Source: Acidimicrobiales bacterium
GTDB lineage: Bacteria; Actinomycetota; Acidimicrobiia; Acidimicrobiales; SHLQ01
Length of the DNA: 58,311 nt
Reading direction: 5' to 3'
Assembly: GCA_051011595.1 (NCBI GenBank)
Contig: JBPCTQ010000065.1
Span: forward strand, 1 to 58,311
This document shows positions 1 through 58,311 of the stretch, piece by piece (positions within the stretch are counted from its first letter, which is position 1; each line of letters starts with the position of its first letter). The position numbers were made by a program, and so were the translations under genes. The notes beneath the pieces were generated by a model that was not told where the DNA came from, did no database searches, and saw nothing but the letters and a program-made list of their open reading frames with translations.

Positions 1-1
1 G

Positions 2-1744
2 GTCACCGGCGACGATCGACCATGTCTGGCCTCGGTCGCGGGTGACCCAGAGACCGGCCTCGCTGCCCGAGAACACCGTGCCGTCCTGGCCGTAGTGGGG
101 CGACACCGCCAGCAGTGACACACCAGCCGGGCCACTCGCCTCCCAGGTTCGACCGCCGTCGATGCTGACGAAGGTGCCGTTCCTGGTGCCGGCACACAAG
201 GTCGGATCGTCGGGATAGTCAGGACCGACCGCCAGCGAGCGGACCGGCCCGCCGACCGAGCCCAGCGCCACGAAGGTGCCCTCCTCGCCCCCCTCGTTGG
301 AGATGAACACCTCACCCTGGAGGCTGCCGAGAAACACGGTCTGGTCGGTGGCGAATCGAGGTGACAGCGCGACGATGAACTGACGGAGTTTGGTATCGGC
401 GGGTGGGTCGCTGACCACGTGCTGTGACCAGGTCGCACCCCGATCGCTCGATTTGAGCAGGTGCGTCCAACTGGACGAGAACAACGTGCCGTCCTGGGCG
501 TAGTCGGGTGAGAACACGATGTTGTGGAGCCGGATCACGGGGAGATAGGCGTTGTCGGTGGCCTGAACCGGTTCCAGCCCCCTGTCGACCAAGGTCCACG
601 ACTGGCCATCGTCGTCGGAGAGATAAGGCCCCTTCACGTAGGTGGCGACGGCCACGGTCTCGTCCTCGGCGTATGCCGGCGAGATCGCGATGCCGGTGAT
701 CACCTCGGACAGGACCTCGCGAGACTGCCAAGTGGCCATCTCATCGTCGGATCGGAACAGGCCATCGAAGCCGGCCAGGAACAACACCGTGTCGCCCGCC
801 GGTCCGATGGCCACGTCGAGCCCCCGGAAGTCGGGCACCCCGACGGCTTCGGCCTGACGGTCGGTGGTCAGGCCATCGGTTCGCGCTGTCCACGTTTCGC
901 CGCGATCGTCGCTGCGGTGACTGCCGGTCGACCACGTCGACGCCCACATCACCCCATCGTCTCGGAAGTCGGGAGATCGGTCGATGGCCATGATGCGTTC
1001 GTCGGGGAGCCCGGAGCCCATGGAGAGGAACGAGTCGCTCTGTTCATCGAAACGGACCAGCTCCCCGTCGGCTCCGCCCACCACCAGGTCGGTTCGATCG
1101 GTCACGAGCAGGGCGCTGACCTCGTCGTCGGCGATCGCCGATCGAGGCTCGCTCCACGATGCACCGGCATCGTCGGAGATCGACACCCGACCCCTGCGGT
1201 CACCGACAACGACCAAACCGTCCTCGCCGGTGGCGAACTCGACGGTCACGGCGCCACCGAGATCCGGCAGCAGCGACCATTGGCCGCCACCATCGGTGGT
1301 TCGGTACAGACCTCCGGCGAGATCGGTCAGCAGCGCGGTGTCGGGATCCGCTGGTGAGGTCACGAGCGACCGCACCGTTCCGCTGAAACCTCCGGCTGCG
1401 GCCAACCAGGAGTCGCCGCCGTCGGTGCTCCGGAACACGGTTGTCTCGGTACCCAGGTAGAGGGTGTCACGATCGGCCACCGACGTGGCGATGGTGGTCG
1501 CCACCCGGGGTAGATCGGTGGCCAGCGTCTGCCACCGGGCGCCACCGTCGAAGCTACGCAGCACCCGCCCCTGGGACACGGCGTAGACCGTCGACGTGGT
1601 GGCGAAGTCGGGCGAGGCCACAACAACGGCGATGTTGTCGTGGGGGGTGTGGGCCGAGACCGACGAATGGGCAAGCAGCACTCCCACTGCCGCAGCGACC
1701 ACACCAGCGGCGACGACCGCGGGCAGTCGCCCGAGGGCCGTCAC
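2..1744 (-). CDS. BNR/Asp-box (Ycf48/sialidase-like beta-propeller) repeat secreted protein; C-terminus cut by the window edge
   Basis: Absent from the ORF track because no stop lies in the window. Hand translation of the minus strand (codons ending at nt 2) gives AGLWVTRDRGQTWSIVAGD at nt 2-58 and RFATDQTVFLGSLQGEVFIS near nt 300-358. These are SxDxGxTW-type repeats paralogous to the 1741-4032 gene. The N-terminus VTALGRLPAVVAAGVVAAAVGVLLAHSSVSA/HTPHD looks like a signal peptide. The GTG start at 1744-1742 overlaps the upstream TGA (GTGA). Confidence 0.75.
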   Translation of the reverse strand, partial: MTALGRLPAVVAAGVVAAAVGVLLAHSSVSAHTPHDNIAVVVASPDFATTSTVYAVSQGRVLRSFDGGARWQTLATDLPRVATTIATSVADRDTLYLGTETTVFRSTDGGDSWLAAAGGFSGTVRSLVTSPADPDTALLTDLAGGLYRTTDGGGQWSLLPDLGGAVTVEFATGEDGLVVVGDRRGRVSISDDAGASWSEPRSAIADDEVSALLVTDRTDLVVGGADGELVRFDEQSDSFLSMGSGLPDERIMAIDRSPDFRDDGVMWASTWSTGSHRSDDRGETWTARTDGLTTDRQAEAVGVPDFRGLDVAIGPAGDTVLFLAGFDGLFRSDDEMATWQSREVLSEVITGIAISPAYAEDETVAVATYVKGPYLSDDDGQSWTLVDRGLEPVQATDNAYLPVIRLHNIVFSPDYAQDGTLFSSSWTHLLKSSDRGATWSQHVVSDPPADTKLRQFIVALSPRFATDQTVFLGSLQGEVFISNEGGEEGTFVALGSVGGPVRSLAVGPDYPDDPTLCAGTRNGTFVSIDGGRTWEASGPAGVSLLAVSPHYGQDGTVFSGSEAGLWVTRDRGQTWSIVAGD

Positions 1745-4032
1745 GAATGGGCCACCTCGTCATCGGGCCGAGACCGCCGCCAGGCGAACGCGGCGCCGAC
1801 GACGGCCAACACCACGAGGGCACCGACGCCGATCACCATGGCGGCCGACGGGCCGTCGTCGTCGCCGTCGTCGTCGGCCGGCGGCAGCTGGTTGACGTCT
1901 TCGTCGACCAATGTGGTTCCCGGCGGCGTGGTGGCGGAGGGCTCGGGCGAAACATCAAGAACGAACTCGGCGGCCGGCGGCACGGCCAACGGGTCCCAGC
2001 TGGTGCCGCCGTCGGACGACTTCAGCAGGGTCGCCCCGCTGTACCCGAACACCGTGCGGTCGGTTGCGAAGTCGGGCGAGAAGTGGATGGGCTCGGCGGT
2101 CGGGTTCGAGAAGTCGGCGAGCAACAGGTTGTCGCTCAGAAGGTCGCTGCCGGTGGGCTGAAAGGTCTCGCCGCCATCGACGGACTCGTACAGGCCCTTG
2201 CCCCGCACGCTGACCAGCAGGAACTGGTCCTCGACATAGCTCGGCGACGTCTCCACTCCCTCGATCCGGTTCTCGGCCAGGTCGGGATCGTCGGCCGGCT
2301 GCCAGGTGTCGCCACCGTCACGAGTGATGAGCAGACCTTCGGTGCTGCCGGCGAAGACCGTCTGGTCGTTGGCGTAGTCGGGAGAGATCGCCAGCAGCGA
2401 GGTGGTCGTAGGTCCGCCGGTATCGGTCCATGTCGCCCCGCCGTCGTCGGAACGCATGACCGCCGAGTCGGTGCTCACGAACAGGGTGGGTACGTCGGGG
2501 AAGTCCGGGTGCAGCTCGATGGTTCGTACCCGGTCACCCGGCGATCCGAGCATCTCGAACGATTCGCTGTCACCCCGTTCGGTCGAACGGTAGATCTCGC
2601 CCTGCCGGGTGCCGAGAAAGATGGTGCCGTCGTCGGCGAACGCAGGCGACACTCCGATGACGAACTGGCGCAACCGAGAACCGGTGGGCTCGGACACGAA
2701 GTTCTCCTGCCACGTGGCGCCGCCGTCCTCGGACCGCAACAGCCGCGTCCAGCTGGCCGAGAAGATGGTGCTGTCGTTGGCGTAGTCGGGAGAGAACACG
2801 ATGTTGTGCAGGCGCAGCACCGGGAGCAGTTTGTTGCCGTCGGACAGCTCCCGTTCGATGCCGCTATTGGCGGCCACGAACGTGGCCCCGGCGTCGGTGG
2901 ACACGAAGGCTCCCTTGACGTAGGTGGCCAGGGCGATGGTGGCATCGTCGGCGTACGCCGGTGAGACGTCGAGCCCGACGATCATCTCCGAGAGTGTCTG
3001 CAGGCTGGTCCATGTCTCCCCGCCGTCGTCGGACCGGAACGGACCATCGAAGGCGGCCAGGAACAAGACGTGCTCGCCTTCGGGCCCGGTCCCGATGTCG
3101 AGGTTGTAGAAGTCGGCGACCCCGATCTCGCCCGATTGGCGATCGACGGTGAGCCCCTCGTCGCGGAGCTCCCAGCTCTGACCGCGATCGGCCGAGAAGT
3201 ACACCCCGTCGACGTCGGTGGACACCCAGATCATGTCGTCATCGGCGAACGACGGCGAGGTGACGATCCCGGCGATTCCCTGGTCGGTGGGCAAGCCGTT
3301 GGAGATGTCGGAGAATGTCTCGCCCAGATCGTCGGACAAGTGCAACGAACCGTCCGATCTCCCCACCATGAGCACGCTGGTGGTGCCGTCGTGATCGACG
3401 GCCACGGCGCCGGTGCCGCCGCTGCCGGGTACTTCGATGGGACGCCATGTCTGGCCCGCGTCCTCGGACAGGTTCACCGGCCCGCTGGAACTACCGGCCA
3501 GCACGAGATCGGACCCGGCCGGGCCGAATCGCACAGCACCGATGGACACACCGGCGGGCTCCCATTGTTCGCCGGCGTCGGAGGTACGGAAACCTCGGCC
3601 ACTGGTGGTGGCCACGATCGCCGTGTCGGGATCGTCGGGTGAGACTTCGATGATGCTGGTGTCGGTGTTGGGGAGGCCCGACGAGATCGTCGTCCAGGTG
3701 TCGCCGCCGTCGTCGGACCGGAACACGCCCGTCCCGGACGAGACGTAGATGCGGTTGCCGTCCGAGGAGGGGATCGCCACCTGACGAAGTTTGTCCGTGG
3801 GGATCCCGGTGACCAGGGTGGCCCACGTGGCACCGCCGTCGGTGGAACGCAGCAACCGATTCTGGCTGGTGGTGTAGACCACCAGGTCATCGGCGTAGGT
3901 GGGCGACATCGCGATGTCGCGGGCGGTGTCGTGGGGTGTGTGGGCCTCAACCGTGGTCGGCGCAACAAGGGCCGACCCAAGAGCCAACACGAGGGTGAGG
4001 ACGAGTCCGACGAGCAGGACCCGGATGGACAC
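1741..4032 (-). CDS. BNR/Asp-box beta-propeller repeat protein with signal peptide and C-terminal transmembrane anchor
   Basis: ORF track 1741..4215. Repeated Asp-box motifs: STDGGATW, SDDGGDTW, SEDAGQTW, SDDGGETW, SEDGGATW, SDDGGATW, TRDGGDTW, SSDGGTSW. Start trimmed to GTG 4032 (VSIRVLLVGLVLTLVLALGSALVAPTTVEA/HTPHD signal peptide). C-terminal hydrophobic helix AAMVIGVGALVVLAVVGAAFAW is followed by RRSR. Confidence 0.85.
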   Translation of the reverse strand: MSIRVLLVGLVLTLVLALGSALVAPTTVEAHTPHDTARDIAMSPTYADDLVVYTTSQNRLLRSTDGGATWATLVTGIPTDKLRQVAIPSSDGNRIYVSSGTGVFRSDDGGDTWTTISSGLPNTDTSIIEVSPDDPDTAIVATTSGRGFRTSDAGEQWEPAGVSIGAVRFGPAGSDLVLAGSSSGPVNLSEDAGQTWRPIEVPGSGGTGAVAVDHDGTTSVLMVGRSDGSLHLSDDLGETFSDISNGLPTDQGIAGIVTSPSFADDDMIWVSTDVDGVYFSADRGQSWELRDEGLTVDRQSGEIGVADFYNLDIGTGPEGEHVLFLAAFDGPFRSDDGGETWTSLQTLSEMIVGLDVSPAYADDATIALATYVKGAFVSTDAGATFVAANSGIERELSDGNKLLPVLRLHNIVFSPDYANDSTIFSASWTRLLRSEDGGATWQENFVSEPTGSRLRQFVIGVSPAFADDGTIFLGTRQGEIYRSTERGDSESFEMLGSPGDRVRTIELHPDFPDVPTLFVSTDSAVMRSDDGGATWTDTGGPTTTSLLAISPDYANDQTVFAGSTEGLLITRDGGDTWQPADDPDLAENRIEGVETSPSYVEDQFLLVSVRGKGLYESVDGGETFQPTGSDLLSDNLLLADFSNPTAEPIHFSPDFATDRTVFGYSGATLLKSSDGGTSWDPLAVPPAAEFVLDVSPEPSATTPPGTTLVDEDVNQLPPADDDGDDDGPSAAMVIGVGALVVLAVVGAAFAWRRSRPDDEVAHS

Positions 4033-4137
4033 GTCCCGGGCCGGTGATCGCAGCGTGGAAGGGCGAGTTGGCACGGGTAACGATGGTAGAGGTCGGTCTC
4101 GACAATCCCGAAAGCGGGATATTGGTAGGATCCGCCC

Positions 4138-4797
4138 ATGGACCCGGTTGCGCCGGCCGACACCGAGCAGGCACAGCGCCGGTATCGCGCCATCTCTGCC
4201 GAGTACGAGCGTCACGCTCGCCTGGTCGGTCCCCTACGCCGCCGGGCGGTGCAGCGACTCAAGCTGCGCGACGGCGACCACGTGCTCGACATGGGTTGCG
4301 GCACCGGCACCAGTTTCGAGTTGCTGCGAGCGCAGGTCGGCCACACCGGCAGGGTGACCGGCGTCGATCTGAGCGATGCCATGGCATCGGTGGCTCGGCA
4401 GCGTATTGGCGATCACGGATGGCGCAATGTCGACGTGGTGGTCGGTGACGCCGCCACGGTCACCCTGCCCGACCGCGTCGACGGTGTTCTGTTCTTCGAG
4501 ACCCATGACCTGTTGCGAACCCCGGCCGTGGTGCAACGCTCGGTCTCGGCCGCTCGGCCCGGTGCACGAGTGGTGGCCTTCGGTCCGTCCACATCGGTCC
4601 GTTGGGCCGTACCGGTCAACGCCATCGTTCGTTCGGTGGCGAAGCGGTACGTGACCACCTTCGACGGCTTCGACGAACCGTGGAGTCACCTGGCCCGCTT
4701 GCTGCCCGACCTGCGCGTCCATCGTCTCTTCCTCGGGGGTGCGTATCTGGCCATCGGTGTTGCTCCTTCCGGGTTCACCGCGGCCACCCAGACGTAG
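4138..4797 (+). CDS. class I SAM-dependent methyltransferase
   Basis: ORF track 219 aa. Motif I VLDMGCGTGTSF, then RVTGVDLSDAM and a downstream acidic loop. TAGGAT -10-like hexamer lies 6 nt before the ATG, so the mRNA is possibly leaderless. Confidence 0.8.
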   Translation: MDPVAPADTEQAQRRYRAISAEYERHARLVGPLRRRAVQRLKLRDGDHVLDMGCGTGTSFELLRAQVGHTGRVTGVDLSDAMASVARQRIGDHGWRNVDVVVGDAATVTLPDRVDGVLFFETHDLLRTPAVVQRSVSAARPGARVVAFGPSTSVRWAVPVNAIVRSVAKRYVTTFDGFDEPWSHLARLLPDLRVHRLFLGGAYLAIGVAPSGFTAATQT

Positions 4798-4846
4798 TAC
4801 ACACAGGAACGTGCTCTTCAGCGCCCATGTCGCCGATACCGGACCG

Positions 4847-5524
4847 ATGACCGCTCTGCGGCGCCGGACACCACAACCGGCCGACGCCCCCGGCTTGCGA
4901 TCGGCCCGCAACGCAATCTGTGCGCCGTTCTCCCGAGGTGTGTTGCCTCGACCGCAGCTGGGCCGCGAGGCCATGGTCGCCTGCTGGGACGACGAGGCAG
5001 CTCTCGACGAGTTCTTGGCCGAACACCCCACCGGCCAGGCGTTCGACCAAGGCTGGCAGGTCCGCATGGAGCTGATCCGGGCCGCTGGGGTGTGGCCTGG
5101 TCTCGATGACAACATGGTCGACGCAGCCGGAGCCAAGGCCAGAGATGTCGAAGGACCAACCGTCGCGATCACCATCGGCACCGCCTACCTCAGGACGGCC
5201 GTTCCCTTCGTCCGCGTGAACAGCGGCCTCGAAGACCAATTCCTCGACACACCCAGCGGCCTGTGGGGCACGGCGATGACGAACCTGCCCCAGCGCCTGG
5301 TAGCCACCCTCACGATCTGGGAGAGCGCCGACGCGGCCACCGACTACATGCGGACCGGTGCCCACGGAGCTGCGGTCGACGCCCACTACGACCCGGCGGC
5401 CGATCCCACCGGTCACACGTTCGTCACCGGCGGCGGCTTCTTCGGATTCCGACCCTTGTCCAGCCGCGGACGGCTCGATGGCAAGAACCCGATCCCGGCC
5501 GACCTGCTCGGTAGCCAGACCTAA
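4847..5524 (+). CDS. hypothetical protein, two-lobed Dabb/CrtA(spheroidene monooxygenase)-like family
   Basis: ORF track 4739..5524, trimmed to ATG 4847 (MTALRRR). Two half-repeats each end in a W..(D/E)..A...F/Y signature (VACWDDEAALDEFL and LTIWESADAATDYM), as I recall for actinobacterial proteins annotated as spheroidene monooxygenase. The function call is weak. Confidence 0.5.
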   Translation: MTALRRRTPQPADAPGLRSARNAICAPFSRGVLPRPQLGREAMVACWDDEAALDEFLAEHPTGQAFDQGWQVRMELIRAAGVWPGLDDNMVDAAGAKARDVEGPTVAITIGTAYLRTAVPFVRVNSGLEDQFLDTPSGLWGTAMTNLPQRLVATLTIWESADAATDYMRTGAHGAAVDAHYDPAADPTGHTFVTGGGFFGFRPLSSRGRLDGKNPIPADLLGSQT

Positions 5525-7029
5525 CCGTTGTGTCGGGTGCGGTGCGGCACCTCGCACCGCAGCTGCTCGCCCCAACACTCGTCGAGTTGGCCGGCACCCC
5601 ACACCTGATCCCGGCCCGAGCCACCGTTGAGCCGGTCATCACCCGGTCCGCCGTAGATGAAGTCCTTGCCCCGGAACCCCTTGATGTTGTCGGCGCCGGC
5701 CCCACCAAAGAGGTCGTCTGATCCCTTCCCGCCGTTGATGATGTCGTTTCCGGCGCCGCCACAGACGATGTCGTCACCGCCCCGGCCTTCGATCACGTCA
5801 TCGCCGGCCAGTCCGGCGATCACGTCGACTCCCGGGGTTCCAACCAGGACGTCGTCGGCCTCGGTGCCGGCCAGCGTCACTCGGCGCCCCTGACAACGCA
5901 GCGGTGCAGGGGGAGGCCGATAGGCATCGGACACGAGCACCCGGACCGCGCTGTTGTCGGTATCGGCCACGAACAACCGCCCGGCGGGGTCGATCGTCAC
6001 CCCGCGGGGCCCCTGCAGCGTGGCGTCGACGGCCGGCCCGCCATCACCACCGTGATCCGGTGTCCCGGTGCCGGCGAGCGCCGTGATGATCCCGCTGGCC
6101 AGTTCGACGCGCCGAACCCGCTGATTGCCCGAGTCGGCGACGTACAACACGCCGTCGGCCACCGCGACGCCGCGGGGATAACGCAGTTGCGCGGCGCGGG
6201 CCTGGCCTCCATCGCCGCCGCCACCCAGAGCCCCGCTTCCCACCACGGTGGTCATCGTTCCCCCGGCCCGGAAGCGGCGGATCCGGTGGTTGTTGCTGTC
6301 GGCGATGTACACCGCGCCACTGCCGTCGACGTCGATGCGCTGGGGGATGTTGAGGGCAGCATCGATGGCCGGGCCGCCGTCGCCCCCGAACCCCCGGTCA
6401 CCGGTGCCGGCGACCGTGGTGATCACGCCGTTCGACAGGTTCACTCGGCGGATCCGGTGGTTCATGCCGTCGGCGATGTACAGGTGGTGGCCGTGCCTCG
6501 CCAGTCCCTTGGGGTTCTTCAGGCGGGCGGCAACTGCCGGACCCCCATCTCCTGCGAAGCCGGATCGACCGGTGCCGGCGATGGTGGTGATGGTCCCGTT
6601 GGGTGCGATCCGACGAATCCGATGGTTGGCCGAGTCGGCGATGAAGATGGCGCCGTCGTCGGCCACCAGCACATCGTGGGGCCACTGGATCATCGCTTGG
6701 GTGGCCGGCCCGCCGTCACCGCTGTATCCGGCCACACCGGTGCCGGCGATGGTGGTGATGGTCCCGTTGGGCCCGACCCGACGAATCCGGTGGTTGAACG
6801 TGTCGGCGATGTACAAGCTCCCGTCGGGACCGATGTCGGTGTCGCGGGGTTTGTCGAGCCGGGCGGCCGTGGCCGGCCCGCCGTCACCCGAGAATCCGGC
6901 GATGGTGGTGCCGGCGTGGGTGGTGATGGTGTCCTGAGCCGTCGTCGAGGCGCCGGCTCCAGGCAGGGTCAGCGCCACCACCGAAATGGTCACCGCCAGA
7001 GCGAGGATCGGGGTTCGCCGCCACATCAT
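5521..7029 (-). CDS. secreted six-bladed NHL-repeat beta-propeller protein with C-terminal RTX (hemolysin-type Ca-binding) module
   Basis: ORF track 5521..7131, trimmed to ATG 7029 (MMWRRTPILALAVTISVVALTLPGAGA signal peptide). Six NHL signatures: YIADTFNHRIRRV, FIADSANHRIRRI, YIADGMNHRIRRV, YIADSNNHRIRRF, YVADSGNQRVRRV, FVADTDNSAVRVL. C-terminal GGxGxD nonapeptide repeats. Confidence 0.85.
   Translation of the reverse strand: MMWRRTPILALAVTISVVALTLPGAGASTTAQDTITTHAGTTIAGFSGDGGPATAARLDKPRDTDIGPDGSLYIADTFNHRIRRVGPNGTITTIAGTGVAGYSGDGGPATQAMIQWPHDVLVADDGAIFIADSANHRIRRIAPNGTITTIAGTGRSGFAGDGGPAVAARLKNPKGLARHGHHLYIADGMNHRIRRVNLSNGVITTVAGTGDRGFGGDGGPAIDAALNIPQRIDVDGSGAVYIADSNNHRIRRFRAGGTMTTVVGSGALGGGGDGGQARAAQLRYPRGVAVADGVLYVADSGNQRVRRVELASGIITALAGTGTPDHGGDGGPAVDATLQGPRGVTIDPAGRLFVADTDNSAVRVLVSDAYRPPPAPLRCQGRRVTLAGTEADDVLVGTPGVDVIAGLAGDDVIEGRGGDDIVCGGAGNDIINGGKGSDDLFGGAGADNIKGFRGKDFIYGGPGDDRLNGGSGRDQVWGAGQLDECWGEQLRCEVPHRTRHNG
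5524..5895 (-). repeat. Cys-framed RTX module, copy 1 (CQG...GGxGxD repeats...DECWGEQLRCE)
   Basis: C-terminal ~124 aa of the NHL protein. It aligns position by position with the C-terminus of the GH43 protein. The DNA shares ccccaacactcgtcg. Confidence 0.8.
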
Positions 7030-7169
7030 CGTCCCGAAATTGTCCCGCGTCGTCCCCCACGGTGTCGATCCCGCATCAACCAACCGTTCTGGTCGTGCAG
7101 CGACACGCTGTCCGTGACGCTGCACTACCATTACGCATTCTTGATGGCCTGGCTGGTTGGTGGCGCCGC

Positions 7170-8639
7170 CTATTGCGGGCGTGGGGTGGTGGGGTGTTTG
7201 AGCTCGCAGCGCAGGAGTTCACCCCAACACTCGTCGGTGTGGCCCCCACCTCTGATCTGGTCCTTGCCCGGACCGCCCCGCAGATGGTCGGCACCGGGAC
7301 CGCCCTCCACGACGTCCTTGCCCCCACCAGCCGTGACCCTGTCGGCCCCGCCGTCACCCCGAATCCGGTCGTTTCCTCGACCTCCGGCGATGACGTCGGC
7401 CCCTCCCCCGCCGCAGATGACATCGTCACCGCCCCCACCGTTGATCTCATCGTGGCCCCCGCGGCCGACGATCACGTCGGGCCCCGGAGTCCCGGTCAGC
7501 ACATCGGCGCCCGGCGTCCCGAGCACCGTAGGGGCCAGCCCCTGACACGTGGGCGGTGGACGCCAGTCGGGGAAGTCGAGCCGGTGTCCGAAGGCAGCTC
7601 GGACCCCACCGTTCTCGTACCCCACCCCCGGCCCGTACCAGCCGTGGTAGGTCATCCAGACCTCACCGCTGGGTGATTCCCACACCGACGGGCCGCCGAA
7701 CCCCACCCCGTCGGACCGGTTGGCCATGAACGGCGTCGAACTGGATCGGTGACACGGTCCGGCCAGCCCCTCACACACGGCGTGACCGATGCCGTAGTAG
7801 TGGGTGTTCCACCAGTTCCCCGAATAGAAGAGGTGGTACCGACCGCCACGTTGCACCATCGTCGGCCCCTCGATCACCCCCTCCTCCCATTCGGCCCCGG
7901 CGAACAGCAACTCCGACGCCTTCCCCACCACCCGACGGCCATCACCGGACAGGCGCTGGCTCCACAGCTTGGTGGTGTGGCCGCAGCAGTTGCCGTCGGT
8001 CTTGTAGACCAGGGCACGGACCCCGGTGGCATCGGTGAACAGGAACGGATCGATACTGCCGCCCCGATGGGTCTGGCACACGAGTGGTCGCCGCCCAGGT
8101 CGGAACGGCCCGGCCGGGTCAGCCGACGTGGCCACTCCGATGCAGAACCGGCCGCGGTCCACGTGCATACCCGAGAAGTAGAGGTTGTACGTCGAACCAA
8201 CCCGGTGCACCGAGGGCGCCCAGGTGGTGCCGCTTCCGGATCTGGCCCACGAGGGCAGCTCGGGCAGGGCGTCGCCGAGAAAGGCCCACGTCACCAGATC
8301 GGTGGACCGCCACACGGGCACATTGGCGGCCTCGGTGTTGGTGGAGAACAGGTAGTAGGTGCCGGCCCCCACAACGAGGAGATCAGGATCGGCGGCATCG
8401 GCGGGAAGGAACAGACCCCCAGGGCCGAGCACCGGACTGCGCAGGTCGAGGCCGGGCGGAGGGTCGGGTAGTGGCTTCGTCGGTGGCAGCGGCGGCACAT
8501 CGGCGCGGGTGGCCCGCTGACCTTCGGCCGGGCCGGCACCCTCGTCGGGAGGGGCGGCGGCGCTGGCATCGACCAGCACGACCGAGACGAACACCAGCAC
8601 CACCCCGACCAGCAGCACCCGTACCTTCGATCCGCCCAT
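7170..8639 (-). CDS. secreted glycoside hydrolase family 43-like protein with C-terminal RTX module
   Basis: ORF track 7170..8690, trimmed to ATG 8639 (MGGSKVRVLLVGVVLVFVSVVLV signal/anchor). GH43-like five-bladed propeller signatures: YYLFSTN, WAPSVHRVGSTYNLYFS, GSIDPFLFTD, IEGPTMVQRGGRYHLFYSGNWW. C-terminal GGxGxD repeats end in DECWGELLRCE. Confidence 0.85.
   Translation of the reverse strand: MGGSKVRVLLVGVVLVFVSVVLVDASAAAPPDEGAGPAEGQRATRADVPPLPPTKPLPDPPPGLDLRSPVLGPGGLFLPADAADPDLLVVGAGTYYLFSTNTEAANVPVWRSTDLVTWAFLGDALPELPSWARSGSGTTWAPSVHRVGSTYNLYFSGMHVDRGRFCIGVATSADPAGPFRPGRRPLVCQTHRGGSIDPFLFTDATGVRALVYKTDGNCCGHTTKLWSQRLSGDGRRVVGKASELLFAGAEWEEGVIEGPTMVQRGGRYHLFYSGNWWNTHYYGIGHAVCEGLAGPCHRSSSTPFMANRSDGVGFGGPSVWESPSGEVWMTYHGWYGPGVGYENGGVRAAFGHRLDFPDWRPPPTCQGLAPTVLGTPGADVLTGTPGPDVIVGRGGHDEINGGGGDDVICGGGGADVIAGGRGNDRIRGDGGADRVTAGGGKDVVEGGPGADHLRGGPGKDQIRGGGHTDECWGELLRCELKHPTTPRPQ
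7173..7547 (-). repeat. Cys-framed RTX module, copy 2
   Basis: PPPTCQGLAP...VICGGGGAD...HTDECWGELLRCE has the same four-Cys framework and length as copy 1. Confidence 0.8.
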
Positions 8640-8745
8640 GCCCGGCAACGTAGCCCAGGCCGGCGGTGTCTCGGGGTCGCCCGAATGCACCCGCTCGAGC
8701 AGAATCCAAGGTCACCAGCCCAGCGTCGGCACTAGCGTGGCCGCC

Positions 8746-9975
8746 ATGGCCCGACCTGCCGTGATCCTGTCCGCCGCGCTGCTCGCCGTGGTGCTCGTCG
8801 GGTGTGGCTCCGACGAGCCGAGCACCGTCACCCCCGACACCACCACTTCCGCCCCGGTGGTCGCCTCCTCCACCGTGGCGCCCACCACCCCGACCGCACC
8901 AACCACGACGACACCGCCCACCACGACGTCGCCCGACCCGGCTCCCTCGGATTTCTCGGCCGTGTCGCCCATCGTGGCTGATTTCGTCGAGCAGCGGGGA
9001 CTCAACGGTGCCGGGCTGATCGTGGTGCACCGCGATCACGGGGTCCTGCACCACGAGCACTGGGGCGAGTTCGACGAGGACCGCATCTCGCTGATCGCAT
9101 CGTCGTCGAAGATGATCTCGGCCGGGGTGCTGCTGCATCTCCAGGATGAGGGGCTCCTCGACATCGACGCGCCGGTCGGCGACGTGGCCCCTTGGGGTGC
9201 GGGGAACCCCGACATCACCCCGGCCCAGCTGGTCTCCAACAGCTCGGGCCTGGTGGGTCTCGGGCCCGACGTGCTCTACGGGCCCTACCTCTGCCAGTTC
9301 GGTCCCACCTTCGTGCTCCAGGAATGTGCCGAGGCGATCTTCACGGCGGCCGGCGACGACGCCGACATCATTCCCCCCGACTCGGCGTTCCGCTACGGCG
9401 GGGCCCAGTGGCAGGTCGCCGGCGCGGTGGCCGAGGCCGCATCGGGCCAGACGTGGGCGGAGCTCATCGAAGAGATCTACGTCGAACCGTGTGAGCTCGA
9501 TGCCCTGGCGTTCAACAACCCGTTCCTCCCGCTCGGATCCGACGGCGGCGGCTACCCCAGCGCCTTCGATGCCGATCCGGCCACCCTGCCCGACACCGAC
9601 AATCCCAACATCGAAGGCGGCGCCTACGTCACCACCGGTGACTACGGCAAGCTCTTGTTGATGCAGCTCCGTGACGGGATGTGCGGCGACCACCAGGTGT
9701 TGTCGGCCGAGGCCGTCGACCGGATGCACGACGATCGCATCGGCGAGGTGTACGACGGCAACGCCGGTGATCCGTCCATGGGGTACGGCATGGGGTGGTG
9801 GGTCGACCGCGAGAGCGGGTACATCTCCGACGGCGGCGCCTTCGGCACGGTGCCCTGGCTCGATCTCGAAGACGGTTACGGCGCCTACCTGGTGATCGAA
9901 GCCGACTCCGACACCGGCGGCCAACTGGCGTCGCAACTGTTCGAGGTGATCGACGACGCGGTGAACGCCGGGTAG
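8746..9975 (+). CDS. lipoprotein, serine hydrolase of the beta-lactamase/transpeptidase-like (class C / esterase) family
   Basis: ORF track 8638..9975, trimmed to ATG 8746. Lipobox AVVLVGC. Thr/Pro-rich linker. SxxK nucleophile motif (ASSSKM) within LIVVHRDHGVLHHEHWG...SSSKMISAGVLL. Confidence 0.85.
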   Translation: MARPAVILSAALLAVVLVGCGSDEPSTVTPDTTTSAPVVASSTVAPTTPTAPTTTTPPTTTSPDPAPSDFSAVSPIVADFVEQRGLNGAGLIVVHRDHGVLHHEHWGEFDEDRISLIASSSKMISAGVLLHLQDEGLLDIDAPVGDVAPWGAGNPDITPAQLVSNSSGLVGLGPDVLYGPYLCQFGPTFVLQECAEAIFTAAGDDADIIPPDSAFRYGGAQWQVAGAVAEAASGQTWAELIEEIYVEPCELDALAFNNPFLPLGSDGGGYPSAFDADPATLPDTDNPNIEGGAYVTTGDYGKLLLMQLRDGMCGDHQVLSAEAVDRMHDDRIGEVYDGNAGDPSMGYGMGWWVDRESGYISDGGAFGTVPWLDLEDGYGAYLVIEADSDTGGQLASQLFEVIDDAVNAG

Positions 9976-10035
9976 ATCCGGCTGGCCTCGGCGGCCTGCT
10001 GGACGTCAATTTCGGTCCTCGGCGACGGATAGCGT

Positions 10036-11094
10036 GTGCAGATGACGGACGCTGGCGAGGACCCGCAGGTCCAGAAACCGAACCGCAAGCGGGCCATCAT
10101 CACCATCGGCATCGCCCTGGTGGTCGTGGTGATCGTCTTCGGCGTGATCTTCCCCCAGCTGGTCGACTGGGATCTGGTTCTCGAGGCCATCCGTGGCCTC
10201 GAGACCGTCGACATCGTCATCATCGTCGCACTGGGCCTGGTCCGGTACGTTCCGGCCGGGTGGATCTACTCCCTCGTGTTGCCGGGATTGTCGCTGTGGC
10301 GGGGCATCAGGGCGTGGGTGGCGACCACCGGCGTCGGATCAACCCTCCCGGGCTTCGACCTCGTGCTCCGACTCGGCATGTACAACAGCTGGGGATTTCC
10401 CATCGAACGGGCCACGTCAGGGATGTTCCTCAGTGGCATCGTCGAGATGTCGACCAAACTGGCCTTGGCCGTGCTGGCCGTCGGCGTCTGGGCGGTGTTC
10501 ACCTTCGACGACGACCTGCTGATCGTTGCCATCATCGGTGCCGCCGTACTCGGCGGCGCCGGGATGCTCGTCGCCGGCGTGCTGCGTTCCGAGGAGCGGG
10601 CCCGGTCGTTCGGCCGGTTGGTCGAACGGATGGTCAAATGGGGCTACTCGAAGTTCGCCCGCCAGGCTCCCGCCGACCTCGTCGACCGTATCCTCGACGT
10701 CCGCATCGAAGCCCGCGAGGTGCTCGGCCGACGCTGGCCCCAGGCCTTCCTCGCCGCCGGGCTGGCCCAGGCCACCGTGTTCGCGCTCTTGTTGTACTCG
10801 CTGCGCGCGGTCGGCGTCGACAGCGACGTGCTGGCGTGGCAGCAGATCCTCCTGGCCCAAGCGCTCGTCACCCTGATCACCACGATCCCGATCACCCCTG
10901 GCAGCGTCGGCGTCGCCGAGTTGGTGTTCGTCGCCATCTTCTCGGCCATGGCCGGGGACGAGCACCGAGAACTGATCACGGCGGGGGTGGTCGTGTACCG
11001 CTTGGCGCTGTGGCTGCTGCCCATCCCCATCGGCTGGGCGGTTGCGTTGCGCTGGCAGTCCACGTCAGGCCAGCGGCTCTTCGGCTCCCGCTGA
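10036..11094 (+). CDS. flippase-like / lysylphosphatidylglycerol-synthase transmembrane-region family (UPF0104) membrane protein
   Basis: ORF track 352 aa. Multiple hydrophobic helices. The C-terminal ITPGSVGVAELVFVAIF...YRLALWLLPIPIGW pattern is typical of this family. The start may be ATG 10042. Confidence 0.7.
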   Translation: MQMTDAGEDPQVQKPNRKRAIITIGIALVVVVIVFGVIFPQLVDWDLVLEAIRGLETVDIVIIVALGLVRYVPAGWIYSLVLPGLSLWRGIRAWVATTGVGSTLPGFDLVLRLGMYNSWGFPIERATSGMFLSGIVEMSTKLALAVLAVGVWAVFTFDDDLLIVAIIGAAVLGGAGMLVAGVLRSEERARSFGRLVERMVKWGYSKFARQAPADLVDRILDVRIEAREVLGRRWPQAFLAAGLAQATVFALLLYSLRAVGVDSDVLAWQQILLAQALVTLITTIPITPGSVGVAELVFVAIFSAMAGDEHRELITAGVVVYRLALWLLPIPIGWAVALRWQSTSGQRLFGSR

Positions 11095-11139
11095 CGGTCT
11101 CGTCGCTCCGAGACCACCGCCGCGTGCCAGGCTGACCGG

Positions 11140-13065
11140 ATGGGAGCCGTCAGCCGCATCGTCGTCTATGTCCTACTCACCGTCGGTTCGGCTTGGCTGG
11201 CCCGACGGCTCCTCGGTGCTCACCGCGTGACGCGTGTGCGTGCCCTGATGGCCGGCGTGGGCGGTTGTATTGCAGGCGCGGCGCTGGCGGGCGGTGTTCA
11301 CCGGTGGGGGGCTGAGGACGATGGGTCGGTGGCCGGGGTGGCCGTCATCACGGCGCTGCTGGTGGCCATGGGGTTGGTCGTGGCCTTCCAGCTGATGAGC
11401 CGACCCCGTCCGGCCGGGCATCGGCGACGACGCAACGGCCCGCTCGAGACCTGGCGCGTGTCGCGTCGCAGTGCGGAGGTCGTCGGCATCGCCGTCCAGC
11501 ACGGCCTCGGCCCTCACCTCGGCCGACGGGGCGACAACCACCGCCCGCCGGCGGGTGCACAGCTGCGCGGTGCCCTCGAAGAGGCTGGGGTGGTCTTCGT
11601 GAAGTTCGGCCAACTACTTGCCGCGCGGCCCGATCTGGTGGGATCGGCCATCGCCGAGGAGCTCAGTGGTCTCCGACACCAGGTTGCGGCGCTTCCGCGG
11701 GACGTCATGCAAGCCGAGTTGCGCCGAGCGCTGCCCGAAGCCGACGAACTGTTCTCGTCCATCGACTGGGAACCGCTCGGTTCGGCGTCGATCGCGCAGG
11801 TGTACCGGGCCACGATGACCGATGGCGCCGAGGTGGTGATCAAGATCCGTCGTCCCGGGATCGTCGCGGAGGTCGAGCGCGACGGCCAGGTGGCACGCCA
11901 CCTCAGCGGAGTGGTCGAGCGCCACAGCGCATGGGCTCGGTCGGTCGGGATGGCCGACCTCGCCTCCGCCTTCGTGGACGATCTCATCGAAGAACTCGAC
12001 TACCAACTCGAGGCGAGGGCAACGGTGGAGATCGGTGAGTCGTTCGCCGGCACGGACATCGGCGTGCCGGGCATCATCGCCGACCACTGCACCGACGATG
12101 TGCTGGTCATGGATCGTGTTCCCGGCCGGCCGCTGGCCGACACCGACCTCGGCCATCTCGACCGAGAGCGCCGCCGAGCCGAGGCGACGGCGCTCGTCGG
12201 CGCCAACGTGGGCGCCATGCTCAGCGGGGCGAGGTTCCATGCCGACCTCCACCCGGGCAATGTGATGATCACCGAGACCGGCGCGGTGTCCGTGATCGAC
12301 TGCGGCGCCACCGGCACCCTCGATGCCGGCGAACAGACGTCGCTCGGCAACCTGCTGCTGGGTCTTCGCCTCCGCGAGCCGACCATGCTGCGTGACGCGC
12401 TTCTCGGGGTGGCTGACCAGCAGGGAACCCTCGACACCGCCCGCCTCGACCGGGCGCTGGCCCACCTGCTCACCGAGCACCTCACCGACGACGAGAACAT
12501 CGGCCCCGACGCCGTCGTCGAGTTGCTCCGCATCATGTCCGATCATCAACTGCGGCTGCCGGCTTCGGCCAGCGCCATGTTCCGGGGCCTGGTCACAGTG
12601 CTCGACTCACTCGAAGTGCTCGTACCGGACTTCCCGGTACTCGATGCCATCGAGGCGGTCGGTGACGTGCAGTCGCCGGTTCCCGAGAATCTCGACGACT
12701 TCACCGAGCTGGCCAAGGAGGAGACCCTCAAGTTGCTCCCGCTGCTGCGCCGCGCACCGCGCCTCGTCGACTCGGTCGTGACCACTATCGACCGGGGCGA
12801 TCTGACGATCCGGGTGCGGCTGTTCTCGCACACCGAGGACGCCCGCATCGTGACCGGCCTGGTGAACCGGGCGGTGCTGGCCTTCGTGGCCGGCATTCTG
12901 GGCATCGTCTCGACCATGCTGCTCAGCCTGGATCGCGGGCCGTACATCCGCACCGACCTGTCGCTCTACGACCTCATCGCCGGCATCGGGTTGCTCGCCG
13001 GCGCAGTCCTGATCATGCGGGTGATCATGGAGACTCTCGAAGACGACCCAGATCCGCGCCGTTGA
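11140..13065 (+). CDS. ABC1/UbiB-family atypical protein kinase with N- and C-terminal TM helices
   Basis: ORF track 641 aa. Family motifs: FVKFGQLLAARPDL, EPLGSASIAQVYRA, VVIKIRRPGI, FHADLHPGNVMI. Confidence 0.85.
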   Translation: MGAVSRIVVYVLLTVGSAWLARRLLGAHRVTRVRALMAGVGGCIAGAALAGGVHRWGAEDDGSVAGVAVITALLVAMGLVVAFQLMSRPRPAGHRRRRNGPLETWRVSRRSAEVVGIAVQHGLGPHLGRRGDNHRPPAGAQLRGALEEAGVVFVKFGQLLAARPDLVGSAIAEELSGLRHQVAALPRDVMQAELRRALPEADELFSSIDWEPLGSASIAQVYRATMTDGAEVVIKIRRPGIVAEVERDGQVARHLSGVVERHSAWARSVGMADLASAFVDDLIEELDYQLEARATVEIGESFAGTDIGVPGIIADHCTDDVLVMDRVPGRPLADTDLGHLDRERRRAEATALVGANVGAMLSGARFHADLHPGNVMITETGAVSVIDCGATGTLDAGEQTSLGNLLLGLRLREPTMLRDALLGVADQQGTLDTARLDRALAHLLTEHLTDDENIGPDAVVELLRIMSDHQLRLPASASAMFRGLVTVLDSLEVLVPDFPVLDAIEAVGDVQSPVPENLDDFTELAKEETLKLLPLLRRAPRLVDSVVTTIDRGDLTIRVRLFSHTEDARIVTGLVNRAVLAFVAGILGIVSTMLLSLDRGPYIRTDLSLYDLIAGIGLLAGAVLIMRVIMETLEDDPDPRR

Positions 13066-13077
13066 CCCTCGGGAACT

Positions 13078-13101
13078 ACCCGGCCACCGGATCTGCCGGG
13101 T
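13078..13101. terminator. candidate bidirectional hairpin between convergent genes
   Basis: ACCCGGC-N10-GCCGGGT (7-bp stem) in the 45-nt gap between the UbiB stop and the ADH stop. No U tract. Confidence 0.3.
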
Positions 13102-13110
13102 CGGAGCTGC

Positions 13111-14124
13111 TCAGGGGGTGAGGATGATCTTGCCTCGCGCCCGGCCTCGGGTCATGTAGTCCATGGCCTCGGCGGCCTGCGCCAGCGGAAAGGTCCGATC
13201 GACGATGGGTGTCAGCCCCTGCGCCTCGATGATCTCGGTCAAGACCGCCAGCGGGTCGTCGGTTTTGGCTGCCACGCGGACCTTCAGCTGCTTGTTGAAC
13301 GGCGCCAACACCACCAGTTTGAGGAATCCCGACAGCGACCCGATCCACCGGTTGGCTCCTTCCCCGAACTGATCGTGTCCGATCAGCACGTACCGACCTT
13401 CGGGGGTGAGCGCCCGCCGGTAGTCCGACCACGACCGATTGCCGGGGATGTCGACGATGACGTCGTAGCGCTGGCCTTCGTCCGTGAAATCGTTGGTGGT
13501 GTAGTCGATGACATGGTCGGCTCCGACCGCACGAACGGTGTCGAGTTTGTCGCCCGTGTCGACACCGGTGACTTCGGCGCCGTACCACTTGGCCAGTTGC
13601 ACGGCGAACGTGCCGACACCACCCCCGGCACCGTTGACCAGCACCCGCTGACCGGCCGTGACCTCACCCTCGTCGTGGACCCCCTGGAGTGCGATGTAGC
13701 CGGATGACGGTACGGCGGCAGCCTGCTCGAAGGAGATGACGGCAGGTTTGTGCGCCAGAGCCTCAGCCGGCACGGCCACCAACTCGGCATAGGCACCACC
13801 GTGGTGCCACTGGTGGCCTTGGACCGTCTCGCCGTACACCTCGTCGCCCGGTGCGAAGTGGGTGACCTTTGACCCCACCACCTCCACTACGCCGGCCATG
13901 TCGGTACCCGGGATCGGGTTCTTGGGGCGGCGCACACCAGCTCCCATGAGACGCAGCATGTGGGGTCGCCCGGTCACGACGTGCCACACATCGGGATGCA
14001 CCGATGCCGCCCGTACCCGCACCAGTACCTCGTCGTCACCCACCTGCGGCGGGGCCACGTCGGCCAGCTCGAGCACGTCGGCCGGAGGGCCGTAGCCCCG
14101 GCACACCACTGCCTTCATACGCAC
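13111..14124 (-). CDS. NAD(P)-dependent medium-chain (zinc-type) alcohol dehydrogenase / quinone oxidoreductase family
   Basis: ORF track 337 aa. MKAVVCRGYGPP...VLVRVRAASV...VLVNGAGGGVGTFAVQLAK Rossmann motif. Confidence 0.85.
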   Translation of the reverse strand: MRMKAVVCRGYGPPADVLELADVAPPQVGDDEVLVRVRAASVHPDVWHVVTGRPHMLRLMGAGVRRPKNPIPGTDMAGVVEVVGSKVTHFAPGDEVYGETVQGHQWHHGGAYAELVAVPAEALAHKPAVISFEQAAAVPSSGYIALQGVHDEGEVTAGQRVLVNGAGGGVGTFAVQLAKWYGAEVTGVDTGDKLDTVRAVGADHVIDYTTNDFTDEGQRYDVIVDIPGNRSWSDYRRALTPEGRYVLIGHDQFGEGANRWIGSLSGFLKLVVLAPFNKQLKVRVAAKTDDPLAVLTEIIEAQGLTPIVDRTFPLAQAAEAMDYMTRGRARGKIILTP

Positions 14125-14170
14125 ATTCTTACCCTCGAGATCACTCGCCGCGCCCCGCCGCTATCGTGTC

Positions 14171-15031
14171 GTGCCGATGAGCAAGCGAACCGGTAGTGGA
14201 CGAAACCCAGAGCCCATCTCGGAGAAGACGGCGGCCGAGCTCGACATCGTCTCCTCCGTCGACGGCCCCATCCGCGATCTCGCCCCGCTGCGTCGCTCGC
14301 TGCTCTTCGCCGAGGTCTCGATGTTGTCGTACCTGCCCGACGTCGAGGCTCAGCCGGTGTTCGGCGACCTCGGCTTCTCCGAGATTCGTTACCTCGAACG
14401 AGACGGCGCCCAGGCCTACGAGCTGGGCAACGACGAAGACGTGTTGATCGTGTGCCGGGGCACCGAACCCAACGAGTGGAACGACATCCGGGCCGACGCC
14501 AACGCGCTGACCGATCTGTCCGAGACGATCGGCCGTGTTCATCGAGGATTCAAACGTGAGGTCGACGACATCTGGCCCGAACTCGAGGACACGCTCAGCG
14601 ACGAGGACCGCAACGTGTGGTTCGCCGGCCACTCACTCGGCGGCGCCATGGCCACCATCCTGGCCGGACGTTGCGAACTGTCGGCCATCGCCGCCGTGCC
14701 GGTCGAGGTGATCACCTTCGGGAGTCCCCGGGTGGGCACCAAACGCTACGTACAACACGCCAAGATCACCCACGTGCGTTGGGTCAACAACAACGACATC
14801 GTCACTCGGGTGCCGCCCACCTGGCTGCGCTACCGCCACACCGGCACCCGCATGTATCTCAACCGCAACGGCCAACTACGCCAGTTCACCCCTCAGCAGC
14901 GGGCCAAGGACCGGTGGGCCGGATTCGTCGACGGCATCAAGAACCGCCGTTTCGACCACTTCAGCGACCACGGGATCGCCAACTACGTGGACTACCTCGT
15001 GGCCCTCAACGACAGGGCCGACGCCGGCTAG
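14171..15031 (+). CDS. class 3 (fungal-type) lipase family protein
   Basis: ORF track 286 aa. IVCRGTE..., nucleophile elbow FAGHSLGGAMA, then NNNDIVTRVP. The start may be ATG 14177. Confidence 0.8.
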   Translation: MPMSKRTGSGRNPEPISEKTAAELDIVSSVDGPIRDLAPLRRSLLFAEVSMLSYLPDVEAQPVFGDLGFSEIRYLERDGAQAYELGNDEDVLIVCRGTEPNEWNDIRADANALTDLSETIGRVHRGFKREVDDIWPELEDTLSDEDRNVWFAGHSLGGAMATILAGRCELSAIAAVPVEVITFGSPRVGTKRYVQHAKITHVRWVNNNDIVTRVPPTWLRYRHTGTRMYLNRNGQLRQFTPQQRAKDRWAGFVDGIKNRRFDHFSDHGIANYVDYLVALNDRADAG

Positions 15032-15933
15032 ATCGGCATCCCGTGGTGGGGCGGCACATCGCGGTCGGCAATGGCATCGGCCCGGCGGTGTAAGAGCTCG
15101 ACGGTGTCGCGCAGATCCATGGTGATGATGAACCGACGGGCCGCGGTCTCGTCGACCACGAAGTCGCCCAAGCCGTCGAGGTCGGCCTCGGTGACGTCTC
15201 GCCCCGCCTGTTCGAGCATGGTCTTCATCTCGTCGAAGGTCATGCTCTTGCGACCCGTCCCCTCCCCCACTCGCTGAAGGTTCTCGGGGCGGTTGCGGCT
15301 GGCCGTGAACAGGCCGGTGCGCAACAGGCCACCCGACGGATAGAACACCGACGCTCGGAGCTGAGTGTCCTCGGAGACCAGGTTGTGGTGCAGGGCCTCG
15401 GTGAAACAACTGACCGCGGCCTTGGATGCCGCGTACACCGAGGCGGTGGGTACGGGGGCGAAGCCGCCGTCACCCGACGAGGTGTTGACGATCTGACCGG
15501 GTTCGGCCCCCTCGAGCATCCGGGGGACGAACTCGCTGACACAGATGGCGGTGCCGAAGACGTTGACACCAAAACACCATCGCCAGTCGTTCGGTTCTTG
15601 TTGCCACGGTTTGCCGCCGCCACCCGAGGTGACACCGGCGTTGTTGTAGAGCAGGTTGCACCGACCGTGGGTGTCGTACACGTGATCGGCCAACACCTTC
15701 ACCGACGTCTCGTCGGTGATGTCGGTCAACCAGCCACTCACCGGCCCGAGCGGCGCCAGCTCGGCCACCGCCTCGTCGAGGGCGCCTTGTTCGACATCGG
15801 CGATGATCACGGTGCTGCCGCGGCGCAACAAGGCGCCCACGATGCCCTTGCCGATGCCGCCGGCACCGCCCGTGACGACCGAGACGGTGCCGTCGATGCT
15901 GATGTCGGCAATGGTGTCGTCGTTGTCGCTCAC
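15028..15933 (-). CDS. short-chain dehydrogenase/reductase (SDR)
   Basis: C-terminal 301 aa of ORF track 15028..16521. TGGAGGIGKG cofactor motif, NNAG, and the S...YAASK catalytic triad region. The GTG start at 15933 overlaps the TGA of the upstream amidohydrolase (GTGA). Confidence 0.85.
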   Translation of the reverse strand: MSDNDDTIADISIDGTVSVVTGGAGGIGKGIVGALLRRGSTVIIADVEQGALDEAVAELAPLGPVSGWLTDITDETSVKVLADHVYDTHGRCNLLYNNAGVTSGGGGKPWQQEPNDWRWCFGVNVFGTAICVSEFVPRMLEGAEPGQIVNTSSGDGGFAPVPTASVYAASKAAVSCFTEALHHNLVSEDTQLRASVFYPSGGLLRTGLFTASRNRPENLQRVGEGTGRKSMTFDEMKTMLEQAGRDVTEADLDGLGDFVVDETAARRFIITMDLRDTVELLHRRADAIADRDVPPHHGMPI

Positions 15934-17237
15934 GCGACCTCCTGCACCTGGTTGAGCGGGTTCATACCGGGGCACCCCTTGGCCCGTTCGGGGATCTCGC
16001 CGTACTCGATGGGCGAGGCGACGAACTCCTTGGTGGGGCAGTACTTCTCGGCGTAGGGAGCCAGCGCATCCAGGTCGAAGTTGTACACCTTGGCCGCATT
16101 GGTGGTGAGCAACGTGGTGGTCTCCTCCACGGTCATCTCGGCAAAGGTGAGCCGGAGGTGTTCGTGGGTGTGGGGGTACGACCCCTCGATGTGGGGGTAG
16201 TCGCTGCCCCACATGATGCGATCGACACCGACACCACGAGCCGATTCGACCTCGGCCGGCCGCAGGAACGACGCCCCGATGTAGCACTGCCGTTGGAAGT
16301 ACTCGGTCGGGGTGAGCGACATCTGGGCCACCGCCTGGCCACCGAAGATCGACTCCGAGCCGTACTTGGAGTACTTCATCCGGTGATAGAAGCTGTCGAG
16401 CTTGGCCAGAGTGTCGGGGACCCAGGCCGTGCCGGTCTCGGTGATCACATACGGCATGTCGGGGTGCCGTTCGAACACACCCGAGAACATCAGGTGCCAG
16501 AGGGCCCGCTGAGTCCACCACTGCACCTCGAGCATGAACATGGCCAACGACGCCGGGAAGTGCTCGCCGAAGTTGGGAGATGCACCACCGGCATGGTGGT
16601 TGAGGGGCATCCCTGCGGCGGCCGCGGCCGCCCAGATGGGTTCGTAGGTGGCCGAGTACAACGGCTCGAACGGCGAATCAGGTGGTGCCCCGGGCACGAG
16701 CACACCACCGCGAAGACCCTGCTCGGCCGCCCACTCGATCTCGGCCACCGAACCCTCGACGTCGCCCAGGAAGATCTGGATGATGCCGGCCCGACGAGCC
16801 GGCGCGTCGCTGACGAAGTCGGCCAGCCAGCGGTTGTGGGCCTTGAGACCGGCCCACCGGTGTTCGAAGTTGTCGGAATAGGGCGGGGCCTCGAACGAGG
16901 TGGCCGCCGGCGGCGAGAACGGCGGCTGGGTGTTGGGGAACAGCACCGCCGCCACCACCCCGTCTTCTTCTTGTTCGCGAAGCCGCTGCTCGGAGGAGGA
17001 GTTCCGATACCCGAACTCATCGGGGTCACCATCGACCCCGACCTCGAGGGGCGAACGCTCCATGCCACTGAACAAGGCCTTGCGGCGCTCGTTGTCGTCG
17101 GCCATGAACGCGGCCCAGTCGTCGAACTCGGAGTGGTACTTCGATTCGAGGTAGGGCCGGTACCCGAGCAGCTCGGCGCCACAGTGGGTGTCGGCACTGA
17201 TGACGATGTGTTTGTCGGTCACGCTCAGCCCTTCCAT
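15930..17237 (-). CDS. amidohydrolase-2 (ACMSD/metal-dependent hydrolase, PF04909-like) family protein
   Basis: ORF track 435 aa. N-terminal VISADTHCG metal-binding HxH-like motif, and the WGSDYPHIEGS C-terminal motif. Confidence 0.85.
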   Translation of the reverse strand: MEGLSVTDKHIVISADTHCGAELLGYRPYLESKYHSEFDDWAAFMADDNERRKALFSGMERSPLEVGVDGDPDEFGYRNSSSEQRLREQEEDGVVAAVLFPNTQPPFSPPAATSFEAPPYSDNFEHRWAGLKAHNRWLADFVSDAPARRAGIIQIFLGDVEGSVAEIEWAAEQGLRGGVLVPGAPPDSPFEPLYSATYEPIWAAAAAAGMPLNHHAGGASPNFGEHFPASLAMFMLEVQWWTQRALWHLMFSGVFERHPDMPYVITETGTAWVPDTLAKLDSFYHRMKYSKYGSESIFGGQAVAQMSLTPTEYFQRQCYIGASFLRPAEVESARGVGVDRIMWGSDYPHIEGSYPHTHEHLRLTFAEMTVEETTTLLTTNAAKVYNFDLDALAPYAEKYCPTKEFVASPIEYGEIPERAKGCPGMNPLNQVQEVA

Positions 17238-18514
17238 TCGATGTTGTAGTCATCGAACCAGAATCGGGCCTCACGAATGGCGTTCTCGGGGGTGCGCATA
17301 TCGAGATCCTGGTTGAGCTGTTGGGGTGTCGGCCCGATGTCGTTGGCGATCTGGGTGAGACCATCGAGGTCGAGGTCATAACAGCGGACGGCGTTGAGCC
17401 CGAGCAGGAGACGGGTCTCCTCGACGGGAATCTGCTGGAAGTCGGTCTCGAGCCGTTCGATGGTGTTGGGCCAGGAGCCTTCGGGGTGCGGATAGTCGGT
17501 CCCCCACATCAGGGCATCGATGCCATTGACGTAACGCCGGCGGAGCTCGACCTTGCTCATGGTGGACGCCCCGATGAACACGTTGGTGCCGACGTACTCC
17601 GAGGGCAGTCGCTCAATGAGGCCCTTGGTGCGCGAGGCCATCTTCTTGACCTTCCAGTTGCGCCCCCCGAACATGGCGTCGGCCTTGAACAGCAGATCGC
17701 CGAGCCACCACGAACCACACTCGACCGGTGCGTACTTGAGGTTCGGGAACCGGTCGAACTTCCCCGAGAGCAGTAGTTGCCACAGCGGTCGGTGGGTCCA
17801 GAACGCGACCTCCAACATGTACTGGGCCATGTTCTCGTTGTAGGCCTCGGTGTCGGCTTCACCCGAATGGGTGTGGACCACCAACCCGGCCTCGGCACAT
17901 GCGGCCCAGACGGGGTCGTAGCTCTCGTGGCCGTAGGAGGGATGGTCGTGCCACATGGTGGGGATCATGATCCCCTTGATGCCGGGTTTGCCGGCCAACG
18001 ATTCGATCTCGGCGACCGACTCCTCGACCCCGTGGGTGACCGGTACCAGGGCCACCCCGGCGCGCCGGGGTGGGTTGGTGGCGCAGAACTCCTCGAGCCA
18101 GCGGTTGTGGGCCCGGGCCCCGGCCCACGCCAGTTTGGGATCGGTGATGGCACCGGCGCTGAGCCCGGCGCCGAACGGGGGTGATTCCATTCCGGTGACG
18201 GCATCCCCATCGGCGAAGATGATCTCGCCGGCCACCCCGTCGGCATCGAGGGTCTTGTCGCGGATGGCCGGGTCGTACGCACCCTTCAGGCCGATCTCGT
18301 TCTCGCGCTCCCACTGCTCGACGTACTCACCGTTCATCTCCTCGACCATGGCCCGATGCTCGTGGCGAACACCCAGCCACTCGTCGAACTCGGTGTGAAC
18401 CGCCGAGTCGAGGTACTCGCGATAGTCCTCGACGAACAGACCGGCGTGGGTGTCCGAGGACACGATGATGTACGGGTTGTCGCTGGTGTCGACACCCTCG
18501 AGGGGATTCGGCAT
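17225..18514 (-). CDS. amidohydrolase-2 family protein (paralog of 15930..17237)
   Basis: ORF track 429 aa. IVSSDTHAG and WGTDYPHPEGS motifs. The 13-nt overlap with the downstream paralog suggests one operon. Confidence 0.85.
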   Translation of the reverse strand: MPNPLEGVDTSDNPYIIVSSDTHAGLFVEDYREYLDSAVHTEFDEWLGVRHEHRAMVEEMNGEYVEQWERENEIGLKGAYDPAIRDKTLDADGVAGEIIFADGDAVTGMESPPFGAGLSAGAITDPKLAWAGARAHNRWLEEFCATNPPRRAGVALVPVTHGVEESVAEIESLAGKPGIKGIMIPTMWHDHPSYGHESYDPVWAACAEAGLVVHTHSGEADTEAYNENMAQYMLEVAFWTHRPLWQLLLSGKFDRFPNLKYAPVECGSWWLGDLLFKADAMFGGRNWKVKKMASRTKGLIERLPSEYVGTNVFIGASTMSKVELRRRYVNGIDALMWGTDYPHPEGSWPNTIERLETDFQQIPVEETRLLLGLNAVRCYDLDLDGLTQIANDIGPTPQQLNQDLDMRTPENAIREARFWFDDYNIEWKG

Positions 18515-18538
18515 GGTGGCTCCTCTTGCCAGAACTAG

Positions 18539-18568
18539 AACACTGTCGTAGTGTTACTTGCACACTGT
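18539..18568. promoter_or_regulatory. candidate TetR operator in a divergent promoter region
   Basis: AACACT-gtcgt-AGTGTT inverted repeat (18539-18555) plus a second ACACTGT copy at 18562-18568. It lies in the relatively AT-rich 123-bp gap between the amidohydrolase operon and the TetR gene. Confidence 0.4.
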
Positions 18569-18637
18569 TACAGAAGCGACGAGGCAACGCAACCCCGGTG
18601 ACCGACAGCCGCGACACCACAACCGTGAGGCACACTC

Positions 18638-19291
18638 GTGCCTAGGGCGGCCACCTCCGAAGGCACCGGGCGCCGGGTGGGGCTGGAACGAGCCGACATG
18701 GTCGCCGCGGCCGTGGCCCTGGTCGAAAAAGAAGGGCCGACCGCGCTCACCATGCGTCGCCTGGCCACCGACCTCGATGTCACCACCACCACCATCTACT
18801 GGCATGTCGGCGGGCGCGACGAGCTGGTCACCGAGATCATCCGCCATCAGGCCGAACGGCTGGCGGCCCGGCCCGTCGAGGGCGCCACCCCTCGCCACCG
18901 GGTGATGTCGGCCGCCCGACACGTCTGGGACAGCGCCTTGGAGAACCCGGCCATCACGTCGCTGGCCTACCAGACCGGCACCATCTCCCTGCTCGAACAC
19001 CCCCTCGAGCTGGCCCTGGTCCGCGAGCTGGAGGCCGCCGGTGTCACCGGCCGGCCGGCGGCTGATGCCCTGCGCAGCATCCTCACCACGGTGGGGGGTT
19101 TCCTGGTCCTTGCCCTGCGCGACGACTCGGCCATCCCCGAAGAGCGACGCAGCGCGGCGTTGTGGTCGGCCGAGCACCAAGACGTCGGGGCCGACACGTT
19201 GGCCGCCCTCACTCGACCCACCGATCTTCCCGCCTTGTTCGAAACCACGGTGCAGGCCGTGGTCGACCATCATGTGCCAGATCCCATCTGA
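18638..19291 (+). CDS. TetR/AcrR family transcriptional regulator
   Basis: ORF track 217 aa. HTH region LTMRRLATDLDVTTTTIYWHVGGRDEL. Confidence 0.85.
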   Translation: MPRAATSEGTGRRVGLERADMVAAAVALVEKEGPTALTMRRLATDLDVTTTTIYWHVGGRDELVTEIIRHQAERLAARPVEGATPRHRVMSAARHVWDSALENPAITSLAYQTGTISLLEHPLELALVRELEAAGVTGRPAADALRSILTTVGGFLVLALRDDSAIPEERRSAALWSAEHQDVGADTLAALTRPTDLPALFETTVQAVVDHHVPDPI

Positions 19292-19314
19292 CCGACCCCA
19301 CTGAGGAGCACCCC

Positions 19315-20076
19315 ATGTCCGACACCCCGATGAGCCGCCCCGGAGAGGTCGCCGGCTGGCCCAAACTGGTGGTCAAGTACCGCACCGACGAAGCCAACAT
19401 CGCCCCGCTGCTCCCGCCGGGGCTCACTCCCCTCGACGCCACCGTCACCATCGGCATCTACTGCGTCCCCATTCTGGGAGAACCCGAGTACGGCGTCAGC
19501 GTGAAGGTCCCGGCCGCCTGGAACGGCGTGGAGGGCCAGTACAACCTCGGCATGGGCATCGACCAGGAAGCTGCGGTGTTCATCAGCGGCGAGCTCAACG
19601 GCCAGCCCAAGTTCCTGTGCGACATCGACTTCTTCCGACTGGGCGACCACGTGGGTGCCCGCACGATCCACCAGGGGTACACCTTCATCGAATTCGCGGG
19701 CGAGGTCACCGGCACGACCGCCCCCGAGTCGGGCGACATCGTCGAACACGAATGGTGGACCAAGTACTCCCGGGCCATCGGCGGGGCCGAGAAGCAGTAC
19801 GACTTCCCACCCCACGTCGTCGACGTCGCCACCACGTTCGAGCAGATGCACATCGAGACCATCGACGGCGACCTGAAGCTGCTCGACAGCCCGTGGGACC
19901 CGGTCGCCCGCTACCTCCCGATGGACGAGATGGTCTCGGCTCGGCTGGTCACCCACCAGGCCAAGGCCCGCGACATCACCAACGCCGGCCCGCTCGATCC
20001 CGACGCCTTCTGGCCCCATGCCGATGTCATCGGCGGCAGCCGTTGGCCCGGCGACCGGGGCGGCCCGCGCCGCTGA
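19315..20076 (+). CDS. acetoacetate decarboxylase (ADC)-family protein
   Basis: ORF track 19162..20076, trimmed to ATG 19315 behind GAGGAG. YRTDEANIAPLLPPGL...IGIYCVP...EYGVSV pattern is typical of the ADC beta-cone family. Confidence 0.7.
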   Translation: MSDTPMSRPGEVAGWPKLVVKYRTDEANIAPLLPPGLTPLDATVTIGIYCVPILGEPEYGVSVKVPAAWNGVEGQYNLGMGIDQEAAVFISGELNGQPKFLCDIDFFRLGDHVGARTIHQGYTFIEFAGEVTGTTAPESGDIVEHEWWTKYSRAIGGAEKQYDFPPHVVDVATTFEQMHIETIDGDLKLLDSPWDPVARYLPMDEMVSARLVTHQAKARDITNAGPLDPDAFWPHADVIGGSRWPGDRGGPRR

Positions 20077-20080
20077 TTCG

Positions 20081-20473
20081 ATGACGAACGCCGACGGCAC
20101 CTTCCCACTGCAGGACTTCATCGGCTTCACCATCGAACACGACCAGGGTCAGGCCACCGCGTCTGTCGAACTCGACGAGCGGCACATGAACCCCAATGAA
20201 GTGACCCACGGTGCCATCCCCTTCACCCTCATGGACACGGCCATGGGCGCCGCGGTCATGTCGGTGATCGGCGAGCAGCAGTACTGCGCAACGATCGAGA
20301 TGCACACCCGGTTCCACCGGGGCAGCCAGTCGGGACGGCTGACGGCCACGGCCGAGGTGGTGACCACCGGCCGGAAGGTGATCCATCTCTCGGCCACCAC
20401 GACCGATGCCGACGGCCGGGTGGTCGCCACCGCCACCAGTAGTTACGCGGTGATCGACGGCCCCGCCGGCTGA
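20081..20473 (+). CDS. PaaI/hotdog-fold thioesterase
   Basis: ORF track 20018..20473, trimmed to ATG 20081. NPNEVTHGAIPFTLMDTAMGAAV and TAEVVTTGRKVIHLSATTTDADGRVVATAT are classic PaaI-family blocks. Confidence 0.8.
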   Translation: MTNADGTFPLQDFIGFTIEHDQGQATASVELDERHMNPNEVTHGAIPFTLMDTAMGAAVMSVIGEQQYCATIEMHTRFHRGSQSGRLTATAEVVTTGRKVIHLSATTTDADGRVVATATSSYAVIDGPAG

Positions 20474-20566
20474 TACCTGCGAGCGGCGATCGGATCCATC
20501 ACCTCCTCGGGTGCTCGCAGTGGATCGTGTCGGGTTCCGCCTCCCGCCCCATGCCATGCTGGGCCG

Positions 20567-21376
20567 ATGGATGCCCCCCACAGCTGGCAAGTGTCGGGCT
20601 CGGCGGCGCAGCAGTACGAGCAGTTCGTGGCCTCCTTCTTCGCCCCGTGGGCAGCAGACCTGGTCGGCCGGGTCGGGCTGGGGCCCGGTCAGCACCTGCT
20701 CGACGTGGCCTGTGGCACCGGCATCGTGACTCGGGCTGCGGGCCCGGTCATCGGCGCAGCCGGCTCGATAGTTGCCACCGACCTCAACGAGGGCATGCTC
20801 ACCGAGGCTCGGCGTCATGTCGTCGAGGCCGCGCCGGTCGAGTGGCGCCAGGCCGACGCCACCGACCTGCCCTTCGACGATCGAAGCTTCGACGCGGTGT
20901 TGTGCCAGCAAGGCCTGCAGTTCGTTCCCGATCGGGGCCGCGCGGTGGCCGAGATGCGGCGGGTCCTACGACCGGGCGGCGTGGCCGGAGTGAGCGTGTG
21001 GCGTGCACCCGAGCACAATCCGTACCTCTCGGCCCTGGCCGACGGTCTGCACCGTCACCTCTCGGCCGAAGCCGGCGCGGCCATGCTGGCACCGTGTGCG
21101 TTCGGGGATGGTGCCGCGCTGGCCGAACTGTTCAGCGCCGCCGGATTCGCCGACGTGGAAATCGATGTGGTCACGCTCGACCGTGAACCGGTCGGTGTGC
21201 TGGGCGCAGTCCGAGGGAACCTGGCCTCGTTGCCGATGGCCGCCGACGTCGAAGCCATGGCCGAGGAGGCCCGCGACGCGATGCTCGACGACATCGTCGA
21301 CTCCCTGGCCGACTACATCACCGATGATCGACTGTCGGTGCCCAACAGCGCCCACGTCGCCGTGGCCCGCGCCTGA
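20567..21376 (+). CDS. class I SAM-dependent methyltransferase
   Basis: ORF track 269 aa. LLDVACGTGIVT motif I, IVATDLNEGML, FDAVLCQQGLQF. Confidence 0.85.
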   Translation: MDAPHSWQVSGSAAQQYEQFVASFFAPWAADLVGRVGLGPGQHLLDVACGTGIVTRAAGPVIGAAGSIVATDLNEGMLTEARRHVVEAAPVEWRQADATDLPFDDRSFDAVLCQQGLQFVPDRGRAVAEMRRVLRPGGVAGVSVWRAPEHNPYLSALADGLHRHLSAEAGAAMLAPCAFGDGAALAELFSAAGFADVEIDVVTLDREPVGVLGAVRGNLASLPMAADVEAMAEEARDAMLDDIVDSLADYITDDRLSVPNSAHVAVARA

Positions 21377-21377
21377 T

Positions 21378-21602
21378 CTACGCGCAGTTGCCTCGTAGCT
21401 CGTAGCTCTCGGCTTCGGCCTCATCGTCGCTGGCCGCGACCTGACCGCTGGCGGTGATCTCGCCGGTATCACCGACCATGACCTCGTCGACTGTGCCCTC
21501 GGCTTCGGTGGGTCCGGACAGGGTGATCGTTCCGTTGCCGTCGGTGGCCTCCAGCGCGAGCACGATGGGGTCTTCGTCGTCTTCGGTCTGCGCATCGAGC
21601 AT
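21378..21602 (-). CDS. small acidic hypothetical protein (74 aa)
   Basis: ORF track. Strong GC3 bias in this frame. No recognisable family and a weak RBS. The upstream in-frame sequence is Arg-rich junk, so ATG 21602 is the plausible start. Confidence 0.3.
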   Translation of the reverse strand: MLDAQTEDDEDPIVLALEATDGNGTITLSGPTEAEGTVDEVMVGDTGEITASGQVAASDDEAEAESYELRGNCA

Positions 21603-21643
21603 GAGGTCCCGATCGTGCCGGCCGGCGACCGAGGCGTGACCGC

Positions 21644-21853
21644 TCAGGCCGGTTTGCGGGGCGGGATGTCGCGCCCGGTGCCGCGCGGCCCGGATCGCCC
21701 TGGATTGGTGTGGCCCGGCGCGTCGGCATGGCCGCTGGGCGCCGGGTTCTCGTTGGGTTCCTTGCCCGATCGGCGGTCGGCCGGCCGAGCCGGTGCCGAC
21801 TCGGGCCGGGTGCCCTTCGGTGTGGTTCGACCACCCTTGGTTCGTCTGGCCAT
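21644..21853 (-). CDS. small basic Pro/Arg/Gly-rich hypothetical protein (69 aa)
   Basis: ORF track. GGGAGG lies 6 nt upstream of the ATG. N-terminus is MARRTKGGRTTPKGT. No family recognised. Confidence 0.45.
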   Translation of the reverse strand: MARRTKGGRTTPKGTRPESAPARPADRRSGKEPNENPAPSGHADAPGHTNPGRSGPRGTGRDIPPRKPA

Positions 21854-21922
21854 GGTGCGCCTCCCGACAGTTGTCGACCCGATGGTAGTTCGCCAGTCAC
21901 CCTCGCCACCGACGATTGCGAG

Positions 21923-22741
21923 TCAGCGCGTCTGACCCTCGACACCCACGCGGTCGAGTACCTGGCCGTCGTCGTTGTGGCTGTGGGTGAAGCCGAGCTC
22001 GCGTTCGATGGCCACCGTGTCGGCGGACCGCAGCGCCAGGATGTAGGCCCGGCGAAAGCCGGCGGTGTGGTTCCCTCCCGAGCCGTGCATCACCCGCTCG
22101 TTGTGTACCGTGACGTCGCCCCGACTGATGGGGACCGGGACGGGTTCGTCGGTTGGCAACAAGTCGGTGCCGAGGGCGTGCGACTCGCCCCGGTCGCCGA
22201 ACTGCGGTTGATGCGGTCGTAACGCGGTCTCGTGATTGGTGCTGGGCACGAAGCGCATGCAGCCGTTCTCGACAGTGGAGTCGTCGATGGCCAACCAGAA
22301 CGTGGCGGTGCGGGTATCGGGGGTGTCGGGCCAGTACGCCATGTCCTGGTGCCAGGCGAACACTGCGTCTTCTTTGTACGGCTGCTTGGCCAACAGCTGG
22401 TCGTAGTCGATGGTCATGCCGTCGCCGCAGAGCTGCTGGGCGGCCGACGCTGCTCGCCGCTCGTACACGTTGCCCTGCCACGCCGCGTGATAACGCCGGG
22501 GCAACATGACGTTCACGATCGAGTAGTCCTCGGGATTTCGGCCGTAGTCGCCGGCCATGTCACAGAAATCCTTGCCCGGGACCTCGATCTCGCGACGCAG
22601 GAAGCGGTCGTACACCACCGACAGTTCGTCGACTTCGGCTTCGGTCAACAAGCCGCGCAGATGTACGTACCCGTGTTCGGCGAAGAACGCACGCTCGTCG
22701 TCGCTCACCGCGTAGTGGTCTCCGTCGATTCGACTACCCAT
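21923..22741 (-). CDS. phytanoyl-CoA dioxygenase (PhyH) family Fe(II)/2-oxoglutarate dioxygenase
   Basis: ORF track 21923..22930, trimmed to ATG 22741 (MGSRIDGDHY). WHQDMAYW (HxD facial triad), later VHNERVMHGSGGN and RRAY. Confidence 0.85.
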   Translation of the reverse strand: MGSRIDGDHYAVSDDERAFFAEHGYVHLRGLLTEAEVDELSVVYDRFLRREIEVPGKDFCDMAGDYGRNPEDYSIVNVMLPRRYHAAWQGNVYERRAASAAQQLCGDGMTIDYDQLLAKQPYKEDAVFAWHQDMAYWPDTPDTRTATFWLAIDDSTVENGCMRFVPSTNHETALRPHQPQFGDRGESHALGTDLLPTDEPVPVPISRGDVTVHNERVMHGSGGNHTAGFRRAYILALRSADTVAIERELGFTHSHNDDGQVLDRVGVEGQTR

Positions 22742-22837
22742 CAGCTCCCCTATCGGTCGGCTCCATTGTCGCGCACGACCCGCGCCGACCCACCGGCCGT
22801 TGGGGCCGGGTGCGAGCCGCTTGGGTAGGGTGGATCC

Positions 22838-24064
22838 ATGGCCGATGTGACCCCCGCCGAAGACGAACTGCCGTTGATCATCTCCGTCGACGACCACGTG
22901 ATGGAACCCAAGGATCTGTGGCAGCAGCAACTACCTCCCAGCCTGCGAGATCGCGGTCCCCGGGTGGTCCAGGAGATGATTCGCCTCAAGTTCGAAGGTG
23001 GCCACTACGGGTTCGAACGCAACGACCCCGACGGTCAGCTCTGCGACGTGTGGCTGTTCGAGGACAGTGTCACCCCCACCGGCTTCCTCCACGGCCCCGC
23101 CGGGGTACCCCGCGAGGAACAACGCAACGTGGCTGCGGTCTACGAAGATCTCCGGCCCGGCACGTACGACCAGACCGCCCGCCTGGCCGACATGGACCTC
23201 AACCACGTCGAGGCGGCCATCAACTACCCCAACATCTTTCCCCGCTTCTGCGGGCAGGGATTCCTCGAACGCGACGACAAGGATCTCGCCTTCGAGTGCC
23301 TCAAGATCTACAACGACTGGATCATCGACGACTGGGGTGGCGGTGCCGGCAAAGGACGCCTCATCCCGCTCACCCTGGTTCCGCTCTGGGACCCCGAGAT
23401 GGCCGCGGCCGAGGTACGGCGGTGCGCCGCCAAGGGAAGCCACGCCATTGCCTTCTCCGAGAACCCGTCGAAGCTGGGTTGCGCCACCATGTACAGCGGC
23501 GACTGGGATGTGTTGTGGACGGCCTGTGAGGAGACCGACACCACCGTTTCCATGCACATCGGGTCATCGTCGTCGATGCCCACCACATCCGACGATGCGC
23601 CGCTGGCCACATCGATGTCGCTGTACGCCCAGAACGCCGAGGGTTCGATGGTCGACTGGGTGTTCTCCGGCACACTCCAGCGTTTCCCCGACATCAAGAT
23701 CGCCTACGCCGAGAGCCAGGTCGGTTGGATGCCGTTCCAGATGGAACGAATGGACTCGGTGTTCCGCGAGGGTCGGGGCGGAGTGGGCGGCGACGGCCCG
23801 CTCCCCAGCGAGATCGTGCGGGGCCGAGTCTTCGGGTGCATCTTCGACGACCTGGTCGGCCTCAAGCAGCGCGAAGACGTCGGCATCGATCAGATCCTGT
23901 TCGAGACCGACTATCCGCACTCCGACGGCACCTTCCCGCACTCCCGCAAGGTGGCGCACAGCATGTTCGCCGCGGTCGGCATGAACGCCGACGAGTGCAC
24001 TCGGGTGATGCGCACCAACGCCATCCGGGCCTACGGCCTCGAACGTTTCGGCATCACGGCCTGA
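22838..24064 (+). CDS. amidohydrolase-2 family protein (third copy in the window)
   Basis: ORF track 408 aa. IISVDDHVMEP metal motif and FETDYPHSDGT C-terminal motif. Confidence 0.85.
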   Translation: MADVTPAEDELPLIISVDDHVMEPKDLWQQQLPPSLRDRGPRVVQEMIRLKFEGGHYGFERNDPDGQLCDVWLFEDSVTPTGFLHGPAGVPREEQRNVAAVYEDLRPGTYDQTARLADMDLNHVEAAINYPNIFPRFCGQGFLERDDKDLAFECLKIYNDWIIDDWGGGAGKGRLIPLTLVPLWDPEMAAAEVRRCAAKGSHAIAFSENPSKLGCATMYSGDWDVLWTACEETDTTVSMHIGSSSSMPTTSDDAPLATSMSLYAQNAEGSMVDWVFSGTLQRFPDIKIAYAESQVGWMPFQMERMDSVFREGRGGVGGDGPLPSEIVRGRVFGCIFDDLVGLKQREDVGIDQILFETDYPHSDGTFPHSRKVAHSMFAAVGMNADECTRVMRTNAIRAYGLERFGITA

Positions 24065-24083
24065 CGAGCGCTTCGGCGCGGGG

Positions 24084-25148
24084 TCAGGACAGGTTCGACC
24101 GCAGGGCCACCAGCTGATCGGCCGAACCCAGCGCGATGATCACGTCCCCCTCGGCCAGCTCGGTGTCGGGAATCGGGGTGGCGTGGTAGCGGCCGTCGAG
24201 GTTGCGGATGGCGATGATCAGCGGATGGCGCTCGTCGAAGGCCACGTCGGCCAGCGCCCGTCCGGCCGCACTCGACCCCTGCTCGACGTGAAGCTCGTGC
24301 ACGGCCACGTCGTGGGTCTCGTCGTGCAACACCTCGTCGAGGAACTCGGCCACGCTGGGTTGAAGGGCCAACGCCGCCATACGTGAACCCCCGATCTCGA
24401 GCGGATTCACCACTCGATCGGCGCCGGCCTGGAAGAACTTGGGTTCGTTCTTCTGGTCGCTGGTCCGGGCCACGATGAACAGGTCCGATCGCATGCGCCG
24501 GGCACTGAGGGTGAGGAACAGGTTGTCGGCGTCGTGGCTGAGGGCCGCGATAAGGGTGCCGGCCCGGTCGATGCCTGCGCTGTGGAGCACGTCGTCGTCG
24601 GTGGCCTCGCCCACCACCACCGCGTGGTCGGAGGCATCGTCGTGGGGGTCACGGTCGACCACCACGATCTCCTTGCCGGCCCGACCCACCGATTCGGCGA
24701 TGGCATGGCCCATCCGGCCCCAGCCGGCGATGATCACGTGATCTTCGAGTTCTTCGATTCCGCGCAGCATGCGTCGTCTCCGTAGTTCGTCGTTGAGGCT
24801 TCCTTCGATGAGGCTGTCGACCACCAGACCCAGGGTGTACAACACCGCGCCGGCGCCCAAGATGACAAGAACCAGCGTGAACGCCCGGTAGGTGTTGTCG
24901 ATCTCGTCGGCGGGGCCGACCTCCTGGAACCCCACCGTGGTGATGGTGATCACCGTCTGGTAGAGGGCGTCGAAGGTACCCAACCCCAGCAGGCTGTAGC
25001 CGAGCGTGCCCATGGCCACCACCAGCGCCACGATGAGCACACCCAGCCGCACTCGCTGCCATGGGTCTCGCACCGGGGCCCGGCGCCACCGCAGCAAGGA
25101 GCCGCGATACCTGCGAACTCTGTGTCGACGCCGACCCGGTTTGGCCAT
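24084..25148 (-). CDS. two-TM pore-loop cation channel with C-terminal RCK/TrkA-N and TrkA-C domains
   Basis: ORF track 24084..25397, trimmed to ATG 25148 (MAKPGRRRH). Pore helix and filter LYQTVITITTVGFQEVGP. Rossmann HVIIAGWGRMG. The filter is TVGFQE, not the canonical TVGYGD. Confidence 0.85.
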   Translation of the reverse strand: MAKPGRRRHRVRRYRGSLLRWRRAPVRDPWQRVRLGVLIVALVVAMGTLGYSLLGLGTFDALYQTVITITTVGFQEVGPADEIDNTYRAFTLVLVILGAGAVLYTLGLVVDSLIEGSLNDELRRRRMLRGIEELEDHVIIAGWGRMGHAIAESVGRAGKEIVVVDRDPHDDASDHAVVVGEATDDDVLHSAGIDRAGTLIAALSHDADNLFLTLSARRMRSDLFIVARTSDQKNEPKFFQAGADRVVNPLEIGGSRMAALALQPSVAEFLDEVLHDETHDVAVHELHVEQGSSAAGRALADVAFDERHPLIIAIRNLDGRYHATPIPDTELAEGDVIIALGSADQLVALRSNLS

Positions 25149-25209
25149 GCGCCATTGTGGCCCAGCCACGGACGAGATCAGGGACCCCCGGTCGGCTCCG
25201 ACCCGGTGT

Positions 25210-27870
25210 TCAGGGCCCGAACGTGGCCAGCCGTGGGCTACGACTGGAGCCGCCCTGGGCCCGAATCCAGTCGATCGCTTCTTCGAGGGTGGCCAGCGTG
25301 GACTCGGCCAGGTCGTCCATCGTGAGCGACGAGACCTCGTCGACCCGGGCGGCAGCCAACGCATCCAGTGCCGCCACGTGGCAGAACGCGAACGCACCGG
25401 AGTAGGGGCTGGCCATCACCGCCGCCCGCAGCCGCACCGCCTCGTCGCGCTCGTCGAGCAACCACAGCAGTTTGGCGATGGCATCGTGGAGGTACCACTG
25501 ATCCGACGCCTGCCCGATGTCGCGTGTGACCCGGACGGCGTCGGCGGCGGCCTCCAGAACCGCCTCGTCGATGTCGCCCGACATGCAGGCGGCGGCCAAC
25601 CGGGCCAGCACCGCGTGGTGGGCGTGATAGCGGTCGAAGGCCGCTCCCGGATCGACCGCAAAACTCCAGAACTCGTCGGCCGCCGCGGTGACGCCATCCG
25701 GATCGCCATCGGCACAGGCCAACCGGGCTCGGGCCTCGAACCAGAATCCGGCGGCCTGCGGGAAGCTGCGGCCCACGGTCTCGAGCGCCGCCACCGCGTC
25801 GCGCGCCTCCGGTCGCGTGGCATCGACCATGACCCCCAGGTAGTTGACCCCGACATAGGCCTCGGGCTCGGAGGTGTCGATGCCGTCGAGCAACTGGATC
25901 GAGCCGTCGACATCGCCGGTGGTGTACGCCAGCACCGTGGCGTGGGTGCCCGATGGATAGAACCGCTCCGGTCGGTAGGCCGGCATGGCCTCGGCCATCT
26001 CGATGAGACGCCAGGCGCGATCGATCTCGCCACGAAAGAAGGCGGCGTGTGCCCCTTGGCCGGCCACCTGGGGTCCCAACGGATGTTCGTCGGCTCCCGG
26101 AGCGGTGCACGCCAGCTCGCACCAGTCGCTGACCTCGAGCACGAGGTCGAGCAACAGCGAGCTCGACACCGGCCGCACCAGTCGTAAGCCGTTCGCCACC
26201 CGTCCCTGAGCCAGGTGCCAGTGCAGGGCCACCCGTAGATTGTCGACCTCGGCTTTGGGTTCGGGACCGTGGCGCCGAGCCCACTCGGTGTAGTAGTCGG
26301 CGTGGCGGTCCGACACCAGCTCGGCATCGTCTCGTCCGCGCAGCCGGGCCGCGGCGAACTGCCGGATCGGTTCGAGCAACCTGAACCGAGTCGTTGCCCC
26401 GCGCTCACTGACCACCACCAGCGACTTGTGGACCAGTTCGTCGAGCAGATCGAGCACGTCGACGGCATCGATCTCATCGTCGCCGACGACGGACTCGGCC
26501 GCCGAGATGGTGAATCCGCCGGCGAAGACCGAGAGCCGCTCGAAGGCCGCCTGTTCCTCAGGGGCCAGGTCTTCGTACGACCAATCGATGGCCGCGGTGA
26601 TGGTGCGATGGCGGGCCACCCGGTGACGGTCACCGCGAAGCAGGCGAAAGGACTCGCTCAGGCGGCTCCGGATCTCGGTCACACTCATCGACCGGGCCCG
26701 AGCCGCCGCCAGTTCGATGGCGAGCGGGATCCCGTCGAGTTGACGACAGATCTCGCTGATGGTGTCCAGGTCGCTGTCGTCGGGGTCGAAGGTGGACACC
26801 TGATCGGCGGCCCGTTGCACGAACAGCTGCTTGCCGGGCGAGTCGTCACCGTCGGTGGCCAGCGAGCGAACCGTCATGACGTGCTCGCCCGAGACACCTA
26901 TCGACTCGCGACTGGTGGTGATCACCACGGTTGCCGGCGAGGCGGCCAGGATGGTGTCGACCAGGTCGGCCACGGCATCGACCACGTGCTCACAGTTGTC
27001 GAGCACCAACAAGAGATTGCGGCGGCGAAGGTAGGTGCCGACGGCCTCGGCCACCGTGCCTCCCGACGCCGCCGACGTGTTGAGCGTGCGCGCCACCGCG
27101 TGCGCCACCGCGTCGCCCTGGGGCACCCCAGCCAGCTCACACAGCCACACCCCGTCCTCGAACTCGTCGATCAACTCGGCGGCGGCGGCCATGGCCAATC
27201 GGGTCTTGCCCATCCCGCCGGGTCCGCTGAGCGTGACCAGCCGACCGGCCCCGATCTGTTCGACGACATCGTCGATGTCGGCTTCGCGTCCCACCAGCGG
27301 GGTGTGCTCGACGGGCAGGTTGTGTGATCGTCGGTCGAGGGTTCGCAGTGGCGGGAAAGTCCGGGGGTCGATGACCTGCCACACCTGGCGGGCCTGGGAG
27401 AGGTCCTTCAGTCGGTGCTCACCCAACGAGACCGTGGGTGCGCCGGCCAGCAACTCGTTGGTGGTGTTCGACACCAGGATCTGGCCACCGTGACCAGCCG
27501 ACATCAACCGAGCGGCCACATTGAGCGTGTGCCCGAAATAGTCGCGATCCTTCTCCCACGTCTCACCGGTGTGCAGGCCCATCCGCACCGAGATGACCGT
27601 GTGGGCGGGCCAGGGCTCGGCGTCGAGGACCTGTTGGGTCTGGCGGGCGGCTTCCACGGCAATGTCGGGGTCCTGGAACGCGGCCGCGAACGAGTCGCCA
27701 GCCGTGGAGAAGACGTACCCTCCGTTGGCTTCGATGACCGTACGCAGGATGTCGTCGTGACGTTCGAGGGCACCCTGCATCTCGTCGGGGTGCCCTTCCC
27801 ACATGCGGGTCGAGCCCTCGATGTCGGTGAACAGGAATGTCACCATCCCGGTCGGGAGGTTTCCCGCCAT
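25210..27870 (-). CDS. class III adenylate/guanylate cyclase fused to a STAND/AAA ATPase and TPR-like helical repeats
   Basis: ORF track 25210..28518, trimmed to ATG 27870 (MAGNLPTGMVTFLFTDIEGSTRMW...). The upstream part of the ORF is antisense to deoC. Cyclase blocks FSTAGDSFAAAF and GLHTGE. Walker A LSGPGGMGKTRLA. Long helical C-terminus. No LuxR-type HTH is visible. Confidence 0.85.
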   Translation of the reverse strand: MAGNLPTGMVTFLFTDIEGSTRMWEGHPDEMQGALERHDDILRTVIEANGGYVFSTAGDSFAAAFQDPDIAVEAARQTQQVLDAEPWPAHTVISVRMGLHTGETWEKDRDYFGHTLNVAARLMSAGHGGQILVSNTTNELLAGAPTVSLGEHRLKDLSQARQVWQVIDPRTFPPLRTLDRRSHNLPVEHTPLVGREADIDDVVEQIGAGRLVTLSGPGGMGKTRLAMAAAAELIDEFEDGVWLCELAGVPQGDAVAHAVARTLNTSAASGGTVAEAVGTYLRRRNLLLVLDNCEHVVDAVADLVDTILAASPATVVITTSRESIGVSGEHVMTVRSLATDGDDSPGKQLFVQRAADQVSTFDPDDSDLDTISEICRQLDGIPLAIELAAARARSMSVTEIRSRLSESFRLLRGDRHRVARHRTITAAIDWSYEDLAPEEQAAFERLSVFAGGFTISAAESVVGDDEIDAVDVLDLLDELVHKSLVVVSERGATTRFRLLEPIRQFAAARLRGRDDAELVSDRHADYYTEWARRHGPEPKAEVDNLRVALHWHLAQGRVANGLRLVRPVSSSLLLDLVLEVSDWCELACTAPGADEHPLGPQVAGQGAHAAFFRGEIDRAWRLIEMAEAMPAYRPERFYPSGTHATVLAYTTGDVDGSIQLLDGIDTSEPEAYVGVNYLGVMVDATRPEARDAVAALETVGRSFPQAAGFWFEARARLACADGDPDGVTAAADEFWSFAVDPGAAFDRYHAHHAVLARLAAACMSGDIDEAVLEAAADAVRVTRDIGQASDQWYLHDAIAKLLWLLDERDEAVRLRAAVMASPYSGAFAFCHVAALDALAAARVDEVSSLTMDDLAESTLATLEEAIDWIRAQGGSSRSPRLATFGP

Positions 27871-27898
27871 GGGCTTACCGTAGCCGACTGGCTCCGGC

Positions 27899-27915
27899 GG
27901 TGAACACTGTTCACC
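27899..27915. promoter_or_regulatory. 17-bp inverted repeat GGTGAAC-ACT-GTTCACC in a divergent promoter region
   Basis: Perfect 7-3-7 palindrome in the 114-bp gap between the cyclase-STAND gene and deoC. Confidence 0.35.
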
Positions 27916-27984
27916 AACTGCGCCCCGAGCGCGGACAGCAGGGCCGGACAGCAGGGTTGTGGACGGGCCTGCCATGCTGGGCCC

Positions 27985-28656
27985 ATGACCCTCACCAAGA
28001 CCCAATTCGTGGCCATGGTCGACCACACCCTGCTGGCCGCCGACGCCACCGAGGCCGATGTCTCCGCCACGGTGGCCGACGCCATGCAGCTGCGCGCGGC
28101 AGCGGTGTGCATCAACGGCTGTTGGGTGGCTCACGCCCGCTCCCTCGTGGGTGACCAGCCGGTTGCCGTGTGCTCGGTGATCGGCTTCCCGCTGGGCGCG
28201 GGCACCAGCGAGGCCAAGGCCGCCGAGGCGCCCGACGCGGTGGCCAACGGTGCCAGCGAGATCGACATGGTGGTGAACCTCGGACTTCTTCGCGACCGGG
28301 CCCAAGAGCAGGTCGTCGCCGACATCGCCGCTGTGCGGGCTCGACTGTCCGGCGACGTGACCCTGAAGGTCATCTTGGAGACCGCCATCCTCTCCGACGA
28401 GGAGATCGTGGCCGGATGTCAGGCCGCGGAGACAGCCGGTGCCGACTTCGTGAAGACCTCGACGGGATTCCATGCGGCCGGAGGAGCCAGCACCCACGCG
28501 GTCGAGCTGATGGCCCACACCGTCGACGGCCGGTTGGGGGTGAAGGCATCGGGCGGCATCCGAACCCTGGCCGACGTGGTGAGCGTGGTCGACGCCGGCG
28601 CCACCCGCCTGGGTATGAGCGCAACTCTGGCCGTGGCCGCCGAGTTGGGCACCTGA
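27985..28656 (+). CDS. deoC: deoxyribose-phosphate aldolase
   Basis: ORF track 223 aa. VDHTLL, SVIGFPLG, EIDMV, LKVILET, the Schiff-base Lys context DFVKTSTGF, and KASGGIR. Confidence 0.9.
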   Translation: MTLTKTQFVAMVDHTLLAADATEADVSATVADAMQLRAAAVCINGCWVAHARSLVGDQPVAVCSVIGFPLGAGTSEAKAAEAPDAVANGASEIDMVVNLGLLRDRAQEQVVADIAAVRARLSGDVTLKVILETAILSDEEIVAGCQAAETAGADFVKTSTGFHAAGGASTHAVELMAHTVDGRLGVKASGGIRTLADVVSVVDAGATRLGMSATLAVAAELGT

Positions 28657-29727
28657 TCAGGGAACGTCGGCGCCGCAGGTGGTGAGATATGTCAGCTCGC
28701 CGTCGAGCACCGGAAGATGACCGGCGTTGGTGATGTCGTCACCCTCGAAGGTGGTGAAGACAGCGGTGAAGGGCACGGCCTGATCGAAGTCGATCGGTCC
28801 CTGCGGCCCGGCCAGGTCGAAGGGGCCGGGAGGACCGACGTCCACCAACTCGACGGCGGTGATCGAGCCCGCCGTGGCTTCGACGTAGTCATCACAGGTC
28901 GCCGAGCCGAAGGCATCGGGGACGGCTGGGTGCAGGTGACCCAGCAGCCACTCGACATCGTCGGCTGCATGAGCCGCCTCGAACGAGTCGAGGAAGGCGG
29001 GCACCAGCTCGGCGGGGCCGCCGCGGCCGGTGGTCGCCGCCGGGGTGGGTGGATCGAAGTCGAAACATTCCTGGTCGAACACCGGGCCCTCGTCAGGGCC
29101 GACGGGCAAGACCGTCCCCGGACCGAGGACCAGTGAGTCGAGCAGATCGGCAGCCGCATCCACCTCGTCGGCCGAGGCGAACAAGTCGAAGCTCTCGATG
29201 GCGTGATCGCCGTAGCTGTTGATGCCGAGGGGGGCGTCGAAGGCCCCGTCGATGACCTCGATGCCGATCGGGTCGCCGTTGTTCAGCGACGGCCCCTCGA
29301 CCCATATCCATCCGCCGTCGAGGCCATACACCTCGCCACGGACCCAGATTCCCGACGCCGCGTTCTGCTCGGGCACCTCCGCGTGCTCGACCGAGACACA
29401 CAGCTTCTTCAGCCCGGGTCCGAAGATCTCCTCGGGGTCAGGGATGTCCTGTCCCTCGAAGTCCGGGTCGAACTCATCGTCATCGATGCCCACGTCGCTG
29501 CGCATGTCGCTGAAGGACTGCTCGGGAATGAGGTCGCCCTCGAAGTGCTCCAGTTCGATTTCGTCCAGTTCGAGATCGTCGAGTTCTGGATCAGCCGCGG
29601 CATCGACAGCCGGGGCACCGGTCGACGGTGCCGACTGATCGTCGGCCACGAGGAGGAAGACCGCACCGGCAGCCACGAGCAGGGCCACGAGCACGATGAC
29701 GATGACGAGTGGTTTCCGTTCGGACAT
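28657..29727 (-). CDS. membrane-anchored, highly acidic extracytoplasmic hypothetical protein
   Basis: ORF track 28657..29763, trimmed to ATG 29727 (MSERKPLVIVIVLVALLVAAGAVFLLV). Asp/Glu-rich linker. No family recognised. Confidence 0.6.
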   Translation of the reverse strand: MSERKPLVIVIVLVALLVAAGAVFLLVADDQSAPSTGAPAVDAAADPELDDLELDEIELEHFEGDLIPEQSFSDMRSDVGIDDDEFDPDFEGQDIPDPEEIFGPGLKKLCVSVEHAEVPEQNAASGIWVRGEVYGLDGGWIWVEGPSLNNGDPIGIEVIDGAFDAPLGINSYGDHAIESFDLFASADEVDAAADLLDSLVLGPGTVLPVGPDEGPVFDQECFDFDPPTPAATTGRGGPAELVPAFLDSFEAAHAADDVEWLLGHLHPAVPDAFGSATCDDYVEATAGSITAVELVDVGPPGPFDLAGPQGPIDFDQAVPFTAVFTTFEGDDITNAGHLPVLDGELTYLTTCGADVP

Positions 29728-29784
29728 GAGCTCACCCCAATCCCGAATCCATCGGCACGACACCGGCGCGATTAAGGCTGGGTG

Positions 29785-30741
29785 TCAAACCGGTGACAGC
29801 GTCACACCGATCTCGGCCGCCAGCGGGGCCAGCTCGGGCGCCGCGCCGACGCCGATGCCGTCCATGAGTCGGTTCATCATCTCGAAGTTGCCGGTGACCG
29901 CCGCGGCCCGAACCGCTCCGGCCTCGCCGACCTCGGCCGTCAGCTCGGCGAGCGCCGTGGACCGTTCGTCGCGATCACGCAACACGATCGCGTCGACCAG
30001 GTTCCTGAGCTGACGGCCCGCGGCCACACCCGGGGCGGGATCGATGGACTCGTCCTTGATGGCGGCCAGATCGATCGGTGTGTTGTTGGCGTCGGCGCTC
30101 CCCCGGAGCATCAGGGCGTGACCGGTGAGTCAATAGAAGCAGTCGTTCAGCAACGAGGTGCGGGCCGCAACGAACTCGATCTGGATGCGATGAAGGTCCT
30201 TGACGAGATGCTGATCGCCCATCTCGAACATGGAGAGATAGAGCACCTCGTGGAGATCCATCAGGGCATCGGTCTCGGCCGGGACCGACGACAGCGCGGT
30301 GGGCGGAAACGGGACCCCGACGGTTGGCACCAACGCCCCCTGGATCTCGGCCTCCTCGACCACGAGCCGGGAGGGGTCGCCCGGCAACGCATCGGGCAAC
30401 TCGGGCCGATCGACTCCGATGCCGAAGAAGAAGCTGTCGATGGCGCTGATGCGGGTGACGATGGCGAGGAGCTCGACGTAGGGACCCAACGCCAGGCCTC
30501 GGGCCACCAGGTCGTCGATCCATCGCTGATCGACGTGGGGATCGACGCTCAGCCGGATGGCGGCGTCGGTCGCCGCCTGGGAAAGATCGCCTGTGGGGGT
30601 GCCGTCACCGTCACGGGCGGCTCGGGCGGTGGCCGCGATGGCGACCCTTTGCACCCCTGTCCACCACGTGCCGGCCGCCGCCAGTCTTCGCCACTCGCGC
30701 TCGAGCCCGGTGGTGTACGAAGCGTCGAGCACGATGGTCAA
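29785..30741 (-). CDS. AhpD/carboxymuconolactone-decarboxylase (CMD)-family protein interrupted by one in-frame TGA at the second Cys of CxxC-x3-H: candidate selenoprotein (CxxU) or nonsense pseudogene
   Basis: ORF-track entries 30130..30741 and 29785..30111 are in the same frame, separated only by TGA 30132-30130 and six sense codons. Read-through gives ...SLLNDCFY[TGA]LTGHALMLRGS..., which is the AhpD active-site spacing C-x-x-C-x-x-x-H. A GCUCC-GGG-GGAGC hairpin (30109-30097) starts 20 nt after the TGA. The listed start is TTG 30741; GTG 30732 is an alternative. Confidence 0.55.
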
Positions 30742-30751
30742 GGGCGGCCGA

Positions 30752-31084
30752 TCAGCTCAGATCGTCGACCCGAGCCTTGGGCCCGTCCTTCTTCACACAG
30801 GAGATGCCCTTCTCCATGGCCGGTTTGCCCGAGTACATCTGGCTCCGACCGATGGGTTCACCATTGGCCGCCAGGACCACGAAGTACGGCTTGCCGTTCT
30901 TGGCCTTGCGCCGATCGAACTGCTTGTCCTTCTTGGCGTTCACCCGAACCGACTCGATGCCCTTCTTGGCACTGGCTTTCGCCTTGTAGCGCTCGCTGGT
31001 GAGCACCACCTGGCCGTTCGCCGCCTTGAGATTGAACAGGAACTGTCCGTCTCTGGCCTTGGTCAGATCGTACTTTGCTGCCAT
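30752..31084 (-). CDS. YegP-family (DUF1508) protein, two tandem repeats
   Basis: ORF track 110 aa. Duplicated F.L.A.NG.V...S..Y......GI.SV pattern (FLFNLKAANGQVVLTSERYKAKASAKKGIESV / YFVVLAANGEPIGRSQMYSGKPAMEKGISCV). GAGG RBS. Confidence 0.85.
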   Translation of the reverse strand: MAAKYDLTKARDGQFLFNLKAANGQVVLTSERYKAKASAKKGIESVRVNAKKDKQFDRRKAKNGKPYFVVLAANGEPIGRSQMYSGKPAMEKGISCVKKDGPKARVDDLS

Positions 31085-31166
31085 GTGGCACCTCGCCCGT
31101 CGTTTGGCGGGAAGTTAGCAGACCGGCTCCGGCTCAGCCCGGGGGTCGAACGGCGCCACCCGCATC

Positions 31167-32030
31167 TCAGAGCTCGAGCAACCAGTCGACGGTCTGGTGG
31201 CGCAACGGTGTGTACTTCGACCCGAAGCTCCACGCCATGGTCTGGGCCACGGCCCACCCGATGACTCGACCGCGGTCGAGCCCGAGCGCGTCGGTGAGAT
31301 GGTCGAGGCGCCCGACTACGTCCTGGCGAGAGTGCCCGAGCTCGAAGCTCCGGATCACCGGGGCCAGGGCGAGCTCCCGTTCGCCGACGAGGGGCTTGGG
31401 GTCGATGACCAGCCACGGTTGGCGTTGGGCGGCGATGACGTTGAGACCGTGCAGGTCCTGATGCAAGAGCACCTGTTCGCCCTGGGTGGGAACGAGTTGG
31501 TCGATGTAGTCGAGAGCGGCATCGACCAGGCGTTGCTCGCAGGGCCGGTCGGCGGCCTCCCAGTCGGCCCGGAGCGTGGCCGCCCACCGCGTGGCCTCGT
31601 CGGCGAGCGAACAGAATGGGCCCGGCGGGCTGATCCATCCTCGGGGCAACAGGTCGGCGATGACCGTCAACGCCGTCTGCTGGCCCTCGGCCGCGAGGTG
31701 GGTGCCGGGATCACAGCGCTCGAGCAACAGGGCATGGCGGTCGGGGTCGTGATCGAGCAACCTGACCGCCGCTCCACCGTCCATGGCCCGCAGGGCAGCT
31801 GCTTCGTGGGTGCACTCGGGGTGAGGCCATTGCACCTTGAGGACAACCCACTGTTGTCGCTGCCGAGCCGGGGCCACGAACGACACGTTCGACAGCGGAT
31901 AGGCCTCGCCGACGTCGAGGTCCCACCGATCGGCGATGTCGTCGATCAGCCGCGGCAGGCCGGCCAGCCACGCCGCCCCTCCGGGTTCGCCGGCCAGCCA
32001 ATCGAGGCCGTCGGGAACAGCGATGGTCAT
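31167..32030 (-). CDS. aminoglycoside/hydroxyurea-resistance kinase family, APH(6)/streptomycin-6-kinase-like
   Basis: ORF track 287 aa. LLHQDLHGLNVI and PWLVIDPKPLVGERELALA match the StrB-type LHGDLHHENI / WLVIDPVGLVGE blocks as I remember them. Confidence 0.75.
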   Translation of the reverse strand: MTIAVPDGLDWLAGEPGGAAWLAGLPRLIDDIADRWDLDVGEAYPLSNVSFVAPARQRQQWVVLKVQWPHPECTHEAAALRAMDGGAAVRLLDHDPDRHALLLERCDPGTHLAAEGQQTALTVIADLLPRGWISPPGPFCSLADEATRWAATLRADWEAADRPCEQRLVDAALDYIDQLVPTQGEQVLLHQDLHGLNVIAAQRQPWLVIDPKPLVGERELALAPVIRSFELGHSRQDVVGRLDHLTDALGLDRGRVIGWAVAQTMAWSFGSKYTPLRHQTVDWLLEL

Positions 32031-32060
32031 CGACTGGTCTCGGCCATCGCCGAGTTCAGA

Positions 32061-32624
32061 TCAGATCGATCGGCCCAGGAAGGCGGCCAGCTGGTCGGCT
32101 TTGCAGGCGTCGTCGGCACAGGACTGCTCGGGACCGAACGGTGCACCTTCGGGTCCTCGGAAGCTGTCCTGAATGGCCATCTTCGACTGTTGGAGCAACG
32201 AACCAGCCAGCTCGGGGGCCAGGTCGGTGGACTGTCCGGTGGCCTTGGCCAGATCCCAGCCGTGCTGGAAGGTATCGGTGGAGGCCAGGCCCATGACCGC
32301 CATCCCCGGCATGTCGCCGAAGGGCAGGCTGACAGTGCGCTGCAACGCACCTTCCTCGGCGAAGGCCGCCAAGGCCGCACCGGTGGCCTCGTCGAACGCG
32401 GCAACGTAGTCGCCGGCGGCGTAGTCGGTGTCGCCACCGGTGGGCGGGGTTCCGGTCATGCCGGCCAGGAAGAAGTGCTGACCACCCACGATGTGGTTGA
32501 TGAGCTCGCTCACATCCCAGGCGGCGCAGGGGGTGTCGGCATCGAGTTGGTCGGCCTGGACGCCGGCGAGCACCGAGCGGGTGGCGGCAACTGCTTGTTC
32601 GTAGGGCTGGGTGCTCATCGTCAT
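32061..32624 (-). CDS. DinB-like / TIGR03086-type (mycothiol maleylpyruvate isomerase N-terminal domain) protein
   Basis: ORF track 32061..32786, trimmed to MTMSTQPYE (ATG 32624; ATG 32618 has better spacing to GGAG). TPCAAWDVSELINHIVGG and GWDLAKATGQ are typical of the family. Confidence 0.75.
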   Translation of the reverse strand: MTMSTQPYEQAVAATRSVLAGVQADQLDADTPCAAWDVSELINHIVGGQHFFLAGMTGTPPTGGDTDYAAGDYVAAFDEATGAALAAFAEEGALQRTVSLPFGDMPGMAVMGLASTDTFQHGWDLAKATGQSTDLAPELAGSLLQQSKMAIQDSFRGPEGAPFGPEQSCADDACKADQLAAFLGRSI

Positions 32625-32700
32625 CTCCAAAGGATCGGCCCGATCGTGGGAGCCGCAGCATAGTTGAACGGTTCGGCCGACCAACAGGGAGCGGCGGTCA

Positions 32701-35028
32701 TCAGGGCGCCAGGCAGGGGGCCTCGTTGCACACATCGATGAGCACACCGTCGAGCTGCAAGAACGCACTCTTCTGGAGTCGGGCACTCACCTGATGGCGC
32801 GGGTTGGCGTGGGGATCGACCCCGTAGTCGGGGGGCCGGGGCGGCACGTTGGTGATGGGGGGATGCGGGTTGCCGCTGTCCCACACCACCAGCGCCGAAC
32901 CGCCGAAGGGATACGACGGCACCGGCGGAATGCCGAAGAATGGGTCGACATCGCTGTGGCGTCCCGGCGCCAGGCCCGGGCTGACCAGATGGGCGCCGAT
33001 GGTTCGGGCCTCGACCTCGGTGGCCACGTTGGCCACCTGATGATCACCGAACGCTTCGTGCAGGATCACCCGGTGCGGCGGCGTCCCCGGGTAGGGGTCG
33101 TCGGTCATGTGGTGGGCATACCCGTTGGCTTCGCCCCGGTCCCACAGCATCTGGATGATGCTCAATCCGACGGCGCGGTCGATCTCGTCGGGATAGCTGG
33201 GGTTGAGCAGCAGGGCGTACACGTCGAAGTCGACACTGCGGCGCAGCAGCGTGGAGTAGTTCATACCCGGTACCCCGAGCGCGGCCGACGTCCACTCCGT
33301 CGACACGGCCGTGGCGGCACCGCCGATGATGCCGCCCTGGCTGATCCCCTCGAAGTAGACCTCACCGGGAACCAAGACCGAGCTGTCCGAAGCCCCCGCT
33401 CGAAAGGCCGGGTCGCTGGCGAACCCGTTGGGATCCTTCAACAGTCGGCCCAGGAACAACGTGTTGAGAATGCCTTGTTGGACCCGATCAGCCAGCGTCG
33501 GGAACCCGGACAGATCGGTCAACAGCGTCGCCACATGGGGAATGTCCTCCGAGGCCATCCCGATCCAGTCGGTGCCGCAGTAGGTCATGTTGGACTCGTT
33601 GGCCATCGACCGCTGACTGAACGAGTTGGTCTGCTGGTACTCACCCAACAGGCCGTGGCCGTACACCGTGCCGCGCGAGGGAGTGACCGGGTCGGCACCG
33701 TTGTTGGAGGCCGACCGGGGGATGTTGCACACGAATCGCGCCGTATAGGTGCCGTTGCGGACGGGCAGGGCATCAACATCGGTGGATCCGCCGTATTCGA
33801 ACCGGGATCCGGGAAGGCCGTCGCCGGTGAGATAGAGCGGGACCTCGAACAATCCCCACACCCGCCGCTGGATCAGCGAGTCGGCCTCGTCCTGGACTGC
33901 CGTCACCGAGAAGTTCGGCGCCGCTCCGTCCAGCGAGGCGAAGGCGTCGTCTCGGATGTGCAACATGCGCTCGGACAAGTTGCGTTCGCTGGCCACGGTG
34001 AAGTCCCACGCCAGGTAGAGCTCGTTGCGCTCGACGCCGGCGCGACGAAGGGTGCCGAAGAGACGTTCCACCGCCGGGCGCCGCGCCTCGATGGCCGGCT
34101 CGAAGGTGGGAATCCGGTCGCGGTAGAGCCGGAAGGCCCGGGACGGCTCGATCGCCTGACCGTCGCCGTCGACCAGGTTGCGCAGGGCCACCACGTAGCG
34201 CCGCCCCTCCTCGAAGTTCACTCCCGGCCGTATGAACAACACCCGGGTGTCGTCGGAGGTGGCGTTGCTGTCCAGCTCGGCCCAGTGCAGATGCTGAGCG
34301 CCGGTGACCGTGTCGATGATCACGATGGGCGAGTCGGGGTCGAGCGACCGCTCGATGTCGGTGATGGGTGCCATCTGGCTGGCGGCCGGATCGAGCCCCG
34401 GCACCTTGGTGACGATGGCCGACCCGGGACTGAATCCGTCGTTGCGGTTGAGCTCGGTGGGGTCGACGGGATCACCATCGACGTTGGTGGGCATCGCCGC
34501 AGCCACGAAGTCGACCCGCCGGCCGGTGTCGGAGGTCGGGTCGCGGCGGGTGAAGTGATCGTTGGGGAACGGCAGCACGCAGCGGGCGGGATCGAGTGGG
34601 TCACACCCTTGCTCGGTCTCGACATCGGGCTCCCATGACCAGGTGGTGGTGGCGACCTTCGGCGACAGCGAGCCGTTGGACCGCCAGGCCAGCACCACCA
34701 GCTTCGCCACCCCGGGTTCGGTGGTCGACAGGGTGGCGCTCGTGCGGCGACCGTCGAGGACGAACTCGTCGGTGACCTCGCGCCAGTTCCCCTGCGGCGT
34801 GCTGCCGGTCCGCAGGTAGGCCAGGAACGAGTCGGCGTCGATGGTGCGCTTCAACCGCACCTCGACCTCGACGTCGCCGTCGCCCTCGATCTGGGTGGCC
34901 GGCGCCGGATCGAGGATCCGCACCGGTGCACCGCCACGACCGGGATCGGCGTCGAGCACCGTCACCCAAGTGCAGCCCGAGGCCAGTACGGCCAGGGCTG
35001 CCACAACGGTCACGAGTCGCCTGCGCAT
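32701..35028 (-). CDS. large secreted lipoprotein of unknown function
   Basis: ORF track 32701..35472, trimmed to ATG 35028 behind GGGGGAG. Lipobox LASGC. About 775 aa with good GC3 bias throughout. Family not recognised; a hydrolase fold is only a guess. Confidence 0.7.
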   Translation of the reverse strand: MRRRLVTVVAALAVLASGCTWVTVLDADPGRGGAPVRILDPAPATQIEGDGDVEVEVRLKRTIDADSFLAYLRTGSTPQGNWREVTDEFVLDGRRTSATLSTTEPGVAKLVVLAWRSNGSLSPKVATTTWSWEPDVETEQGCDPLDPARCVLPFPNDHFTRRDPTSDTGRRVDFVAAAMPTNVDGDPVDPTELNRNDGFSPGSAIVTKVPGLDPAASQMAPITDIERSLDPDSPIVIIDTVTGAQHLHWAELDSNATSDDTRVLFIRPGVNFEEGRRYVVALRNLVDGDGQAIEPSRAFRLYRDRIPTFEPAIEARRPAVERLFGTLRRAGVERNELYLAWDFTVASERNLSERMLHIRDDAFASLDGAAPNFSVTAVQDEADSLIQRRVWGLFEVPLYLTGDGLPGSRFEYGGSTDVDALPVRNGTYTARFVCNIPRSASNNGADPVTPSRGTVYGHGLLGEYQQTNSFSQRSMANESNMTYCGTDWIGMASEDIPHVATLLTDLSGFPTLADRVQQGILNTLFLGRLLKDPNGFASDPAFRAGASDSSVLVPGEVYFEGISQGGIIGGAATAVSTEWTSAALGVPGMNYSTLLRRSVDFDVYALLLNPSYPDEIDRAVGLSIIQMLWDRGEANGYAHHMTDDPYPGTPPHRVILHEAFGDHQVANVATEVEARTIGAHLVSPGLAPGRHSDVDPFFGIPPVPSYPFGGSALVVWDSGNPHPPITNVPPRPPDYGVDPHANPRHQVSARLQKSAFLQLDGVLIDVCNEAPCLAP

Positions 35029-35464
35029 CGGTCCGCTCCCCCACTCGCCGATGCGACTGACTGTACCGGAGGGTCCCGATCGGGCGCCACGGGGCGGGCG
35101 AACCTGTGGTGGGCACGAATGAGTCGCCGGCTCTGGTGGAGGAACTGATCGGGATTCGCCTCGACGAAGGCGACCAGCAGCTCGCGAGAGTGCTCGTCGG
35201 CGTCGTAGTACCGGCCCGTCTGCTGATCCATGAAGCCCAACTCCCGCTCGGAGAGCTCGTCGAGACGCTGGTTGCGTGGGGAGCATCGGCGCGAGCAGCT
35301 TCATCGGACTCCTCAATGTGGACGAAATTGCCGGCCGACCTCCACACAGACCGTCTCTTGGGCAGTGGCGGCCGCCCGGTGGATCAGCGCAGGCACAGGG
35401 GCGCAGAGCCATGTTCTCGGGCGCGTCACGAGAAGTTCGAGAATCGTTGGAATCGACTTGTGTA

Positions 35465-35480
35465 TCGAACATATGTTCGA
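35465..35480. promoter_or_regulatory. LexA (SOS) box TCGAACATATGTTCGA
   Basis: Perfect match to the actinobacterial/Gram-positive SOS-box consensus TCGAAC-N4-GTTCGA. It is embedded in a perfect 22-bp palindrome, 35462-35483. It ends 12 nt upstream of the HNH gene ATG and overlaps a TATGTT -10-like hexamer. Confidence 0.75.
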
Positions 35481-35492
35481 TACCGTGAAGGC

Positions 35493-36743
35493 ATGGAATC
35501 AGCCACCGTCGAACAGAGCGTGCAGGAGGCGCACGAGCAGCTGATGGCTGCGTCCGCTCTGCTCGCTCATGGCGACACAGATGCCGACGGCCTCGAGCCG
35601 CTGGTGAGTTCGATCCGCCAAGTCGAACGCGACTGCGCCGGCCTGCTGGTCGCCGTCGCCCGGTTGGCCGACCAGGCCGGTCGGTCGGCTGAGGTCGTCC
35701 TGGCCGATCACGACAGCGTCACGTCGGCCCGGGTCGCCGCCGATGTGGCTCGGGCCGAGATGTCTGGTCGGTTCCCCGAGCTGGGCGAGGCGATCCGTGT
35801 CGGGTCGGCTCGACCCGACAACGTCGACGTGCTGGCCCGCATGTGCGACCGCATGACCGACGCCGAGATCGGTGTCCTGATCCAATCGGACAACCGCATC
35901 GCCGACGCGGCCGGCCGGCTCCGGGTCGACAGCTTCCGGCGCCGCGTGCATCGGCTGCGTGACCGCATCCGAGCCGACCACGGCGACACCGCTGCCGAGC
36001 AAGCATCGAAGGAGACCATGGCCAGTGTCTGGCCCAGCCGAGACAGCCAGACCTACAGGCTCGCGGCCGTGCTCGATCCGCTCCAGGGCGCCGCCGCCCA
36101 CCAAGCCCTCCGCCACCAATGCCGAGTGCTGGCCGAGCAACTCGGACCCGACCACGGACTCAGCGCCGATCAGATCGCCGCCCAAGCCCTCGTCGACTTG
36201 ATGGTGCGTGGCGCCAACACCGAAGCGACCCACGACAACACCATGCCGGTCGTGCACCTCGACGTGCTCACCGACGGCTCGACACTGGTCGCTGGCTCGC
36301 ATGACCACACGATCGCCGAGACCAGCGACGGCCTCCCGGTTTCGCCCGGCACCATCGGCCGGCTGGCCTGCGACTGCGTCGTCCGCCGCATCGACACCCT
36401 GCCCGACGGCCGAGTCAACGTGTCCCGCTCAGCGCGGACAGCCACATCCGCCCAACGATCCGCCCTCCGCGCCCTCTACCCCGGGTGTGCCATCTCCGGC
36501 GCCCCCTGGTCGCAACTCGAGATACACCACGTCGTGTTCCGCGAACACGGCGGCCCCACCAGGCTCGACAACCTCATCCCCCTCTCCAGACGCTGGCATC
36601 ACCGCATCCACGACGACGGCTGGCGCCTCGTGCTCGACACCGACCGCCGCCTCCGTCTCTACCAACCCGACGGCACCCTCCACCTCGACCTCCCCCCACC
36701 CACTCCCGTCCTCTCCCAGGCGGACACCACCCTCGCCGCCTGA
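35493..36743 (+). CDS. DUF222 + HNH endonuclease protein (mycobacterial REP13E12-like family)
   Basis: ORF track 35106..36743, trimmed to ATG 35493 (MESATVEQ). C-terminal HNH block CAISGAPWSQLEIHHVVFREHGGPTRLDNLIPLSRRWHHRIHDDGW. Confidence 0.85.
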   Translation: MESATVEQSVQEAHEQLMAASALLAHGDTDADGLEPLVSSIRQVERDCAGLLVAVARLADQAGRSAEVVLADHDSVTSARVAADVARAEMSGRFPELGEAIRVGSARPDNVDVLARMCDRMTDAEIGVLIQSDNRIADAAGRLRVDSFRRRVHRLRDRIRADHGDTAAEQASKETMASVWPSRDSQTYRLAAVLDPLQGAAAHQALRHQCRVLAEQLGPDHGLSADQIAAQALVDLMVRGANTEATHDNTMPVVHLDVLTDGSTLVAGSHDHTIAETSDGLPVSPGTIGRLACDCVVRRIDTLPDGRVNVSRSARTATSAQRSALRALYPGCAISGAPWSQLEIHHVVFREHGGPTRLDNLIPLSRRWHHRIHDDGWRLVLDTDRRLRLYQPDGTLHLDLPPPTPVLSQADTTLAA

Positions 36744-36881
36744 CCCAAACCACCCACTTCCCCCCAAACCACGACAAGACCGACGGCTCGCACCCGCACA
36801 GGGCACTGCCAGTCCCGGCACCGCACCTTGACAACCGAATACCCGGGCCGGCCCGACCTGACCGCCCCCGTGCGGCCAAGC

Positions 36882-37508
36882 TCAGGTCAGTGCCGACTCG
36901 AGGAAGCGAAGGAGCTCGCGGCGCCGCATCGCCATCGAGCGCAGGGTGGGCTCGACCCCGACCGCCCGCAACACCTCGACTTCGGTGGCAGTGCCCACGA
37001 CCGTCGAGTAGGCGCTGAGCAGCAGCAACCGGGCGTCGGTGGGCCGCAACCGGCCCTCGGCCATCTCGATCTCGAGGAAGGCCACGGCCCGTTCGACCAG
37101 GGGCTCGAGCCGCTCCGACAAACGAACGGCGGTGGGAGAGCCCGGCCGCGAGACCTCGCGCAGCAACCCGAGCAGCTCGGGACGGCGCAGCGCCAGCCGA
37201 AAGACCGACCGCACCACCGACTCGATGCGGGCAAACCCGGTGGCGCTGGTGAGCACGGCGGCCTCGAGGGTGCCGACCAGCTCGTCGGCCGCCCGATCGA
37301 CCACCGCGTCGAGCAGCTCGCGCTTCGAGCCGAAGTGGTAGAGGATCGTCTGCTTGCGGAGACCGAGCGCGCCAGCGAGATCGTCGAGCGACGTGCCGTC
37401 GTAGCCGGTGGTGCCGAACGACGCGAGGGCGGCACCGAGCACTCTCGTCTTGGTGTCGGGAAGGTCGACGGACGCGGCCACGACCACATGGTAGGCGGTC
37501 TCTACCAT
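36882..37508 (-). CDS. TetR/AcrR family transcriptional regulator
   Basis: C-terminal 208 aa of ORF track 36882..37853, trimmed to ATG 37508. HTH TSLDDLAGALGLRKQTILYHFGSKRELL. Confidence 0.85.
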   Translation of the reverse strand: MVETAYHVVVAASVDLPDTKTRVLGAALASFGTTGYDGTSLDDLAGALGLRKQTILYHFGSKRELLDAVVDRAADELVGTLEAAVLTSATGFARIESVVRSVFRLALRRPELLGLLREVSRPGSPTAVRLSERLEPLVERAVAFLEIEMAEGRLRPTDARLLLLSAYSTVVGTATEVEVLRAVGVEPTLRSMAMRRRELLRFLESALT

Positions 37509-37517
37509 GTGGTAGAG
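37484..37517. promoter_or_regulatory. nested palindromes: candidate TetR operator covering both divergent start codons
   Basis: CCACATGGTAG-N7-CTACCATGTGG (37484-37512) overlaps CTCTACCA-tg-TGGTAGAG (37500-17). Only 16 nt separate the two start codons, which implies leaderless or overlapping promoters. Confidence 0.5.
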
Positions 37518-37524
37518 AGAGCAC

Positions 37525-39861
37525 GTGATCGTGGAGCACCTCGCCGGCAAACGCGTCGCCATCACCGGCACCACGGGCTTCCTGGGAACGGCGCTGGTCG
37601 AGCGTCTCCTGCGGTCCGTTCCCGACATCGAGCTGGTGTTGTTGGTGCGTCCCGGCCGCCGGGGGGCCCAGCGCCGAGTCGAACGCGACATCCTCCGCAA
37701 CGACGCCTTCGACCAGCTCCGGGCGCAACACGGGGACGACTTCGACACCGCCGTGGCCAGCCGGGTGACCGCCGTGGCCGGCGACGTCAGCGTCGATGGC
37801 CTGGGGCTCGACGCCGCGGCCCGCCAGAACCTGGCCGAATGCGACATCGTCATCCACTCCGCGGCCGCGGTGTCGTTCGATTCACCGTTGGATCAGGCAG
37901 TCGAGATCAACCTGCTGGGTCCGGTTCGGATCGCCGAACTGCTCGATGACCTCGGCGTCGAGCCGCATCTGGTGGCCGTGTCCACGTGTTACGTCGCCGG
38001 CAGTCGCCGCGGCGACGCCCCCGAGATCGCGGTCGACGACAGCCCGTTCTTCGTCGATGTGGACTGGCGGCGCGAGGTCGATGCCGCCCGCCGGGCGCGC
38101 CACGATGTCGAAACCCAGAGCCGGGAGCCGGACCGCCTCACCGAGTTCCGCCGCCGGGCGCGTGCCGAGCTGGGAGCAGCCGGGACTCCGGCACTGGCGG
38201 CCAAGACGGAACAACTCCGCAACCGCTGGGTCACCGATCAGATGGCCGAGGCGGGTCGAGCCCGCGCCTCGTCATTGGGATTCCCCGACGCCTACGCCTA
38301 CACCAAGGCCCTCGGAGAAAAGGCCCTGCTCGAGACCACGGGCACCACCGGTCTCGACGTGTCGATCGTGCGGCCCTCCATCATCGAATCGGCGGTCGAG
38401 CATCCCTCGACCGGCTGGATCCGCGGATTCCGTATGGCCGAACCGGTCATCATCTCCTACGCCCGCGGGTTGCTGAAGGAGTTCCCCGGCGTTCCCGAGG
38501 GCACCGTCGACGTCATCCCGGTCGACATGGTGGTGGCCGCCATCTGTGCGGTGGCCGCTCGGGGCCACCAGCCAGGGCCCGACGGCACCGACATCATCCA
38601 GGTGGCATCGGGTTCGGTCAACCCGCTCAAGTACGGCCAACTCGTCGATCTCACCCAAGCATGGTTCACCGAGCACCCGTTGTACGACGAACGCGGTCAG
38701 CCGATCGCCGTGTCGTCATGGTCGTTCCCCGGGCGGGGTCGGGTGCAGAAGCAGCTGGAGCGGGCCAAGACCGTCATCGAACGAACCGAGGCCGTCGTCC
38801 ACAAGCTGCCGTTGCGGGGCCGCCAGGCCGAGTTCGGCGCCGTCCTCGAAGACCGGCGCGAACAAGCCGAACGGGCGCTCGGGTATGTCGAGCTGTACGG
38901 CGCCTACGCCGAGTGTGAGGCCATCTACGGTCTCGACCGCCTGCTCGGGTTGTGGGACAGCCTCGACGACACCGACCAGGCAGCTTTCGCCTTCGACCCC
39001 CGCGCCATCGACTGGCCCACGTACGTGCACGATGTGCATCTGCCGTCGGTGGTCAAGGCGGGCCGGGTCAAAACCACCCCGGGAGCCCGCACCGGACCCA
39101 GCCGCAGCGAACGCCTTCGTGGTCAGGTCCTGTCACCGGACCGACACCTGGCGGTCTTCGACCTGGAGAACACCCTCATCGCCTCCAACGTGGTGGCCTC
39201 CTACGCGTGGCTGGCCAGCCGCCGGCTACCCGACCGTGACCGGATTCGGTTCGTGATGCGAACGGTGGCCGAAGCCCCCACCTTGTTGGCCCTCGACCGG
39301 GTCGACCGCAGCGACTTCCTCCGGTACTTCTACCGACGCTACGACCTGGCGCCGGTCGACCAGCTCGAACGAGACGCGATCGAATCGTTCAGCGACCTCA
39401 TCCTCACCAAGTCGTTCCCCGCCGGCATTCGGCGGGTGCGCGAACACCGCCGGCTGGGGCATCGAACCGTCCTCATCACCGGCGCCCTCGACTTCGTGGT
39501 TCGTCCCCTCGAGCCGCTGTTCGACGACATCATCGCCCCATCGCTGGGGGTGAAGGGCCCGGCCGAACGCCGCACCTACGACGGCCGCATGACCGACGTC
39601 CCTCCCACCGGCGAAGCCCGCTACCAGGCCATGGCCGACTACGCCGCGGCCCACGACATCGATCTGCGCGAGTCGGTGGCCTACGCCGACTCGGCCAGCG
39701 ACCTGCCCATGCTCGAGGCAGTCGGCTTCCCGGTTGCCGTCAACCCCGAGACCAAACTGGCCACGTTGGCCCGCAAGCGAGGCTGGTTGGTGGAGCACTT
39801 CGCCAAGTCCCCCGGCGGTCCCCGCAAGCTGGTGCCCCTCGCCCCCCGGAGTGCTGTGTGA
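37525..39861 (+). CDS. fatty acyl-CoA/ACP reductase (extended SDR, male-sterility-type NAD-binding domain) fused to a HAD-IB (SerB-like) domain
   Basis: ORF track 778 aa, GTG start. ITGTTGFLGTALVERLL, YAYTKALGE (YxxxK). C-terminal HAD-IB blocks are VFDLENTL (DxE rather than DxD), ITGALDFVV and YADSASDLPML. Confidence 0.85.
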   Translation: MIVEHLAGKRVAITGTTGFLGTALVERLLRSVPDIELVLLVRPGRRGAQRRVERDILRNDAFDQLRAQHGDDFDTAVASRVTAVAGDVSVDGLGLDAAARQNLAECDIVIHSAAAVSFDSPLDQAVEINLLGPVRIAELLDDLGVEPHLVAVSTCYVAGSRRGDAPEIAVDDSPFFVDVDWRREVDAARRARHDVETQSREPDRLTEFRRRARAELGAAGTPALAAKTEQLRNRWVTDQMAEAGRARASSLGFPDAYAYTKALGEKALLETTGTTGLDVSIVRPSIIESAVEHPSTGWIRGFRMAEPVIISYARGLLKEFPGVPEGTVDVIPVDMVVAAICAVAARGHQPGPDGTDIIQVASGSVNPLKYGQLVDLTQAWFTEHPLYDERGQPIAVSSWSFPGRGRVQKQLERAKTVIERTEAVVHKLPLRGRQAEFGAVLEDRREQAERALGYVELYGAYAECEAIYGLDRLLGLWDSLDDTDQAAFAFDPRAIDWPTYVHDVHLPSVVKAGRVKTTPGARTGPSRSERLRGQVLSPDRHLAVFDLENTLIASNVVASYAWLASRRLPDRDRIRFVMRTVAEAPTLLALDRVDRSDFLRYFYRRYDLAPVDQLERDAIESFSDLILTKSFPAGIRRVREHRRLGHRTVLITGALDFVVRPLEPLFDDIIAPSLGVKGPAERRTYDGRMTDVPPTGEARYQAMADYAAAHDIDLRESVAYADSASDLPMLEAVGFPVAVNPETKLATLARKRGWLVEHFAKSPGGPRKLVPLAPRSAV

Positions 39862-41480
39862 GTTCGAAGTCCAAACCCAAACGAGCAGCTCGACCGGGGT
39901 TGGTCCTCGACGTCGACCGGTCCACTCCTCCCCTGGTGTTCCATCACGGCGAGGGGTTTCGTACCGAGAAGCTGCCGCCCGGGCGCAGCCGGGTGATCTA
40001 CCCGGCCGAACCGATCGACGGTCTGGCCGACCCCGACGGCGCCATCCGCCACGCCCTCGGTCACCCGCTCGGCGATTCGAAGCCGCTCGGTGAGCTGCTG
40101 TCCCCCGACATGCAGCTCACCATCGCCTTCGACGACATCTCCTTGCCCCTGCCGCCCATGCGTCGACCCGACATCCGTCAGCGCATCATCGAGGCGGTGC
40201 TCGACACCGCGGCCGAGGTCGGTGTCGACGACATCCACATCATCGCCGCCCTGGCCCTGCACCGCCGCATGACCGAGAGCGAGCTGCGTCACGCCGTCGG
40301 CGACCGGGTCTACGACGCCTTCGCCCCCAGCGGCCGGCTCTACAACCACGACGCCGAAGACCCCGACGGCATGGTCCTGCTGGGCGAGACCGACCACGGC
40401 GAAGAGGTCCAGATGAGTCGCCGGGCAGCCGAGAGTGACCTCATCGTCTACGTCAACATCAACCTGGTGGCCATGGACGGCGGTTGGAAGTCCACGGCCA
40501 CCGGATTGTCCGGCTACCAGGGTCTTCGTCACCACCACAACGTCGACACCATGCGCAAGAGTCGTTCGTTCATGGACCGCCACAAGTCCGAGCTCCATCA
40601 CAGCAACTGGCGGATGGGCAAGGTGATCCGCGACGCCGACGTGAACGTCTTCCAGATCGAGACCACCGTCAACAACAACACCTTCGGGGCCGACGGCCCG
40701 CTGTCGATGCTGCAGAAGCGCGAGTGGGAGTGGTCACCACGCGAGCGGGCCACCTTCGTGGGGATGCAGAAGGGCCTCGACCTCATGCCGGCCCGGGCCC
40801 GGCGCAAGGTCTTCAGCGGCTGGCAGGCGCCCTACGAGCTCACCTCGGTACAGGCCGGCGAGGTCGAGGCGGTGCACGAGGTCACCACCGAAAACGTGTA
40901 CCGCCAGCACCTGGTACCGGTCGAGGGCCAGACCGATGTGCTCACCATGGGTCTGCCCTACATCTGCCCGTACAACGTGAACTCGATCATGAACCCGATC
41001 CTGGTCATGTGCCTGGGGCTGGGGTACTTCTTCAACCTGTACCGGGGTCAGCCCCTCGTACGGGAGGGCGGGGTGTTGATCATGAGCCACCCCACACCCT
41101 GGGAATTCCATCCCGTCCACCACCCCAGCTACATCGACTTCTTCGAGCAGGTCCTGGCCGACACCACCGACCCCCTCGAGATCGAACAGAAATACGAGAC
41201 CCAGTTCGCCGAGGACGAGTGGTACCGCCATCTGTACCGCACCTCACACGCCTACCACGGCGTCCATCCGTTCTACATGTGGTACTGGGGTTCGCACGCC
41301 CTCCAGTGGCTGGGCCAGGTCATCATCGTGGGCGGCGACACCAAAGCCGTCCGGCGCCTGGGATTCCGCCCGGCGTCCACCCTGGCCGATGCCCTCGAGA
41401 TGGCCAGCGACGTCGTCGGCCCCCAGCCCACCATCACCCATGTCCACAACCCGCCCATCTTGATGGCCGACGTGTCGTGA
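39858..41480 (+). CDS. LarA-like (lactate racemase N-terminal domain, DUF2088) protein
   Basis: ORF track 540 aa. The GTG start overlaps the upstream TGA (GTGA). Blocks IAFDDISLPLPP, IIAALALHRRMTESE and AMDGGWKSTATGLSGYQGLRHHHN resemble LarA DITRP / THR / GGRKS...H blocks as I remember them. Confidence 0.7.
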   Translation: MSSKSKPKRAARPGLVLDVDRSTPPLVFHHGEGFRTEKLPPGRSRVIYPAEPIDGLADPDGAIRHALGHPLGDSKPLGELLSPDMQLTIAFDDISLPLPPMRRPDIRQRIIEAVLDTAAEVGVDDIHIIAALALHRRMTESELRHAVGDRVYDAFAPSGRLYNHDAEDPDGMVLLGETDHGEEVQMSRRAAESDLIVYVNINLVAMDGGWKSTATGLSGYQGLRHHHNVDTMRKSRSFMDRHKSELHHSNWRMGKVIRDADVNVFQIETTVNNNTFGADGPLSMLQKREWEWSPRERATFVGMQKGLDLMPARARRKVFSGWQAPYELTSVQAGEVEAVHEVTTENVYRQHLVPVEGQTDVLTMGLPYICPYNVNSIMNPILVMCLGLGYFFNLYRGQPLVREGGVLIMSHPTPWEFHPVHHPSYIDFFEQVLADTTDPLEIEQKYETQFAEDEWYRHLYRTSHAYHGVHPFYMWYWGSHALQWLGQVIIVGGDTKAVRRLGFRPASTLADALEMASDVVGPQPTITHVHNPPILMADVS

Positions 41481-42385
41481 TGCGGGTTCGGTCACCGATC
41501 GGGGGGCTGTCGTTCCCGTACCGAGCCGGCACCACTCCCGCAGGTGTCGACCCGGCCCCCTCCCGGGGCCGTTTGGGCGCCGACTACGACACCGACTGGG
41601 CTCGCCGCCCATCGGCCCGGGTGGCGCGGGCCGCGATGGTCGAAGGAGTGATGCGACCGGTGGTGGCGGCGCTGGCTGCACCCCGGCGACGCGGGGCCGA
41701 TCGACTCGACGACCTCGACGGGCCCGTGTTGTTCGCCGCCAACCACCACAGCCACGTCGACACGCCGGTGCTGCTCACCTCCATCCCGGTGCGGTTCCGC
41801 CGGCAGCTGATCGTGGGCGCCGCCGCCGACTATTTCTTCGGCAACCACGTCACCGGAGCGATCTCGGCGCTCACCATCGGTGCCATTCCCATCGAACGCA
41901 CCAAGGTGGGTCGCAAGTCGGCCGATCTGGCAGCCGAGCTCATCGACGACGGACACAGCATGTTGCTGTACCCCGAGGGCGGTCGCAGCCCCGACGGATG
42001 GGGCCAGCCCTTCCGGGGCGGTGCCGCCTATCTCGCGGCCCGTTGTTCGGTACCGGTGGTGCCGGTGCACATCGAAGGAACCGGCCGCATCCTGCCCAAG
42101 GGCCGAAACCGCCCGAAACCGGCGGTCACCACCGTCACCTTCGGACACCCCCTGTCCCCCACCGAAGACGAACGGTCGGCTCGATTCGCGGCCCGGTTGG
42201 AGGCGGCGGTGGCCGAGCTGGCCGACGAGGCGTCGAGCGATTGGTACTCGGCCCGGCAGCGGGCCCATGCCGGCTCGACACCCTCACTGCATGGTCCCGA
42301 TGCCGGTGCGTGGCGCAGGGTGTGGGCCCTCGGCGACCGCGATTCCCGACGTCGGCGAGCCAAACGGCGCTGGCCCGAGCTCTAG
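41480..42385 (+). CDS. 1-acyl-sn-glycerol-3-phosphate acyltransferase (PlsC/AGPAT) family
   Basis: C-terminal 301 aa of ORF track 40484..42385. The ATG overlaps the upstream TGA by 1 nt. HX4D motif NHHSHVD, YPEGGRS, VPVVPVHIEG. Confidence 0.85.
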   Translation: MRVRSPIGGLSFPYRAGTTPAGVDPAPSRGRLGADYDTDWARRPSARVARAAMVEGVMRPVVAALAAPRRRGADRLDDLDGPVLFAANHHSHVDTPVLLTSIPVRFRRQLIVGAAADYFFGNHVTGAISALTIGAIPIERTKVGRKSADLAAELIDDGHSMLLYPEGGRSPDGWGQPFRGGAAYLAARCSVPVVPVHIEGTGRILPKGRNRPKPAVTTVTFGHPLSPTEDERSARFAARLEAAVAELADEASSDWYSARQRAHAGSTPSLHGPDAGAWRRVWALGDRDSRRRRAKRRWPEL

Positions 42386-42391
42386 ACAGGT

Positions 42392-42994
42392 TCAGCCGTC
42401 GGCTCGGTGGGGTGCACAGGTGTCGATGGCATCGGCCTCGGCCCCAGCCACCTCGGCGGTGGGAACCGCACCCAGGTCGAGACCGGCCTTGCCGAACCGG
42501 CGGAACAAGAAGTCGATGATGCACTGGGCCTCGGTGAGCTCGAAGCCCCGAGTGATGGTGAGATCGTCGAGGGCCTGATCACGGAGCTCGGCCACGTCGG
42601 CGGCCAGCGGACCGGCGTCGAACCCGTACAGGGCCGCCCAAGCGATGAGCTCTTCGTCGGTCATCTCGGTGAGGGCGTCGTTGAGGTCGCGTTCGGTCAG
42701 CTCGCCGAAGCCGATCGACTCGTCGAGCTGGAGGGGTTCGTCGGCGGTCAGGCGGCACCCGCTCGACACCTGGTACAAGGTGTCGAGATGCTCCGGCGAC
42801 AAGTCGGCACTCGACGACAAGGCGTCGGGACCGATTGCCTCGATGGTGGCGTCCACGTAACAGGTGGCCTCTTCGACGGACCACCCCGCCCCCTGGAGCT
42901 CGGCAATGGCTTCGTCGCGCCCGGAGTCGCCGCCGCAGCCGGCGACCAGCAGGGTCAGCCCGAACAGCAAGGACGCGAAAAGACGAGGTGACAC
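42392..42994 (-). CDS. acidic lipoprotein of unknown function
   Basis: ORF track 200 aa, GTG start. Lipobox LLVAGC. No family recognised. Confidence 0.6.
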   Translation of the reverse strand: MSPRLFASLLFGLTLLVAGCGGDSGRDEAIAELQGAGWSVEEATCYVDATIEAIGPDALSSSADLSPEHLDTLYQVSSGCRLTADEPLQLDESIGFGELTERDLNDALTEMTDEELIAWAALYGFDAGPLAADVAELRDQALDDLTITRGFELTEAQCIIDFLFRRFGKAGLDLGAVPTAEVAGAEADAIDTCAPHRADG

Positions 42995-43036
42995 CTTCCT
43001 CGAATCGGCCTGGACGAGCCCGCCTTGAGCGCCGGG

Positions 43037-43771
43037 CTACTCGACGAGGCGCAGGCCGCTGGGTTCCATCGACGAGCTGACATGAGGAAGGTCGGCCACG
43101 AACTCGGTGAGGTGACCGGGAAAGACGTGCTCGCTCATCAGCACCGGACGCTCATCGGCGTCGGTGGTGGTGCGGCGACACACCAGCACCGGCGACCCGA
43201 CCGGTACGGCCAGCAGTTCGGCGTCCTCGTCGCCGGCCGCCTGCGCACCGATGGTCTGCACGGCCCCGCCCCACGAGACGTCGAGCAGATCGATGAACGG
43301 AGCAGCTTCCACATCGGCACGCGACAACGACGATCCCAGGGCCTCGGGGCACCACACCGTGATGCGGGCGAAAGGCCGACCATCGGCCAGATGCAGCCGC
43401 CGAACCTCGAGCACGGTGGCGGCGTTCAGCACGGCGGCCACCGCGGGTGGGGCCGAGACGAACGCGAATCCGGTGACCTGGCGTTCCGACGCTCGCTGTG
43501 ACGCGGCCAGATGGGACTCGAGGGTGTCGAGGCGGGCCAGCGTCTGCTGCAGCGGCACCGCCGGCACGAACCACCCGAACCCTTGTCGGGAGTCGACCAG
43601 GCGACGGTCACGGAGTGATTCCAATGCTTTGCGGACGGTGACCCGACTGGCGTCGAACTCGGCGGTCAACTCCGACTCCGACGGCAACACCTGCCCCGGC
43701 TCGTACCGGCCGGACTCGATCCGCTCCCGCACGACATCGGCGATTTCTCGATAACGAATGGTGCGGGCCAT
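43037..43771 (-). CDS. GntR-family (HutC/UTRA subfamily) transcriptional regulator
   Basis: ORF track 43037..43888, trimmed to ATG 43771. wHTH LPSESELTAEFDASRVTVRKALESL followed by a UTRA-like effector domain. Confidence 0.85.
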   Translation of the reverse strand: MARTIRYREIADVVRERIESGRYEPGQVLPSESELTAEFDASRVTVRKALESLRDRRLVDSRQGFGWFVPAVPLQQTLARLDTLESHLAASQRASERQVTGFAFVSAPPAVAAVLNAATVLEVRRLHLADGRPFARITVWCPEALGSSLSRADVEAAPFIDLLDVSWGGAVQTIGAQAAGDEDAELLAVPVGSPVLVCRRTTTDADERPVLMSEHVFPGHLTEFVADLPHVSSSMEPSGLRLVE

Positions 43772-43796
43772 CGGTCCTTTGTAGCAAACAGCGGGA

Positions 43797-43822
43797 CTTG
43801 TATCAAACTTGACTACTACAAG
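43797..43822. promoter_or_regulatory. inverted repeat CTTGTA-N14-TACAAG in the GntR/aconitase divergent region
   Basis: Seen in the relatively AT-rich 115-bp intergenic region. It does not cleanly match the HutC-type GT-N-TA-N-AC core. Confidence 0.25.
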
Positions 43823-43886
43823 CACAGACGCTACAACTTCGGGTAGAACAACACCAGGACCCATTCCCCCCACCGAGGACTCCGCC

Positions 43887-46160
43887 ATGGCCGTCTACGC
43901 CAACACCCCCATCGAGCTCATCCAGAACGTCTACGCCACATTGGGCGACCGTCTGGCTGCCGGGCGCCAGAAGCTCGGTCGACCGCTCACCCTGGCCGAG
44001 AAGATCCTGGTGAACCACCTCGACGCGGCCGACCAGGAGCTCGAGCGGGGCGAGTCCTATGTCGACCTGCGGCCCGATCGGGTTGCCATGCAGGATGCCA
44101 CCGCTCAGATGGCCTGGCTGCAGTTCATGACCGCCGGTCTCGACGAGGTGCAGGTTCCCACCACCACACACTGCGACCATCTCATCCAGGCGCGCGACGA
44201 CGGCAAACGCGATCTACTGGCGGCGGTCGAGAACAACGAAGAGGTGTACGACTTCCTCGAGTCGGTGTGCGCCAAGTACGGGGCCGGTTTCTGGAAACCG
44301 GGCAGCGGCATCATCCACCAGGTGGTGCTCGAGAACTACGCCTTCCCCGGCGGCATGATGATCGGCACCGACAGCCACACCCCCAACGCCGGTGGCCTGG
44401 GCATGATCGCCATCGGTGTCGGCGGCGCCGACGCGGTCGATGTGATGACCGGCTTTGCCTGGAACGTCAAGTGGCCCAAGGCCATCGGTGTGCACCTCAC
44501 CGGCGAACTGAACGGCTGGTCGTCCCCCAAGGACGTGATCCTCAAGGTGGCCGAGATCCTCACCGTGAAGGGTGGCACCGGCGCCATCGTCGAATACTTC
44601 GGGCCTGGAGCCAACAGTCTCAGTGCCACCGGGAAAGCCACCATCTGCAATATGGGAGCCGAGATCGGCGCCACCACCTCGCTGTTCGGCTACGACGACG
44701 CCACGGCCCGGTACCTCAAGGCCACCGGTCGCGAAGAAATCGCCGACGCCGCCAACGCGGTGGCCCACGACCTTCGCGCCGACGACGAGGTGCTGGCCGA
44801 TCCGTCCCGGTTCTACGACCAGGTGATCGAGATCGACCTGTCGACGCTGCGCCCCCACATCAACGGACCCCACACCCCCGACCTGGCCCGCGAGGTGTCG
44901 GCGCTGGGCGACGAGGCTCGAGCCCAGGGTTGGCCACTCGAGGTCAGCGCGGCACTTGTCGGTAGTTGCACCAACTCGAGCTACGAAGACATCACCCGCG
45001 CCGCTTCGATCCTTCGCGACGCGGCGGCCAAAGGGCTCACGGTGAACGCCCCGCTGATGATCACTCCGGGTTCGGAGCAGGTTCGGGCCACCATCGAACG
45101 CGACGGACTGCTCGCCGACTTCGAGGCGGCCGGCGCCACCGTGCTGGCCAATGCCTGCGGCCCCTGCATTGGCCAATGGGACCGCAAAGACGTCGAGGAC
45201 GGCACCGCCAACAGCATCGTCACCTCCTACAACCGCAACTTTCCGAAACGCAATGACGGTTATGCGAGCACCCTGGCCTTCGTGACCTCACCCGAAACGG
45301 TGGTGGCGTTGGCCCTGGCCGGCAGCCTCGACTTCGATCCGGTGAACGGCAGCCTGGTCAACGACGACGGCGACTCGGTCACCCTGGCCGAGCCGGTGGG
45401 TGTCGAGCTGCCTCCGGGCGGCTTCGACGAGGGCGAAAGCGGTTTCATCGCTCCGCCCGACAACGGCGGCGCCATCGAGGTGCGGGTCTCCCCCACCAGC
45501 GACCGGCTGCAGGTGCTCACCCCGTTCCCGGCGTGGGACGGCAACGACTACGCCGACATGCCCGTGCTGCTCAAGGCCCAGGGCAAGTGCACCACCGACC
45601 ACATCTCCATGGCCGGCCCGTGGCTCAAGTACCGCGGTCACCTCGAGAACATCTCGGGCAATCTGTACCTGGGTGCGGTCAACGCCTTCGGTGGTGAGGT
45701 CGGCACCGGCAAGGATCAACTCGACGGCGAACGACGGTCGTACCCCGACATCGCCCGCAACTACCACGAGAACGGCGTGAGCTGGGTGGCCGTGGGTGAC
45801 GAGAACATGGGTGAGGGTTCCTCCCGCGAACATGCGGCCATGGAGCCGAGGTTCCGTGGCGCCCGGGTGGTCATCGCCCGCTCCTTCGCCCGCATCCACG
45901 AGACCAACCTCAAGAAGCAGGGCATCCTGCCGCTCACCTTCGCCGATCCGGCCGACTACGAGAAGGTGCAAGAAGACGACCGGGTGGCCGTGAAAGGGCT
46001 GGCCGACCTGGCGCCCGATGCCGAGGTGACCGTGGTGCTCACCCACGGCGACGGCAGCACCGACCAGATCTCGACCCGACACACGTTGAGCGACGATCAG
46101 ATCGGCTGGTTCCGGGCCGGCAGTGCCCTGAACGTCATCCGCCAGCGCACCGGCGGCTGA
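43887..46160 (+). CDS. acn: aconitate hydratase, mitochondrial-type (~757 aa)
   Basis: ORF track 43809..46160, trimmed to ATG 43887. [36 protein letters not shown] (three cluster Cys), [12 protein letters not shown]. Confidence 0.9.
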
Positions 46161-46187
46161 AGGTCGCCCCGGTTCGCACCCGGAGTT

Positions 46188-55045: not shown

Positions 55046-56457
55046 CAGAACTGGAAGTAGAGGAACGGGCTGAACGTCTGCGACGAAACGACGATCAACG
55101 CGGCGGGTAGGGCCAGGGTCATGAGCAGGGTTCGGCCCGCGGCAATGGTGCGGCTGTCGGGTTCGAGCAGGCGGCGCCGGCCCGGCTCGCGGTGGGGAAC
55201 CACGAACACCACCGATGCCAGGATCATCACCAACAGCGCCCGGCTGTCCAACGCCGCGCCGATGGTGTCGTTGTCGAACGAGAAGTCGAACCGCCCCAGG
55301 GCGGCCAACACTTCGCCGGCCCGGTCGAGGGTGGGTGCTCGGAAGATGATCCAGCCCACCATGACGATGGCGAGGGTGACCACCCGACCGCCGGGACCCG
55401 GCAACAGGCGTCCCCCGAATCGGCGCTCCACCAGCAACCACACGCCGTGATAGGCCCCCCAGATGACGAAGGTCCACGCCGCGCCGTGCCACAACCCGGT
55501 GAGTCCGAACACGATGATCAGGTTGCGCTGGGTGTGGCCGGTGCGGTTGCCCCCCAGCGGGATGTACACGTAGTCGCGGAACCAGTGCGACAGGGTCATG
55601 TGCCAGCGCCGCCAGAATTCGGTGACCGACTCGCTGGTGTAGGGCCGGTCGAAGTTCTCGGGAAAACGAAAACCCAGCATCAGGCCGAGGCCGATGGCCA
55701 TGTCGGAGTACCCCGAGAAGTCGAAGTAGAGCTGGAGGGTGTACGCCACGGTGCCGACGATGGCCTCGGTGGTCGACAGCGACCCGGTGGCCGGGTCGAA
55801 GACGGCGTCGGCCACCACGCCGATGGTGTCGGCCACCAACACCTTCTTGGCCAGCCCGAAGCTGAACCGGACCACACCGTCGCTGACTCCGTCGAGCGAG
55901 ATGGTGCGATCGAGGAGCTGGGCGTGGATCTCGCCGTAGCGCACGATGGGCCCGGCGATGAGCTGAGGAAACAGGGCGATGAACAGCAGGTAGTCACGGA
56001 AGCGGGCGACCGGTTCGTCGCGACCGGTGGCCACGTCGATGCTGTAACTCAGGCGCTGGAAGGTGAAGAAGCTGATCCCCACCGGCAGCACCACATCGCT
56101 CAGCCACGACGGTGCATCACCCAGACCGAGCAGCGGACCGAACACGTCGTCGGCCAGGAAGCCGGCGTACTTGAAGTAGGCCAACACACCCAGGTTGAGC
56201 ACGACCGAGGCGATGAGCGCCCGCTTCACGGTGGCATCGTCGCCCCCGAGCCGGGCCTCGTGGGCCCGGTCGACGATGCGGTAGTCGATGGCACTGGTGG
56301 CCACCAGCATCAGCACGAACCACCCACTCCCCCACGCGTAGAAGAGCAGGCTGAACGCCAGCAGCGCCGTGTTGCGCGAACGCGGCGGCAGGGCCCAGAC
56401 CACGGCCAGGGTGATCGGGAGGAAGAAGAACAGAAAGGTGATCGAGCTGAAGACCAC
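55045..56457 (-). CDS. MBOAT-family membrane O-acyltransferase (AlgI/DltB-like)
   Basis: ORF track 470 aa. MVFSSITFLFFFLP start and FWRRWHMTLSHWFRDYVYIPLGGNR catalytic-His block. Confidence 0.85.
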   Translation of the reverse strand: MVFSSITFLFFFLPITLAVVWALPPRSRNTALLAFSLLFYAWGSGWFVLMLVATSAIDYRIVDRAHEARLGGDDATVKRALIASVVLNLGVLAYFKYAGFLADDVFGPLLGLGDAPSWLSDVVLPVGISFFTFQRLSYSIDVATGRDEPVARFRDYLLFIALFPQLIAGPIVRYGEIHAQLLDRTISLDGVSDGVVRFSFGLAKKVLVADTIGVVADAVFDPATGSLSTTEAIVGTVAYTLQLYFDFSGYSDMAIGLGLMLGFRFPENFDRPYTSESVTEFWRRWHMTLSHWFRDYVYIPLGGNRTGHTQRNLIIVFGLTGLWHGAAWTFVIWGAYHGVWLLVERRFGGRLLPGPGGRVVTLAIVMVGWIIFRAPTLDRAGEVLAALGRFDFSFDNDTIGAALDSRALLVMILASVVFVVPHREPGRRRLLEPDSRTIAAGRTLLMTLALPAALIVVSSQTFSPFLYFQF

Positions 56458-56489
56458 GCCGAGAAACGTCTGCTACCGGTGCCCGGCCG

Positions 56490-57470
56490 TCACGAGCCGA
56501 CGTCGATCACGATCTTGCCCACGTTGGTGTTGGTGGCCATGAGCTCGTGGGCCGAGGCGATGTCGTCGAGGGCGAATCGACGATCGATGACCGGGGCCAG
56601 TTCGCCATTGTCGAACCGGCCCGACATCTCGCGTTTGAAGCGCTGGGTCAGCGCGATCTTCTCCTCGAGCGGACGGGACCGGAGCACGGTGCCGATGAGC
56701 GACGCTCGCAGCGGCAACAGCCGGCTGACGTTGATCTGGGCCTGGGCTTCGCCCATGACACCGACCTGGATGATGCGGCCCTGCACGGCCAGGCAGGCGA
56801 GGTTGCGATCGACGTAGTCGCCACCGATGACGTCGAGAATCACATCGACACCGGTCCCGCCGGTGGCGTCACGGACGGCGTCGACGAAATCAGTGGCGGT
56901 GTAGTCGATGGCCAGGTCGGCACCGAGCTGGCGGCACCGGTCGACCTTGCCCGATGACGCGGTGACGAAGATGTCGGCCCCGTACGCCTTGGCGATCTGG
57001 ATGGCGGCGGTGCCCACACCCGACGCGCCGGCGTGTACCAGGGCACGGCGCCCGGCCGTGAGTCCACCCTGGACCACCAGCGCATCCCATGCGGTGAGGA
57101 ACACCTCGGGAATGGCCCCGGCATCGGCCACCGTGACCGTTGTCGGCACCGGCAACACCTGTCGGTGGTGCACCGCCAGGCGCTCGGCGTGGGCCCCACC
57201 GCCGACGATGCCCATCACCGCATCACCAACCTCGACTCCGGCGACCAGCGATCCCACGGCGGCCACCGTGCCGGCGAACTCGAGCCCGGGAACCTCGTGT
57301 TCGGTGGGCGGGCCCGGGTACAAACCCATCCGCTGCAGCAGATCGGCTCGGTTCATGGCCGTCGCCACCACATCGACGAGCAGGTCCTCGGGCCCGCATT
57401 CGGGGTCGGGGATCTCGCGCACGGCGAGCACCTCGGGCCCTCCGTACTCTTCGAGCACTACGGCGCGCAT
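56490..57470 (-). CDS. NAD(P)H:quinone oxidoreductase (MDR, PIG3/Qor-like)
   Basis: ORF track 326 aa. MRAVVLEEYGGPEVL, NRADLLQRMGLYP, ALVHAGASGVGTAAIQIAK. Confidence 0.85.
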   Translation of the reverse strand: MRAVVLEEYGGPEVLAVREIPDPECGPEDLLVDVVATAMNRADLLQRMGLYPGPPTEHEVPGLEFAGTVAAVGSLVAGVEVGDAVMGIVGGGAHAERLAVHHRQVLPVPTTVTVADAGAIPEVFLTAWDALVVQGGLTAGRRALVHAGASGVGTAAIQIAKAYGADIFVTASSGKVDRCRQLGADLAIDYTATDFVDAVRDATGGTGVDVILDVIGGDYVDRNLACLAVQGRIIQVGVMGEAQAQINVSRLLPLRASLIGTVLRSRPLEEKIALTQRFKREMSGRFDNGELAPVIDRRFALDDIASAHELMATNTNVGKIVIDVGS

Positions 57471-57553
57471 CGTTCCTCCCGATCGGCCACCATGTCCGAA
57501 GCAACCTACTGCGTGGGTCGGGCCTGCCGGTGGGGGCCGGTAGCGTCCACCCG

Positions 57554-58225
57554 ATGAGCAACGACGGCGTCCACCTCGACATCGAGCAGCACGGCGCGGG
57601 CCCGGCGCTGGTCTTCACCCACGGCTGGGTCGACGATCGGTCGGTGTGGGCCGGTGTGGTCGACGACCTCGCCGACGATCACGCCTGCACCAGCTGGGAT
57701 CTACGGGGCCACGGTGCCAGCGACGCTCCGCCACCCGGCCAGTACACCCGCGATCACGCCCTCGACGATCTCGCCCGAGTTGTTGCCGCCACCACCACGC
57801 CCGTGGTGCTGGCCGGCCACTCCCTGGGCGGCTACCTCTCGTTGGCCTACACCCTGCGCCACCCCGACCAGGTAGCCGCGCTGGTGTTGGTGGCGGCCGG
57901 GCCGGGATTTCGCAAGGAGGAAGCCCGCCAGCAGTGGAACGAGTCCGTCGACCAGTCCGCAACCAAGCTCGACGTGGCACCCGGTTCGGAGATGATCTCC
58001 AAACACACCGATTCGTGGGTGATCGACAACCTGGCCGAGATCACCGTGCCCGTGTGCACGATCCTGGGCGAACACGACAAACGCTTCGCGGCGTCGGCCG
58101 GGCTGTTCGCCAAGACCCTCGACGTGCGTTCATCGGTGGTGGTGCCCGACGCCGGCCACTCGGTGCACCGCAAGGCACCGGCTGCCGTGGCCGATGCCAT
58201 CCGGTCCTTCCTGGCCGACATCTGA
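57554..58225 (+). CDS. alpha/beta-fold hydrolase
   Basis: ORF track 57140..58225, trimmed to ATG 57554. LVFTHGW, nucleophile elbow LAGHSLGG, C-terminal PDAGHSVH. Confidence 0.85.
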   Translation: MSNDGVHLDIEQHGAGPALVFTHGWVDDRSVWAGVVDDLADDHACTSWDLRGHGASDAPPPGQYTRDHALDDLARVVAATTTPVVLAGHSLGGYLSLAYTLRHPDQVAALVLVAAGPGFRKEEARQQWNESVDQSATKLDVAPGSEMISKHTDSWVIDNLAEITVPVCTILGEHDKRFAASAGLFAKTLDVRSSVVVPDAGHSVHRKAPAAVADAIRSFLADI

Positions 58226-58253
58226 CCCCCCCCAGGGGAGGCCAAAACGTCTC

Positions 58254-58284
58254 GACCGGCCGGAGACGCTTCATCCGGCCGGTC
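58254..58284 (+). terminator. candidate intrinsic terminator
   Basis: GACCGGCCGG-N11-CCGGCCGGTC (10-bp GC stem) lies 29 nt after the hydrolase stop and is followed by GAUGUUCUGU. Confidence 0.35.
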
Positions 58285-58311
58285 GATGTTCTGTGGATGC
58301 CCGGGCCCGTG

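Follow-up and report, generated by a model that had tools for sequence, protein, structure and literature searches.

A probable AhpD-related selenoprotein gene of family NF041238, divided at its UGA codon in the record of an Acidimicrobiales contig

Two families of bacterial selenoproteins, 'AhpD-like 1' (COG2128/TIGR01926) and 'AhpD-like 2 / CMD' (PF02627), combine the AhpD/CMD fold with selenocysteine (Sec) at the second Cys of a CxxC motif; they occur in marine and environmental bacteria, are ~180 aa long, pass TIGR01926 or PF02627, and have a SECIS just downstream of the UGA (PMC1088965, PMC2398784). NCBIfam equivalog NF041238, 'AhpD_rel_CFYUT, alkylhydroperoxidase-related (seleno)protein', corresponds to 'hypothetical protein 1' in the selenoproteome that Zhang et al. 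2005 described from the Sargasso Sea (PMC1088965; equated in PMC13188914), and a 2026 review lists it among CxxU selenoproteins, with PMC1088965 as the first report (PMC13188914). The relay residues of the AhpD active site are Glu118/Cys130/His132/Cys133/His137 in M. tuberculosis AhpD and Glu36/Cys48/Tyr50/Cys51/His55 in PA0269 of P. aeruginosa (PMC3141380).

We analysed a window of 58,311 bp, the whole of contig JBPCTQ010000065.1 from an uncultured Acidimicrobiales organism. On its minus strand, positions 30741..29785 appear from the sequence to form one gene for a 318-aa AhpD-related selenoprotein of NF041238, a reading to which we assign a probability of roughly 0.92. The features of the gene are:

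29785..30741, minus strand: proposed full selenoprotein CDS of 318 codons and a stop (NF041238 match, translation, tblastn)
30741, minus strand: start codon TTG (translation)
30132-30130, minus strand: putative Sec codon UGA, residue 204, at the second-Cys position of the AhpD CxxC motif
29787-29785, minus strand: true stop TGA (translation)
30130..30741, minus strand: N-terminal two-thirds, truncated by the Sec codon and recorded as the 203-aa 'hypothetical protein' ACR2QE_04025 (MGI9601027.1)
29785..30111, minus strand: C-terminal third, from internal Met211, recorded as the 108-aa 'hypothetical protein' ACR2QE_04020 (MGI9601026.1)
30118..30177, minus strand: active-site segment E189-x11-C201-F-Y203-U204-x3-H208, an AhpD proton-relay constellation

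Translation bears out the initial annotation of the window in that two ORFs, 30741..30130 (203 aa, TTG start) and 30111..29785 (108 aa, ATG start), share one minus-strand frame and are separated by nothing but TGA 30132-30130 and six sense codons (CTC ACC GGT CAC GCC CTG). The read-through motif it had written out, NDCFY-[TGA]-LTGH with a CxxU-x3-H pattern, is also recovered: the 318-aa product reads ...LLNDCFY-[TGA]-LTGHALML..., i.e. C201-x-x-U204-x3-H208. Both halves have coding-type GC3 (0.85 before the UGA, 0.86 for the frame after it); that downstream frame is open for 114 codons with neither frameshifts nor extra stops; and tblastn alignments of relatives continue across the UGA.

The 318-aa read-through product matches NF041238 with 236.8 bits (E = 4.2e-70) against a curated equivalog cutoff of 175 bits, and the match (aa 9-307 against positions 5-342 of the 357 in the model) has the UGA inside its aligned span. 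The protein thus shares with the family a full-length score above cutoff, the CxxU motif in the form C-F-Y-U (C-x-[YF]-U in 81/81 sequences), a single Sec, and a downstream bacterial SECIS. It departs from the family's nickname, CFYUT, in having Leu rather than Thr after the Sec, as do its relatives (L/V in 79/81 sequences), and from most relatives in its SECIS loop (CGGGG, against CGUGC in the majority); in all other respects it is a typical member. The locus is not new biology, as the family, the motif and the use of Sec have all been on record since 2005; what it yields in practice is a corrected annotation, and it opens no new question.

The AhpD connection itself is remote, because the sequence models for AhpD/CMD proteins score below their cutoffs. 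The initial annotation had assigned the gene to the AhpD/CMD family with the TGA at the second active-site Cys: the position of the TGA holds, as the Sec column aligns with Cys of homologues, whereas the scores to PF02627 (16.1 vs. 23 bits), TIGR01926 (26.7 vs. 81.8 bits) and TIGR00778 (15.4 vs. 27.8 bits) all fall short. At 318 aa, and with a helical region added at its N-terminus, the protein is longer than AhpD-like 1 and AhpD-like 2; as it also scores below both of their cutoffs, it belongs to a separate family, although fold, position of the Sec, habitat and site of the SECIS are shared with them. Similarity to M. tuberculosis AhpD (1knc/1gu9) is very remote in sequence (E = 0.09 to 1gu9), but the family profile finds AhpD-like proteins in the PDB (6k40 at 6e-12, 2pfx at 1.7e-10); the motifs line up in these alignments, and the UGA column falls on the second Cys of CVYC/CFYC there. 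The Glu-x11-Cys-x-(His/Tyr)-Cys-x3-His spacing of M. tuberculosis AhpD and PA0269 (2o4d) is reproduced as E189/C201/Y203/U204/H208, where Y203 matches the relay Tyr of PA0269; the family shows no variation at E189, C201, column 204 or H208 (alignment A3). In contrast to both enzymes, Sec replaces the second Cys, an N-terminal extension is added, and the window gene has neither an AhpC partner nor lipoamide-system genes in its vicinity.

Structural modelling was done on P0070, a full-length Cys-form orthologue of the window protein (AF2, pLDDT 97.1). In this model the chain continues across the junction within one compact domain, and a single helix carries both the CxxC/U motif and the His, the Sec column lying in its first turn; its top Foldseek matches all have the AhpD/CMD fold (probability ~1.0, TMt 0.54-0.64). 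As modelled, the product is shown to be a single all-helical protein, as in M. tuberculosis AhpD and PA0269, that joins an N-terminal extension to a C-terminal AhpD/CMD-fold domain, and its predicted redox centre, C201-F-Y-U204, is shown at a helix N-terminus, flanked by E189 and H208 in relay positions. The extension (~115-155 aa) is conserved, helical and family-specific, with no detectable relatives; a comparison of the N-terminal with the C-terminal half gave no indication of internal duplication (hhalign probability 0.2).

Orthologous loci were taken from 80 related species genomes, the best species matches, giving 81 sequences in the SECIS and codon alignments; protein searches were seeded with the C-terminal 114 aa and with a Cys-form orthologue. 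Complete chromosomes bearing orthologues are OZ244195.1 and NZ_OZ242342.1. To the question raised by the initial annotation, whether orthologues carry Cys or Sec in this column, the answer is uniform: the codon is TGA in 80/80 loci, with TAA, TAG, TGC and TGT in none, and TGC appears only in rare full-length homologues with Cys in the Sec column (P0070 and P0110, CFYC; P0148, CPWC). Cys or degenerate forms are thus rare, while Sec is found in 80/80 of the best species matches. Among protein-database homologues, 36/36 end at exactly the residue before the UGA, NDC-x-[YF]. This arrangement, with TGA in one and the same column, is far beyond chance, judging from these alignments.

Past the UGA, the frame stays open for 107-142 codons in the relatives (92 at one locus, probably a contig end), and dN/dS is 0.07-0.52, similar to that before the UGA (21 pairs of relatives). 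Between window and relatives it is 0.39-0.78 downstream, somewhat above the 0.35-0.44 upstream, at distances that are near-saturated. The six codons from UGA to ATG are conserved at the protein level; the His four codons past the UGA is invariant, encoded by both CAC and CAT; and the window copy keeps the family-invariant residues H208, L212, A251, G272, R291 and G297. These patterns support the view that the downstream region is translated and under purifying selection.

The initial annotation had also pointed to a hairpin, GCUCC-GGG-GGAGC at 30109-30097, beginning 20 nt past the UGA. It is present and forms the core of a conserved, covarying bacterial SECIS, predicted as follows (nucleotides numbered from the U of UGA):

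30088..30123, minus strand: SECIS hairpin, nt 10-45, 12 bp, -10.1 kcal/mol (constrained fold)
30096..30110, minus strand: SECIS upper stem and apical loop, U23GCUC27 / G33AGCG37
30105-30101, minus strand: apical loop C28GGGG32, alternatively a triloop GGG closed by C28-G32
30111, minus strand: bulged A22 (family covariation)

The family SECIS combines a stem UGCUC/GAGCG with a loop N-G-[U/G]-N-N; to these come a bulged A and a lower stem that covaries. In the family's hairpin, 85.3% of cells are paired compared with 32-56% in slid controls; its covariation score is 0.215 vs. 0.134+-0.011, a value reached by 0/500 shuffles. A register with a continuous stem and no bulge had no covariation support; the stem with bulged A22 is supported instead. 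Folding of the window hairpin alone is not significant (z = 0.73 vs. shuffles), so the significance of the element comes solely from comparative data. C27, G33 and G29 are each invariant in 81/81 sequences, column 33 being G even though the amino acid varies; loop position 30 is U in 72/81 and G, as in the window, in 9/81; and the window loop CGGGG as a whole is a minority variant (1/81), accompanied by one lower-stem mismatch, U20-C39. Synonymous sites are frozen at Leu+8 (CTC 80/80, background 0.46), at +9 (Arg CGT 58/67, background 0.12; Ser AGT 14/14, 0.05), at Ala+10 (GCG 52/52, background 0.32) and at Ser+11 (AGY 80/80, 0.24). In the non-Sec forms these sites are relaxed in 4/5, and the C27/G33 pair is broken in 4/5 (p = 2.4e-6).

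Compared with the bSECIS model (PMC13188914, Fig. 2A), the window element agrees at every point: its loop has 5 or 3 nt (model, 3-9 nt); its upper stem has 5-6 bp, from U23-G37 to C27-G33, plus C28-G32 (model, 4-16 bp); its loop, C-G-G-G-G, has a G within its two leading nucleotides, usually followed in the model by G/U; the distance from UGA to loop is 24 nt (nt 4-27) in all 81 sequences of the ungapped alignment A2 (model, 16-37 nt); and its free energy, -10.1 kcal/mol, equals the family median and lies below the -7.5 kcal/mol limit, as do the energies of 65/81 sequences. The suspected SECIS thus stands by the published model, but not by the Rfam covariance models, which gave no match at gathering threshold, nor at E <= 10 on 29950-30250; that null result is uninformative, because Rfam barely covers bacterial SECIS elements. 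The bSECISearch consensus and the E. coli fdhF SECIS share with this element a hairpin within the ORF just 3' of the UGA, a small apical loop with G and then U/G in its first positions, the 24-nt spacing, and a bulged nucleotide below the upper stem. The bulged base is U in fdhF, whereas here it is an A on the 5' side. Compared with the bSECIS consensus, the predicted SECIS is specific to family and lineage in sequence (AUGCUCCGUGCGAGC) and forces a peptide motif M-L-R/S-x-S; this pattern (the AUGCUCCGUGCGAGC core with its bulged A) could assist in finding other selenoprotein genes where Rfam models fail.

The evidence above bears on several other readings of the interrupted frame. The initial annotation had offered a fresh pseudogene, in which a Cys-type AhpD-like gene of this lineage was inactivated by a nonsense mutation (TGC/TGT to TGA) of recent date, or by an error in sequencing or assembly; one base change is enough for this, the family does include Cys forms encoded by TGC, and the record has two fragments, but a TGA kept at the exact column in all 80 species genomes and matched by the ends of all 36 database homologues, a downstream frame that is intact and selected, a dedicated conserved hairpin after the codon, and the rarity of Cys in the family leave this reading a negligible chance. 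Two genes, with the UGA ending a 203-aa protein and a 108-aa protein starting by translational coupling at the Met211 ATG, were regarded as least likely at the outset and are rejected here as highly improbable: although an ATG stands at +7 in 74/81 sequences and gene callers routinely call both pieces, the other 7/81 have CTG, TTT, TTC or ACG there, the codons between UGA and ATG are conserved as protein including the invariant catalytic His+4, full-length single-chain Cys homologues exist, the orthologue model is one compact domain through the junction, and the split would part Cys201 from His208. UGA reassignment occurs in some bacteria, and the codon might accordingly be read as Trp, Gly or Cys, or be passed by SECIS-independent read-through; UGA is not reassigned here, however: 33/41 window ORFs, and 69/80 genes of the family itself, end at it as a normal stop. 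The one other two-sided in-frame TGA in the 58 kb is a normal gene boundary, the conserved hairpin with its G-[U/G] loop is a Sec-specific signal, and a redox Cys position is a hallmark of Sec, which together make such decoding vanishingly improbable.

It might also be that this organism has lost Sec decoding and makes the truncated product only, even though the family as such consists of genuine selenoproteins. Consistent with such a relic, tRNA-Sec, selA, selB and selD were found nowhere on the whole contig (42 window ORFs checked for selA/B/D), dN/dS past the UGA is a little elevated against the nearest relatives, and the loop CGGGG is a minority form; against it, the window copy retains all family-invariant downstream residues, the 114-codon open frame with its GC3 of 0.86 and no frameshifts or extra stops, and a SECIS in full agreement with the model, and a related Acidimicrobiia order carries selA/B/C/D universally. 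We consider the relic improbable. Sec machinery, tRNA-Sec included, was likewise absent within 10 kb of the gene in the 80 relatives' loci, and tblastn with E. coli SelD, serving only as a probe, found nothing in 1.2 Mb of these loci. The search for other selenoprotein genes in the window (an in-frame TGA flanked on either side by coding signal) returned only the ordinary gene boundary at 32063, and the relatives' loci held no convincing CxxU/UxxC cases. A LysR regulator at 49468-50385 matches the 'selenium metabolism-associated LysR' model; the match is far below cutoff and other LysR models match equally, so it is no evidence for Sec.

The selenoprotein reading, as first suspected, is thus borne out by NF041238 membership, the TGA of all relatives, the selected downstream region, Cys homologues, the SECIS, and alignment with a Cys column. 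By analogy with known bacterial Sec insertion, UGA 30132-30130 would be decoded as selenocysteine during translation: the mRNA just past the codon would fold into the SECIS hairpin, whose apical loop starts after 24 nt, and the hairpin would recruit SelB-GTP-Sec-tRNA(Sec). The gene therefore marks its host as very probably using the Sec-decoding trait. Sec204 stands where AhpD has its second active-site Cys; in M. tuberculosis AhpD this residue is Cys133, reportedly identified by mutagenesis as the attacking nucleophile. Sec204 would form a selenenyl-sulfide with C201, presumably then reduced by a cellular thiol system, which would make the protein a thiol/selenol oxidoreductase, most likely a peroxide-related one.

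A different chemistry is left open, because Sec occupies the column in 80/80 of the best species hits with Cys or degenerate forms rare, the N-terminal extension lacks detectable relatives, and there is no conserved redox partner (neither conserved synteny nor a functional partner, AhpC included, was found near the gene). It is rather unlikely, in our estimate, that the family is no peroxidase adaptor but an essentially obligate selenoenzyme of Acidimicrobiia with another chemistry; a candidate for this may be reductive dehalogenation or another substrate-directed redox reaction, and the N-terminal extension would then form the substrate site. The CMD-fold debrominase Bmp8, which is among the structural matches, exemplifies such chemistry.

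For the public record, which almost certainly splits one selenoprotein gene wrongly into two 'hypothetical proteins', the preferred reading as a selenoprotein means that MGI9601027.1 and MGI9601026.1 should be merged into a single 318-aa entry. The same split recurs in hundreds of Acidimicrobiia MAG entries, and nearly all database homologues are fragments of ~204 aa or ~108 aa.

On the minus strand, TGA 30132-30130 is the sole interruption of a frame that runs from TTG 30741 to TGA 29787-29785. The two ORF-track entries share this frame and are separated by that TGA and six sense codons; translation confirmed the read-through peptide ...LLNDCFY-[TGA]-LTGHALML..., the hairpin GCUCC-GGG-GGAGC lies at 30109-30097 after a gap of 20 nt from the UGA, and every observation of the initial annotation was recovered at its position. 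The GC3 values of the two halves (0.85 and 0.86, in a sequence of 67.7% GC) show the bias of real genes.

30741..29785, minus strand: selenoprotein CDS, 318 residues by read-through (TTG start 30741, final TGA 29787-29785)
30130..30741, minus strand: N-terminal ORF of the ORF track, 203 aa
29785..30111, minus strand: C-terminal ORF of the ORF track, 108 aa
30123-30088, minus strand: SECIS, nt 10-45 after the U of the UGA, 12-bp hairpin, -10.1 kcal/mol

The public record splits the gene into ACR2QE_04025 (MGI9601027.1, 203 aa) and ACR2QE_04020 (MGI9601026.1, 108 aa), both hypothetical proteins; the same split affects nearly all database relatives, which appear as fragments of ~204 or ~108 aa. 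The two entries should be merged into one selenoprotein with a transl_except at 30130-30132. With Cys placed at the stop, the read-through protein exceeded the curated cutoff of a single NCBIfam equivalog model, NF041238 'AhpD_rel_CFYUT, alkylhydroperoxidase-related (seleno)protein' (E = 4.2e-70, 236.8 bits vs. cutoff 175); the alignment spans residues 9-307 and therefore crosses the UGA. Its matches to PF02627 (16.1 vs. 23 bits), TIGR01926 (26.7 vs. 81.8 bits) and TIGR00778 (15.4 vs. 27.8 bits) were weak and below cutoff. A review (PMC13188914) equates the NF041238 family with 'hypothetical protein 1' and credits it to a 2005 Sargasso Sea study, in which four sequences share a conserved CXXU motif and no function was assigned (PMC1088965). 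This kind of gene, described in 2005 and curated in NCBIfam, is already known, so novelty is low; what our analysis mainly adds is a corrected annotation and a clean description of a SECIS specific to this lineage.

Among 5.8 billion proteins searched, 37 relatives were retrieved at 38-100% identity, each ~203-205 aa long and matching just the first 60-64% of the query; NDC-x-[YF] is the exact end of every aligned database relative. The DNA comparison drew on species-representative genomes: of 376 related loci in them, the best 80 were used, almost all from Acidimicrobiia MAGs. Among these best 80 loci, the Sec-column codon is TGA in 80/80, and never TAA, TAG, TGC or TGT; past the UGA, 107-142 more codons follow before the frame closes (92 at one locus, which is probably short owing to a contig end), and the in-frame peptide reads [LV]-x-x-H-x-x-M-L-[RS]-x-S. 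Across 21 independent pairs of relatives, dN/dS was 0.07-0.52 after the UGA, with the 14 SECIS codons left out, vs. 0.10-0.51 before it. The His at +4 is invariant and its codon alternates between CAC (58) and CAT (23), so the codons from the UGA to the next ATG are read as protein. UGA also terminates 33 of the 41 complete window ORFs and 69 of the 80 family genes in the related loci; such usage indicates that UGA is not reassigned in these organisms.

Because of these data on the UGA, the frame, dN/dS, the His codons and stop usage, four alternatives are excluded. A one-off nonsense mutation, the fresh pseudogene that the initial annotation had kept as its alternative, is ruled out by the TGA shared by all 80 best loci, the open downstream frame and its purifying dN/dS; a sequencing error at 30130-30132 is ruled out by the same TGA in all 80 species genomes; a pair of independent genes, already rated least likely, is ruled out by the protein-coding codons between the UGA and the ATG; and codon reassignment is ruled out by the ordinary termination at UGA in window ORFs and family genes. 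In the 80 best loci TGA is uniform and the hairpin is conserved and covarying, unlike the intact TGC without a conserved stem-loop in close relatives that had been named as a sign of a pseudogene. The preferred reading, a Sec codon, is supported by the conserved TGA, the Cys homologues, the SECIS and the AhpD Cys column. Elsewhere in the window, coding signal flanks an in-frame TGA on both sides only at 32061-32063 (minus strand), an ordinary gene boundary where a TIGR03086-family gene meets an APH(6)-like gene that is in the same frame by chance.

The 114 post-UGA residues, searched exhaustively with HMMER against 1.84 billion representatives, gave 183 relatives, most of them C-terminal fragments for which gene callers started at a conserved Met seven codons past the UGA. 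Eight are full length, with CFYC or CPWC (3), SRYC (1) or Ser/Gly/Val in the Sec column (4); DNA recovered for five of the eight gave TGC for Cys forms and TCG for Ser forms. Sequence comparison thus points to a classical Sec/Cys pair with Sec as the dominant state, and the orthologue column that was to be checked holds Sec (TGA) in 80/80 loci and Cys (TGC) in rare full-length forms. One TGC member (L081:1501-2454; ENA ERZ28013244, k141_2676011) keeps 7/8 SECIS pairs and the codons CUC-CGG-GCG-AGC; it seems to have switched from Sec to Cys recently and to carry a relic SECIS. The hairpin is lost in the other non-Sec forms.

The window SECIS has a CGGGG loop, or a GGG triloop closed by C28-G32. 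The published bSECIS model allows 3-9 nt in the loop and 4-16 bp in the upper stem, calls for G in the first two loop positions with G or U next, and sets the spacing at 16-37 nt and the energy at -7.5 kcal/mol or lower (PMC13188914); the window hairpin, with a spacing of 24 nt, lies within all four. Caution about the hairpin at 30109-30097 was justified: alone, it is indistinguishable from shuffled sequence (z = 0.73), and no Rfam model detects the window SECIS. Family covariation and frozen codons identify this hairpin as the upper stem of a conserved SECIS. In the 81 Sec forms (the window copy and the 80 related loci), 54 nt from the UGA onward align gap-free in 81/81 (nucleotide alignment A2). 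The core AUG-CUC-CGU-GCG-AGC forms the stem U23GCUC27/G33AGCG37, numbered from the U of the UGA, with a 5-nt loop (CGUGC in 46, AGUUG in 11, CGGGC in 6, CGUGA in 6, and others); G29 of the loop never varies, and the next position, 30, holds U in 72 and G in 9. The lower stem beneath this core (19-21/38-40), with bulged A22, covaries: 85.3% of its cells are paired, vs. 32-56% with the partner shifted by 1-3 columns; it scores 0.215 for covariation vs. 0.134 +- 0.011 in shuffles (0/500 reach 0.215); and pair 21-38 is GC in 41, GU in 13 and CG in 10. A continuous stem without the bulge had no support in the family alignment and was rejected. Five non-Sec forms served as negative control for the closing pair C27/G33, which is invariant in the 81 Sec forms and broken in 4/5 of the controls (Fisher p = 2.4e-6). 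The motif GCTC[CA]G[TG][GT]NGAGC occurs 78 times in the 1.2 Mb of loci, 72 of them at the SECIS position. Because the SECIS sits inside coding sequence, codon choice was compared with the rest of the same genes.

Codon choice after the UGA (residue; codon count; background in the rest of the same genes)
Leu+8; CTC 80/80; 0.46
Arg+9; CGT 58/67; 0.12
Ser+9; AGT 14/14; 0.05
Ala+10; GCG 52/52; 0.32
Ser+11; AGY 80/80; 0.24

Codon +10 ends in G in 81/81 though its amino acid varies (A, W, E, V, S, G); this G and the frozen codons +8 to +11 reflect constraints at the RNA level.

A profile built from 20 full-length family members matched AhpD-like structures over residues ~161-300 (6k40, E = 6e-12; 2pfx, 1.7e-10; 2prr, 2oyo, 3c1l and PA0269 (2o4d), ~1e-7 to 1e-10), with the family motif lNeCFyC(U)llaH aligned over LNRCVYCAVSH and INKCFYCLVAH. 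The TGA had been placed at the second Cys of the AhpD motif; the CxxC is in register in these structures, and E189, C201, U204 and H208 fall on Glu118, Cys130, Cys133 and His137 of M. tuberculosis AhpD, which the profile matches weakly (117-145 on 188-216). The proton relay of that enzyme is Glu118, Cys130, His132, Cys133 and His137, and the PA0269 set is Glu36, Cys48, Tyr50, Cys51 and His55 (PMC3141380); E189/C201/Y203/U204/H208 share with PA0269 identical spacing and the identical Tyr. All five columns (E189, C201, Y203, 204, H208) are invariant or nearly so across the family. Our structural model is of P0070, a full-length orthologue of the Cys form that shares 41% identity with the window N-terminal fragment P0001 (protein alignment A4); built from a 54-sequence family alignment, it is a single all-helical body (pLDDT 97.1, pTM 0.94). 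The best Foldseek matches in the PDB all have the AhpD/CMD fold, including 6k40, 2prr, 3c1l, 3lvy, 2oyo, Bmp8 debrominase and S. pneumoniae AhpD (probability ~1.0, TM-score 0.54-0.64 relative to target, ~140-165 aligned columns). In the model, a helix starts right after the first Cys, with the Sec-column residue in the opening turn and the His a turn further on, an arrangement typical of CxxC sites. An N-terminal stretch of 115-155 residues forms a family-specific helical extension, for which similarity to the C-terminal domain was not found (hhalign probability 0.2). By analogy, Sec204 would be the attacking nucleophile of a thiol/selenol oxidoreductase and would cycle via a selenenyl-sulfide with Cys201. 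Its equivalent, Cys133, is presumably the nucleophile in M. tuberculosis AhpD, a role that comes from mutagenesis studies of that enzyme.

We consider it very unlikely that Sec decoding has been lost from this genome and that the gene survives there as a relic. The window, which is a complete contig of an NCBI MAG (Acidimicrobiales bacterium), contains no tRNA genes, and none of its 42 ORFs matched SelA, SelB or SelD; likewise, neither tRNA-Sec nor SelD turned up less than 10 kb from the gene in any of the 80 related loci. Against a relic, the window copy retains all family-invariant post-UGA residues and an intact SECIS, and Actinomarinales, another order of the same class, are reported to carry selA, selB, selC and selD in 84/84 complete genomes (bioRxiv 10.64898/2026.04.03.716425). 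A LysR-family regulator at 49468-50385 (plus strand) matched 'selenium metabolism-associated LysR' NF040786 at 111.6 bits vs. a cutoff of 250, and CynR, OxyR and GltC models score equally well; we rejected it as evidence of selenium metabolism, as the similarity is generic and sub-cutoff.

A 110-aa gene at 30752-31084 (minus strand; weak HVO_2922-family match, 41 bits vs. cutoff 90) stops 10 nt short of the selenoprotein start and may be co-transcribed with that gene; this adjacency is not kept in the 80 related loci, in which no conserved partner gene was found beside the selenoprotein gene. A 1102-aa ORF at 25210-28518 (minus strand), whose product looks like a large cyclase/ATPase-type regulator, overlaps deoC on the opposite strand (27985-28656, plus strand; TIGR00126, 216.8 bits); the ORF is probably called ~210 codons too long at its beginning, and the real start probably lies near MAGNLPTGMVTFLFTDIEGST. 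Two adjacent large ORFs (581 and 824 aa) at 2-4215 (minus strand), the first of which extends past the contig end, each contain F510_1955-family glycosylhydrolase-like segments (150 and 171 bits, slightly below the cutoff of 175). The window also encodes a protein that strongly matches the LarA-like NPN-dependent hydroxyacid isomerase family LarAH14/15/16 (39858-41480, plus strand; NF052592, 891.9 bits vs. cutoff 740), a citrate synthase (52667-53935) and an aconitase (43809-46160, plus strand) whose best model is the 'mitochondrial-type' aconitate hydratase TIGR01340 (1106 bits), not bacterial AcnA.

Follow-up and report, generated by a model that had tools for sequence, protein, structure and literature searches.

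An operon from an Acidimicrobiales bacterium places a LarA-like gene between genes for a fatty acyl-CoA reductase (FAR)-HAD fusion protein and a PlsC-type acyltransferase, raising the questions of which pathway these genes serve and what the LarA-like protein contributes to it. The operon lies in a 58,311 bp stretch of contig JBPCTQ010000065.1, all of which was analysed and which is referred to here as the window. The original prediction could name no pathway and considered the LarA-like gene unexpected between the other modules. However, all four modules are homologous to the elbABCDE ether-lipid operon, and the LarA-like gene encodes what is, by sequence, a homologue of the elbC-position product of that operon, which allows a pathway to be named. 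The association of LarAH groups 14-16 with AGPAT, HAD and reductase genes has also been tabulated previously (Desguin 2020, Table S1).

Organization of the operon

Three forward-strand genes form an overlapping chain, with the FAR-HAD fusion (37525-39861; 778 aa) followed by the LarA-like gene (39858-41480; 540 aa; Lar_N, E 1.2e-35) and the PlsC/AGPAT-type acyltransferase (41480-42385; 301 aa; PF01553, E 1.3e-17). Divergent from them, on the reverse strand, is a gene for a TetR-family regulator (36882-37508; PF00440, aa 24-69, E 1.8e-12). The TGA stop of FAR-HAD overlaps the GTG start of the LarA-like gene in the forward-strand sequence GTGA (39858-39861), and a single base is common to the LarA-like TGA stop and the PlsC ATG start in TGATG (41478-41482, same strand). 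Base-by-base reading thus agrees with the divergent layout and both couplings as first described; the motifs quoted at that time (TGTTGFLG, YAYTK, DLENT, GGWKS with a His at +16, and NHHSHVD) are all present, and the domain calls match those of Pfam and NCBIfam.

The FAR-HAD protein begins with a fatty acyl-CoA/thioester reductase domain (aa 13-340; 37561-38544, forward strand; PF07993 NAD_binding_4, E 2.5e-57), whose GxxGxxG and YxxxK motifs are kept in relatives, after which come a weakly scoring C-terminal region of the 'Sterile' type (aa 453-504; PF03015, 26.6 bits against a cut-off of 35.4) and a HAD-IB domain (aa 543-731; 39151-39717, forward strand; PF12710, E 4e-23; TIGR01490). Motif I of the HAD domain reads DLENT, a form kept by 82 of the 84 sequences compared; motif III carries an Arg in place of Lys. 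In the acyltransferase both NHHSHVD and YPEGGRS are kept in relatives, with NHxSHxD present in all sequences compared. A separate HAD-AGPAT fusion gene, of a kind common in actinobacteria, is located in the window 6 kb from the operon.

Regulator and operator

The longest TetR reading frame runs from ATG 37508 and encodes 208 aa, but the start is probably GTG 37481, giving 199 aa, since the TetR start of relatives is in every case preceded by the operator, and only 8-13 residues of the protein come before the conserved T(K/R)ERIL. Two operator copies are present, with cores at 37483-37492 and 37504-37513 and a spacing of 21 bp. Copy B, TCTCTACCA-tg-TGGTAGAGA (37499-37518), is a perfect 9+9 inverted repeat lying 6 nt short of the FAR-HAD GTG start (37525), and its inverted-repeat partner, copy A, cgACCACATGGTAG (37481-37494), is a half-degenerate palindrome at or beside the probable TetR start. 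The palindrome had been thought to cover both start codons; it stops short of that of FAR-HAD, and covers that of TetR only if ATG 37508 is the true start. Copy A differs from TACCANNTGGTA by one mismatch, and the two copies are the sole matches to TACCANNTGGTA with at most one mismatch in the 58 kb, where 0.2 would be expected by chance.

Phylogenetic footprinting recovers the operator core ACCANNTGGT, TACCA-N2-TGGTA, from at least 48 of the 54 intergenic regions between TetR and FAR, with five further copies clipped by the extracted region and one locus having a variant. Paired copies 20-22 bp apart are also found at loci L007, L008 and L038. This cross-species conservation argues for the TetR control proposed originally.

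Conservation of gene order

All 80 of the species-level Acidimicrobiia loci compared have the order FAR-HAD / LarA-like / PlsC, as far as the contigs reach, and wherever a related locus is long enough the LarA-like gene has FAR-HAD on its upstream side and PlsC on its downstream side. Given this recurrence the gene order is more than chance, and the synteny check that had been suggested shows conservation rather than its loss. A divergent TetR homologue adjoins the operon in 53 of the 80 loci. Candidatus Microthrix is among the carriers, the cultured carriers include Ilumatobacter coccineum, Acidimicrobium ferrooxidans, Aquihabitans and Salinilacustrithrix flava, and two other Actinomycetota MAGs have the module. 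A Zn-dependent alcohol dehydrogenase (Zn-ADH) gene is present in about half of the relatives and in Rubrobacter, and is absent from the operon here.

Relationship to the elb operon

In Myxococcus xanthus elbABCDE corresponds to MXAN_1531-1527 (Lorenzen et al. 2014, in the account given by the reviews PMC9131029 and PMC13012113), elbC being MXAN_1529. Like the window operon it combines FAR, HAD (ElbB), Lar_N (at elbC) and AGPAT-type acyltransferase modules in adjacent, co-directional genes, with 28-51% identity to the window modules. Two further myxobacterial clusters, in Anaeromyxobacter oryzae and on one Myxococcaceae contig, have the arrangement Epimerase-HAD-Lar_N-[FAR+AMP-binding+PP-binding+Acyltransferase]-Epimerase, an exact match to the elbA-E organisation in the literature, where elbC is entered as of 'unknown function' (PMC9131029, PMC13012113). 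Every module of the window operon is matched to an elb counterpart by BLASTP: the FAR domain to the ElbD N-terminus (28-30% identity, E 1e-52 to 1e-55), the HAD domain to ElbB (38-39%, full length), the acyltransferase to the C-terminal acyltransferase domain of ElbD (34-36%), and the LarA-like protein to the ElbC-position protein of the two myxobacterial operons (49-51%, full length). The suggestion that a reductase together with an AGPAT follows Elb-type ether-lipid logic is borne out by these matches.

The two systems differ in how the modules are packaged. Myxobacterial FAR and AGPAT reside within the giant ElbD, along with acyl-CoA synthetase and ACP domains, the HAD protein is encoded separately, and two SDR genes, elbA and elbE, flank the cluster; in the window operon FAR is fused to HAD, the AGPAT has its own gene, a TetR and its conserved operator accompany the genes, and there are no ACS, ACP or SDR parts. 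Neither the ACS-ACP domains of ElbD nor a reductase of the ElbA/ElbE type occurs anywhere in the window; ElbE is reported to matter in M. xanthus (PMC9131029). HAD motif I is DxE in the window operon and the canonical DxD (DVDGT) in ElbB.

Another parallel, also within Actinomycetota, is Rubrobacter, where a FAR-HAD fusion occurs with a LarA homologue of group 14 (Rxyl_2107; 55% identity to the LarA-like protein), in the order PlsY-FAR-HAD-ZnADH-Lar_N in Rubrobacter radiotolerans. Its acyltransferase is of the PlsY type (acyl-phosphate:G3P) and comes first, whereas that of the window is of the PlsC type and comes last; a Zn-dependent dehydrogenase is present and no TetR is adjacent, the reverse of the window on both counts. 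A putative 1-O-alkyl-G3P operon in Rubrobacterales reportedly resembles elb. The Rubrobacter PlsY / FAR-HAD / Zn-ADH / Lar_N cluster is probably the same, namely the putative 1-O-alkyl glycerol phosphate operon reported by Sinninghe Damste et al. 2023.

In M. xanthus ether lipids are lost on disruption of elbD, an effect that does not depend on AGPS, and the Elb pathway has no enzyme assigned to ether formation (PMC9131029). Rubrobacterales are reported to be dominated by mixed ether/ester lipids (Sinninghe Damste 2023). Published Acidimicrobiia chemotaxonomy records ordinary polar lipids only, by methods that are blind to ether cores. We consider it likely that the operon is the Acidimicrobiia form of an Elb-type pathway for 1-O-alkyl-glycerol (ether) lipids.

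The LarA-like protein

The LarA-like protein belongs to NCBIfam NF052592 (891.9 bits against a cut-off of 740), which corresponds to the orphan groups LarAH14/15/16. It has the Lar_N domain and two-domain fold of LarA from Lactiplantibacillus plantarum (PDB 5HUQ), is ~110 residues longer, has a C-terminal domain that is not alignable to that of LarA by sequence, and is encoded among lipid rather than organic-acid genes. Profile alignment shows that D93, H135, K211 and H227 are invariant across sequences only ~50% identical; these are equivalent to Asp72 (ribose of the nickel-pincer cofactor, NPN), His108 (catalytic), Lys184 (tether) and His200 (nickel ligand) of LarA. The Lys and His noted in GGWKS...H are thus K211 and H227, and alignment, suggested as a means of revealing a loss of all cofactor residues, finds them kept. 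The second catalytic His, which could not be found by eye, is indeed absent, and the LarA His174 position is an invariant Asn (N202) across groups 14 and 15. Carboxylate-binding Arg75 is replaced by an invariant Leu (L96). With both substitutions, racemisation of a hydroxyacid by this protein is unlikely.

An AlphaFold2 model (pLDDT 88) has as its best structural match the S. plurextorum single-His LarA (9q3k; TM 0.76/0.85), and the closest solved structures are LarA_Sp and LarA_Bw (PDB 9Q2U/9Q3K and 9Q3J; PMC12611868; sequence E 1e-31), although identity to them is only ~20%. These share the Asn at the His174 position, a Y-R-x-x-H-A-[FY]-H motif, and Tyr307 and His401, equivalent to Y372 and H470 here; the Arg75 position is Lys in both and Leu in the LarA-like protein, which also has Pro in place of His306. 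LarA_Sp binds NPN (PMC12611868), and both proteins are encoded next to glycolytic and triose-phosphate genes, not lipid genes. As first reported, the window contains no larB, larC or larE (Pfam scan of ~44 ORFs for the LarB, LarC and LarE families), and none was found in ~10 inspected neighbourhoods or flanks.

Proposed role in ether-lipid synthesis

We infer the lipid product, cofactor use and chemistry as follows. Bound to one or two copies of the TACCA-N2-TGGTA palindrome shortly before the first gene, TetR would act as a repressor and, by analogy with lipid-sensing TetR regulators, would probably be freed by a lipid or acyl-CoA signal, whereupon the three genes would be co-translated. From a long-chain acyl thioester the FAR domain would yield fatty aldehyde or alcohol, a glycerol-phosphate backbone would be acylated by the PlsC-type enzyme, and the HAD domain would act on a phosphate ester. 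Tentatively, the LarA-like ElbC homologue may make the sn-1 ether bond using a tethered nickel-pincer cofactor and transient sn-2 oxidation. Its substrate would be a glycerol-3-phosphate lipid, for instance 1-acyl-G3P, whose sn-2 carbinol would give up a hydride, and the transient 2-keto (DHAP-like) intermediate would activate C1 for AGPS-like acyl-to-alkyl exchange or reductive coupling with an aldehyde. Hydride would return to the same face, for which a single acid/base His is enough and no inversion results. We know of no precedent for NPN-dependent ether formation; the ether synthases known so far rely on flavin, as AGPS does, or on chemistry of another kind. The explanation as a whole, an Elb-type pathway with the LarA-like protein acting in ether-bond formation, we judge to be evenly poised between right and wrong.

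The GNPAT/AGPS/FAR1 route of eukaryotes and myxobacteria likewise employs a fatty acyl-CoA reductase and a PF01553 acyltransferase on a C3 phosphate backbone, and AGPS needs a 2-keto intermediate, as does the chemistry proposed here. A Pfam scan finds no homologue of AGPS, an FAD-linked oxidase, in the operon or window, and by comparison with this route the work of both AGPS and the acyl/alkyl-DHAP reductase would fall to the LarA-like protein.

Alternative roles

The LarA-like protein could instead act without the nickel-pincer cofactor, as a scaffold, a lipid-binding subunit or an enzyme with another cofactor, its conserved Lys and His being repurposed. The tether Lys is lost in sister group 16, a purified Frankia LarAH14 orthologue loaded with NPN in vitro had none of seven racemase/epimerase activities (alpha-hydroxyacids only were tried), and larBCE are missing from the regions inspected. 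NPN enzymes are typically oxygen-labile, and the hosts of the LarA-like gene are mostly aerobes. Nonetheless, the invariance of D93, H135, K211 and H227 at such low overall identity and the covalently bound NPN in the closest solved relative make this unlikely, and larA homologues often lie apart from the lar biosynthesis genes (Desguin 2020, Table S1).

It is improbable that the operon makes no ether lipids and serves fatty alcohol and wax-ester synthesis or storage-glycerolipid remodelling, with FAR yielding alcohol, PlsC and HAD forming a phosphatidate-to-diacylglycerol branch, and the LarA-like protein an accessory. Candidatus Microthrix stores lipids, and HAD-AGPAT fusions such as the one nearby would suit this role. 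Actinobacterial FAR enzymes are known for wax-ester synthesis (PMC3522743). However, no WS/DGAT-type wax synthase is present in the operon or window, the most conserved gene would be left without a role, genetics links the homologous myxobacterial cluster to ether lipids (PMC9131029), and Rubrobacter, with the same core, is reported to be rich in them (Sinninghe Damste 2023).

The stereochemical inversion originally suggested, for example as one-way epimerisation of a glycerol or hydroxyacyl intermediate at sn-2 within an Elb-type pathway, is doubtful, for although every characterised LarA homologue is a racemase or epimerase and one-way racemisation was floated by the authors of the single-His structures (PMC12611868), it is disfavoured by the His174 and Arg75 substitutions and the inactive Frankia orthologue, and is required by no known step of ether-lipid synthesis.

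Operon architecture

The locus comprises four genes, a regulator gene and a putatively TetR-controlled operon of three, all at the coordinates of the original prediction and supported by open reading frames and domain matches. A TetR regulator gene (36882-37508, minus strand), whose product has an N-terminal helix-turn-helix domain (PF00440), is divergent from genes coding for a 778-aa FAR-HAD fusion (37525-39861), a 540-aa LarA-like protein with a Lar_N domain (39858-41480; PF09861, E 1.2e-35) and a 301-aa PlsC acyltransferase (41480-42385; PF01553). Direct reading of the sequence confirms the overlapping stop and start codons, which are GTGA at 39858-39861 between FAR-HAD and the LarA-like gene, and TGATG at 41478-41482 between the LarA-like gene and PlsC. 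The LarA-like protein has the same sequence as MGI9601035.1.

All of the motifs quoted in the original prediction exist and are kept in relatives. The FAR domain (NAD_binding_4, PF07993, aa 13-340; 194 bits) has conserved TGTTGFLG and YAYTK motifs, and a FAR C-terminal Sterile domain is matched weakly (26.6 bits; cut-off 35.4). Set beside the HAD-IB phosphatase pattern (DxDx(T/V) in motif I, S/T in motif II, K in motif III and an acidic pair in motif IV), the HAD domain (aa 543-731) has the nucleophile Asp of motif I, but 82 of 84 relatives carry Glu at Asp+2 (DLENT). Motif II is LITGA, motif III has Arg at the position of a Lys in ElbB, and motif IV is YADSASD. It scores 86.4 bits against TIGR01490, under the cut-off of 98.3. 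The PlsC protein scores 64.3 bits against PF01553 (cut-off 23), and its NHHSHVD (HX4D block) and YPEGGRS motifs are conserved across all relatives.

Two nearby genes deserve mention. A 504-aa fusion of a HAD domain and a PF01553 acyltransferase (47809-49323, minus strand), located 6 kb downstream of the operon, is a paralogue of the operon HAD domain (31% identical) and of PlsC (27% identical); at least seven related loci also have this fusion no more than 10 kb from the operon, and it may be a housekeeping counterpart from which the parts of the operon originated. Convergent with PlsC is a 200-aa open reading frame (42392-42994, minus strand) that carries a signal of the lipoprotein type (LVAGC) and matches no Pfam family; among related loci it is conserved in L007 alone, and weakly in L024, and is thus not part of the operon.

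The divergent regulatory region

A perfect 9+9 inverted repeat (37499-37518) is situated inside the short gap between the TetR and FAR-HAD genes, with a second, half-degenerate copy 21 bp away, and these two copies are the only matches to the operator core in the whole window. Among 54 orthologous TetR/FAR intergenic regions, at least 48 contain the core, ACCANNTGGT; five further cores run over the edge of the extracted interval, and one locus has a variant. Because of this conservation, the phylogenetic footprint is good evidence that the predicted operator is real, and together with the helix-turn-helix domain it supports the proposal of a TetR regulator with a palindromic operator in the divergent region. 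The further proposal that the operator covers both start codons holds only in part. It does not reach the FAR-HAD start codon, ending 6 nt 5' of it, and it covers the TetR start only if ATG 37508 is used. In relatives the operator is upstream of TetR and the TetR N-termini are short, which makes the GTG at 37481 the more probable TetR start. The open reading frame at 36887-37489 was rejected as TetR since it is in the wrong frame. A leaderless transcript was considered for the 16-bp gap and dropped, there being purine-rich Shine-Dalgarno-like stretches 5' of the FAR-HAD start both here and in relatives. A consensus promoter and terminator scan found nothing usable near the operon.

Conservation of the operon

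A contig scan of one genome per species, with the single LarA-like protein as query, identifies at least 592 relatives, from which 80 loci were kept, all of them from Acidimicrobiia and with at least 73% identity. In each of these loci that reaches far enough, the LarA-like gene is preceded by FAR-HAD and followed by PlsC, such that the co-occurrence proposed as a check of the operon is seen wherever the contig is long enough. The divergent TetR gene is present in 53 of the 80, and 42 have a Zn-dependent dehydrogenase (ADH_N/ADH_zinc_N, ~400 aa) between FAR-HAD and the LarA-like gene, as at 8760-9983 in one related locus (L008). Equivalents are found in three others (L089, L090 and L091), and there is no copy anywhere within the 58-kb window. 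The scattering of this gene among close relatives implies that it was gained or lost repeatedly. The literature already contains this type of operon and its gene context, and the form here is a variant without the Zn-dependent dehydrogenase and with TetR attached.

The four-gene form is also found in two further Actinomycetota MAGs, and among the 80 Acidimicrobiia loci are some from marine, soil, sludge (Microthrix) and sponge-associated lineages. Carriers with a complete genome include Salinilacustrithrix flava (NZ_CP133888.1), Aquihabitans (NZ_CP077604.1 and NZ_CP188252.1), Rubrobacter radiotolerans (CP007514.1), Anaeromyxobacter oryzae (AP025591.1) and M. xanthus DK1622. The Rubrobacter radiotolerans cluster (L089, CP007514.1) is organized as PlsY / FAR-HAD / Zn-ADH / Lar_N, and is thus opened by a PlsY-type glycerol-3-phosphate (G3P) acyltransferase (3841-4452 of that locus), whereas a PlsC-type enzyme closes the operon in the window; a PlsY-type first gene points to a 1-acyl-glycerol-3-phosphate intermediate. 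The cofactor-synthesis genes larB, larC and larE are absent from the inspected flanks of related loci, and also from the 58-kb window, as had been noted from the sequence. Their co-occurrence in these taxa is not given in the 2024 JBC or 2024 mBio paper.

A single-histidine LarA homologue

The LarA-like protein matches NF052592 (LarAH14/15/16) over aa 16-539 with 891.9 bits (cut-off 740), and shares 63% identity with the group-14 references Afer_1430 and YM304_22240 and 58% with Frankia LarAH14. An AlphaFold2 model (pLDDT 88) predicts the two-domain LarA fold; Foldseek matches 1-19 to this model are all LarA-family structures (best E 1e-33), headed by the single-histidine LarA_Sp and LarA_Bw. 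A profile alignment with L. plantarum LarA equates D93 with Asp72 (ribose), H135 with the catalytic His108, K211 with Lys184 (thioamide tether) and H227 with His200 (Ni ligand), in agreement with the suggestion that the Lys and His of GGWKS...(+16)H are those that hold the cofactor. The second catalytic His, which could not be found by eye, is absent: the position of His174 holds N202, an invariant Asn in 36 group-14 and group-15 sequences, and the literature likewise describes these groups as being without His174. Arg75, which binds the substrate carboxylate and cofactor phosphate, is replaced by L96, an invariant Leu in the same 36 sequences, and D93, H135, K211 and H227 are invariant among them too. 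The protein thus retains the residues that hold the cofactor and one acid/base residue, and has lost the second base and the clamp for the carboxylate. Y372 and H470 match the ligand-contacting Tyr307 and His401 of LarA_Sp. Sections 2.4 and 2.5 of PMC12611868 disagree on the nickel ligand of LarA_Sp, with His211 in one and His221 in the other; the residue count in the HMMER alignment supports His211, which is 16 residues past the tether Lys, as in LarA and the window protein.

Frankia LarAH14, purified and loaded with cofactor, was inactive in seven racemase/epimerase assays (Desguin 2020). The supplement of the same study lists AGPAT, HAD, COG1063 and thioester-reductase genes as neighbours of group 14, and two SDRs, a HAD and an acyl-CoA synthetase as neighbours of group 15.

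Relationship to the myxobacterial elb operon

The group-15 neighbourhoods were retrieved because their gene context resembled the myxobacterial elb operon. In Anaeromyxobacter oryzae and a Myxococcaceae contig the order is Epimerase / HAD / Lar_N / [FAR + AMP-binding + PP-binding + Acyltransferase] / Epimerase, the bracketed domains forming a single protein of 1478-1593 aa, which matches the published order of elbA-E. There, elbB codes for a HAD protein, elbD for the multidomain enzyme, elbA and elbE for NAD-dependent epimerase/dehydratase proteins, and elbC for 'a protein of unknown function' (PMC9131029, PMC13012113). M. xanthus needs elbD to form alkyl and vinyl ether lipids, independently of AGPS, and no enzyme is assigned to the ether-forming step of the pathway (PMC9131029).

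Every module in the window has an elb counterpart: the LarA-like protein is 49-51% identical to the protein at the ElbC position, the HAD domain 38-39% identical to ElbB, the FAR domain 28-30% identical to the ElbD N-terminus, and PlsC 34-36% identical to the acyltransferase domain at the ElbD C-terminus. The four modules are adjacent and co-directional, and their genes are chained by overlapping stop and start codons. These one-for-one matches support the view that reductase and AGPAT modules follow Elb-type ether-lipid logic, and they replace the initial assessment that no pathway could be named; nor is the LarA-like gene unexpected, since a Lar_N gene sits at the elbC position in the myxobacterial clusters. 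In contrast, the acyl-CoA synthetase and ACP domains of ElbD and the ElbA/ElbE SDR reductases are missing; no AMP-binding, PP-binding or flanking Epimerase-family genes are found in the operon by Pfam matches, and the sole SDR in the window is 21 kb away. The constant core over three lineages is FAR, HAD, LarA-like protein and glycerol-phosphate acyltransferase. Mixed ether/ester lipids are reported to dominate in the Rubrobacterales, and Rubrobacter thereby lends indirect support to the predicted production of 1-O-alkyl(enyl) glycerolipids by such clusters.

Linkage to elb genes is not absolute, as an Archangium sp. MAG (L085, 10001-11602) carries an ElbC-type LarA homologue alone, with no elb genes around. 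This lone gene is near genes for a fatty-acid desaturase, an amine-oxidase-like flavoprotein and a metallophosphatase. Among family members there is no informative domain-fusion ('Rosetta stone') partner, the sole fusion being to a chlorophyll a/b-binding domain. In that 947-aa homologue (P0184) a Lar_N region, which shares 37% identity with the window protein, precedes the chlorophyll a/b-binding domain, which suggests a eukaryotic (algal) ElbC homologue or a chimeric gene model; the gene model is probably eukaryotic or chimeric.

Proposed pathway

The analysis shows homology, synteny, a conserved predicted operator and the residue pattern, and it is likely that the operon encodes an Elb-type ether-lipid pathway, the steps of which are inferred. 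Against this assignment, the operon lacks ACS-ACP domains and an ElbE-type reductase, and larBCE are not in the window or the inspected flanks. In the proposed pathway TetR would repress the operon until a lipid signal is received, FAR would yield a fatty aldehyde or alcohol, and the acyltransferase and HAD domain would process the glycerol-phosphate backbone. The LarA-like enzyme, with its tethered nickel-pincer cofactor, would transiently oxidize the sn-2 carbinol of a glycerol-3-phosphate lipid, activating C1 such that the ether is formed at sn-1, and the hydride would then be given back to the same face. This would be 'borrowed-hydride' chemistry and not racemisation. Stereochemical inversion by the LarA-like protein, as first suggested, is disfavoured by the replacement of both His174 and Arg75 and by the inactivity of Frankia LarAH14. 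A route to long-chain 1,2-diol lipids through 2-hydroxy fatty acid chemistry was set aside because the carboxylate-binding Arg is absent.

Returning to the borrowed-hydride scheme, we propose tentatively, and with well under even confidence, that LarAH14 and ElbC proteins catalyse the unassigned ether-forming step of the AGPS-independent Elb pathway by means of the nickel-pincer nucleotide. The scheme would explain why one His is enough and why the carboxylate clamp is lost, and could also account for AGPS-like chemistry in bacteria making lysophosphatidate from G3P (by PlsY or PlsC) and for the triose-phosphate gene neighbours of the nearest structural relatives.

None of the papers in the literature searched connects ElbC with the LarA superfamily. 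In the ether-lipid field ElbC is of 'unknown function', and in the nickel-pincer field LarAH groups 14 and 15 are orphans that have a single catalytic His and lack a substrate. Their connection is a useful lead, as it suggests a substrate class (glycerol-phosphate lipids plus fatty aldehyde or alcohol) and points to M. xanthus elbC (MXAN_1529) as a genetic test system. If the proposal is true, this would be the first non-isomerase reaction for a LarA-type enzyme, and the first role of an organometallic nickel cofactor in membrane-lipid synthesis. Geochemists commonly credit 1-O-alkylglycerols to anaerobes. Should the operon make these lipids, its aerobic carriers would be an overlooked source of them, and a large one in the environment, with Acidimicrobiia and relatives having close homologues in at least 592 species-level genomes. 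It would also add one more exception to the bacterial/archaeal 'lipid divide', exceptions to which are already growing in number.

Other features of the window

The stretch 32701-36743 holds candidate gene calls: a 923-aa open reading frame with no Pfam match overlaps a 614-aa open reading frame on the opposite strand, and next comes a gene for a 545-aa protein, just upstream of the TetR gene, whose C-terminus has an HNH nuclease motif. The segment from 15028 to 24064 contains three Amidohydro_2 genes together with genes for a PhyH-type dioxygenase, an acetoacetate-decarboxylase-like protein, an SDR and a methyltransferase, and may be a catabolic or tailoring island. At 53945-56457 (minus strand) a gene for an AlgX-like SGNH domain protein adjoins one for an MBOAT membrane O-acyltransferase, a pair typical of polysaccharide or teichoic-acid O-acylation systems.
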